Assembly: GCA_016205965.1 (NCBI GenBank)
Contig: JACQSM010000077.1
Span: forward strand, 1-17,352
Direction: 5' to 3'
Length of the DNA stretch: 17,352 nt
Source of the DNA: Candidatus Uhrbacteria bacterium
Lineage (GTDB): Bacteria; Patescibacteriota; Patescibacteriia; SG8-24
Shown here: positions 1-17,352 of the stretch, one piece after another
Position numbering within the stretch: the first letter of the stretch is position 1
Layout of the letters: each line of letters opens with the position of its first letter
The notes under the pieces: model-generated
The model's database searches: none
The model's input: the letters and a program-made list of their open reading frames with translations, nothing else
Told to the model about the DNA's origin: nothing
Made by a program: the position numbers and the translations under genes

Positions 1-324
1 GACCTGCTCGAGGAACTGGTCGGTGAAATCAGCGACGAATCAGATATCGACGAAAACCGCATCAAACGCATCGACAAGGTGACCATCGTGGCCCATGGCG
101 ACACCGACATCAAAGACGTCAACCGATTCTTCAACGTCAAGATCGAAGCCGAAACGAACCGCACGCTCGGCGGGGCGATCATGGAGAAACTCGGCGCTCT
201 GCCCAAACCGGGTGAAACGGTTCTGCTTGGAGAAAACCTGTCCGCCACGGTCGAGGAGATGGCCGACAGGCGCGCCACGAAGATTAAATTGGTCAAAAAA
301 ACCGACTCGTCCAAGCCGGCCTGA
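1..324 (+). CDS. C-terminal fragment of a CBS-domain transporter-associated protein (CorC/HlyC family), 5' end truncated at window start.
   Basis: The frame is open from base 1 (DLLEELVGEISDESDIDENRIKRIDK...). The translation is acidic and Glu-rich and ends ...VEEMADRRATKIKLVKK, typical of the CorC_HlyC transporter-associated domain. Stop is TGA at 322-324. Confidence 0.65.
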   Translation, partial: DLLEELVGEISDESDIDENRIKRIDKVTIVAHGDTDIKDVNRFFNVKIEAETNRTLGGAIMEKLGALPKPGETVLLGENLSATVEEMADRRATKIKLVKKTDSSKPA

Positions 325-343
325 AAACCGTCGGTTTGAGGCG

Positions 344-1432
344 TCAAAACTTAGTCTGCGCATCCTGCTGGACGCCTCCATTCAATGAACGAAGCATCGA
401 ACGGCCGGCCTCCCACATCTCGGGGTGGCCGTTTTGTTTGAGCCAATACCACCATTCGACGCCCCAGAGGTACGCCTCGGCGAATCCGACGCGGCGCGCG
501 AAACTGATGTTCTGGGCCAAGCGCTCGGGATTCATCAGCTTGAGCTGATCGTCGAGCGGCGATATCGAGGTCGTCGCCGTGCCGAACCAGGGTTCGGCCT
601 GCAGCTCGGTGATGATGACCTTGTCGACCAGGGAGCTCACCGATTCGGCCCGGCGCCGATAGACCGACGGCGTGATCGGCCAATAAAAATAGCCGATGAA
701 ACGGTTCCACACCACGCGGTAGGTGCTGATGCCGAGGATGTCGGTCAGGCTGGCGGCATTCAGCCAGGTCGACAGTTCGCCGCTTTCGGTGATGATGACC
801 GGCCGGTCGTCGAGAGCGCGGACGACGGAAATTTCGTGCTTCAAAAACTCACGGTCCGGCGGCGGACATTCCCCGAAGGCGAAAAAGGGTTCGTTTTCGA
901 CCTGCCAGGCGATGATCGAGGAACGCTTTTTGAAATGCCGGACCGCGGTCTCGATCATGGACAGAATTTTGGTCCTGACCAGGCTCTCATTGAGTCCCTT
1001 GGCCCACTGCGGCGAATAACATTCGGGCCAGCGCGGCAGTTTCCGGCCGACCGCCAGCACCACCGACGCGCCGCGGCGTTCGGCTTCGTCGAGCTGCCAA
1101 TCGACGACCGAAAAATTGAAGACGCCCGGCTCGGGTTCGACATCGTCCCAATACACCGGAATGCGCAGCCGTTTCACCTTGAGATCGTCGAGCATGGCCA
1201 GGTAGGCGGTCCGCCAGTCGAGACCCAGGAACTCGGCGTATTTTTTCGAATAGGTGGCGCCGAAGACGACGTCCTTGTGTTCGAGTTCGAGATTGTCGCG
1301 GACCACGCCGACGAAGAAGATGCCGAGCATCATGGTCGCGGCGACCAGAGCCGCCAAACCGACCTCGCGCGCGTGGTCATGCGGCCTGTGGTGCGGACGA
1401 TGCGACTGTTGTCGTTTCAGGTGCGGCGACAT
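344..1432 (-). CDS. Membrane-anchored TIM-barrel glycoside hydrolase, clan GH-A (GH5-like NEP catalytic motif).
   Basis: 362 aa. N-terminal TM helix (VGLAALVAATMMLGIFFVGVV). Contains 'RIPVYWDDVEPEPGVFNF...VDWQLDEA' and 'IIAWQVENEP', which match the (beta/alpha)8 GH-A signature of a W..EP substrate region plus NEP acid/base. It is convergent with the CorC fragment. Exact GH family not determinable by eye. Confidence 0.5.
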   Translation of the reverse strand: MSPHLKRQQSHRPHHRPHDHAREVGLAALVAATMMLGIFFVGVVRDNLELEHKDVVFGATYSKKYAEFLGLDWRTAYLAMLDDLKVKRLRIPVYWDDVEPEPGVFNFSVVDWQLDEAERRGASVVLAVGRKLPRWPECYSPQWAKGLNESLVRTKILSMIETAVRHFKKRSSIIAWQVENEPFFAFGECPPPDREFLKHEISVVRALDDRPVIITESGELSTWLNAASLTDILGISTYRVVWNRFIGYFYWPITPSVYRRRAESVSSLVDKVIITELQAEPWFGTATTSISPLDDQLKLMNPERLAQNISFARRVGFAEAYLWGVEWWYWLKQNGHPEMWEAGRSMLRSLNGGVQQDAQTKF

Positions 1433-1504
1433 GGCGCTGAAATCAGACTCTCGGCGACGGATGCCGACTCATAAGGCCAGTGTAGCACGGGTCCGGACGC
1501 CGAG

Positions 1505-1536
1505 AAATAAAAAGAGAGCGAGATGTTCTCGCTCTC
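1505..1536 (-). terminator. Rho-independent terminator of the coiled-coil membrane protein gene.
   Basis: On the minus strand, directly after the TGA at 1539-1541: GAGAGCGAG-AACAT-CUCGCUCUC (9-bp perfect stem, 5-nt loop), followed by UUUUUAUUU. Confidence 0.7.
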
Positions 1537-1538
1537 GG

Positions 1539-2780
1539 TCAATTGATGATCTGTCCCCGGACTATTTCCGGGATCGCCATGTCCGCCGCCTCATCGAACT
1601 TGATCAAGGCGGCTCGCAGCAGCGCCGCCTGCTCCAGCGGGTTGGCGCGTTCCCTGACCACGGCAACCGACTCCAGGCGGCGTTGAGCTTCTTCCAGCGC
1701 CTCCGCGGCCTCATCCGACAGCATCCCCTGGACCAGCAGGTGCGTCAACGTCTCCTGACGCCGCGAAACCTTGGTCTGCAAGTTGTCGACCATCTTGTGT
1801 TGAGCCAGAGCCATGGCCGGCGCAGCGGCCGCGGCCTCAATCTCCTTGACGGAGGCCAACAGCGCTTTCATGGCCGGGCCGGCCGCATCGACGTCGTAGG
1901 AGTCGTTGCGGCGCACGCAATCGCGACGCAACCGCTCCGACTCCGCCAGGCGATTGTCGATGCCGTCGATGCGCGCCAGGAGCTGCTCGGCCAGTTCCGG
2001 ATTGCGGGCATGCAGCCGCACGATGTCGTTGCGGGCGCTTTGGACGGACCGCTGAATGAGGCCCAGCCTCTTCGGCAGCGCAACCAGTACGGAGGCGATC
2101 TCTTCATGCCGGGCGATCACCCTTCTGACGTTGGCGTCGCTCCGTTCGATGGCGCCACGCACCTGCGATGAAAATTCCAACGCTCGTGCCGGATCGCCGT
2201 CGCCGGCAAGTTCTTGCTCCGCCGCCGACAACAGGTTTCCGGCTTCGCGCAGGGCGATGTCCGGATCGAGCGGATGGCCGCTGACGCGCAGCGCCCGAAA
2301 AGCCCGCAGCGCGCTGTCAAAACGCCAACGCGCCGAGGACAGGCTCCGGCGGGCTTCTTCAGCCGTCTCTCCGGCCTTGATCCTGGCCAAACGCAGCTGT
2401 TCGCCGCGCTGGTTGACGCGCGCCAGGTGGCCTTGGGCGATGCGGATCTCTTCGACGGCTTGTTTCTGGCGACGCTTCTTCAAATGCGCGTCGGCGGTGG
2501 CCAGTGCGCGAATCGCCCTACCGATGAGCCGGACGTTGATGTCTTGCGCGTCGCTCAACAGCTGACGATCCTGGCGCGAGCGAAGAATCGTCTCGGACGC
2601 AGCATAATCATGCTGAAGATCAGTTTGAAGCCGTGCGACGAGTTCGCCGACTAGCTTGTGCTGCTCTCGAAGCACCGAGAGATAGCGGCGAAATCGCAGA
2701 TGCTTCCTGACGGCGGCGAAACCGACGGCGGCAACAACGCTGCTGGCGGCGATGGCGAAGAGGATAAACAACGCTTTCAT
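1539..2780 (-). CDS. N-terminally membrane-anchored long coiled-coil protein (LemA/EzrA-like architecture), function unknown.
   Basis: 413 aa, starting at MKALFILFAIAASSVVAAVGFAA (single TM). The rest is Ala/Arg/Glu/Leu-rich heptad-like sequence. GGAGGAG Shine-Dalgarno 3-5 nt upstream of the ATG at 2780. The longer ORF start at 2819 has no RBS. The gene has its own promoter-like element and terminator, so it appears monocistronic. Confidence 0.55.
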   Translation of the reverse strand: MKALFILFAIAASSVVAAVGFAAVRKHLRFRRYLSVLREQHKLVGELVARLQTDLQHDYAASETILRSRQDRQLLSDAQDINVRLIGRAIRALATADAHLKKRRQKQAVEEIRIAQGHLARVNQRGEQLRLARIKAGETAEEARRSLSSARWRFDSALRAFRALRVSGHPLDPDIALREAGNLLSAAEQELAGDGDPARALEFSSQVRGAIERSDANVRRVIARHEEIASVLVALPKRLGLIQRSVQSARNDIVRLHARNPELAEQLLARIDGIDNRLAESERLRRDCVRRNDSYDVDAAGPAMKALLASVKEIEAAAAAPAMALAQHKMVDNLQTKVSRRQETLTHLLVQGMLSDEAAEALEEAQRRLESVAVVRERANPLEQAALLRAALIKFDEAADMAIPEIVRGQIIN

Positions 2781-2839
2781 GGGCTCCTCCTTTGTGCAGG
2801 TGAATGAACGTGCGGCCAAACCCTTGGACGCGACCGGGC

Positions 2840-2868
2840 AGTATTGCAGATTTCGCCTTAAATGTCAA
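2840..2868 (-). promoter_or_regulatory. Sigma70-like promoter: TTGACA -35 (2868-2863), 17-nt spacer, AATACT -10 (2845-2840).
   Basis: Minus-strand sequence reads TTGACAtttaaggcgaaatctgcAATACT: a perfect -35 hexamer, a 17-nt spacer and a 4/6 -10. It sits between the flotillin terminator and the coiled-coil gene, ~55 nt upstream of its start codon. Confidence 0.5.
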
Positions 2869-2893
2869 GGCTGGTTTAGAGTCTTTCCCCGAT

Positions 2894-2927
2894 GAAATAA
2901 AGAAAAAAGGAGCACATTCGTGCTCCT
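2894..2927 (-). terminator. Rho-independent terminator after the flotillin gene.
   Basis: On the minus strand after the TGA at 2941-2943: AGGAGCAC-GAAU-GUGCUCCU (8-bp perfect stem), followed by UUUUUUCUUUAUUUC. Confidence 0.7.
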
Positions 2928-2940
2928 TATGATGCGTACT

Positions 2941-4932
2941 TCAGCTCCTCTGGCTGCCGGTGTTGTTGCCGTCGGCATGACCGGCCTTGGACGGCGTGTC
3001 CGTGCTAGGCGCGGGCTCGGTGACCGCCAGGTCTTCCGACGCGCCGGCCAGCTTCCCGGTCGCCGCGTCGGCAAGGCCGGAAAGCTTGCCGCCGATGCCC
3101 TTGAGCATGGCCAAGGCATCCACGCCCGCGCCGGCGAACATGCCGTCGAGGAACTTGGACCCGGACATGCCGCTGGTGAAGGCGCTGGTGATCTTCTCCA
3201 CGTCCTGTGAAGAACCGACCACCTCGACGTTGACCTTGCCCAACAGCGTCGCCTGGGCGTTGGCCATGGCGATCCGGACCTCGGCCTCCTTGGTGATCTG
3301 GAGCTTGGCCAGATCGAACTGCTGCGCCGCCTGGCCGAAATCCTGCCGAGCCTGGAGCTCGGGCTTGAGAACCTCGTCCACGTTCCGCTTGGCGATGTCG
3401 ACCTCCCTGGCCTTCACATCCACCGGAATCATGGCCGAGTTCTTCTGCACCTCGACCTTGGCCCGCTCCACGTCCACGGCGACCATCTGCGCCGCCTTGT
3501 CGCCTTCGGCCTGCTGCTTCTTGGCGCTGGCATCGGCTTCGGCCCGCTTGGTGATGGCCGTGGCCTCGGCTTCGGCCGCCAACTTCCGCGCTTCGGCGTC
3601 CTTCTGCGTCGCATAGGCGCTGGCGTCGGCCGTGCGCGAGGTCGACAGGTAGGCCTGCTCGGCCTTGGCCTTGGCCTCGATCACCTGCTTGGCCGCGGCA
3701 CGCTCGGCTTCGGCCGTCACCTGCACGGTGTGCACGGCTTGCCGCTGCTTCTCGCGGGCGGCTTCGGCCTCGGCCAGATCGGCTTCGGCCGTGGCTCGCG
3801 CCTTCTCGGCTTCGGCCACTGCCTGCTGCTTCTGACGCTCGGCGACTTCCACCGACTGCACGGCGGCGACCACCGCCTTCTCCCTCTCGCGCTGGGCGAC
3901 CTCGACGGCCTGCAGCTTCTGCTGCTCGGCCACCTCCACCGCCTGCTGCTGGGCGCGCAGGGCGGTCTCGACCGCCTTCTGCCTGCCGACGCCGGCGAGC
4001 TCGACCGCCTGTTGCGTCGTGATCTGGGCCTCCTTGGTGGCCTGATCCTGCTGCGCCTGGACCTTGGCGATCTCCGCCTTCTGGGCGGCCTCCGCCTGGG
4101 CCTGGGTCTGCTCCAGCTTCAGGACCGCCTGCTTGGCCTCCACGTTGAGCTTGGTCCTGGCCATCTCGCCCTGCCGCTCCAGCTGCGTCCGCTGGGTCTG
4201 CTGGGCCTGAGTGATCTCGGCGATGGTTCGCTTGCCCTGGGCGTCGAAGATGTTGTCGTCGCGCAGGTTCTTGGGATCCGTCTGGTCCAACTTTGAGATG
4301 GTCACCGTCTCGAGCGCCAATCCGTTGGGCGCCAAGTCCTTGGCGACGATGTCGATCACCGCCTTGAGGAACGTGTCCCTCTCGGAGTTGAGCTGCTCGA
4401 GCGTCCTGGTGGCCGCCACCGTGCGCAACGCCGAGATCAGCTTGTCCTGAAACTTCTCGGTGATGACGTGGGTGAACGACATGTTGGGCTTGATCTCGTC
4501 GCCGAACGAACGGGCGGCGTTCTTGATGTCGTCGTCCGTCGGCTTCACGTTGACGAAGAACTCGGCCGTGATGTCGGCGCGGAGCTTGTCATGGGTGATG
4601 AGCGAATCCGCTCCGACGCGGTTCACCACCAGACGGGTGGTGCTCAACGGCACGACGATCATCTGGTGGACCACCGGGATGACCAGCGCGCCGCCGTTGT
4701 TGATGACCTTGCTGCCGCCGGCGCCCGTACGGACGAAAGCCTCGGAGGCCTTGGTCTTGACGTACAGCTTGGTGACGGTCAGCACGGAGACGGAGAACAG
4801 GCACAAGACGATGCCGAACACCATCATGACCGTGGTGGCGAAGGCGCCGAGTGACGCGCCAGCGACGCTGGCGGCAACCGGCCCGAAGATCAGGGCCAAC
4901 GAAAACACGAACAACAGGATGATTCCGCTCAT
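2941..4932 (-). CDS. yqiK: Flotillin family protein (SPFH/band 7 domain, YqiK/FloT-like).
   Basis: 663 aa. N-terminal TM segments, then an SPFH domain (VINNGGALVIPVVHQMIVVPL...), then a very long Ala/Glu/Gln/Lys-rich 'flotillin' coiled-coil with degenerate AVEVAE repeats. AGGAG RBS 4 nt upstream of the ATG at 4932. The immediately upstream gene is an NfeD/YqiJ-like partner, the canonical pairing. Confidence 0.85.
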   Translation of the reverse strand: MSGIILLFVFSLALIFGPVAASVAGASLGAFATTVMMVFGIVLCLFSVSVLTVTKLYVKTKASEAFVRTGAGGSKVINNGGALVIPVVHQMIVVPLSTTRLVVNRVGADSLITHDKLRADITAEFFVNVKPTDDDIKNAARSFGDEIKPNMSFTHVITEKFQDKLISALRTVAATRTLEQLNSERDTFLKAVIDIVAKDLAPNGLALETVTISKLDQTDPKNLRDDNIFDAQGKRTIAEITQAQQTQRTQLERQGEMARTKLNVEAKQAVLKLEQTQAQAEAAQKAEIAKVQAQQDQATKEAQITTQQAVELAGVGRQKAVETALRAQQQAVEVAEQQKLQAVEVAQREREKAVVAAVQSVEVAERQKQQAVAEAEKARATAEADLAEAEAAREKQRQAVHTVQVTAEAERAAAKQVIEAKAKAEQAYLSTSRTADASAYATQKDAEARKLAAEAEATAITKRAEADASAKKQQAEGDKAAQMVAVDVERAKVEVQKNSAMIPVDVKAREVDIAKRNVDEVLKPELQARQDFGQAAQQFDLAKLQITKEAEVRIAMANAQATLLGKVNVEVVGSSQDVEKITSAFTSGMSGSKFLDGMFAGAGVDALAMLKGIGGKLSGLADAATGKLAGASEDLAVTEPAPSTDTPSKAGHADGNNTGSQRS

Positions 4933-5033
4933 GACTTGCTCCTTTTTTGGCGGCGCTGCGGCCGCACTGGTTTACCGCATTTCTTGCCTACCGCTTCCCC
5001 GCACCTGCGACTTGCACTTCACCGCACCGGCTT

Positions 5034-5720
5034 CTAGGCCTTCTCCTCCAAGTCCGGCGGGAGCCGTTCGACCACGTAGACGTCGTCGGTCTGATCGTAG
5101 TCGATCACGAGCACCGGCGCGTTCTTTTGCAATTCCTCGCCGTTGGTGCGGCAGGAAGCGTTGATGACGTTGCCCCCGCGGTCGTGCACCTGCATCAGGC
5201 CATGGGCCTTGCCGGCCGGCAGAATCAACTCGCCGGTCGACGTGATGAGATCGCGTTTGGTGAGCACGTAAGTCTCGGTTGCCGGCATGATCTTGCTCAT
5301 GAATCCGGCGAAACGGCCGGTGAGCGCGACCATGCCGACGAAGGCGATGGGCAGCGACACCAGGCCATAGAGCCATCCCGGCAGAAACTGCGACAGGAAG
5401 CTGTTGGCAATGAAGCCGATGCCGCCGAACGTGAGGGCGGCGGTGCTCAACACCAGGCTCATCGGCGCCCGGCCGATGCCGAGAATCGAGAGAGCCTTGC
5501 TGACGCTGCCGTGGCCGTCGTGGTGAATCTCGTGGCCGTCGAGTGCGTGCTGGGACGCATGATCCGACTCCGCGTCCGCGTCGGTATCGGCGTCCATGTC
5601 GGCGTCGCCGTCAGCGTCCGCGTTGGCGTCGCCGAATCCGAAAATGGACCCGGCGGCGAGCAACACTCCGCCGACAAGAGGGATGAGGAAGACGAGCGTC
5701 TGCCATGCGAAGAGGTCCAT
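5034..5720 (-). CDS. yqiJ: NfeD/YqiJ-like inner-membrane protein (DUF1449-type; C-terminal OB-fold), flotillin partner.
   Basis: 228 aa, starting at MDLFAWQ with AGGAGGGG 3 nt upstream. The ORF extends to 5774 but has no RBS there. Several TM helices. C-terminal 'TGELILPAGKAHGLMQVHDRGGNV...VLVIDYDQTDDVYVVERL' resembles the NfeD short beta-barrel. It carries an unusual acidic D/A-repeat and His-rich insert (GDANADADGDADMDADTDADAESDH...HEIHHDGHG). Confidence 0.6.
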   Translation of the reverse strand: MDLFAWQTLVFLIPLVGGVLLAAGSIFGFGDANADADGDADMDADTDADAESDHASQHALDGHEIHHDGHGSVSKALSILGIGRAPMSLVLSTAALTFGGIGFIANSFLSQFLPGWLYGLVSLPIAFVGMVALTGRFAGFMSKIMPATETYVLTKRDLITSTGELILPAGKAHGLMQVHDRGGNVINASCRTNGEELQKNAPVLVIDYDQTDDVYVVERLPPDLEEKA

Positions 5721-5848
5721 GGACCCCTCCTTTCGTTTGCCGCGTTCCGGCAGTGCCGGGGCGGCTGTTGTCAACGATCCGCTGCTCGAACCGGCGGCTC
5801 GAACAGATGATTGTGCTTACCACGTTTAAGCGGAGACGTCAAGCCTGG

Positions 5849-5877
5849 TTGCGATTTAACGGCCGAGCCGCTACCAT
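5849..5877 (+). promoter_or_regulatory. Candidate sigma70-like promoter for aguAB: TTGCGA -35 (5849-5854), 17-nt spacer, TACCAT -10 (5872-5877).
   Basis: Located in the divergent intergenic region ~35 nt upstream of the aguA ATG. Hexamer matches are moderate (4/6 each). Confidence 0.3.
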
Positions 5878-5910
5878 CCCATCGCTCGCTCATTGATAAA
5901 GGAGGCGGCG

Positions 5911-6959
<1,049 letters not shown>

Positions 6960-6963
<4 letters not shown>

Positions 6964-7820
6964 AATCGCGAATCGTGAACGCCGCCGTCATTCAATGCGC
7001 GCTGGGCGGCAGCCGGGATGACAACGCCCGCAAAGTGAAACAGCTCATCGATCAGGCGGCGCGAGCCGGAGCCAACGTCGTGGTCGCGCCGGAACTCTTC
7101 GAGACGCCGTACTTCTGCAGGACCAGGAGCCGCCGGCATTTCCAAGAGGCCACGACGCTAGATCGCAACCCGCTGATCGCCGACATGCGCCTGATCGCCC
7201 GCAGAAACAGCCTGGTGATCCCGTTCTCGTTCTTCGAGGACGGCGGTGACGGCCGCTATTTCAATACCGTCGCCATGATCGACGCCGACGGCCGCGGTCT
7301 CGGAACCTACCGCAAGAGCCACATTCCGACCGGACCCGGCTACTGGGAACGCCGCTACTTCGAACCAGGCGATACCGGCTTCAAAGTCTGGCGGACCAAG
7401 CACGGAAAGATCGGCGTCGGCATCTGCTGGGACCAGTGGTTTCCCGAATGCGCCCGCGCCATGGCCTTGGACGGAGCCGACCTGCTGTTGTATCCGTCGA
7501 CGATCGGCGCCGAGCCGCACCGACCGGATCTCGACACCCGCGACCGCTGGCGCCGCGTCATGATCGGCCATGCGGTCGCCAACGTCATCCCGATCGCCGC
7601 CGCCAACCGCACCGGCGTCGAGGACGGCATCGCCTACTACGGCTCGTCGTTCGTCTGCGATGACGCCGGCGAAATCGTCGCCGACATGGGCAGAGTGGCC
7701 CAAGGCTTCGCCATGGCCCAGATCGACATCAACGCCGTCCGGCGCAACCGCCGCGATTGGGGCCTGACCGGCTACCACCGCCGCCCCGACCTCTACGGCG
7801 CCCTCGTCAAAAAAGACTGA
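6960..7820 (+). CDS. aguB: N-carbamoylputrescine amidohydrolase (nitrilase/CN-hydrolase superfamily).
   Basis: 286 aa. CN-hydrolase catalytic triad context (VVAPELFETPYF ... YRKSHIP ... GVGICWDQWFPE). Translationally coupled to aguA through an ATGA overlap. Together the two genes convert agmatine to putrescine. Confidence 0.85.
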
Positions 7821-7827
7821 AACGCAA

Positions 7828-7858
7828 AGACCGCCCCATCCGGACGGTCTCTTTTTTT
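7828..7858 (+). terminator. Rho-independent terminator after aguB (may also serve the convergent minus-strand gene).
   Basis: AGACCG...CGGTCT stem with internal bulge (AGACCGccccatccggaCGGTCT), followed by CTTTTTTTATATTT. Begins 8 nt after the aguB TGA. Confidence 0.6.
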
Positions 7859-7882
7859 ATATTTCGCCGCCGATTTCGGACG

Positions 7883-9031
7883 TCAGTTCGAACTCCGCTC
7901 GGCCGACTTTTTAGAATAGGCGACGGCGGCCATCCAGGTCGAGATCGGCACCGCCAGAATCAGGCCGCAGCTGCCGACCATGGTCCGAATGAATTCTTCG
8001 GCGATGGGCTCGCCGTTGAGCATGACCCACAGCGGCTGCGTCTGATTGTTGTGAAACACCAGGAAAAGCGGCAACGAAGCGCCGGCATACACGAGCGCCA
8101 GCGTGTTGACCAGCGAAGCGATGTGTTCGCGGCCGACAGAAAGCCCGCGCTTGTACAGCTCGCGATGCGACAGGGTCGGATCGGCGTTGTGAATCTCCTC
8201 GACCGCGGCGACTTGGGCGGTGGTGACGTCGTCGAGCACGCCGAGGGTGCTGATGATGATGCCGGCGAGCAGCAAGCCGCGCAGGTCGATGTTCGAAATC
8301 GGGCTGTATTGCAGATAGAACGCGGCATCGCTGCCGGCGCCGAACAGCCTGGCCATCCGAACGAACGCCGTCGCCAAAACGCCGGACGCGATCAGCGACA
8401 TGACCGTGGCCGCGACGGCCACCGTCGTCCTCTTCCCCGGGCCATGCGACATGAACATCGACAGCGCGATGATGAGCATGGAACCGGCGATGGCGGTCAT
8501 CAAAGGATCATAGCCGGCGGCGATCTGCGGCATGACGACCGTCGCCAAAATCAGGATGCTCAACATCAAGCCGACGAACGAGGCGAATCCGCGGCGGCGC
8601 CCCAAGGCGACGGCCAGCAGGAAGAAAAATCCGAGCACCGCCAGCATGGCCGGCATGCGGTAGTGGTCGGCGACGTAGTACCGAACGCCGGGATCCTCGC
8701 TGACGACGGCCAGAACCAATGTCTCGCCGACCTCGGCCCGCCGGAATGCGCCGGAGTCGTCGCTGTTTTCGATGTCGACCTCCCGGCCGCCGTCATCGCC
8801 TTCGAGCAGCCGACCGCGCAGCTCTTGCGTCTGCACTTTGACGCCGCCGGCGTCGCGCTCGCTCTCGTTGACGATCTGCGTCACCTTGGCGCGGACGAAT
8901 CGCGGAGCGATCACGTCGGAGATGTTGACTTCGGCCGGCGCCGTTCCGGCTTGTGCCAGCGTCGGCGCCGCCAAAGACAGCCCGTAAAATACGAGCGCGG
9001 CCGCCAAAAATATGGATATTCGCTTGGACAT
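7883..9031 (-). CDS. Polytopic membrane protein, putatively YibE/F family.
   Basis: 382 aa, starting at MSKRISIFLAAALVFYGLSLAAP (signal/TM). A ~120-aa extracytoplasmic segment is followed by 6-7 TM helices, consistent with the YibE/F layout. The longer TTG-initiated ORF to 9103 runs through the upstream terminator hairpin and is rejected. No clear RBS at 9031. Confidence 0.4.
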   Translation of the reverse strand: MSKRISIFLAAALVFYGLSLAAPTLAQAGTAPAEVNISDVIAPRFVRAKVTQIVNESERDAGGVKVQTQELRGRLLEGDDGGREVDIENSDDSGAFRRAEVGETLVLAVVSEDPGVRYYVADHYRMPAMLAVLGFFFLLAVALGRRRGFASFVGLMLSILILATVVMPQIAAGYDPLMTAIAGSMLIIALSMFMSHGPGKRTTVAVAATVMSLIASGVLATAFVRMARLFGAGSDAAFYLQYSPISNIDLRGLLLAGIIISTLGVLDDVTTAQVAAVEEIHNADPTLSHRELYKRGLSVGREHIASLVNTLALVYAGASLPLFLVFHNNQTQPLWVMLNGEPIAEEFIRTMVGSCGLILAVPISTWMAAVAYSKKSAERSSN

Positions 9032-9071
9032 GGAATCAGTGTAGGCAATTCCAGGCGAATGCGCCACTGAC

Positions 9072-9099
9072 AAAAAAAGGAACGGAATGAATCCGTTCC
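9072..9099 (-). terminator. Rho-independent terminator after the vWA gene.
   Basis: On the minus strand after the TGA at 9126-9128: GGAACGGA-UUCAU-UCCGUUCC (8-bp perfect stem, 5-nt loop), followed by UUUUUUU. Confidence 0.7.
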
Positions 9100-9125
9100 A
9101 CAAAACGACGACCCGCCGCGTCAGG

Positions 9126-11174
9126 TCACGAGCAGGCGAACTGCTCCCGCCAGGTCACGCGCTTGAGCGAAGCGCCCTGGAACGCGGCATTCTGCTCCAG
9201 CTTGGGATACGTCCCGCGCTGGGTGCCCTTGCCGGCGTCCCAGGCGATGGCCTTGGAGCCGGTGACCTCCATGGCGAAGATGATGGCCCGCTTGAGATAG
9301 CGGACGGTAATCAAGCGCTGACGCACCTGCTTGACCCTGGTCCCGGCCTGCGCGTGGCTCATCTTGGCCGCGGCCTCGGCGTAGCTGCCGGCCTTGTACT
9401 TCATCAACCGGTACTCCACGCACCCGGCCTCGTACGTCTCCACCGGCACGCCCTGAACCTTCTCGGCCCGGCCGTGGTGGAACTCGTCCTCCTCGCCGTC
9501 ATCCTCGCCGGACGGAACCGTTGCCCCGATGCGGGCGTTGAGCGCCGTCTGCTCGGCCTTGAGCTCGGCCTCTTCCTGCATCAGCTTGACGAGTCCGAGC
9601 GTGGCCGGATTGCTCCAGTTGCCCGAGATCATCTTGATGTTGCGCAGGTTGAGGGTGTAGCACTTGCCGGGCACGTGCTTCTCGACGGCGCCGATCACCC
9701 CGGCCGACTGCAGATCCGCGAAGCTCTTGTCGGTCAGGACCGCCTCGAGCTCGGGCGTGTGCAGATTGCCGTCCAGGATGATGTTGAAGGTCCGATGCAG
9801 CTTCTTGTCTTCGGCCGGGCCGCCGTTCTCGGGCAGCACCTTGGCGTCGACCACGCACTGGACCGAGAAGTTGAAACGCGCCTTGTGGCTGCGGTAGCCG
9901 ACCACTCTCATGGTCTTGCCCAGCGGCGACGGGATGATGCGCGGGTCGCGGGTCATCTCGCCCGAGCGCTTGTAGGCGCCCTTGCCGAGGTAGACCACGT
10001 TGCCCTCGTCTTCCATCAGCGCCCGCAGGACGTTGAGCACGTTATGGTTCGGCCCCTTGGGCTTCAAGCCTTCGCCGATGTGCTTGCGGTCCCGGAACAT
10101 GCGCCGGAACTCGTCGGCCGTCTCGCGCTTCTCGCGCGGCGTGTACGACGAACCCGCCTTCTCGGCCAGGCCGTCGGCGCCGGCATTGATGAGGATCTCC
10201 ACGGCCCCGGCGCTGTCCCCGGTGATATACAGATAGGCCGCCTTGGCGATGGCGTAGCTCTTGGCCGACTCCGGCGTCAATGCCGTTGCCTTGACCGTCT
10301 GTTCCACCTTCTGGCCGTTCATCCGTCCGCGGATGGTGAACTCGTCGCATTCCTGGGTCAGCTCCACGAACAGCGTGGTCTTGCCCTGGTATGCGCCGCG
10401 GGTCCGGACGTGACCACCATCGCCGATGCTGGTCAACTCGGGCGTGGTCTTGAAGACCCTCCCCGCCGGGCCCTTGGCCGGCACGATCGCAAGGTCGAAG
10501 TTGACCGGGCGCGTGTCGCGGAAGACTTCGTCGGCGCTGACGATGGCCGGTCCGAAGTCCTCGATGTCGGAGATGTGGCGGTAGATGCCGGTGTAGCCGG
10601 CCGCCTCGGTCAGCGTCTCCATGAAATCCTGGTTGTAGTGGACGCCGTAGCCGATGACGGAAACGGAAGCGCCGGCCTCATCGAGCGCGCGAACCACGCT
10701 GAACGCCTTCTGCTCCTCCGCGTCCACGCTCCACCGGCTCGGCATGGCGCAGCCATCGGTGAACAGCACCGCATGGTGCAGCATGTCCTTGCGCGCCAGC
10801 CGCTCGACGGTCTGAAGCGTCAGCACGAGCGGCTCCGAGAAGACGGTGGTGTCCATGACGCGAACCTCCTTCTCGACGGCCTGCTTCAGCAGCTCGCGAC
10901 CGGCATGGTTGCACTGCGTCGGGCCGGCGATGAGCTTGGCCCGGTCATGGCCCGAGAAGACGATCACCGACGCGAAGTCGTTGTCGCCCAGCTCGGACAG
11001 GTACTTCTGGCTGTCGCTCTTGAGGTCGTTGATGTTCCCGCCCATCGAGACGGAACAGTCCTCGATCAGAATGGTGTGGCGGAATTCCGGCGTGGCGACG
11101 TCGCCCACATCCAGATCCACCATGACCACGTGCCGAAAACCCTTGATCAAACCTGACTGTGCGTAAATTTTCAA
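9126..11174 (-). CDS. Large von Willebrand factor A (vWA) domain protein with complete MIDAS motif; C-terminal ~450 aa of unknown fold.
   Basis: Contains RHTILIEDCSVSMGG (the DxSxS MIDAS motif), VIVFSGHD and LFTDGCA, a typical vWA beta-sheet order. Preferred start is TTG at 11174 with AAGGAG 6 nt upstream. The alternative ATG at 11237 (703 aa) lies ~9 nt from a predicted TSS and has no RBS. The gene is flanked by its own promoter-like element and terminator. Confidence 0.75.
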   Translation of the reverse strand: MKIYAQSGLIKGFRHVVMVDLDVGDVATPEFRHTILIEDCSVSMGGNINDLKSDSQKYLSELGDNDFASVIVFSGHDRAKLIAGPTQCNHAGRELLKQAVEKEVRVMDTTVFSEPLVLTLQTVERLARKDMLHHAVLFTDGCAMPSRWSVDAEEQKAFSVVRALDEAGASVSVIGYGVHYNQDFMETLTEAAGYTGIYRHISDIEDFGPAIVSADEVFRDTRPVNFDLAIVPAKGPAGRVFKTTPELTSIGDGGHVRTRGAYQGKTTLFVELTQECDEFTIRGRMNGQKVEQTVKATALTPESAKSYAIAKAAYLYITGDSAGAVEILINAGADGLAEKAGSSYTPREKRETADEFRRMFRDRKHIGEGLKPKGPNHNVLNVLRALMEDEGNVVYLGKGAYKRSGEMTRDPRIIPSPLGKTMRVVGYRSHKARFNFSVQCVVDAKVLPENGGPAEDKKLHRTFNIILDGNLHTPELEAVLTDKSFADLQSAGVIGAVEKHVPGKCYTLNLRNIKMISGNWSNPATLGLVKLMQEEAELKAEQTALNARIGATVPSGEDDGEEDEFHHGRAEKVQGVPVETYEAGCVEYRLMKYKAGSYAEAAAKMSHAQAGTRVKQVRQRLITVRYLKRAIIFAMEVTGSKAIAWDAGKGTQRGTYPKLEQNAAFQGASLKRVTWREQFACS

Positions 11175-11252
11175 AGTCCTGCTCCTTGGTGGGGCGGATT
11201 CGCCAGGAACCCGCGCGTTCGTTTGCCCCGAGGTCATCCCGAGACATGGCGG

Positions 11253-11281
11253 TTTGTAGCAAAAAAATAACGGTTCGTCAA
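11253..11281 (-). promoter_or_regulatory. Candidate promoter for the vWA gene: TTGACG -35 (11281-11276), 17-nt spacer, TACAAA -10 (11258-11253).
   Basis: Minus-strand sequence TTGACGaaccgttatttttttgcTACAAA lies between the Ubl terminator and the vWA gene. The predicted TSS is ~11246. Confidence 0.35.
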
Positions 11282-11289
11282 GGTCCTGT

Positions 11290-11317
11290 AATTAAAAAAC
11301 CGCCGCTCATGCGACGG
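11290..11317 (-). terminator. Intrinsic terminator (or attenuator) after the Ubl gene.
   Basis: Minus-strand RNA CCGUCGC-AUGA-GCGGCGG (7-bp stem including one G-U pair), followed by UUUUUUAAUU. Starts ~28 nt after the Ubl TGA. Confidence 0.5.
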
Positions 11318-11344
11318 TTCGTAGCGCGTCTGCCGCCCTCGGGA

Positions 11345-11599
11345 TCACGAGCCCTGGGGGCGCTCCTCCACCTTGACAGAGACGACATTGGCCAATGCCC
11401 TGTCGCCCGGACCGACGAAGGTGTCGAGCGTGGCCGGCTTGTCGTTGACGTACAGGTCCTTGTTCTTGGCCGAGACGCCGGCCTCCTTGAGCACCTCGCC
11501 CAGCTTGGCGCCGCTCTTGTTGACTTCCACCTGCTGGACCTTGGGCTTGCCCTGCTCACCGTTGACCTTCAACTCAACCTTGAACTTTCCCGCAGCCAT
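11345..11599 (-). CDS. Small beta-grasp ubiquitin-like protein (ThiS/MoaD-like) with non-canonical C-terminus (…VKVEERPQGS).
   Basis: 84 aa, starting at MAAGKFKVELKVNGE with AAGGAGG 5 nt upstream. The alternating beta/alpha pattern and 'LYVNDKPATLDTFVGPGDRALANVVSV' resemble the ThiS/MoaD 'VNGE...L.DGDEV.I.PPVSGG' region. It ends in Gly-Ser after an 8-residue tail rather than Gly-Gly. Lies 37 nt downstream of the E1-like gene. Confidence 0.55.
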   Translation of the reverse strand: MAAGKFKVELKVNGEQGKPKVQQVEVNKSGAKLGEVLKEAGVSAKNKDLYVNDKPATLDTFVGPGDRALANVVSVKVEERPQGS

Positions 11600-11636
11600 G
11601 GCTGCCTCCTTGTTCTGGGCCCGACATTGGGCCATT

Positions 11637-12317
11637 TCAATCCTCGACCGGGGTTTCCACTTCGTCCGCCGCCTCTTCAGCGTCGAAATCCCTGGCCAGA
11701 AACCGCTTGTGTGGCCTCATCCTGCCACCGGACCACTGAACTGTCAACTGTTTGACGACCCAGTTGGCCGCGTCGACGGCGACGAACACGATGCTGTGCT
11801 GGCCGCAATGCTGCATATTGGCCTCGCTCGACGGATACAGAAAGTGCTCGTAGTAGGCCTTATTCTGGACGTCGCATGGCTTGAGCGCGAAGATGGACAA
11901 GAACTCGACCGTGATCCGGGTGTCGATGAAGGCGTCGACCAACCCGTTGTCCTTCACCTGGTCCCAGATCAGCTTGCGCGCCTCCATGGAGTCGACGCAG
12001 GCGATGACCGTTCCCTTGAGTGGCTCGCCGGCGTACATCCGCTGGATGACCTTGAGGTTCACGCCGCTCTTGGCTCGGACCAGGCGCTCCAAGGCCGTGA
12101 CCTTGAACATGCCGATGTCGTCCTGACCGTAAGCCGAGGGCGCGATGTTGTGCGACTCAATGCCGTCTTCGTCGTAGACTGTGATGTCGTTGACGCCGAG
12201 TTTGGCCAGGATGTCCACGACCCAGCTGCCGACCGAACCGGCGCCGATGACGGTCACCGGCGAGGCGTTCAGCGGGTTGAAGATCTTGGACTGCTGCGAC
12301 AAGTTGAGCGCGTTCAT
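11637..12317 (-). CDS. E1-like enzyme of the ThiF/MoeB/HesA superfamily (ubiquitin-activating-like Rossmann fold), minimal form.
   Basis: 226 aa, starting at MNALNLSQQ with GGAGG 7 nt upstream. It has the nucleotide-binding loop VTVIGAGSVGSWVVDILAKLGV, the acidic DITVYDEDGIE segment and the D-x4-R motif (CVDSMEARK). Candidate catalytic Cys residues at KPCD and QHCG. There is no CxxC...CxxC zinc motif and a divergent HNIAPS replaces the usual NLxRQ. The ATG overlaps the stop of the upstream E2-like gene (ATGA). Confidence 0.8.
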   Translation of the reverse strand: MNALNLSQQSKIFNPLNASPVTVIGAGSVGSWVVDILAKLGVNDITVYDEDGIESHNIAPSAYGQDDIGMFKVTALERLVRAKSGVNLKVIQRMYAGEPLKGTVIACVDSMEARKLIWDQVKDNGLVDAFIDTRITVEFLSIFALKPCDVQNKAYYEHFLYPSSEANMQHCGQHSIVFVAVDAANWVVKQLTVQWSGGRMRPHKRFLARDFDAEEAADEVETPVED

Positions 12318-13801
12318 GGAAAAACCTCCGGGGCGACCGGCGCGTTGCCGGTTGGGCCGTCGTTGTTGGGTACGGCGGTTTCGCGGCTTTCCGCCGGCGT
12401 CGGGAGCGACTCCGGCGGCCAAGTCTCGATCTTCACCCGCGCGATCGCCGGCGTGTAGCCGTACTCGAGCCAGCGCAGCACGTGCAGGACGGCATCGGCG
12501 TAACGATGCTCGCCGGCCGCTTGGGTGATGACGTCGGTGACGTTGCCGAAGCAGGGCGTGCCGTCATCGTTGATGTGCGGATGCGACTCGTTCTTCGGGT
12601 GCGTCGGCGACTCGTTCCAGAGGCTGACGCGGCCATGCTGATTGATCCGGATGACGAACTCGCCGACCGGATAGCGCCGGCCGGCATGCTCGATCACGAT
12701 CTGCTTGGTGCCGACGTGCAAACCGTCCTGGACCAGCTCCACCGACGCGACTAGTGGATGGGAGATCAAACGGCGCGTGTCTTCTGGCACGCGCGACAAC
12801 TCCCTTTCAATGAAACCGGAGGTCGTGAGGGTATCGCGGAACATCTCGTACTCGCGTCTGACGCGATACATCACGGCCAGCTGCTGGCGATAGACGTCGA
12901 TTTCGGCATCACACCGCGCAATCTCCTCGGCGATATGTTTGGCTTTTGGGTCGAGCCATTTCTGCGCCATCTGCTTGAGCGCGCCGCGCCGGATGCGGGC
13001 CGGTTTCTTCTTGGCTGGCTTGGCCCGAAGACCTTCCCAGGCCAGCTTCACCATCGATTCGAACACTTGTTGTTGGCGGCCGAGGTCCTTGTCGCTGATG
13101 ACCGGAATCAAGAAGTAGACATTGGAGCCGACGATCTGCACCAACGGCCCCTTGTCGTCTTCGAGCACCGTCCCGCGTCCAGCCGACGGCCCATGACCAA
13201 TGCGGCGATCCAAGCCGTTCTTGAGGTCGATACCGAAGGCGGAGTCGATGTATCTCGTGGCACCGTCGCCCGGCGGACGGCTGTTGGTGTAGATGTGGAT
13301 CTCTCCATCCTTGTCCGGCTGCGGCGCTTTCGGCAGGCCGCCATTGGCATGATAGTAGACGTGCAGGCCGCTCAAACAGGCCAGACGTCGAAGATAGGCG
13401 AAGACCAGCGCATAGGTGGCCGCGTATTCCTCGCGTTCCTTGGCTTCGAGCTTGTCCATGTCCACGACCGTGAGCATTTCTCTCCTCAACGGATAATGGA
13501 GGTCGAGGAAACGGTGGCCCATGATACAGGACGTAGTTTGCCATTCTTCTTTGGCGTCGGAACCGGCGAGACTCTTGGCAAGCGCCACGACCAAGTCATA
13601 CTTCTGCTTCCCGGTCGAAAGCAGGCAGACGTCGATGTCGAGTCCGTCGAAGTTTACCGTCTTGAAGCGCGGTTTGAGGCCGGCCTTTGCGAAGGCCTCA
13701 TCCTTGCCTCGCACCAGCCATGCCGGAAGGCAGAAGAGGTTTCTGGAGTTCTTCGGGGCCGGAGTCTCGGATTCGGTTTCCTTCTTCTCCGCGGGATCCA
13801 T
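12314..13801 (-). CDS. 495-aa fusion protein: uncharacterised N-terminal ~330-aa region plus a C-terminal E2/UBC-like ubiquitin-conjugating domain.
   Basis: C-terminal 'YPVGEFVIRINQHGRVSLWNESPTHPKNESHPHINDDGTPCFGNVTDV...ADAVLHVLRWLEYGY' fits the UBC pattern (strand pair, HPN/HPH loop, G-x-x-C catalytic Cys, following helix). AGGAGG RBS 5 nt upstream of the ATG at 13801. The stop overlaps the E1-like start. Antisense ORF 12758..14071 is rejected. Confidence 0.65.
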   Translation of the reverse strand: MDPAEKKETESETPAPKNSRNLFCLPAWLVRGKDEAFAKAGLKPRFKTVNFDGLDIDVCLLSTGKQKYDLVVALAKSLAGSDAKEEWQTTSCIMGHRFLDLHYPLRREMLTVVDMDKLEAKEREEYAATYALVFAYLRRLACLSGLHVYYHANGGLPKAPQPDKDGEIHIYTNSRPPGDGATRYIDSAFGIDLKNGLDRRIGHGPSAGRGTVLEDDKGPLVQIVGSNVYFLIPVISDKDLGRQQQVFESMVKLAWEGLRAKPAKKKPARIRRGALKQMAQKWLDPKAKHIAEEIARCDAEIDVYRQQLAVMYRVRREYEMFRDTLTTSGFIERELSRVPEDTRRLISHPLVASVELVQDGLHVGTKQIVIEHAGRRYPVGEFVIRINQHGRVSLWNESPTHPKNESHPHINDDGTPCFGNVTDVITQAAGEHRYADAVLHVLRWLEYGYTPAIARVKIETWPPESLPTPAESRETAVPNNDGPTGNAPVAPEVFP

Positions 13802-13812
13802 TTATGCCTCCT

Positions 13813-13840
13813 AGGCACGTCGTTCGCGAACGACGTGCCT
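13813..13840. promoter_or_regulatory. 28-bp perfect palindrome AGGCACGTCGTTCG|CGAACGACGTGCCT in the 5' leader of the E2-E1-Ubl operon (operator or RNA hairpin).
   Basis: Perfect dyad with 14-bp arms and no mismatch. It lies immediately upstream of the AGGAGG Shine-Dalgarno (13807-13812) of the E2-like gene and downstream of a promoter-like element. Confidence 0.5.
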
Positions 13841-13886
13841 TGTTGTAATGTCAATGATCCGCCTGCCGTTTTTTGGCAGACCGCTC

Positions 13887-13914
13887 ACCTTAGCACTTTT
13901 TCGGCGGGCGTCAA
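13887..13914 (-). promoter_or_regulatory. Candidate promoter for the E2-E1-Ubl operon: TTGACG -35 (13914-13909), 16-nt spacer, TAAGGT -10 (13892-13887).
   Basis: Minus-strand TTGACGcccgccgaaaaagtgcTAAGGT sits between the upstream gene stop (13923) and the palindrome. The -10 match is weak. Confidence 0.3.
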
Positions 13915-13922
13915 GCGGAGGA

Positions 13923-14495
13923 CTAATCGCACGAACACGGACCCCAATGATGGATGTCGTGGTGTTTGCACGGACAGGATGCGTGACTGCGCCAGAAAGC
14001 CGGGCAGCCGGCATTCGCCTTTTCTTCGCCTAAAAACTCGCCTTCGGGCGGCAGACGAAAATCAGCAGTGAGCTTTTCCGGCAATACCTTATACAGGGTT
14101 CGGTCGTCCTCAAGCGTCAGCGGCCTTCCTTTCATATCCCGATGCGCGGCGATCGCTTTCATGAGCCGATCGAGTTCGAGCCGCAAAGATTCTTCGGACA
14201 TCACCTCGAGATCATCGTCCCATTTTTGAGAATCGGCCTGTGCATCGGCAGGAATCGGATCCGCCGCATCGGCCCGGCGATGCGTGAAAAAATCGCGACA
14301 TCGCGCCATCATCTCGTCATGCGGCGGCAGAGCCGTCGGCTTGGGCGGCGTATCCTCGAGCAGCGCCCAAAGCTTATAATCGTCCAGCCAGCAGCGATCA
14401 TCGCCCTTTTGGTCGCGATGATAACGGATGCTCTGCCGAAATTTTTTGATCGCCGCGGAGAGTTTCCCGCGAGTCATGTTTTGATCGAAGATCAT
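13923..14495 (-). CDS. Hypothetical protein with Cys/His-rich C-terminal cluster (CPAFWRSHASCPCKHHDIHHWGPCSCD), possible metal-binding (treble-clef-like) module.
   Basis: 190-aa ORF 9 nt downstream of the HAD gene stop and 120 nt upstream of the E2-like gene on the same strand. Sense-like codon usage in a lower-GC stretch. No RBS at either candidate ATG (14495 or 14477). No recognisable family. Confidence 0.4.
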   Translation of the reverse strand: MIFDQNMTRGKLSAAIKKFRQSIRYHRDQKGDDRCWLDDYKLWALLEDTPPKPTALPPHDEMMARCRDFFTHRRADAADPIPADAQADSQKWDDDLEVMSEESLRLELDRLMKAIAAHRDMKGRPLTLEDDRTLYKVLPEKLTADFRLPPEGEFLGEEKANAGCPAFWRSHASCPCKHHDIHHWGPCSCD

Positions 14496-14504
14496 TTTTT
14501 GATC

Positions 14505-15155
14505 TTACACCGTTGGCGCGCATGTCGATAATTCGCGGCCGATTTCGCGCAAACATTCACCGGCATTCCGATGGGCATCGACACGAAATGCGCGGCCGCC
14601 GAGCTCGTCGAACAGATCGCAGGTCTTCCTCGAATCATCGACCAAAAAAGCGTTCGACATCGGGACGCCGAATTCGTCGGCGAGATCGGCGAAGGTCCGA
14701 CCGCGTTGATCGGTTTTCAAACGCCTGACATCCGAACTGTTGACGATACGATCGAAAAATTCGTCCAGCCGGAGCGCCGCGATCGTGAATCTCGAGAAAC
14801 AATCCATGTTATCGGTGACCAGCGCCAGGCGCGCTGTTTTGCGGAGGTCGCGTAACAGAGGGATCGCGTCGTCATGCAGCCGCATATTTTTGCAGCTTTC
14901 CGCCAATGCATCCATCAATGATTCTGCGGGCACTGAAAGCTGCGGCGCCAATAGGTCGCAAATTTCTTCCGAGGACAGCTCCCCCAGCATCCACTGACGA
15001 ACCCGGCCGCGATCGGCGCCGAACAGCAGCGACTGAATCTTTTGGTAAATCTCCGGCCGCATAGTTTGGAAAGATTGCCAAAACCGCGAACCGGACAGCG
15101 TCCCGTCCCAATCGATGAACACCAATGGCCTCCGTTGAACATTCCCGATTCCCAT
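14505..15155 (-). CDS. HAD-superfamily hydrolase/phosphatase.
   Basis: 216 aa, starting at MGIGNVQRRPLVFIDWDGTL (HAD motif I DxDGT). Motif II is LALVTDN and motif IV is AFLVDDS. The longer start at 15206 would overlap the divergent plus-strand gene head-to-head. Confidence 0.7.
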   Translation of the reverse strand: MGIGNVQRRPLVFIDWDGTLSGSRFWQSFQTMRPEIYQKIQSLLFGADRGRVRQWMLGELSSEEICDLLAPQLSVPAESLMDALAESCKNMRLHDDAIPLLRDLRKTARLALVTDNMDCFSRFTIAALRLDEFFDRIVNSSDVRRLKTDQRGRTFADLADEFGVPMSNAFLVDDSRKTCDLFDELGGRAFRVDAHRNAGECLREIGRELSTCAPTV

Positions 15156-15170
15156 GATACCAAGTATAAG
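15142..15170 (+). promoter_or_regulatory. Candidate promoter for the small plus-strand ORF: TTCCCG -35, 17-nt spacer, TATAAG -10.
   Basis: TTCCCGattcccatgataccaagTATAAG, ending ~35 nt upstream of the ATG at 15205. The -35 match is weak. Confidence 0.25.
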
Positions 15171-15204
15171 ATAACGCGATTTCAGGCGCGAGGAGGAGTC
15201 CGTC

Positions 15205-15519
15205 ATGACGAAGAAAACAACGGCGAAGGTTTCAAAGAAGTTGCGGAAAATCTACGGCGACGCCAAAAAAGAGGGCATCTGGATCCGCGAATACAAGGGC
15301 GGTACCGGTTATCTGGCGGCCGCCGGCTACATGAAGGTCATCGAGGCCTGGGAAAAGAAGCTAAGCCGCAAGATCGACATCGAAAAACTCGAACTCGGCG
15401 ATGTGGTCGCCGTCGCCGCTCCAGGAACCGGCAAGACCAGGGAAGAGGCCTGCGAAAATGCCGTCACGAACCTAAAAAAAAGCGAGAAACCTCGCAGAGC
15501 TTCCAAGCCGCGTCGCTGA
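15205..15519 (+). CDS. Small lysine-rich basic protein (104 aa), function unknown (possible nucleic-acid-binding/regulatory protein).
   Basis: Strong AGGAGGAG RBS 6 nt upstream of the ATG. Clear third-position G/C bias. Occupies an otherwise empty intergenic segment, divergent from the HAD gene and convergent with the 349-aa gene. No family recognised. Confidence 0.5.
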   Translation: MTKKTTAKVSKKLRKIYGDAKKEGIWIREYKGGTGYLAAAGYMKVIEAWEKKLSRKIDIEKLELGDVVAVAAPGTGKTREEACENAVTNLKKSEKPRRASKPRR

Positions 15520-15584
15520 CCGCGGCTTTTTCATTCGATGGATTAAAAAACTCCGCGGGATTTCCACGGAGCCGGTGAAGGCGC

Positions 15585-16634
15585 TTACCAGATCTCGTTT
15601 GCGGCCGGACGGACGGTGACGCGAGCCCCCGGCGATGCCGACTTGATCTTCTCAACGTGCGCCGGATCGTCGCAGACCATGAACAAACTGCCGAAGCTTG
15701 ATGTGCCGAAGCCGTCGCTCATCTCGCCGCGAGTCACCTCGACCTCTTTGGTGACCGGCTTGCCGCAGCCATCCACATGGCAGGTGTGCGTGACTCGGCC
15801 GCGAATGTAGGCCCGCGTCTGTTCCATGAAGGTCGTCGGCCAAACGGTGTCCGTCGTCTCGACGAAGACGTTGTTGAGCTTGAGCCGCTGCGGCTGATCG
15901 GCCGAGGCCAAAACAACGATCCTCTTTCCGCCATCCTCGAAGTCCTTATTCCAGCCGCCACCGTAGTAAACTCCGCTCTTCAGCAGCAATGGATCGAACT
16001 TGAACTCGACGTAGTGCTTGCCGGTCGCCCGATCCCGCCAATGATAGGCATGATCGACGATCCTCGAGATCGGCACATCGCTCTCGTTGGCGTAAGCCGC
16101 GGGCGCGGTCGCCAGCCCCAGCCGTTTGGCCAGTTGCAGCGCGACCTCGGCTGCCTCCGGACTGAAGACGGAGATCGTGAGCGCATGACCGCTCAACCGC
16201 GCCGCCGACAGGAAACGATGGCGCTGGAAAGATCCGTTCGATGAAGACCATCCCGATTGCCATGATCCTTGGAGAGTCTTGGGCGCGGCTTCGGTCAGGA
16301 TCAGATGAGCCTCGCCGTGCGACTTCGTGGCCGGATCGAGGATCACGCCCGGAATACGAAACTCCTCGACCAGAGCGCCAATCATGGCTCTGATTTCATC
16401 GAAAGAAATCTGATCGGTTTTCCGGTATGGCGTGGTGAAGGTGACATCGATGCCGAACGCGCTCCTGACGGCCAACTCACCGAAACTCAAGCCGCGATTT
16501 TCAATCTCATCTTCCAGCCGGCGGCGATCGTCTCTGTCGAGCCTCATGAGATAGGAATAGACATCTTTGCCGGAGAATGAGCCCGTGGGCAGCTTCGCTT
16601 CCATCTTGAACAAACGGCCAATCGATCCGAACAT
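15585..16634 (-). CDS. Hypothetical protein (349 aa) with C-terminal Cys/His cluster (HTCHVDGCG...CDDPAH).
   Basis: Starts at MFGSIGRLF with GGAGG 5 nt upstream. Sense-like codon usage. No family recognised by eye. The cluster is a possible zinc-ribbon-like module. Confidence 0.5.
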   Translation of the reverse strand: MFGSIGRLFKMEAKLPTGSFSGKDVYSYLMRLDRDDRRRLEDEIENRGLSFGELAVRSAFGIDVTFTTPYRKTDQISFDEIRAMIGALVEEFRIPGVILDPATKSHGEAHLILTEAAPKTLQGSWQSGWSSSNGSFQRHRFLSAARLSGHALTISVFSPEAAEVALQLAKRLGLATAPAAYANESDVPISRIVDHAYHWRDRATGKHYVEFKFDPLLLKSGVYYGGGWNKDFEDGGKRIVVLASADQPQRLKLNNVFVETTDTVWPTTFMEQTRAYIRGRVTHTCHVDGCGKPVTKEVEVTRGEMSDGFGTSSFGSLFMVCDDPAHVEKIKSASPGARVTVRPAANEIW

Positions 16635-16716
16635 CTTTGCCTCCGTCGGCGCGCGTAGCACGCTTGGATTTCAAACGAGCTTGCGGCGATGAGAATATCA
16701 GGAGTCCGGCGCGCGG

Positions 16717-17244
16717 TCAACGGGCCGAAACCAAATCCACGTTCGATCCTTCGATGACCTGGCCGAGGAACGGCAGCAGCGCGCGCTGATAATTTTGAAA
16801 CTCGAGCCGATCTTCTTCGACAATCTCCTCCTTCTGCAGTTCGACTTCAAAAATCTGACCGACATCTTTCACGGTATCGAGATGAAAAACGGCATCGCCC
16901 TTCCGCCAAACCTCCCGGGTCTTTTCGACGATGGCGCGGGTACCGAGGCATTGCTCGAGAAACGGCAATAGCATATCGTCGCCGACCGAATACAGTTTAA
17001 CCAGCGCCGGCGTCACCGCGCCGCTCACGAACGACGGTCGTTCATAATAGACGAGCGTCTTCTGTGCGTTTTCGATCCGAAGTTTCAGACGCGGCTGCTG
17101 GCCGCCATTCTCCGCCGGCAGAAAGAAAAAATAATCTTTCTGATTCTTGACGATCTCCTTATGCGCGCCAATCTGCTCCAAAACTTCGCGCACCTTAGCG
17201 AAATCCTGGCAAAAATGTTTCAGCTCGAGGTTGATCTTGTTCAT
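16717..17244 (-). CDS. CYTH-domain protein (CyaB-like class IV adenylyl cyclase / triphosphatase family).
   Basis: 175 aa from MNKINLELKHF. This N-terminal ExExK-type motif is characteristic of CYTH/CyaB, and size (~175-180 aa) fits. The alternative GTG start at 17262 adds 6 residues. No RBS at the ATG. Confidence 0.6.
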   Translation of the reverse strand: MNKINLELKHFCQDFAKVREVLEQIGAHKEIVKNQKDYFFFLPAENGGQQPRLKLRIENAQKTLVYYERPSFVSGAVTPALVKLYSVGDDMLLPFLEQCLGTRAIVEKTREVWRKGDAVFHLDTVKDVGQIFEVELQKEEIVEEDRLEFQNYQRALLPFLGQVIEGSNVDLVSAR

Positions 17245-17282
17245 AGAACGAAATTGTAGCACGTGGGACGCGATGCGGCTCT

Positions 17283-17312
17283 CAAAAACAAAACCCCGCC
17301 TCGACGGCGGGG
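17283..17312 (-). terminator. Rho-independent terminator for a minus-strand gene lying beyond the window end.
   Basis: CCCCGCC-GUCGA-GGCGGGG (7-bp GC stem), followed on the minus strand by UUUUGUUUUUGAG and preceded by a U8 run. Lies upstream of the CYTH gene. Confidence 0.5.
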
Positions 17313-17352
17313 TTCCGAAAAAAAATCCGGGGCAGACTACATCTTGGGCATC

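Follow-up and report, generated by a model that had tools for sequence, protein, structure and literature searches.

Three consecutive minus-strand genes of Candidatus Uhrbacteria probably encode an autonomous ubiquitin-like (Ubl) conjugation cassette, consisting of an E2 fusion, a minimal E1 and a Ubl, which has its own upstream element and terminator and belongs to a large, unannotated and apparently Patescibacteria-centred family. The window analysed is the whole 17,352-nt stretch, and all the open reading frames described here are present in it at the coordinates listed:

12314..13801, minus strand: E2-fusion gene, 495 aa; N-terminal domain, coiled-coil helix and C-terminal UBC-like domain
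13007..13750, minus strand: compact alpha/beta domain at the N terminus of the E2 fusion, residues 18-265
12416..12814, minus strand: UBC/E2-like catalytic domain, residues 330-462
12575..12583, minus strand: HPH motif, invariant counterpart of the E2 HPN motif
12551..12553, minus strand: Cys417, invariant, predicted E2 active-site cysteine, within CFGN
11637..12317, minus strand: minimal E1-like adenylating enzyme, 226 aa (Pfam ThiF)
11805-11807, minus strand: E1 Cys171, invariant
11345..11599, minus strand: Ubl, 84 aa, putative ThiS/SAMP2-like beta-grasp protein (family profile)
11348..11365, minus strand: conserved Ubl C-terminal tail E-R-P-Q-G-S, stop codon directly after
5' of the Ubl gene: Ubl ribosome-binding site AAGGAGG
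13807..13812, minus strand: Shine-Dalgarno AGGAGG of the E2-fusion gene
13814..13839, no strand assigned: 26-nt perfect palindrome GGCACGTCGTTCGCGAACGACGTGCC, directly 5' of the E2 ribosome-binding site
13887..13914, minus strand: promoter-like upstream element TTGACG-16 nt-TAAGGT (seen on aligning the E2 upstream sequence with that of locus L013)
11297..11320, minus strand: intrinsic terminator ending the trio (terminator prediction)
start TTG at 11174 (NCBI), minus strand: neighbouring vWA/MIDAS protein, 682 aa (Pfam VWA 1.6e-5; MIDAS DCSVS)
9099-9079: terminator of the vWA gene

Architecture of the trio

The E2 fusion has a conserved N-terminal domain of some 250 residues, kept in the viral relatives too, followed by a long coiled-coil helix (approximately residues 274-346) and a C-terminal domain that possesses α1, the four-stranded meander, the HPN-type loop, the active-site cysteine and the C-terminal helices of a UBC/E2 fold. 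HPH…C of the fusion aligns in register with HPN…Cys85 of UbcH5B, which places Cys417 at the position of Cys85, and H-x-H-(5-9)-C-x-G is kept in 154 of the 155 top family members. The sequence-only reading, in which the 495-aa protein ends in a UBC/E2-like domain, is borne out by these data. The Pfam E2 families (UQ_con, Prok-E2_A to E) gave no match at E<=0.1 to the window protein, a viral homologue or ten relatives, and no solved E2 was matched when the family profile was compared with solved structures. The N-terminal domain is a candidate module for target recognition or E1 docking.

The 226-aa protein matches Pfam ThiF (PF00899) at 1.4e-16 (60.8 bits against a cut-off of 28.1). It has the Rossmann-type ATP-binding fold, GAGSVG, the Mg-binding Asp and DSMEAR of the E1-like (ThiF/MoeB/UBA) adenylation superfamily, in keeping with its initial description as an E1; both GAGSVG and DSMEAR are invariant. 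Family members are 215-226 aa long with a single adenylation domain, in which GxGxxG, D49, K72, D109, R114 and C171 are invariant; the trio E1 possesses neither a UFD nor a Cys domain. The family profile matches UBA5 (the top solved structure), ThiF, MccB and NAE1 at approximately 1e-11 to 1e-9.

The Ubl family profile matches Pyrococcus SAMP2/PF1061 at 2.6e-4 over 64 positions and the SAMP2 structures 1rws and 5lda at 2.6e-4 to 3.4e-4 over approximately 60 residues; the Pfam SAMP2 score of the Ubl itself is 15 bits, under the cut-off of 27. An hhalign comparison with the ThiS-type Ubl that occupies the equivalent operon position in viral contig L011 gave a probability of 80%. The ER-x-x-G-S tail ends every one of the 19 bacterial Ubl sequences examined, and C-terminal Gly-Gly is found in none of them (0/19). 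Since none of the bacterial trio loci has a linked peptidase, activation most likely takes place at the terminal Ser itself; alternatively, it would be a one-residue cap cut off by an unlinked protease. We know of no precedent for a C-terminal Ser on an E1-activated Ubl, and different chemistry is therefore conceivable.

The E1 ATG overlaps the E2 stop codon as ATGA, and the Ubl start lies 37 nt past the E1 stop, closely spaced and with no overlap. Translational coupling, originally ascribed to all three genes, holds for the E2-E1 pair but not for E1 and Ubl. The upstream element is conserved in the alignment with the closest relative, L013, which suggests that the trio has its own transcription start; a consensus promoter scan missed the element because its -10 hexamer is weak. 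The palindrome GGCACGTCGTTCGCGAACGACGTGCC occurs once in the window against zero expected occurrences, was not found in L013 and is specific to the Candidatus Uhrbacteria genome studied; it is possibly an operator or an RNA hairpin. The terminator seen from the outset after the Ubl gene is upheld, at 11320-11297(-), and is conserved in locus L023.

Family spread, viral relatives and neighbouring genes

The order E2, E1, Ubl is identical in 21 distinct loci at 26-88% identity, with the E2 and E1 genes overlapping or abutting in most, confirming that the three genes form one cassette. At E<=1e-30 the E2-family HMM retrieves 236 clusters, all of them unnamed and lacking any Pfam domain, and the family comprises hundreds to thousands of sequence clusters. 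Pfam, NCBIfam, PADLOC and PHROG have no model of the family, and no source gives it a name. The flanks of the trio are different housekeeping genes in each lineage; one family member (L027) is found with no adjacent E1 or Ubl. Judged from few source labels, the family appears to be centred on Patescibacteria (CPR).

Four viral contigs carry E2-like, JAB and E1 genes. Ubls on these contigs are Gly-Gly-capped in two cases and a third ends AGSN; the residues capping the viral Ubls are C, R and SN. These relatives tie the trio family to bona fide Ubl/JAB systems. JAB was found in no bacterial trio locus, and neither JAB nor another peptidase was matched among the 16 window ORFs scanned, consistent with the original remark that no deubiquitinase is visible.

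The vWA, HAD and Cys/His-rich genes had been put forward as partners of the trio, the vWA protein as its target or adaptor. They physically adjoin it on the same strand; the HAD and Cys/His genes, 9 nt apart, precede the E2 gene, and no terminator is predicted between them; and in L011 a small vWA-like gene sits approximately 4 kb away from the viral cassette. A Pfam scan confirmed the HAD phosphatase; family searches gave no match for the 190-aa Cys/His-rich protein. The proposed check of neighbourhood co-occurrence was run, and tblastn with the three proteins gave no match at the remaining trio loci. This holds even for the closest relatives: L013 (65% E2 identity, syntenic CYTH/p358/p104) has HAD reduced to a 36-aa remnant and no Cys/His gene, and L023 (E1 88%, Ubl 78%) has the same terminator followed by a different gene, not vWA. 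Orthologues of the vWA protein (44-60% identity) are located in L037-L039 and of the Cys/His protein in L040-L042, with E1, E2 and Ubl not nearby. In the window itself, a terminator separates the Ubl gene from vWA, and between the Cys/His and E2 genes lies the conserved promoter-like element. The neighbourhood analysis thus largely refutes a single larger new system comprising all six genes, which is scarcely credible; the genes for the vWA, HAD and Cys/His-rich proteins merely adjoin the cassette and are unrelated to it.

Proposed function and alternatives

The trio would most likely operate as an autonomous E1 to E2 thioester cascade that attaches the Ubl to targets. The intact ATP and Mg motifs suggest that a homodimer-type ThiF-like E1 would bind the putative beta-grasp Ubl and adenylate its C-terminal carboxylate. 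The acyl group would probably pass to Cys171 of E1, given the invariance of this residue and its ThiF/MoeB-like spacing after DxxxxR, and then to Cys417 of the UBC-like domain, as the fold and the in-register HPH…C would predict. The E2 fusion may then join the Ubl to target nucleophiles with no separate E3, and its conserved N-terminal domain might supply recognition of the target or of E1. A more specific proposal is put forward tentatively, as a possibility that we would not yet favour: that Patescibacteria (CPR) possess a lineage-wide, chromosomal, DUB-less Ubl tagging system, in which a near-canonical HPx…Cys E2 carries a new recognition domain and the Ubl is activated at its invariant terminal Ser rather than Gly, and that phages carry JAB-equipped derivatives.

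The same conjugation chemistry could serve a Bil-like anti-phage defence that tags phage structural proteins during infection. Characterised bacterial E1/E2/Ubl operons are phage-defence systems (CBASS-Cap2 and Bil all act in this way, and Bub is suspected to; PMC11601596), relatives of the cassette reside on viral contigs, variable genes and an IS element flank it in the window and in L013, and an E3-less E2 with direct target recognition has been proposed for Bil. We nevertheless regard defence as unlikely. PADLOC gave no match except in the generic Rossmann portion of E1, regulators of the CapW/CapH/CapP type are not visible, the cassette has no DUB whereas every Bil operon has one, and it sits among housekeeping genes such as SerRS, FtsQ-like, TopA, DprA, RelA and TPP enzymes, in lineage-conserved synteny and not in defence islands.

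A different possibility is that no protein is conjugated and that E1 modifies the terminal Ser as MccB and PaaA do (for example, adenylation and then side-chain cyclisation or small-molecule transfer), with the UBC-like protein a scaffold or acceptor. The absolute conservation of the Ser would fit, as removable caps are usually variable (the viral caps being an instance), as would the high rank of MccB and PaaA when the E1 profile is matched to the PDB (approximately 1e-10) and the lack of a linked peptidase in every bacterial locus. We consider this improbable, since the simplest reading of an invariant HPH…Cys within a UBC fold is a thioester site, the Ubl is a predicted folded domain of 80 aa and not a short peptide, and the homologous viral operons combine GG-ended Ubls with JAB, the signature of conjugation systems. 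A ThiS/MoaD/TtuB-type sulfur-carrier pathway, with a Ubl thiocarboxylate serving cofactor or tRNA thiolation, is very improbable indeed, even though the E1 is minimal and ThiF/MoeB-like, with ThiF models among its best NCBIfam partial matches, and the Ubl is closest to ThiS/SAMP2-type proteins. The tail is Gly-Ser instead of Gly-Gly; TIGR02356 (ThiF) scores 52 bits against a cut-off of 275 and MoeB 21-27 bits against 266-376; the E1 has an obligatory E2-like partner whose Cys is invariant; and ThiG, ThiH, MoaE, TtuA, rhodanese and cysteine desulfurase are all missing from the window and from Pfam-annotated relatives. The same observations support the early preference for tagging over sulfur transfer.

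Comparison with known systems

Only a few ubiquitination-like systems of bacteria have been characterised by experiment, and these are associated with phage defence and mobile islands. The sequence-only reading found no match to the Bil, Bub or CBASS-Cap2 arrangements, and comparison with the defining members of all three leads to the same result. Bil (Bacterial ISG15-like; 'operon 6d' of Iyer et al. 2006) likewise encodes Ubl, E2 and E1 separately within a single operon, with no E3 and an E2 presumed to choose targets, and the viral relatives of the trio share with it the JAB peptidase and Gly-Gly-capped Ubls. However, the JAB DUB (BilC) is always present in Bil, whereas bacterial trios have no peptidase; the Bil E1 is IAD-AAD-CYS and that of the trio a single adenylation domain of 226 aa; the trio E2 has the 250-aa N-terminal domain, the coiled coil and the HPN-like HPH, a histidine that the 6d E2 lacks; and the trio Ubl ends Gly-Ser. 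No sequence model joins Bil and the trio family.

Bub (6E/DUF6527) resembles the trio as a bacterial E1/E2/Ubl operon in which JAB is dispensable (type II), and the chemistry of the conjugation step is non-canonical in both. Bub E1 and E2 have no catalytic Cys and use Tyr and Ser oxyesters, whereas Cys417 and Cys171 of the trio are invariant. Bub proteins are fused (Ubl-E2, JAB-E1 or E2-E1) but the trio genes are separate, and the DUF6527 serine protease (BubE), always present in Bub, is not part of the trio; DUF6527 (PF20137) gave no match in the scan of 16 window ORFs or in the Pfam tables for related loci. In type II CBASS, Cap2 is an E2-E1 fusion, whereas the trio has separate E2 and E1 and a dedicated, putatively beta-grasp Ubl. 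The window holds no CD-NTase, effector or Cap3, and PADLOC gave only partial E1-region matches.

With UFM1-UBA5-UFC1 the likeness is homology at superfamily level, UBA5 being the top solved-structure match of the trio E1 profile. UBA5 is a minimal E1 with its Cys inside the adenylation domain; UFM1 is made as a precursor that has only one Gly in its Gly-Ser-Cys terminus and is processed by UfSP proteases; UFC1 has no HPN motif. The ThiS-ThiF, MoaD-MoeB and SAMP-UbaA pairs combine a minimal E1 with a beta-grasp protein, and the trio probably does so with a ThiS/SAMP2-like one, but the trio differs in its tail, which is not Gly-Gly, in its obligatory E2-like partner and in having no sulfur-transfer genes nearby. 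A PRTRC cassette was rejected, as TIGR03736 scored 38.8 bits against a cut-off of 144.75 and no other PRTRC model matched.

If the more specific proposal is true, bacteria possess a housekeeping-type E1-E2-Ubl system with new terminal chemistry. The sources that carry a label, few in number, are ultra-small bacteria that depend on a host, and hardly anything has been learned about their regulatory biology. As the cassette has only three small genes, direct reconstitution in E. coli is feasible, and this would tell whether E1 activates a C-terminal Ser and what a minimal E3-less E2 needs for target choice; the gain or loss of deconjugation could be studied by natural comparison with the viral relatives, which contain JAB. 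The trio family would represent a fourth kind of bacterial ubiquitination-like system beside CBASS-Cap2, Bil and Bub, set apart from them by the architecture of its E2, by an E1 smaller than any of theirs, by the lack of a peptidase and by a Ubl that terminates in Gly-Ser.

A conserved three-gene cassette

An E2 fusion gene, a ThiF gene (215–226 aa product) and a gene for a small protein (71–97 aa) follow one another in constant order at 21 distinct loci, as established by tblastn and all-against-all ORF clustering of related loci drawn from genome, metagenome and assembly collections. The trio proteins at these loci are 26–88% identical to those of the window, where the genes are arranged as follows.

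Features of the window in and around the trio
16717–17262, minus strand: CYTH-domain protein (ORF and domain scan)
15585–16661, minus strand: 358-aa protein, p358 (ORF; terminator after the gene)
14505–15206, minus strand: HAD hydrolase (ORF and domain scan)
13923–14495, minus strand: Cys/His-rich protein, 190 aa (ORF)
12314–13801, minus strand: E2 fusion, 495 aa (ORF)
11637–12317, minus strand: ThiF-family E1, 226 aa (ORF and domain scan)
11345–11599, minus strand: ubiquitin-like protein (Ubl), 84 aa (ORF)
11320–11297, minus strand: terminator after the Ubl gene (terminator prediction)
9126–11237, minus strand: vWA protein (ORF; the NCBI start, TTG at 11174, gives 682 aa)
9099–9079, minus strand: terminator after the vWA gene (terminator prediction)

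This layout is as the sequence-only reading described it, which had also taken all three trio genes to be translationally coupled. Strict coupling holds only from E2 to E1, where the E2-fusion stop overlaps the ThiF-gene start (ATGA), the usual state among trio loci; the E1 stop is followed by a 37-nt gap before the Ubl gene, which is preceded by a strong AAGGAGG site. A promoter-like 28-nt element (TTGACG-16-TAAGGT) lies 5' of the E2 gene and is kept in L013, one of the two closest relatives; the trio is therefore probably transcribed from a start of its own and ends at its own terminator.

A peptidase is linked to the trio at none of the bacterial loci, which bears out the description of the cassette as lacking a deubiquitinase (DUB). 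No further gene recurs beside the trio except in one syntenic subclade, and the flanks are lineage-dependent housekeeping genes (SerRS, FtsQ-like, Dus, TopA, DprA, RelA and a TPP-enzyme with aldehyde dehydrogenase). One family member, at L027, has no adjacent E1 or Ubl. In the syntenic subclade a 204-aa protein (L001, 11099–11713, minus strand; L018, 7014–7628, plus strand) stays beside the trio despite an inversion, and an AAA_28 protein (L001, 13600–14706, minus strand) is likewise retained. These could reflect lineage synteny or an accessory component.

Several other features of the window were observed. A 26-nt perfect palindrome (13814–13839), present as a single copy, lies directly 5' of the ribosome-binding site of the E2 gene; it is missing from the L013 leader, which is elsewhere conserved, and could act as an operator or as a hairpin in translation. 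G+C is 0.555–0.58 from 13000 to 16000, across the HAD, Cys/His, p104 and p358 genes, and 0.63–0.65 in much of the remaining contig, which would fit a segment that is variable or was acquired. The CYTH and p358 genes form a terminator-bounded pair, their products 83% and 75% identical in L013. Agmatine deiminase and N-carbamoylputrescine amidase, a putrescine pathway pair, are encoded with a 4-nt overlap at 5893–7820 (plus strand), and a 663-aa SPFH/flotillin-like protein beside an NfeD/YqiJ-like membrane protein at 2941–5774 (minus strand). Scanning the window for Rfam families and tRNAs gave no match.

The E2 fusion, E1 and Ubl families

The 495-aa protein has no match in Pfam, NCBIfam, PADLOC or PHROG scans. 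In its AF2 model (pLDDT 81, built from 14 homologues) an alpha/beta domain at the N-terminus is followed by a helix of ~70 residues, and the C-terminus folds as an alpha1-beta-meander-loop-alpha2-alpha3 unit. UbcH5B aligns weakly to the E2-domain profile (hhalign probability 32%, E 5e-4) and keeps register between alpha1 and the active site, placing HPH407-409 over HPN and Cys417 over UbcH5B Cys85. Residues H407, P408, H409, C417, F418, G419 and N420 are invariant in an alignment of 14 sequences (13 homologues and the window protein), and the pattern H-x-H-(5-9)-C-x-G is present in 154 of the 155 best family members. The profile alignment, model and invariant motif together sustain the E2-like assignment of the C-terminus. 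The sole match of the C-terminal-domain profile among PDB sequences, DPY30, was dismissed as spurious.

Searched by indexed words, the E2 fusion had just 14 relatives, suggesting extreme rarity. This view was corrected when 1.84 billion representatives were searched exhaustively with an HMM: 3049 matched at E<=1e-3, of which 1473 reached <=1e-10 and 236 reached <=1e-30. The weak-scoring tail may include coiled-coil noise. The 150 best matches are mostly 370–550 aa and align to the profile along most of their own length, the remainder being shorter fragments. Ten family members were sampled; all lack Pfam domains and are unnamed in every source. Source labels, where given, are Patescibacteria, Parcubacteria or Uhrbacteria. 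Two trio-bearing contigs, L007 and L009, belong to MAG bins that carry the labels Candidatus Binatia and Gammaproteobacteria; L007 is syntenic with the Parcubacteria contig L001, which points to mis-binning or transfer outside CPR.

The 226-aa protein was recognised from sequence as a ThiF/MoeB-type E1-like enzyme, and this identity is confirmed by its Pfam ThiF match (1.4e-16), by a family profile that matches UBA5, ThiF, MccB, PaaA and NEDD8 E1, and by invariant motifs (GxGxxG, D49, K72, D109, R114 and Cys171). All its scores are far under the cut-offs of the ThiF, MoeB, PRTRC and Cap2 models. Cys171 lies 62 residues past the Mg-binding Asp, a spacing similar to that of the ThiF/MoeB crossover-loop Cys.

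The 84-aa protein appears to be a Ubl on the strength of SAMP2/ThiS-type sequence matches. Its profile (15 sequences) matches Pyrococcus SAMP2/PF1061 at 2.6e-4 over ~60 residues, and it aligns (probability 80%) to the ThiS-type Ubl found at the same operon position in a viral relative. The related viral cassette, present on four IMG/VR contigs of 46–77 kb, comprises an E2-like protein sharing the bacterial N-terminal domain and the HPH...PCFGN motif, a short E1, and a JAB peptidase (HSHx7SxxD; Prok-JAB 7.6e-5). On two of these contigs the Ubl ends in KGG-C (a di-Ubl) or KGG-R. On a third (L035, 3019–3243, minus strand) it ends in ...IKAGSN, intermediate between the viral GG-cap and the bacterial Gly-Ser. 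In BFVD, uncharacterised viral proteins of similar length have ~200 fold columns in common with the family. The family thus comes in two versions, one viral, JAB-equipped and GG-capped, the other bacterial, peptidase-less and GS-ended.

Bacterial Ubls (19 of 19) end in E-R-x-x-G-S immediately before the stop codon, never in Gly-Gly. The terminal Ser is either the residue activated or a one-residue cap. A cap would resemble the GG-C and GG-R ends of viral Ubls, as well as UFM1, which ends in Gly-Ser-Cys. We favour Ser as the activated residue over a cap, since the Ser is invariant and no bacterial locus has a linked peptidase.

Two further proteins of the viral contig L011 were observed: the E2-like protein (8900–10654, plus strand) has a Cys-rich end, ...WTCPNCGERYEEYHFRCSECDCCESCCPGC, which may be an E3 module of zinc-ribbon or RING-like type, and ~4 kb from its gene lies that of a 239-aa vWA-like protein (4491–5210, minus strand; MIDAS DRSGSM; phrog_7371).

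Neighbouring genes

The sequence-only reading had proposed the vWA, HAD and Cys/His-rich proteins as partners of the trio. The two nearest relatives are decisive on this point. In L013 (E2 65% identical; CYTH, p358 and p104 syntenic at 70–83%) the HAD gene is reduced to a 36-aa remnant (5277–5387, plus strand) and the Cys/His gene is absent; in L023 (E1 88%, Ubl 78%) the same terminator is followed by a different gene. By tblastn, none of the three occurs in any other trio locus. Three genomes with vWA orthologues (44–60% identity) show neither E1 nor E2 nor Ubl inside 8 kb of them, and a Cys/His orthologue in one further genome has none in its available flanks (~5 kb or less). The three genes do not co-occur with the trio at the other loci compared; the core of the earlier proposal was right and its partner set wrong. 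An IS-type transposase-like ORF lies between p358 and p104 in L013 (4081–4872, minus strand), which with the HAD remnant indicates a recent deletion or rearrangement beside that cassette.

The vWA protein (9126–11237, minus strand; MIDAS motif DCSVS) belongs to a family of ~680 aa, well conserved across many Patescibacteria (43–65% identity), whose C-terminal part of ~450 aa is without annotation. Linkage to the trio through phages was considered and rejected, as the distant homologues in large Rhizobium phages (phrog_2426) stand alone. The 190-aa protein (13923–14495, minus strand) has a Cys/His-rich C-terminus, ...CPAFWRSHASCPCKHHDIHHWGPCSCD, no Pfam domain and >150 homologues at 48–64% identity, the few with labels being mostly Patescibacteria and one a DPANN archaeon. 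It represents a conserved family unlinked to the trio, and shows no similarity to the putative zinc-finger tail of the viral E2, of which it had been considered a detached counterpart.

Proposed pathway and comparison with known systems

To the established motifs, gene linkage and conserved tail, and to the predicted folds, we add a proposed pathway. E1 would adenylate the Ubl C-terminus and the acyl group may pass to E1 Cys171; Cys417 in the UBC domain of the E2 fusion would then receive the Ubl, and the fusion would deliver it to targets with no E3, its N-terminal domain picking them. The genomic surroundings of the trio favour a function in the host over a mobile defence island. A Bil-like antiviral role is possible. 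In the literature found, whose coverage is incomplete, no ubiquitin-like system in Patescibacteria/CPR is described, and the single place where the two are mentioned together is a citation of a general kind.

Iyer et al. 2006 (PMC1779556) defined operon types 6a–6e, of which 6b, 6d and 6e were later named type II CBASS, Bil and Bub (PMC11601596). As the sequence-only reading held, the trio matches none of these, failing defining features of each. It differs from Bil in lacking JAB and an IAD-AAD-CYS E1, from Bub in possessing catalytic Cys residues and having neither DUF6527 nor fusions, and from CBASS in having neither CD-NTase nor Cap2 fusion. Nor is it PRTRC or, as also anticipated, a sulfur-carrier pathway: all scores are under cut-off, the Gly-Gly tail is missing and the partner genes are absent. 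Judged by sequence, the trio would work like an E1-E2-Ubl cascade yet belongs to no named family. It brings a sizeable unannotated E2 family and a minimal, DUB-less, Gly-Ser-terminated Ubl pathway to a poorly understood bacterial radiation, and three genes suffice for direct testing of that pathway.

Follow-up and report, generated by a model that had tools for sequence, protein, structure and literature searches.

A vWA protein of a Candidatus Uhrbacteria bacterium joins a complete MIDAS site and a predicted ArnB-type module to a C-terminal module also found alone in phages and bacteria

On contig JACQSM010000077.1 of a Candidatus Uhrbacteria bacterium (assembly GCA_016205965.1; the window is the whole stretch of 17,352 nucleotides that was analysed), a gene for a von Willebrand factor A (vWA) protein lies beside, and on the same strand as, an E2-like/E1-like/Ubl cassette. 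The cassette has three genes, encoding a 495-aa protein with an HPH..PCFGN motif, a ThiF protein of E1 type and a ~88-aa protein that ends in RPQGS. Does the vWA protein serve this cassette as its substrate, sensor or effector, as the original prediction had proposed, or does it have a function of its own?

The vWA gene and its boundary with the Ubl cassette

The gene lies in a minus-strand open reading frame (9126..11237) that counts 703 aa from an ATG at 11237 and 682 aa from a TTG at 11174, and both codons had been put forward as its start. We assign the start to the TTG because three lines of evidence agree: the N-terminus of about 50 out of 54 homologues aligns with it, the TTG-AAA and a purine-rich Shine-Dalgarno sequence are kept in the closest vWA relatives (L010, L006, L008, L014), and the 21 extra residues encoded upstream have a pLDDT below 50 in the AlphaFold model. 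The same evidence rejects the ATG. The NCBI call on this contig (P0001, 'VWA domain-containing protein [Candidatus Uhrbacteria bacterium]') is the 682-aa form, at 100% identity. A plus-strand frame at 9087-11156 (689 aa) is a high-GC shadow, all homology evidence falling on the minus strand. The gene and its signals are as follows.

9126..11174, minus strand: coding sequence of the vWA protein, 682 aa, TTG start, stop codon at 9126-9128 (open reading frame and NCBI protein identity)
11182..11187, minus strand: Shine-Dalgarno AAGGAG, 7 nt upstream of the TTG; relatives carry equivalent purine-rich boxes at equal distance
11253..11281, minus strand: candidate promoter-like element, TTGACG-17 nt-TACAAA, read from the sequence
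11291..11320, minus strand: terminator-like hairpin and T6 run, 3' of the upstream Ubl gene (hairpin 11320-11297; pattern scan)
9072..9099, minus strand: terminator-like hairpin and T7 run, 3' of the vWA gene (hairpin 9099-9079; pattern scan)

The Shine-Dalgarno spacing, given earlier as 6 nt, is corrected here to 7 nt (AAGGAG at 11187-11182). Two terminator-like hairpins bracket the gene, in keeping with the earlier view that it is transcribed separately between the Ubl terminator and a strong terminator of its own; the hairpin 3' of the vWA gene folds at -24 kcal/mol (z = -3.5), and the one 3' of the Ubl gene forms the boundary of the vWA unit. In the promoter-like element claimed for the gene, TTGACG (11281-11276), a 17-nt spacer and TACAAA (11258-11253) are present, but the element fails a sigma-70 consensus scan, which returned no sites across 8900-12600 and whose consensus may not be that of CPR bacteria. 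The vWA gene thus stands as a unit of one gene, equipped with translation signals and a terminator of its own. Its surroundings vary: no neighbour is conserved beyond the synteny among closely related genomes.

If the protein were dedicated to the cassette as its substrate, sensor or effector, whether recruited via its MIDAS site or itself conjugated, the two should travel together. They are side by side on the present contig, each is found mainly in Patescibacteria, and WAV3-type E3 ligases share an ArnB-like architecture (PMC12852372), which is a resemblance rather than a test. Adjacency, however, argues strongly the other way. Among 18 distinct loci with full-length vWA homologues (38-65% identity; flanks of up to 10 kb), tblastn found homologues of ThiF, the 495-aa protein or the Ubl protein in none (0/18). 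The cassette itself is conserved as a unit in ~12 other loci, and the vWA gene accompanies it in none of them (0/~12; for several, the sequence past the Ubl gene is just 1-2 kb long). L044, whose ThiF is 88% identical, is the nearest relative of the cassette: it still matches across the Ubl stop codon and the conserved terminator, but homology ends exactly there, and the next gene is not the vWA gene. Phage and stand-alone members of the family, too, have no E1 or Ubl context. The conserved neighbourhood that marks bacterial Ubl-conjugation operons of the Bil/Bub/CBASS-Cap2 type is therefore missing for the vWA protein. The original prediction had itself named the lack of adjacency in relatives as grounds for refutation, and since gene and cassette are nowhere adjacent in the relatives sampled, its proposed link is largely refuted and in our view very improbable. 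A variant, in which the vWA protein was recruited as target or adaptor of the cassette in the present lineage alone, is less likely than the bolder reading of the C-terminal module given below. Taken as a whole, the original prediction is partly supported: right on the domain, the MIDAS site and the separate unit, and without support on the cassette. The vWA gene is best left out of the cassette, which is a clean three-gene unit conserved across Patescibacteria and whose target must be sought elsewhere.

Domain architecture and the MIDAS site

The modules of the protein, in the numbering of the 703-aa form, are placed as follows.

11109..11171, minus strand: residues 23-43, two N-terminal beta-strands completing the beta-sandwich (assigned by DSSP in the AlphaFold model at pLDDT >90)
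10515..11084, minus strand: vWA (Rossmann-like alpha/beta) domain, residues 52-241 (PF00092, Foldseek, PDB profile)
11046..11060, minus strand: MIDAS DxSxS, here DCSVS (D60-C-S62-V-S64)
10845-10847, minus strand: MIDAS T131
10755-10757, minus strand: MIDAS D161, the D of FTDG
10290..10514, minus strand: post-vWA beta-strands, the main part of the beta-sandwich, residues 242-316 (model, Foldseek)
10101..10274, minus strand: four-helix bundle, residues 322-379 (model)
9129..10085, minus strand: C-terminal module, residues 385-703 (~364-682 of the 682-aa form); basic, pI 9.3

The vWA domain scores above the Pfam cut-off (PF00092, 25.7 bits against 23.8, residues 59-228), its best vWA matches in the PDB by Foldseek reach E = 5e-17, and PF00092 was the sole match when the protein and its C-terminal fragment were searched with PADLOC, NCBIfam and Pfam. 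All five MIDAS residues (D60, S62, S64, T131 and D161) are invariant across 55 homologues. The C-terminal profile alone led to 48 distant fused members, and 47 of these retain all five. By its sequence, then, the MIDAS site is complete and under strict selection, and the metal-dependent binding of a ligand or protein that had been read from the motif is what such a site predicts.

The region after the vWA domain, first described as ~450 aa of beta-rich sequence, is instead composite: after a beta-sandwich and a bundle of four helices comes a separate module of mixed alpha/beta structure, ~320 aa long. The AlphaFold model of the whole protein is of high confidence (pLDDT 89.9, pTM 0.87). In this model the sandwich is built from two N-terminal strands (residues 23-30 and 36-43) and six or seven post-vWA strands, and is followed by predicted helices at 322-338, 342-351, 355-362 and 367-379 (pLDDT ~90), as in the proteins ArnB, vWA2 and Caci_2163. 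Foldseek ranks 4fx5, 8s05 (ArnAB) and 5a8j (the ArnB paralogue vWA2) first in the PDB, with E = 5e-17 to 8e-13 over 404-433 aligned columns, 4fx5 and ArnB aligning over 416-433, followed by ITIH1 and Sec23/24; a PDB profile search gave 8s05_A as its sole significant match (E = 2.7e-4). In ArnB and vWA2 the beta-sandwich is likewise split around the vWA domain and a helix bundle lies C-terminal to it (PMC6509490); a matching topology and the resemblance of ArnB to Sec23/Sec24 are described in PMC12852372. Residues 1-360 of the 682-aa form are thus modelled as the tripartite module of ArnB, vWA2 and Caci_2163, in the 'Sec23/24 core' arrangement.

The protein is most likely soluble and cytoplasmic, judging from its composition: the maximum 19-residue Kyte-Doolittle average is 1.07, so no hydrophobic segment is present, the N-terminus is not signal-like, and neither a signal peptide, a transmembrane segment nor a sortase motif was found. 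This bears on two other readings. CPR bacteria are often episymbionts, and PitA, SpaC, Mfa5 and integrins appear among the lower Foldseek matches, as would suit a secreted or surface adhesin (a pilus-tip or PilY1-like vWA protein) attaching the cell to its host; yet all the export and anchoring signals just named are absent, the phage homologues are non-structural cytoplasmic proteins and the structures it resembles most are those of cytoplasmic ArnB-type proteins, leaving this reading with next to no probability. Pairs of vWA and MoxR genes are common in bacteria, and one JGI record names P0060 'Mg-chelatase subunit ChlD', which would fit a partner of a MoxR/CobS/ChlI-type AAA+ ATPase, a chaperone or chelatase accessory like BatA, CobT or ChlD. 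We regard this as highly improbable: an AAA+ gene is adjacent neither in the window nor in any of the 18 loci, the transmembrane segments of BatA/BatB are missing, NCBIfam models for CobT, ChlD and BatA do not match, and the nearest solved relatives are of ArnB type rather than chelatase subunits.

The C-terminal module and its phage relatives

The C-terminal module is a conserved, autonomous evolutionary unit that belongs to no described family or solved fold. As had been noted from the sequence, it carries no recognised motif: it has no Pfam model and no match among solved structures, and the well-known housekeeping family that could have accounted for it was not found. Its relatives include stand-alone proteins of ~340 aa in phage SP-15 (SP15_285), Listeria phage LIS04 (LIS04_28) and Candidatus Magasanikbacteria, with ~30-34% identity over residues ~365-682 and a TM-score of 0.73 in BFVD, where family members were the only matches. 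The motifs IGxGLK..GPN, RFNFS, RxYNxIxDGxL and WxxP are shared. Among the 86 members whose match spans most of the C-terminal profile, 68 are stand-alone and 16 fused. In 36 stand-alone members, Pfam gave scattered matches, all with E of 0.004 or higher and each confined to one or two members, and the CPR-type C-terminal alignment, when run against IMG/VR, retrieved no relatives.

The stand-alone form does not appear to have a vWA half encoded next door. Neither SP15_282 nor SP15_286, which flank SP15_285, nor the 319-aa gene upstream of the Magasanikbacteria copy qualified (hhalign probability at most 0.2% for each), and in L031 no vWA gene is adjacent to the stand-alone module. The 319-aa protein has a metzincin-like HEFGHxxGxxH motif. 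On one marine CPR contig, two stand-alone paralogues flank a CNNM/CBS gene, and elsewhere one copy sits after a gene of the thymidylate-synthase family. Phage SP-15 carries hypermodified thymine. A lead towards hypermodified DNA was dropped, as the SP-15 genome paper is silent on SP15_285 and other support was not found.

At full length, the vWA protein belongs by sequence to the phage family phrog_2426. Its profile matches residues 47-431 (hmmscan E = 2.4e-24), the member from Rhizobium phage RHph_TM39 aligns to query positions 18-600 (hhalign probability 99.9%, E = 4e-37), and superposition of the C-terminal module on a phage member of 751 aa gives a TM-score of 0.64. With 256 cluster representatives among 1.84 billion, the family is rare and, as far as sampled, confined to CPR/Patescibacteria and large virulent phages; tblastn against PLSDB plasmids gave no match, and our search of the literature on phage MIDAS/vWA proteins found nothing on it. 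Phage members occupy non-structural early and DNA-metabolism regions, near genes for Mre11/Rad50-like, HNH and gyrase proteins, DnaE, RadC and UDG, a 5'-3' exonuclease, PolA and DnaB, or a protein of the thymidylate-synthase family; PhoH is found near the family member in SP-15, LIS04 and BpSp. The CPR chromosomal neighbours (carotenoid, cell-wall, guanylate kinase and peptidase genes) are uninformative on DNA metabolism.

Such a distribution would also suit a phage-derived gene of conflict, acting in CPR bacteria as a single-gene anti-phage defence or in phages for counter-defence or host takeover, with the vWA domain as sensor and the C-terminal module as effector. The family is patchy and common to large virulent phages and bacteria; its gene forms a unit by itself, with its own signals, among neighbours that vary, and its phage copies lie among early, non-structural genes. 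We nevertheless consider this rather unlikely: PADLOC-DB v2 gives no family for the vWA protein, the gene holds a stable position between housekeeping genes, not in a defence island, in several Uhrbacteria-type genomes, and residues typical of toxins or nucleases are not recognisable in the C-terminal module.

Proposed function and comparison with known systems

With the cassette, adhesin, AAA+ and conflict readings weighed, the account we favour, and think probably correct, is that the product of the vWA gene is soluble, resides in the cytoplasm and functions independently of the neighbouring E1/Ubl cassette. It is most likely an autonomous adaptor that depends on Mg2+ and its MIDAS site. MIDAS sites of integrins and midasin capture acidic or phosphorylated side chains, and the same mode is proposed for ArnB. 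By analogy, the site here would hold Mg2+ and capture a partner protein by one of its side chains, either acidic (Asp/Glu) or phosphorylated; in doing so, the vWA module would recruit the C-terminal module or regulate it. The residues conserved in the C-terminal module are Asn, Arg, Gly, Tyr, Trp and Pro, which makes a binding unit more likely than a metal-dependent enzyme. The process served may perhaps be DNA or nucleotide metabolism, since the phage members sit in non-structural early and DNA-metabolism regions, although the association may be trivial because such regions are crowded with these genes anyway.

A bolder possibility, to which we give only a modest chance, is that the C-terminal module is a new fold with an activity of its own. 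Phages would use it alone (SP-15, LIS04) or under a MIDAS vWA domain (Rhizobium phages, BpSp), in DNA replication, repair, nucleotide metabolism or host takeover, and CPR bacteria would have kept both forms on their chromosomes, together making up an unrecognised phage-CPR functional family. If the module does have a defined activity, phrog_2426 would gain an annotation, its role in phage early regions would be explained, and the family would become a rare example of one that links CPR bacteria and phages. What we have at hand is a structurally well-predicted family, common to CPR bacteria and large virulent phages, that joins a MIDAS module of ArnB/Sec23-24 type to a domain with neither a Pfam model nor a solved homologue.

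Among solved proteins, the closest in design are ArnB and vWA2 (ArnE) of Sulfolobus acidocaldarius (PDB 8S05, 5A8J) and Caci_2163 of Catenulispora acidiphila (PDB 4FX5). Like the vWA protein they are cytoplasmic and combine a split beta-sandwich, a vWA domain with an intact MIDAS site and a four-helix bundle, but sequence identity is only 13-16%, and the chain of ArnB stops at ~380 aa, after its helix bundle, where the present protein adds its ~320-aa module. ArnB acts in archaellum regulation with ArnA, an FHA/zinc-finger protein, and the Ser/Thr kinases ArnC/D. The vWA gene, in contrast, has no archaellum or motility context, and FHA, zinc-ribbon and kinase genes neither occur in the window nor recur beside homologues. 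Because partner genes of the ArnA and kinase type are absent, we do not regard the protein as an ArnB orthologue despite the shared architecture. In the eukaryotic Sec23/Sec24 subunits of the COPII inner coat, a vWA-like trunk, a beta-sandwich and a helical domain follow one another as they do here (Foldseek E ~1e-9 to 1e-10).

Nearer in sequence are the phrog_2426 proteins of ~750 aa from Rhizobium phages (RHph_TM39 EVB32_229, RL2RES_179) and Bacillus phage BpSp (gp143), which are homologous over nearly the whole length and have the same MIDAS site and module order. At ~24% identity they are 50-70 residues longer, with insertions, and their genes lie among early and DNA-metabolism genes of virulent phages, whereas the present gene is part of a bacterial chromosome. 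The ~340-aa proteins SP15_285, LIS04_28 and those of Magasanikbacteria, finally, correspond to the C-terminal module only; they lack the half made up of vWA domain, beta-sandwich and helix bundle, and where tested no vWA gene is adjacent to theirs.

The reading frame and transcription unit of the vWA gene

The vWA gene is an autonomous single-gene unit, which joins a cytoplasmic ArnB-type MIDAS vWA module to an independently occurring basic module. Its minus-strand open reading frame (9126-11237) is real, with 61 homologues at E < 1e-126 and a Pfam VWA match above threshold; a 689-aa ORF on the opposite strand was discarded as a shadow ORF in a region of 64% GC. The original prediction had weighed two starts, ATG 11237 and TTG 11174. 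We infer that translation begins at TTG 11174, since about 50 of 54 homologues (in a 55-member alignment) have their first residue opposite residue 22 of the long ORF, which this TTG encodes, with the consensus 'MK-I-xAQSG', and the closest relatives (loci L010, L006, L008 and L014) carry TTG at the equivalent DNA position, with a purine-rich box 5-8 nt upstream. AAA follows the conserved TTG in the three closest relatives, and more distant ones use ATG or GTG, offset by one or two codons. An AAGGAG at 11187-11182 is spaced 7 nt from the TTG, and the NCBI annotation likewise gives the 682-aa form. ATG 11237 was rejected, as the 21 residues unique to it are not conserved and are predicted to be disordered (pLDDT 42-51). 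The transcription signals around the gene are as follows:

11320-11297, minus strand: hairpin and T-run, 3' of the small upstream gene
11281-11276 / 11258-11253, minus strand: candidate promoter TTGACG-17 nt-TACAAA
9099-9079, minus strand: stronger hairpin and T-run, 3' of the vWA gene (-24 kcal/mol, z = -3.5)

The motifs of the predicted promoter are visible in the sequence but did not pass a consensus scan. With both hairpins present and the promoter failing that scan, separate transcription of the gene is plausible but unproven.

Domain architecture and the C-terminal module

An AlphaFold model built from the 55-sequence alignment (pLDDT 89.9, pTM 0.87) contains these elements, in 703-aa numbering counted from ATG 11237:

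23-43: two beta-strands
52-241: vWA domain
D60/S62/S64/T131/D161: complete MIDAS site, within the vWA domain
242-316: seven further strands
322-379: four helices
After the helices, before residue 400: poorly ordered linker
400-703: mixed alpha/beta region

In this model, residues 23-379 match element for element the published layout of vWA2, ArnB and 4FX5, in which two N-terminal and six post-vWA strands form an eight-stranded sandwich, accompanied by an intact MIDAS and a terminal four-helix bundle (PMC6509490). An equivalent arrangement occurs in Sec23/24, predicted YfbK and the WAV3 ligases (PMC12852372). The top Foldseek matches in the PDB were 4FX5 (a Catenulispora vWA protein), 8S05 (the ArnA-ArnB complex, titled 'archaeal ortholog of the Sec23/24 core motif') and 5A8J (the ArnB paralogue vWA2), followed by ITIH1 and Sec23/24; 8S05_A was also the sole significant match of the family profile against all PDB sequences (E = 2.7e-4). 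Model, PDB matches and published topology together place the first 160 residues of what had been described as an unrecognised C-terminus of ~450 aa within a known tripartite module, whereas the remainder matches no described family. The MIDAS motif proved complete, as proposed. As the protein has no hydrophobic segment and no signal-like N-terminus, it is predicted to be cytoplasmic, and a role as an adhesin is less likely. Charge differs between the vWA part, which is acidic (pI 4.9), and the basic C-terminal part (pI 9.3).

The C-terminal module (residues ~364-682 in 682-aa numbering) has no match of its own in Pfam, NCBIfam or PHROG, and in BFVD it matches just two proteins, one of 361 aa from SP-15 (TM 0.73) and one of 751 aa from a phage (TM 0.64); as far as these libraries show, it is undescribed. 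By tblastn and alignment, SP15_285 and LIS04_28 are stand-alone versions, ~30% identical, which share the motifs IGxGLK..GPN, RFNFS, RxYNxIxDGxL and WxxP. Only 256 proteins at E <= 1e-3 were retrieved with the module's profile from 1.84 billion cluster representatives, in two size classes, fused (~660-775 aa) and stand-alone (~300-370 aa). DxSxS...T...D is kept in 47 of 48 fused proteins so retrieved, so that the fusion is old and the MIDAS under selection. The vWA protein shares homology over nearly its full length with the phrog_2426 proteins of Rhizobium phages (hhalign 99.9%). Over 86 diverse members, the most conserved residues are N456, R482, G490, Y527, W541, P544 and R650; an Asp/Glu/His/Cys cluster is absent among them, a pattern that speaks for a binding role more than for metal-dependent catalysis.

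Some stand-alone forms, annotated only as hypothetical, come from Candidatus Magasanikbacteria. In three of its marine contigs (L031-L033), two stand-alone paralogues (4813-5844 and 7256-8227 in L031) lie either side of a CNNM/CBS-domain gene (Mg2+/Co2+ transporter-like), and upstream is encoded a protein of 319 aa, which has a HEFGHxxGxxH motif of metzincin type.

Gene neighbourhood and the Ubl cassette

The window spans a whole contig (17,352 bp), which NCBI places in a Candidatus Uhrbacteria MAG; no Rfam families or tRNAs were found in it. Its left half holds ordinary chromosomal genes:

Left half: glycoside-hydrolase-like protein
2941-5774, minus strand: SPFH/flotillin protein and YqiJ/NfeD-like partner
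5893-7820, plus strand: agmatine deiminase overlapping N-carbamoylputrescine amidase
Left half: YibE/F membrane protein

The SPFH/flotillin protein (663 aa) has a long, Ala/Gln/Glu-rich coiled-coil region and adjoins the YqiJ/NfeD-like membrane protein, and AT skew is strongly negative there (-0.29 to -0.44). The agmatine deiminase (PAD_porph, E = 5e-111) overlaps the amidase (CN_hydrolase) by 4 nt, and the pair completes an agmatine-to-putrescine pathway in a CPR contig.

The right half, all on the minus strand, runs CYTH, 358-aa, HAD hydrolase, 190-aa, 495-aa, ThiF-type E1-like and ~84-96-aa genes, then the vWA gene. GC falls to ~0.56 over 13.5-16 kb. No family matches the 190-aa protein (13923-14495, minus strand), whose Cys/His-rich tail, CPAFWRSHASCPCKHHDIHHWGPCSCD, resembles a metal-binding cluster. 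The CYTH, 358-aa and plus-strand 104-aa genes (15205-17262) are syntenic with the closest cassette relative (L012/L034) at 75-84% identity; there an IS1595-family transposase occupies the interval in place of the HAD and 190-aa genes, so this flank of the cassette is variable. The cassette itself, strictly conserved as a set of three genes, comprises:

12314-13801, minus strand: 495-aa gene
11637-12317, minus strand: ThiF gene
11345-11599, minus strand: small gene

The stop codon of the 495-aa gene overlaps the ThiF ATG (ATGA). Near its C-terminus the 495-aa protein carries an invariant HPH(I/V)x4-5PCFGN, which resembles the E2 HPN...Cys active site; as neither Pfam nor PDB sequences gave a match, its identification as an E2 is only a lead. 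RPQGS, not GG, is the conserved ending of the small protein.

The original prediction made the vWA protein a substrate, sensor or effector of this adjoining cassette. Tblastn of 18 distinct loci with full-length vWA homologues (33-65% identity, flanks to 10 kb; Uhrbacteria, Saccharibacteria, Parcubacteria, unclassified MAGs and one phage-like contig) found the ThiF, 495-aa and small proteins in none. All-against-all clustering of flanking ORFs gave no recurrent vWA neighbour beyond the synteny of closely related genomes, where the gene has carotenoid/glutaredoxin or photolyase genes on one side and cell-wall genes on the other; a MoxR-type partnership is less likely. Around the vWA gene, L019 has the gene order of Uhrbacteria L001 and L004 (cell-wall, carotenoid, GltX, M23 and Dus genes), and the 'uncultured Gammaproteobacteria' label of L018 and L019 probably reflects a mistake in binning or classification.

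Homologues of the 495-aa protein are few. In every locus extending far enough the ThiF gene comes next, as does the ~88-aa gene in nearly all. About 12 other cassette loci (L011, L013, L035-L045; Patescibacteria or metagenome) contain no vWA homologue, some contigs reaching only 1-2 kb past the cassette. L041 and L042 have identical coordinates and scores, apparently one locus assembled twice, with the small gene below the tblastn threshold. What follows the cassette varies from locus to locus; examples are a 204-aa gene on the minus strand, a TPR protein and a 270-aa protein. In L044, the closest cassette relative, whose ThiF is 88% and whose small protein is 78% identical, the alignment continues through the stop codon and terminator (CACCGTCGCAT[G/A]AGCGGCGGTTTTTTAATT), then collapses, and a different gene (MTLAEYYENYAKK...) follows. 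Across the flanks examined, the two are thus never adjacent in relatives, the result that the original prediction had set as its refutation, and despite their adjoining positions here a link is less likely. Setting the limits of the cassette at three genes, with the vWA gene left out, is the more useful outcome.

Proposed function and comparison with known systems

Cation-mediated partner binding at a MIDAS is established in integrin I-domains and midasin. Such behaviour has been proposed for ArnB (PMC6509490). By analogy, the partner would complete the coordination of the bound cation with an acidic or phosphorylated residue, and this capture could couple recognition to the activity of the C-terminal module.

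Phage members lie in non-structural regions, where the adjoining genes are variously Mre11/Rad50-like genes with an HNH gene and gyrase; DnaE, RadC and UDG; a 5'-3' exonuclease, PolA and DnaB; or a thymidylate-synthase-family gene. A role in conflict (defence or counter-defence) is less likely. In three phages of Bacillus or Listeria, from two genera (Thornevirus, Takahashivirus), a PhoH-family ATPase gene lies within 2-4 genes of the family member: 8746-9627 in SP-15 (L027), 8572-9528 in LIS04 (L028) and 1849-3255 in BpSp (L048). This proximity may be a coincidence of early genes lying together. Combined with the basic charge, these contexts, all weak, hint at a nucleic-acid- or nucleotide-related process, an assignment that is less likely than not.

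In build and working, the first 360 residues resemble ArnB, vWA2 and Caci_2163. The vWA protein is nevertheless not an ArnB orthologue, since identity to ArnB-type proteins is 13-16%, it lacks the ArnA, kinase and phosphatase context of ArnB, and it carries an extra C-terminal module; by homology, it belongs to phrog_2426.

Follow-up and report, generated by a model that had tools for sequence, protein, structure and literature searches.

An 84-residue ThiS-like protein of Patescibacteria, encoded beside E1 and E2-like proteins, ends in Gly-Ser and may be activated at its terminal serine

We describe a three-gene cassette of Patescibacteria in which a small ubiquitin-like protein (Ubl) of the ThiS/MoaD type, encoded beside a short ThiF-type E1 and an E2-like protein, terminates in a nearly invariant serine. 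The explanation that we favour, and which we judge to be about evenly poised between right and wrong, is that this Ubl is the modifier of the cassette, is mature as encoded and is activated directly at Ser84 for delivery to the cysteine of the E2-like protein. Since the terminal Ser is invariant and no trimming protease is encoded nearby, the Ubl is probably activated as encoded. The fixed tail E-R-P-x-G-S would be read by the E1, which would bind it and adenylate the carboxylate of Ser84 with ATP; the acyl group may then move to the invariant Cys171 of the E1, the equivalent of ThiF C184, and from there onto the invariant Cys417 in the UBC-like domain of the 495-aa protein, whose N-terminal domain and coiled coil would bind a partner or target. 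The Ubl would finally be handed to a nucleophile on its target, with a protein lysine as the most likely acceptor. Neither a trimming nor a deconjugating peptidase would take part in the triad system, which would itself be a derivative of phage-borne E2-like/JAMM/E1/Ubl cassettes in which the peptidase was lost and the Ser terminus became fixed. Adenylation of the serine, the thioester relay and conjugation are steps that we infer.

A terminal glycine is held to be near-universal among E1-activated modifiers, from ThiS to ubiquitin. To our knowledge, every characterised modifier that passes from an E1 to an E2 is activated at a C-terminal Gly, and replacement of G76 in ubiquitin impairs E1 activation. 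The family described here is a natural one of about 100 lineages in which an invariant Ser stands for Gly, the E1- and E2-type catalytic residues are intact and no trimming protease is linked. If Ser is activated directly, the E1/E2 relay would be chemically more permissive than has been assumed, and the triad would offer a minimal system of three proteins (84, 226 and 495 aa) for the role of the terminal residue in adenylation, thioester transfer and reversibility. The cassette also places a ubiquitination-like system on the chromosomes of Patescibacteria, organisms with small genomes in which few regulatory systems are retained, and the cassette is linked to a large uncharacterised set of phage E2-like/JAMM/E1/Ubl cassettes, some of them from crAss-like and jumbo phages.

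The DNA analysed (hereafter, the window) is a stretch of 17,352 nucleotides, and all features of the cassette given here lie on its minus strand. The 495-aa E2-like protein is encoded at 12314..13801 and the 226-aa E1 at 11637..12317, with the ATG of the E1 overlapping the stop codon of the 495-aa gene upstream (ATGA). The Ubl gene occupies 11345..11599 (84 aa plus stop; its ORF translation ends ...VEERPQGS), and the codons of the signature E79-R80-P81-Q82-G83-S84, the C-terminal tail, lie at 11348..11365. Reading of the sequence revealed a Shine-Dalgarno element, AAGGAGG, at 11605..11611, 5 nt 5' of the Ubl ATG, and an intrinsic terminator at 11297..11320, directly 3' of the Ubl stop, with a 10-bp stem, six GC pairs and a T run. 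The cassette genes are translationally coupled, and the terminator after the Ubl stop is the end of the operon. The E1 gene adjoins that of the Ubl upstream in all loci, and the E2-like protein also belongs to the cassette. In most family loci, inspection of the flanks by eye shows a hairpin and then a T run just 3' of the Ubl stop. The database lists the window Ubl as a hypothetical protein, from a MAG of Candidatus Uhrbacteria, and its source is an uncultured groundwater bacterium.

A profile of the Ubl, searched against 1.84 billion representative proteins, returned 66 matches, 57 of which were single-domain proteins of 72-111 aa. The AlphaFold2 model built from an alignment of 58 members has beta-grasp topology (pLDDT 74.6), with a tail modelled at low confidence that is presumably flexible. 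SAMP2 was the sole Pfam match of the window Ubl (E 0.031; 15.1 bits against a cutoff of 27); among its 58 relatives, SAMP2 was matched weakly by 32 and ThiS by 14, and a single member, P0072, exceeded the Pfam ThiS cutoff (23.1 vs 22.5 bits). The model bears out the beta-grasp fold initially proposed for this ThiS/MoaD-like protein, which in sequence and fold is nearest to the ThiS, MoaD and SAMP carriers. This proximity favours an explanation that we nevertheless consider improbable, namely that the cassette is a sulfur-carrier or biosynthetic system, in which the Ubl would form a thiocarboxylate as ThiS, MoaD and TtuB do and the Cys residues of its partners would relay persulfide sulfur.

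The tail E-R-P-x-G-S-stop is the best-conserved part of the Ubl. Among 102 distinct homologues, Glu was found at position -6 in 98, Arg at -5 in 97, Pro at -4 in 91, Gly at -2 in 98 and Ser at -1 in 100, whereas position -3 is shared by Gln (62 sequences), Arg (22) and Ala (11); none of the 102 sequences has a residue beyond the terminal Ser. Over the whole protein, only columns G17, E79, R80, G83 and S84 are conserved at 90% or more. The ending in Gly-Ser that had first drawn attention to this protein is confirmed by translation (the 84-aa product reads VKVEERPQGS at its C-terminus) as well as by these counts, and it differs from the C-terminal Gly-Gly with an activated terminal Gly. The exceptional ends are Ser-Ser (n=3), Gly-Ala (n=1) and Ala-Gly (n=1), that is, two small residues at a set distance from E-R and not a Gly plus a cap. 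Across the family the terminal Ser is encoded by TCG, TCC, TCT and AGC, which represent both Ser codon families, and is followed by TGA, TAA or TAG; four Ser codons and three stop codons indicate that the amino acid is constrained and that the protein end is real. UGA is read as Gly in some CPR lineages. A recoding of this type, extending the Ubl past its Ser, was rejected since all three stop codons occur in the family and the flanks are terminators.

These counts bear directly on whether the serine is a one-residue cap that an unlinked peptidase removes to expose Gly83 for canonical activation, which we regard as unlikely while granting it real plausibility. Such a cap would agree with the terminal Gly that, as far as is known, all characterised E1/E2 modifiers employ, and with the Gly found at -2 in 98 of the 102 Ubls. 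It would at the same time be the most conserved residue of the Ubl, never exceeding a single residue in 102 sequences, and in the three members ending in Ser-Ser a Ser would stay exposed wherever the cut was made. The first-pass annotation of this DNA had suggested looking for an invariant Gly at -2 followed by a variable tail; the alignment speaks against that pattern, for what follows the Gly is one Ser, more frequent (100/102) than the Gly itself (98/102) and never longer.

The register of the tail was examined with the Pfam ThiS profile. Residues 3-66 of E. coli ThiS and 4-81 of MoaD align to the full profile, positions 1-76, and as both span it entirely, position 76 is that of the activated Gly. 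In five short Ubls (P0033, P0034, P0038, P0066 and P0072) the local alignment to the profile ends at position 68-69, and the residues left over are as many as the profile positions left over. Provided that the last 7-8 residues contain no indel, Gly83 would correspond to position 75 and Ser84 to position 76; with the same proviso, the Ubl would have the length of mature ThiS and its Ser would replace the terminal Gly rather than being added after it. In this register the R-P-[Q/R]-G-S of the Ubl pairs with the R-L-R-G-G of ubiquitin, and Ser84 is the presumed activated residue. With Ser84 removed as a cap, the tail would fall one residue short of those of ThiS and MoaD.

The E1 is recognised by Pfam ThiF at 60.8 bits against a cutoff of 28.1. 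Seventeen of its positions, G25, G27, G30, G41, D49, D51, H56, N57, K72, D109, M111, R114, T133, R134, Y161, C171 and G172, are invariant among 15 triad and sister E1s, and the protein keeps the GxGxxG, DxD, K, DxMxxR and Cys-Gly elements, with the nucleotide loop of the ThiF domain and the Mg-binding Asp of its DxxDNxxxR-type motif. Searched against PDB, the family profile found E. coli ThiF as the best match (2.6e-12), followed by MccB, PaaA and UBA5. The D109-x-M-x-x-R of the E1 pairs with TDNMATR in the PDB sequence of ThiF, and a second segment of the profile alignment, itself not significant, sets C171 (codon at 11805-11807) opposite C184 of ThiF; a MAFFT alignment with ThiF and MoeB gave the same placement of C171 on C184. 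ThiF C184 forms the acyl-disulfide with ThiS. The ThiF-like size of the E1 and its invariant Cys at the C184 position are further points in favour of a sulfur carrier.

Two features of ThiF and MoeB are missing from the triad E1. The Arg of NLxRQ is absent from the family, in which the segment reads S-H-N-[IV]-x-x-S (S-H-N at 12147-12155 in the window), with Pro, Met, Ser or Asn at the Arg position and an invariant His preceding the Asn, and the N-terminal RYxRQ Arg helix of MoeB/ThiF is likewise absent, the E1 beginning past that position. Because both are missing, the competence of the E1 for adenylation is only assumed. PADLOC and NCBIfam gave generic E1-core matches only on the cassette: the PADLOC E1-E2 models covered only about 70-125 residues of the Rossmann fold (approximately 40-167 of a 261-aa ORF) at E 1e-13 to 1e-7, and TIGR03736 (PRTRC ThiF) reached 38.8 bits against a cutoff of 144.75.

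The presence of an invariant His in the E1 instead of the canonical Arg, and of MccB among its best PDB sequence matches, leads to another explanation. MccB is an enzyme of the E1 superfamily that activates a C-terminus other than Gly, the Asn of MccA in microcin C7. The side chain of the terminal Ser might similarly join the chemistry, through a cyclisation or rearrangement like that of the MccA Asn with MccB or through an N-to-O acyl shift at Gly-Ser that yields a reactive ester, and the product would then be no ordinary isopeptide. A role for the side chain would fit the near-invariance of Ser at a position where Gly, Ala or any small residue should do, as well as the preference of the sister systems for Asn at that position. 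We find it quite improbable nonetheless, for the MccB match covers the common Rossmann core only and the family profile gives ThiF the better score, the invariant E2-type Cys favours an ordinary thioester relay, and the family includes one member with a terminal Ala and another with a terminal Gly. We know of no such side-chain chemistry for Ser, and a four-membered lactone is unfavourable. A broader version, to which we assign a low probability, would have the entire E1 clade activate non-Gly modifiers (Ser in the CPR triad, apparently Asn or Ala in the phage relatives), with the Ser hydroxyl required for activation or for the final linkage and a product other than a Gly-Lys isopeptide; that product might be an intermediate that is cyclised or activated as an ester, or else a linkage beyond the reach of every known peptidase of the deubiquitinase type.

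The AlphaFold2 model of the 495-aa protein (pLDDT 81) comprises an N-terminal beta-rich region, a long coiled coil (approximately residues 274-347) and a C-terminal domain with the elements of a UBC fold, namely a helix, a four-stranded meander, an active-site loop and further helices. Near the C-terminus of the protein lies the segment HPHINDDGTPCFGN, and the motif H407-P-H...C417-F-G-N420 is encoded at 12542-12583. H407, P408, H409, C417, F418, G419 and N420 are invariant in 14 database homologues. The signature HPH-x7-C-F-G-N of this family corresponds to the E2 arrangement of HPN with a Cys 7-8 residues further on, with His instead of Asn as its third residue. Alignment with hhalign placed HPH...C417 on HPN...C85 of UBE2D2, weakly, with a pairwise E of 0.0074 and a probability of 5%. 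The 495-aa protein had no match to any family in Pfam, NCBIfam or PADLOC, and neither it nor 13 homologues were matched by Pfam UQ_con, Prok-E2_A-E or the PADLOC E2 models. A UBC-fold protein with an E2-type HP[H/N]-x7-Cys as obligatory partner is a hallmark of conjugation systems and argues against a sulfur carrier.

The N-terminal region of this protein, of about 260 residues, has no fold that we could recognise, and it enters the question of a cap since its remover could be sought there, in a JAMM protein elsewhere in the genome or in a carboxypeptidase. A cryptic hydrolase might lie within these residues; against this, the domain lacks an H-x-H motif, and none of its Cys or Ser residues is invariant.

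The gene order E2-like, E1, Ubl was found in every locus with enough sequence, which amounts to about 20 independent loci (the window, L002, L003, L005, L006, L008, L010-L014, L018, L022-L024, L026, L028-L030, plus two additional contigs for which no DNA is listed). With each of the three proteins as a search handle, the loci were gathered from MAGs at NCBI, metagenomes at JGI and ENA, assemblies of Logan and the representative genomes of GTDB. The cassette occurs mainly in Patescibacteria, under the labels Uhrbacteria, Parcubacteria and 'Patescibacteria group', and two GTDB MAGs that carry it are labelled, as deposited, Binatia and Gammaproteobacteria. An all-against-all comparison of the flanking ORFs found neighbours common only to close relatives. 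The flanks consist of ordinary chromosomal genes, such as infC-rpmI-rplT, lexA, ndk, greA and PBP1. A 703-aa vWA protein encoded at 9126-11237 of the window was considered as a fourth component or target and discarded, for a terminator lies between it and the cassette and it is absent beside all other cassettes; in a sister genome a 219-aa gene and a transposase stand in its place. The upstream genes for a 190-aa Cys/His-rich protein, a HAD protein, a 358-aa protein and a CYTH protein were also dismissed as members, being common to the closest relative only or to none.

Beside the cassette we found no conserved sulfurtransferase, rhodanese, cysteine desulfurase, ThiG/MoaE/TtuA-type acceptor or biosynthetic gene. 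The housekeeping surroundings would suit a sulfur carrier, whereas the failure of any sulfur, cofactor or biosynthetic gene to be conserved there counts against one. As to peptidases, the earlier observation was that no JAB or other protease is encoded in the cassette; Pfam and PADLOC found no JAB, and no peptidase was linked in the approximately 20 independent triad loci, about 8 kb having been inspected on either side of the cassette. Near homologous cassettes, where the first-pass annotation had recommended looking for peptidases, the triad loci (269 kb in total) yielded no JAMM motif that we consider credible. The lone match to the JAMM expression, HPHPLPEAQPSAGD in L010, lies on the opposite strand of a contig of 68% GC, and we took it for a chance hit within a shadow frame rich in Pro. 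That some 20 loci have no linked peptidase weighs against a cap, to the extent that a survey spanning local neighbourhoods only can do so.

Relatives of the cassette in phages do carry such a peptidase. The E1 signature [WYL]DxDx[VI][EAS]SHN, searched in IMG/VR, picked out 70 viral loci. An E1 was called in 69 of these, and 55 of the 69 have an ORF with an exact H-x-H-x7-S-x2-D (JAMM) motif no more than 200 nt from that E1. The viral Ubls end in K-G-[N/A/G] followed by 0-5 variable residues, or consist of tandem repeats; the ends seen include KGGC, KGGAEIM..., KGN, KGNK, KGNV, KGA, QGA, AGAN, NGGF and AGI. Multi-beta-grasp proteins were also matched by the Ubl profile, and two of these were looked up. 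P0071 is made of three tandem units, each ending LLVQAVKGN, and is preceded by a 231-aa ThiF protein that matches the window E1 at 4.6e-35. P0081 has three units, each ending in VRGN plus a spacer, and its last unit ends VRGNHKETV. Of the four genes 3' of P0081, the first encodes a protein of 652 aa that is matched at its C-terminus by the E2-like profile (1.5e-14; APHVDKSGKACLGN), the second another E2-like protein, the third a 477-aa protein with the exact JAMM motif HSHVRMGTGPSGTD (PADLOC JAB, E 0.0018) and the fourth a related E1. The E1 clade is carried by crAss-like, Flavobacterium FpV4 and Xanthomonas jumbo phages. These phage E1s are presently annotated as thiamine biosynthesis proteins.

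In a neighbour-joining tree without support values, a single clade made up of the 13 triad E1s lies within the viral radiation, with L033, L034 and L039 as nearest neighbours. The order in L033 is E2-like, JAMM, E1, Ubl, that is, the triad order with a JAMM gene between those for the E2-like protein and the E1, and its Ubl is double and ends in KGG plus a tail. Taken together, these loci suggest that tails and polyproteins go with an adjoining peptidase and that a fixed, unextended terminus goes with the lack of one. Both sides of the cap question draw on these relatives: they use JAMM peptidases and carry short C-terminal extensions, as a cap would predict, but the removable tails linked to JAMM differ both in which residues they contain and in how many (N, NK, NV, A, AN, C, F, I, HKETV). 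The JAMM peptidases and poly-Ubl genes of the nearest relatives also speak against a sulfur carrier. The first-pass annotation had left the choice between C-terminal processing and an unusual activation chemistry. The fixed Ser, the Ser-Ser ends, the ThiS register and the contrast with the JAMM-linked tails make processing the less likely of the two and activation of a non-Gly terminus the more likely.

It could further be supposed that the Ubl is never activated and joins the E1 and the E2-like protein non-covalently, as a subunit or adaptor, with its tail as a binding epitope. This would be very improbable given that deep divergence has left unchanged the nucleotide loop, the Mg-binding Asp and the Cys of both the E1 and the E2-like protein, and that the strongest constraint falls on the last residues of a flexible tail, the very place at which activation chemistry occurs.

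No description of the triad was found in PMC or in bioRxiv full text, including searches for CPR ubiquitin-like/ThiF proteins and for C-terminal Ser adenylation. With the pairs ThiS/ThiF, MoaD/MoeB, SAMP/UbaA and TtuB/TtuC it shares a small beta-grasp protein, which consists of one domain, is as long as ThiS and has a flexible tail, and a ThiF-type E1 of about 220 aa that has no inserted catalytic-Cys domain and has a Cys at the position of ThiF C184. It differs from such pairs in its Ser terminus, in its obligatory UBC-fold partner and in having no sulfur-transfer or cofactor genes, and its E1 departs from ThiF and MoeB in the two Arg features described above.

Bacterial systems close to the triad include the four-gene anti-phage system Bil (BilABCD) and the operon types 6a-6e of Iyer et al. 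2006, which combine a Ubl with E2-like, JAB and E1 proteins. Bil has a JAB/JAMM peptidase, BilC, and a Ubl with a conserved Gly (10.1101/2024.11.21.623966), and operon types 6c and 6d are listed in the table of Iyer et al. 2006 with JAB/JAMM and with a conserved Gly in the Ubl (PMC1779556). Compared with Bil, and with types 6c and 6d as given in that table, the triad has no peptidase, a Gly-Ser tail and a housekeeping rather than defence-island setting. The PADLOC models for BilA and BilB had no match, and neither Pfam nor PADLOC found a JAB in the window. Bub forms Tyr/Ser oxyesters, has a conserved C-terminal Gly and is always accompanied by the DUF6527 serine protease BubE; in Bub types I/II the E2 has a catalytic Ser and the E1 a crossover-loop Tyr (10.1101/2024.11.21.623953). 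In the triad, by contrast, Cys occupies each of the two catalytic positions, the Ubl ends in Ser and BubE is missing, DUF6527 being absent from the window. Type II CBASS (Cap2/Cap3) combines an E2-E1 fusion acting on a CD-NTase with the JAB protein Cap3, whereas in the triad the E1 and the E2-like protein are separate genes, with neither a CD-NTase nor a JAB. Bil, Bub and type II CBASS all depend on a peptidase (JAB or DUF6527) and on a terminal Gly. PRTRC systems comprise a ThiF equivalog together with the PRTRC A/B/C/E and ParB genes, and no PRTRC model beyond TIGR03736 had a match on the cassette.

Comparison with MccB shows a common membership of the E1 superfamily, MccB being among the top PDB matches of the E1 core; yet the MccB substrate is a heptapeptide held in an N-terminal peptide-clamp domain that is missing from the triad E1, and the MccB system operates without an E2 and gives a phosphoramidate product. 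The phage cassettes share with the triad the E1 clade ([WYL]DxDx[VI][EAS]SHN, Cys-Gly) and an E2-like domain with [AH]PH...C[LF]GN, and differ from it in their JAMM gene, present in 55 of 69 loci, and in their variable-tailed or tandem Ubls, neither of which the triad has. As judged from its genes and their motifs, the triad is a minimal E1/E2/Ubl-like pathway that falls outside Bil, Bub, type II CBASS and PRTRC.

In the sister locus L002, the closest relative of the window, the final 17 bases of the Ubl gene (CGCCCCAGGGCTCGTGA) are repeated directly past the stop codon (L002:3336-3358). The repeated bases encode RPQGS followed by a stop, so that the part of the gene coding for the tail is briefly duplicated in tandem.

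The genes flanking the cassette in the window differ in how far they are shared with related genomes. The gene directly downstream of the Ubl terminator (9126-11237, minus strand) encodes a protein of 703 aa whose N-terminal part is a vWA domain (Pfam E-value 1.6e-5), and it has no counterpart adjoining the other cassettes compared; the corresponding position in the sister genome is occupied by a gene for a 219-aa protein and a Y1 transposase. Two further minus-strand genes separate the cassette from the next terminator and may be co-transcribed with it. One encodes a protein of 190 aa whose C-terminus is rich in Cys and His (…CPCKHHDIHHWGPCSCD; 13923-14495) and which matches no family, and the other a HAD-family hydrolase (14505-15206). 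The sister genome has neither gene, which suggests that the pair was inserted. Beyond them, a very basic 104-aa protein (15205-15519, plus strand; 70% identity to its sister-genome counterpart), a 358-aa protein of unknown family (15585-16661, minus strand) and a CYTH-domain protein (16717-17262, minus strand) are encoded in an order that is kept in the closest relative (L002/L017); no synteny of these three genes was found with the remaining cassette loci. On the opposite side of the window, housekeeping gene pairs occupy positions 2941-7820: an SPFH/Band-7 protein (2941-4932) is paired with a YqiJ/NfeD-like membrane protein (5034-5774), and an agmatine deiminase (5893-6963) precedes a carbon-nitrogen hydrolase (6960-7820), these last two making up the two-step route from agmatine to putrescine.

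Every named source of the E2-E1-Ubl triad belongs to the Patescibacteria except two GTDB representative MAGs, labelled Candidatus Binatia and Gammaproteobacteria (L010, DATJFD010000002.1, and L012, CAZFZQ010000023.1), which reflect either mis-binning or a genuine spread beyond the CPR. Cell-envelope genes, namely those for a class A PBP, VanY, a sortase and an M23 peptidase (a weak match), repeatedly adjoin the cassette in different lineages (L006, L008 and two further contigs); given the small genomes of the CPR, this recurrence could be due to chance.

The clade of short E1s of the SHN type is widespread among phage genomes, with 70 viral loci on IMG/VR contigs (L033-L103), together with which PQ006092.1 (L104) is listed. 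A gene with a JAMM peptidase motif directly adjoins the E1 in the majority of these viral loci, and several additionally carry an E2-like gene and Ubls. Deposited phages with such an E1 include crAss-like phages of Bacteroides, Flavobacterium phage FpV4 and jumbo phages of Xanthomonas and Erwinia, in which it is annotated as 'thiamine biosynthesis protein' or 'E1 enzyme family protein'. These loci look like an uncharacterised ubiquitination-like module of phages.

Poly-Ubl genes (L031:1618-2232, L032:8001-8960, and those of proteins P0112, P0037 and P0075) encode two to three beta-grasp units in tandem, each ending in K/R-G-N or K-G-A, the last unit either terminating directly at the Asn or extending with K, NK or HKETV. 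Because the Asn following the conserved Gly is likewise conserved, the mature terminus of these JAMM-linked relatives may also be a residue other than Gly, or the Asn may serve as a cleavage determinant.

In the E1 family of the window, the Arg of the N-L-x-R-Q motif, which is almost universal elsewhere, is missing, and an invariant His precedes the Asn instead (S55-H56-N57, encoded at 12147-12155). It is also devoid of the N-terminal Arg helix, which MoeB and ThiF, in contrast, possess.

Follow-up and report, generated by a model that had tools for sequence, protein, structure and literature searches.

A long E2-like protein, encoded with a ThiF-type E1 and a ubiquitin-like protein, points to a protein-tagging pathway in bacteria and phages

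The window, the whole 17,352-nucleotide stretch analyzed here (Candidatus Uhrbacteria bacterium, assembly GCA_016205965.1, contig JACQSM010000077.1, positions 1-17,352), encodes a 495-residue E2-like protein that is probably the conjugating enzyme of a self-contained three-gene cassette for tagging by a ubiquitin-like protein (Ubl), with the genes in the order E2-E1-Ubl. We base this reading on the fold of its C-terminal region, a small set of invariant residues, the linkage of the three genes, and the nature of the two partner proteins. The strongest support is the coupling of the long gene to one for a ThiF-type E1, followed by a Ubl gene, which was absent from the preliminary description of this DNA. 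The cassette suggests a pathway that tags proteins in bacteria and phages and of which we found no description.

Architecture and family of the long E2-like protein

The open reading frame named in the preliminary description is a real gene on the minus strand (Table 1), and an AGGAGG Shine-Dalgarno sequence stands 6 nt 5' of its ATG. In an AF2 model of the product (mean pLDDT 81), two folded subdomains, N1 and N2, precede a basic linker, a long helix, and the C-terminal domain. The domain-to-domain arrangement is uncertain in this model (pTM 0.54), which weighs against the reading proposed above. Across 146 homologues, N1 averages 0.90 bits per column with 18% gaps, and N2 1.45 bits per column with 1% gaps; the N2 loops carry near-invariant residues (P160, P176-P-G178, G208-R-G210, D215, Q222, and Y229). 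The sequence HVYYHANGGLP, singled out earlier, occupies residues 147-157, and the basic linker that had also been noted reads AKKKPARIRRG and leads into the predicted helix 274-325. This helix is probably a coiled coil; an HMM profile of the whole protein retrieved only coiled coils from the PDB sequences, e.g., vimentin, keratin, and ApoA-I.

The N-terminal region had been described as devoid of recognizable motifs, and this assessment stands: it has zero Pfam matches, and comparison with solved structures in the PDB gave no convincing match. Three roles had been suggested for it. A second, degenerate UBC/RWD/UEV-like domain was rejected, as hhalign returned 0.4% against the E2 profile and 1.3% against the protein's own C-terminal domain. 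An exchangeable effector domain is not supported, given the presence of the region, alignable throughout, in the whole family, including its phage member; many distant relatives match the profile only from about position 130. The best reading of the region is the third suggestion, that of a putative E3-like recognition or recruitment domain.

The C-terminal region is a real E2 fold. Its layout (helix 330-347, strands 351-399, the active-site loop, and helices 419-430 and 434-447) provides the N-terminal helix, antiparallel four-stranded meander, long loop, and crossover helix of the UBC fold. When a profile of this domain built from 145 sequences was compared by hhalign with six canonical E2s, it matched them over 85 columns with 87.4% probability (P 3.7e-6), and reversed and shuffled controls did not exceed 1.2%. 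The match takes in helix 1, the RYxxGxF/PYxGGxF strand, HPH/HPN, G414/G82, and C417/C85; the UBE2D2 reference sequence was verified to be identical to PDB 1ur6_A. The UBC-like module of the preliminary description is thereby confirmed, as is its reading of the loop as HPHINDDGTPC (residues 407-417). The motif H-x-H...C-[FYWLM]-G is present in 153 of the 155 homologues retrieved. In an alignment of 146 sequences with a mean column identity of only 16%, H407, H409, C417, and G419 are invariant, and P408 and H401 are conserved at 99% and 93%, respectively. C417, present in 146/146 sequences, occupies the position of the E2 cysteine within the loop that joins strand 4 to helix 2, and is the predicted catalytic residue.

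The domain nonetheless departs from canonical E2s. The H-P and the spacing of the HPN motif are kept, but its Asn is replaced by an invariant His (HPH). In canonical E2s, moreover, the Cys is soon followed by a Trp, and helices 3 and 4 lie at the C terminus (bioRxiv 10.1101/2022.03.31.486616). The long protein has no Trp at +8, its conserved Trp being W444, and only the two helices 419-430 and 434-447 follow Cys417, fewer than in canonical E2s. These three departures weigh against a conjugating enzyme. A profile HMM of the domain recovered no E2 from the PDB sequences. Neither UQ_con (PF00179) nor the Prok-E2 models matched the window protein at E<=1, and neither was among the 25 Pfam families listed at that threshold for 90 diverse members, none of which was matched by more than 2 of the 90.

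The family proved to be large. A word-indexed homologue search with a 90-sequence profile found only close relatives, whereas an exhaustive HMM search revealed the family size: over 1400 distant homologues in addition to 14 close ones, with 236 cluster representatives at E<=1e-30 and some 1,500 members at E<=1e-10. Related loci were located with a 7-sequence alignment. Members occur in many reduced Patescibacteria genomes, in other uncultured bacteria, and in phages, and they are numerous in metagenomes. The cassette has a patchy distribution, and one genome contains two paralogous copies. The window protein has zero matches in Pfam, NCBIfam, PADLOC, and PHROGs, and a Pfam scan of the 90 diverse members turned up nothing beyond scattered coiled-coil noise. 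No match was found by tblastn in annotated phage and plasmid collections, and no description of the family in the literature. The family's absence from these four databases explains why its members are currently labelled 'hypothetical'.

Table 1. Positions in the window of the long E2-like gene, the parts of its product, and the two neighboring genes
Feature	Position	Strand	Basis
Long E2-like gene, 495-aa product	12314..13801 (stop codon included; ATG at 13801, TGA at 12314-12316)	-	ORF list and translation
N1 subdomain, residues 18-145, alpha/beta, most variable folded part	13367..13750	-	pLDDT ~84-94
N2 subdomain, residues 146-262, beta-rich with one helix	13016..13366	-	Conservation
Basic disordered linker (263-273) and ~52-residue helix (274-325)	12815..13015	-	DSSP on model (H274-325)
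UBC/E2-fold domain, residues 330-466	12404..12814	-	Model and profile
Active-site loop HPHINDDGTPC, H407-C417	12551..12583	-	Translation check; aligns with UBE2D2 H75-P-N77...C85
ThiF-type E1-like adenylating enzyme, 226 aa	11637..12317	-	Pfam ThiF 1.4e-16, above curated cut-off
Ubiquitin-like protein, 84 aa	11345..11599	-	Sequence; start site with AAGGAGG Shine-Dalgarno
Ubl tail codons, E-R-P-Q-G-S-COOH	11348..11365	-	Tail conservation

The E1-like and Ubl partners and their genomic setting

The ATG of the E1 gene overlaps the stop codon of the long gene (ATGA, read directly), and the same 4-nt overlap occurs at two other loci, L004 and L005. The E1 is a single adenylation domain. Its nucleotide-binding part is matched by the PADLOC E1-E2 models and by NCBIfam models of the ThiF type, and its relatives in the PDB include UBA5, ThiF, MccB, PaaA, Cap2, and BubCD. 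Invariant motifs include GAGSVGS (GxGxxG), DxD, K, and VDSMEAR with Asp109 (VDxMxxR), and the canonical NxxRQ motif is missing its Arg, which weighs against the proposed cassette function. The enzyme has a single invariant Cys, C171 (14 loci), about 62 residues past the Mg-binding Asp; the PDB alignments stop before it. We take this spacing to resemble that in UBA5, MoeB, and ThiF.

The Ubl of the window is identical to the database entry HY633_03750 (Candidatus Uhrbacteria). Among 40 members of its family, sub-threshold to moderate Pfam matches were obtained with SAMP2 (24/40; best 2.4e-6), Ub-Mut7C (14/40), and ThiS (12/40), and the beta-grasp family DUF348 is matched as well. The model has a pLDDT of only 63.5, and its beta-beta-alpha-beta-beta-beta order fits a beta-grasp. 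Residues E79 to S84 are each conserved at 90% or more in a 40-sequence alignment. The C terminus reads ERPQGS in 69 of 81 homologues and ends in GS in 79, the other two ending in Ala-Gly. Instead of an exposed Gly-Gly or Gly, the Ubl thus ends in Gly-Ser; one distant paralogue does end in Gly-Gly. This end, together with the lack of a protease in the bacterial cassette, weighs against the proposed function.

The order long E2-like gene, ThiF-type E1 (212-229 aa), Ubl (79-94 aa) was found in all 12 independent loci, which belong to different organisms. As for a protease, no JAB was detected among the scanned genes flanking the cassette or among neighbors at other loci with precomputed Pfam matches, and no DUF6527 or peptidase gene is linked to the long gene. 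Neither a CD-NTase nor a JAB peptidase was matched among the scanned open reading frames of the window. The cassette is surrounded by housekeeping genes (for ribosomal proteins, IF3, LexA, SAM synthetase, and cell-wall functions) and does not lie in defense islands, and this setting also weighs against the proposed reading. At one paralogous locus, the cassette stands alongside genes for an AAA+ ATPase and a metalloprotease-like protein, a pairing suggestive of some connection with unfolding or degradation.

Other genes near the cassette in the window were considered as parts of the system. The 703-aa VWA protein encoded downstream was rejected: it is absent from all other loci, including that of the closest relative, and no E1 or E2 lies close to its counterparts in phages. 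Membership is not supported for the 190-aa Cys/His-rich protein encoded upstream, the HAD hydrolase, the 358-aa protein, or the CYTH protein, which are either absent elsewhere or syntenic in the nearest relative only.

A viral contig, L017, encodes a full-length homologue of the long protein (hmmsearch 8.9e-30; IHPHINREGTPCFGN), followed by a Prok-JAB peptidase, a ThiF protein, and a tandem ThiS-like Ubl. Each repeat of this Ubl ends in ...KGG, with one Cys after the last repeat. The gene group is a classical E2/DUB/E1/poly-Ubl set. Relatives were also found among predicted viral protein structures.

A proposed conjugation pathway and competing readings

Every chemical step of the pathway set out below is our inference from these observations, and so are the parts assigned to N1 and N2 and whatever is said of target and purpose. 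The 226-aa E1, which like ThiF, MoeB, and UBA5 is probably homodimeric, would bind the 84-aa Ubl and adenylate its C-terminal carboxylate, that of Ser84 in ...ERPQGS or of Gly in the rarer variants. C171 of the E1 may receive the Ubl as a thioester, and the Ubl would then move to Cys417 of the UBC domain, where the invariant His409, at the position of the canonical HPN Asn, would aid catalysis. From there, a target nucleophile would receive the Ubl with no separate E3 involved. Because the E1 lacks a ubiquitin-fold domain through which an E2 could be recruited, docking of the E1, the Ubl tail, or both probably falls to N2 and the long helix; the protein may also dimerize through the helix, and the more variable N1 would probably select the target. 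The long protein is possibly an E2/E3 hybrid.

With respect to purpose, it is conceivable, though less likely than not, that the cassette represents a widespread tagging pathway shared by Patescibacteria, further uncultured bacteria, and certain phages, in which the Ubl would be activated at a C-terminal Ser instead of Gly, no peptidase would take part in processing or deconjugation, and attachment would be carried out by one long E2/E3 hybrid; the product could be a housekeeping or regulatory tag. The same mechanism might instead serve an antiviral or counter-defense purpose, as in Bil, Bub, and CBASS type II, with the N-terminal domain recognizing a phage or host protein, and we regard this as conceivable but doubtful. 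All bacterial E1/E2 systems studied by experiment act against phage (PMC11601596, PMC10557695), and a defense role would suit the variable N1, the patchy distribution, the two paralogous cassettes in one genome, and the viral relatives, known both from a contig and from predicted protein structures. On the other hand, no PADLOC model matches the E2 or the Ubl, the cassette is kept in many reduced Patescibacteria genomes, and the housekeeping neighbors listed above are not those of a defense island.

Other readings change the mechanism itself. It is unlikely, in our judgment, that the C-terminal domain is an inert scaffold of the UBC/RWD/UEV kind, with H401, H407, H409, and C417 binding a structural metal and the long protein acting as an adaptor that binds the Ubl or the E1 and does not carry the Ubl as a thioester; any conjugation would then start from the E1 itself, as it does in the SAMP and Urm1 systems, which work without an E2. 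That these four residues could form a metal site does weigh against the conjugating enzyme. However, H401 is not invariant, and the catalytic loop aligns one to one with that of UBE2D2, whose H75, N77, and C85 are at identical spacing. Moreover, RWD and UEV domains have no cysteine, yet the Cys of the long protein is found in every homologue aligned.

Still less probable is a ThiS/MoaD-type pathway for sulfur transfer, in which the E1 would adenylate the small protein for conversion to a thiocarboxylate and the long protein, instead of tagging proteins, would use or deliver the sulfur via Cys417 to modify a cofactor, tRNA, or metabolite. One source does label a homologue of the small protein 'sulfur carrier protein ThiS', Pfam matches to ThiS and SAMP2 occur among members of its family, and the E1 is minimal, of ThiF/MoeB size; the lack of a deconjugating peptidase and the housekeeping neighborhoods in small genomes would fit as well. 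Nevertheless, none of the 12 loci has a linked gene for a cysteine desulfurase, a rhodanese, or an enzyme of sulfur insertion, no part in such insertion is known for the UBC fold, and the phage version combines a JAB peptidase with a tandem poly-Ubl, an arrangement typical of conjugation systems. To our knowledge, sulfur carriers end in Gly-Gly.

Finally, we consider it very improbable that the small protein is a precursor whose ERPQGS hexapeptide is modified by the ThiF-like enzyme in the manner of MccB or PaaA, with the long protein as a tailoring or export-related enzyme: MccB is the best single-sequence PDB match of the E1 (E 1.7e-5), PaaA was also found, the terminal residue is not Gly, and extreme conservation is confined to the last six residues, as in a core peptide, but a conserved tail is a hallmark of Ubls too (e.g., LRLRGG in ubiquitin), the remainder of the small protein has the beta-grasp order of secondary structure and matches Ubl families, the partner has an E2 fold, and none of the linked genes encodes an exporter, an immunity protein, or a peptidase.

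Relation to described systems and significance

Compared with canonical E2s such as UBE2D2 and UBE2S (Pfam UQ_con), the long protein has some 330 additional N-terminal residues. In UBE2O and BIRC6, the UBC domain is part of a much larger protein in which other domains choose the substrate, which removes the need for a separate E3. By analogy, we propose the same hybrid logic for the long protein, although the eukaryotic proteins are far larger and there is no sequence kinship or detectable fold kinship with them outside the UBC domain. One of the best PDB relatives of the cassette E1 is UBA5, a minimal E1 that forms homodimers and carries its catalytic Cys in the crossover loop; this kinship does not imply orthology with the UBA5-UFC1-UFM1 system. 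UFM1 is made with residues past its Gly (Gly-Ser-Cys) and is processed by dedicated proteases, and UFC1 is a small E2 with a non-HPN loop.

Among bacterial systems, Bil comprises the BilA Ubl, the BilB E2, the BilC JAB, and the BilD E1 (PMC10557695). Like the cassette, it is an operon with Ubl, E2, and E1 as separate genes, and its E2, with a catalytic Cys and a nearby His, has likewise been proposed to pick targets without an E3. However, BilB stands alone, without a large N-terminal extension, and in its CEHH motif the His follows the Cys. BilD has IAD, AAD, and CYS domains, whereas the cassette E1 is a single adenylation domain. Bil also relies on its JAB peptidase, which has no counterpart in the cassette, to expose the Gly, and one extra residue past this Gly blocks activation (PMC10557695).

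Bub (6E/DUF6527; PMC11601596) resembles the cassette as a diverged bacterial E1/E2/Ubl operon with a minimal homodimeric E1. Its E2 uses Ser and forms oxyester intermediates, whereas the long protein has an invariant Cys, and Bub operons include fusions of the E1 or E2 as well as a DUF6527 protein and a Ser-His peptidase, in contrast to the separate genes of the cassette, which has neither protein. In CBASS type II, the E1 part of Cap2 is related to the cassette E1, as judged from the matches to Cap2 chains and PADLOC E1-E2 models. A Cap2-like catalytic Cys at or near the crossover loop, without an inserted helical domain, is suggested for the cassette E1 by spacing alone. Cap2 is an E2-E1 fusion, encoded beside a CD-NTase and Cap3, that conjugates the CD-NTase instead of a Ubl, and its E2 domain has no HPN-type motif and resembles ATG3 and ATG10; in the cassette, the two enzymes are encoded separately and there is no CD-NTase.

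The prokaryotic E2-like families defined in 2006 by Iyer, Burroughs, and Aravind (types 6a-6e; Prok-E2_A to E; PMC1779556), in the portion of that account considered here, lie in operons of E1-like, E2-like, and Ubl genes in which JAB is optional; the phage variant, with its JAB and tandem Ubl, resembles the 'polyUbl' theme of the same account. In one of these families, a conserved Cys replaces the classical His; in another, that His is missing and a conserved His comes after the Cys; a third lacks the Cys. That portion reports no large N-terminal extension like the one seen here, and retention of the canonical HPx-Cys loop is not reported in the descriptions of Bil, Bub, Cap2, and 2006-type E2-like proteins considered here.

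Ubl conjugation in bacteria was shown by experiment only recently, in CBASS Cap2, Bil, and Bub, each of which gave new chemistry and bears on the origin of eukaryotic ubiquitination. Because the genes of the present cassette are small, adjacent, and translationally coupled, the proposal can be tested directly by co-expression in E. coli. Protein regulation in the reduced genomes of Patescibacteria is almost wholly undescribed. The cassette found there would be a fourth, structurally distinct type of bacterial Ubl conjugation system, one that joins an H-P-x...Cys loop and a large uncatalogued domain to a minimal E1 and an ERPQGS Ubl that comes without a peptidase.

The long E2-like protein and its family

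The preliminary description had placed the long E2-like protein at 12314-13801; this is one real ORF on the minus strand of a metagenome-assembled genome of Candidatus Uhrbacteria (Patescibacteria), with an AGGAGG ribosome-binding site 6 nt 5' of its ATG, and every string quoted from it was recovered in the translation.

Features of the window and of related loci
Feature	Location	Strand	Description
Long E2-like gene	12314-13801	-	ATG at 13801, TGA 12314-12316; 495 aa; single ORF
N1	residues 18-145		alpha/beta, variable; 0.90 bits per column
N2	residues 146-262		beta-rich, better conserved than N1; 1.45 bits per column
HVYYHANGGLP	residues 147-157
Linker and helix	after N2		basic, disordered (AKKKPARIRRG); then long predicted helix (~52 residues)
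HPHINDDGTPC	residues 407-417 (12551-12583)	-	read from translation
E1 gene	11637-12317	-	adjoins E2-like gene; 226-aa ThiF-type protein; Pfam ThiF 1.4e-16
Ubl gene	11345-11599	-	after E1; 84 aa; own strong Shine-Dalgarno site
VWA-domain protein	9126-11237	-	703 aa; immediately 3' of Ubl gene
Palindrome	13813-13840		28 nt, perfect; AGGCACGTCGTTCG/CGAACGACGTGCCT
190-aa protein	13923-14495	-	just upstream of E2-like gene; Cys/His-rich C-terminus CPAFWRSHASCPCKHHDIHHWGPCSCD
CYTH-domain protein (181 aa) and adjacent 358-aa protein	15585-17262; L007 2344-4003	-; 
Ordinary chromosome	2941-7820
Paralogous cassettes, GCA_964551765.1	L012 5248-12465; L014 8001-10787
TPR-repeat protein	L004 9912-12128; L005 5335-7461		~710-740 aa; after Ubl
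Viral cassette	L017 6900-10709		five adjacent genes
L017 E2-like homologue			584 aa, full-length; IHPHINREGTPCFGN plus extra C-terminal Cys-rich (zinc-ribbon-like) tail
L017 Prok-JAB peptidase			HSHAGMSCFWSATD
L017 ThiF			221 aa
L017 CxxC...CxxC protein			54 aa; between E1 and tandem Ubl
L017 tandem ThiS-like Ubl			every repeat ends VPAFKGG; single Cys after last

A UBC-like C-terminal module with HPHINDDGTPC as its catalytic loop had been proposed, and both claims are supported by structure prediction and profile comparison. In an AlphaFold2 model built from 14 homologues (mean pLDDT 81; 82-92 across most of the C-terminal domain; 67 at the active-site loop), this domain comprises a helix at residues 330-347, five strands within 351-399, a long loop holding H401, H407, P408, H409 and C417, and two further helices (419-430 and 434-447). 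When its profile (145 homologues) was aligned by hhalign with a profile of six canonical E2s, among them UBE2D2 with a sequence confirmed identical to PDB 1ur6_A, the two matched with 87.4% probability (P 3.7e-6) over 85 columns; one reversed and 11 column-shuffled control profiles all scored at or below 1.2%. Helix 1 is matched in this alignment, as are the strand motifs RYxxGxF and PYxGGxF, HPHI and HPNI, G414 and G82, and C417 and the catalytic cysteine of UBE2D2, C85. The relationship is remote, since an ordinary HMM of the domain retrieved no E2s from PDB sequences; Foldseek with the whole model gave no match in the PDB (best E 0.12). The predicted fold and the profile alignment, two independent methods, are nevertheless consistent, and with moderate fold-match scores they place the protein in the UBC-fold superfamily. 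Strict canonical UQ_con membership does not apply: there is no Pfam match, the motif reads HPH in place of HPN, and the set of C-terminal helices is reduced.

Word-indexed searching found just 14 relatives. An HMM run exhaustively against 1.84 billion cluster representatives retrieved 3,049 at E<=1e-3 (the weakest-scoring may include coiled-coil noise), of which 1,473 reached E<=1e-10 and 236 reached E<=1e-30. The pattern H-x-H...C-[FYWLM]-G is present in 153 of 155 retrieved homologues; one exception reads C-H-G there, and in the second the final ~70 residues diverge in a frameshift-like manner. In a 146-sequence alignment (mean column identity 16%), H407, H409, G419 and C417, the putative catalytic cysteine whose conservation was in question, are invariant, and P408, H401, W395, T365, G380, W444, L445, Y449, W461 and P462 are at least 90% conserved.

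As previously noted, the N-terminal part carries no recognisable motifs. A Pfam scan of 90 diverse family members gave no meaningful match. The idea that the N-terminal part is swapped like an effector is not supported, as the region is found in the whole family. The conserved loops of N2 contain P160, PPG176-178, GRG208-210, D215, Q222 and Y229, and the long helix has coiled coils as its sole PDB sequence matches. The window protein had zero matches in NCBIfam, PADLOC and PHROGs, and the family is missing from four curated family libraries; full-text literature searching found no paper that describes it.

The E1, the Ubl and the cassette across loci

The TGA of the E2-like gene overlaps the ATG of the E1 gene (ATGA), and such overlaps recur among loci. 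Solved relatives of this E1 are TcdA-like enzymes, UBA5, ThiF, MccB, Cap2, UBA3, Uba4, ATG7 and BubCD. Across 14 loci, including a phage, the E1 keeps GxGxxG, DxD, HN, K and VDxMxxR, and its sole invariant cysteine is C171, ~62 residues C-terminal of the Mg-binding Asp. We take this spacing, from known structures and beyond the reach of alignments, to resemble that of the cysteines in the crossover loops of UBA5, MoeB and ThiF. The usual NxxRQ motif lacks its Arg.

The Ubl, identical to database entry HY633_03750, belongs to a group with weak beta-grasp Pfam matches (SAMP2 in 24/40 members, best 2.4e-6; DUF348 in 20/40; Ub-Mut7C in 14/40; ThiS in 12/40), and its model, of modest confidence (pLDDT 63.5), shows a free tail and elements in the beta-grasp order, beta-beta-alpha-beta-beta-beta. 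The main puzzle is its Gly-Ser end, found in 79 of 81 relatives (exactly ERPQGS in 69). In Bil, one residue beyond Gly prevents activation until JAB takes it off (PMC10557695). No peptidase is linked to the cassette in the 12 loci with readable flanks, and the last residue is nearly always Ser, rarely Gly, which argues that the final residue itself is the activated one.

The order E2-like gene, ThiF, small protein holds in all 12 of these independent loci (the window, L001, L004, L005, L008-L011, L018-L020 and L022), and the surrounding genes, mostly housekeeping, change from locus to locus. The genome GCA_964551765.1 carries two paralogous cassettes. In one, a family member is paired with a ThiF without its nucleotide-binding half and a Ubl ending ...RPQGG; an 877-aa AAA+ ATPase lies upstream, and a 500-aa metalloprotease-like protein with a HEMAH motif lies downstream. 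In the second cassette, the Ubl ends in TERVQGS and is extended N-terminally by a Pro-rich stretch, and there is a further small protein ending TERRDP.

H401, H407, H409 and C417 could also form a metal site. The reading of the family as the E2 of Ubl conjugation gains strong, independent backing from the gene content of a 59-kb viral contig (IMGVR_UViG_3300020814_000010, L017), which encodes a textbook E2/DUB/E1/poly-Ubl combination. Foldseek against predicted viral structures matched five phage proteins, all uncharacterised and 420-1,146 aa long (E<1e-3).

Taxonomic labels of the metagenome-assembled loci should be treated with caution. L001 and L008 are near-identical, with the same flanking Exo_endo_phos genes and almost equal Ubl sequences; one carries the label Candidatus Parcubacteria, its counterpart that of Candidatus Binatia. 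The G+C content of family loci runs from ~45% to 68%.

Neighbouring genes and elements

The E2-like gene has the palindrome directly 5' of its Shine-Dalgarno site and ATG, where chance would predict none. This element is missing at the matching position of the closest relative, L022, where a shared TTGACA-containing stretch abuts the ribosome-binding site, and it could act as an operator, as a translation-masking RNA hairpin or as the upstream gene's terminator.

The VWA protein matches phrog_2426 (2.4e-24) and, along 64-65% of its length, shows ~24% identity to VWA proteins from jumbo phages of Rhizobium. No other cassette locus has this protein, which rules it out as a core member. The VWA domain of Rpn10 binds ubiquitin, and by analogy a local functional link to the cassette might exist. 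In L004 and L005, two related loci, its slot is taken by the TPR-repeat protein, and an unannotated ~250-260-aa protein lies 5' of the E2-like gene; both are possible lineage-specific accessory partners.

Upstream, the 190-aa protein has zero matches in any library and no relative among the other loci; in the nearest relative, an IS1595 transposase and a 116-aa ORF occupy the place of its gene and of a HAD hydrolase. The CYTH protein and the 358-aa protein, the latter without family matches, are conserved together there (84% and 75% identity), likewise upstream of the cassette. The chromosomal stretch encodes a 663-aa SPFH/Band-7 protein with a YqiJ-like membrane protein, and a polyamine pathway of agmatine deiminase (PAD_porph, 4.9e-111) and an N-carbamoylputrescine amidase-like CN hydrolase, a pair syntenic with the closest relative (L021).

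Relation to known systems and proposed mechanism

The cassette would work like an E1-E2-Ubl cascade yet belongs to none of the described bacterial types compared. It falls outside Bil, with its CEHH E2, two-domain E1 with a CYS domain, and JAB (PMC10557695); outside Bub, with its Ser E2, DUF6527, peptidase and gene fusions (PMC11601596); and outside CBASS Cap2, an E2-E1 fusion without an HPN-type motif that conjugates CD-NTase (bioRxiv 10.1101/2022.03.31.486616). The portions compared of the 2006 work by Iyer, Burroughs and Aravind (PMC1779556) describe one E2-like family with Cys where the classical His sits, a second in which that His is missing and a conserved His follows the Cys, and a third without the Cys. 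The components, E1, E2 and Ubl, are familiar. New are the E2 architecture, the Ser-ended Ubl tail, the absence of a peptidase, and the occurrence mainly in Patescibacteria and other metagenome-assembled uncultured bacteria, plus some phages.

Beyond the anatomy of the parts, we infer the following mechanism. The E1 would adenylate the Ubl C-terminus and may carry the Ubl on C171; the Ubl would pass onto C417 of the UBC domain, where the invariant H409, replacing the canonical Asn, would aid catalysis, and would then be handed to a target. Since this E1 lacks a ubiquitin-fold domain through which an E2 could be recruited, N2, with its conserved loops, and the long helix are good candidates for a dock for either the dimeric E1 or the tail of the Ubl, and the variable N1 is a candidate target-recognition module. 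With target recognition by N1, the protein would be an E2/E3 hybrid comparable to UBE2O and BIRC6.
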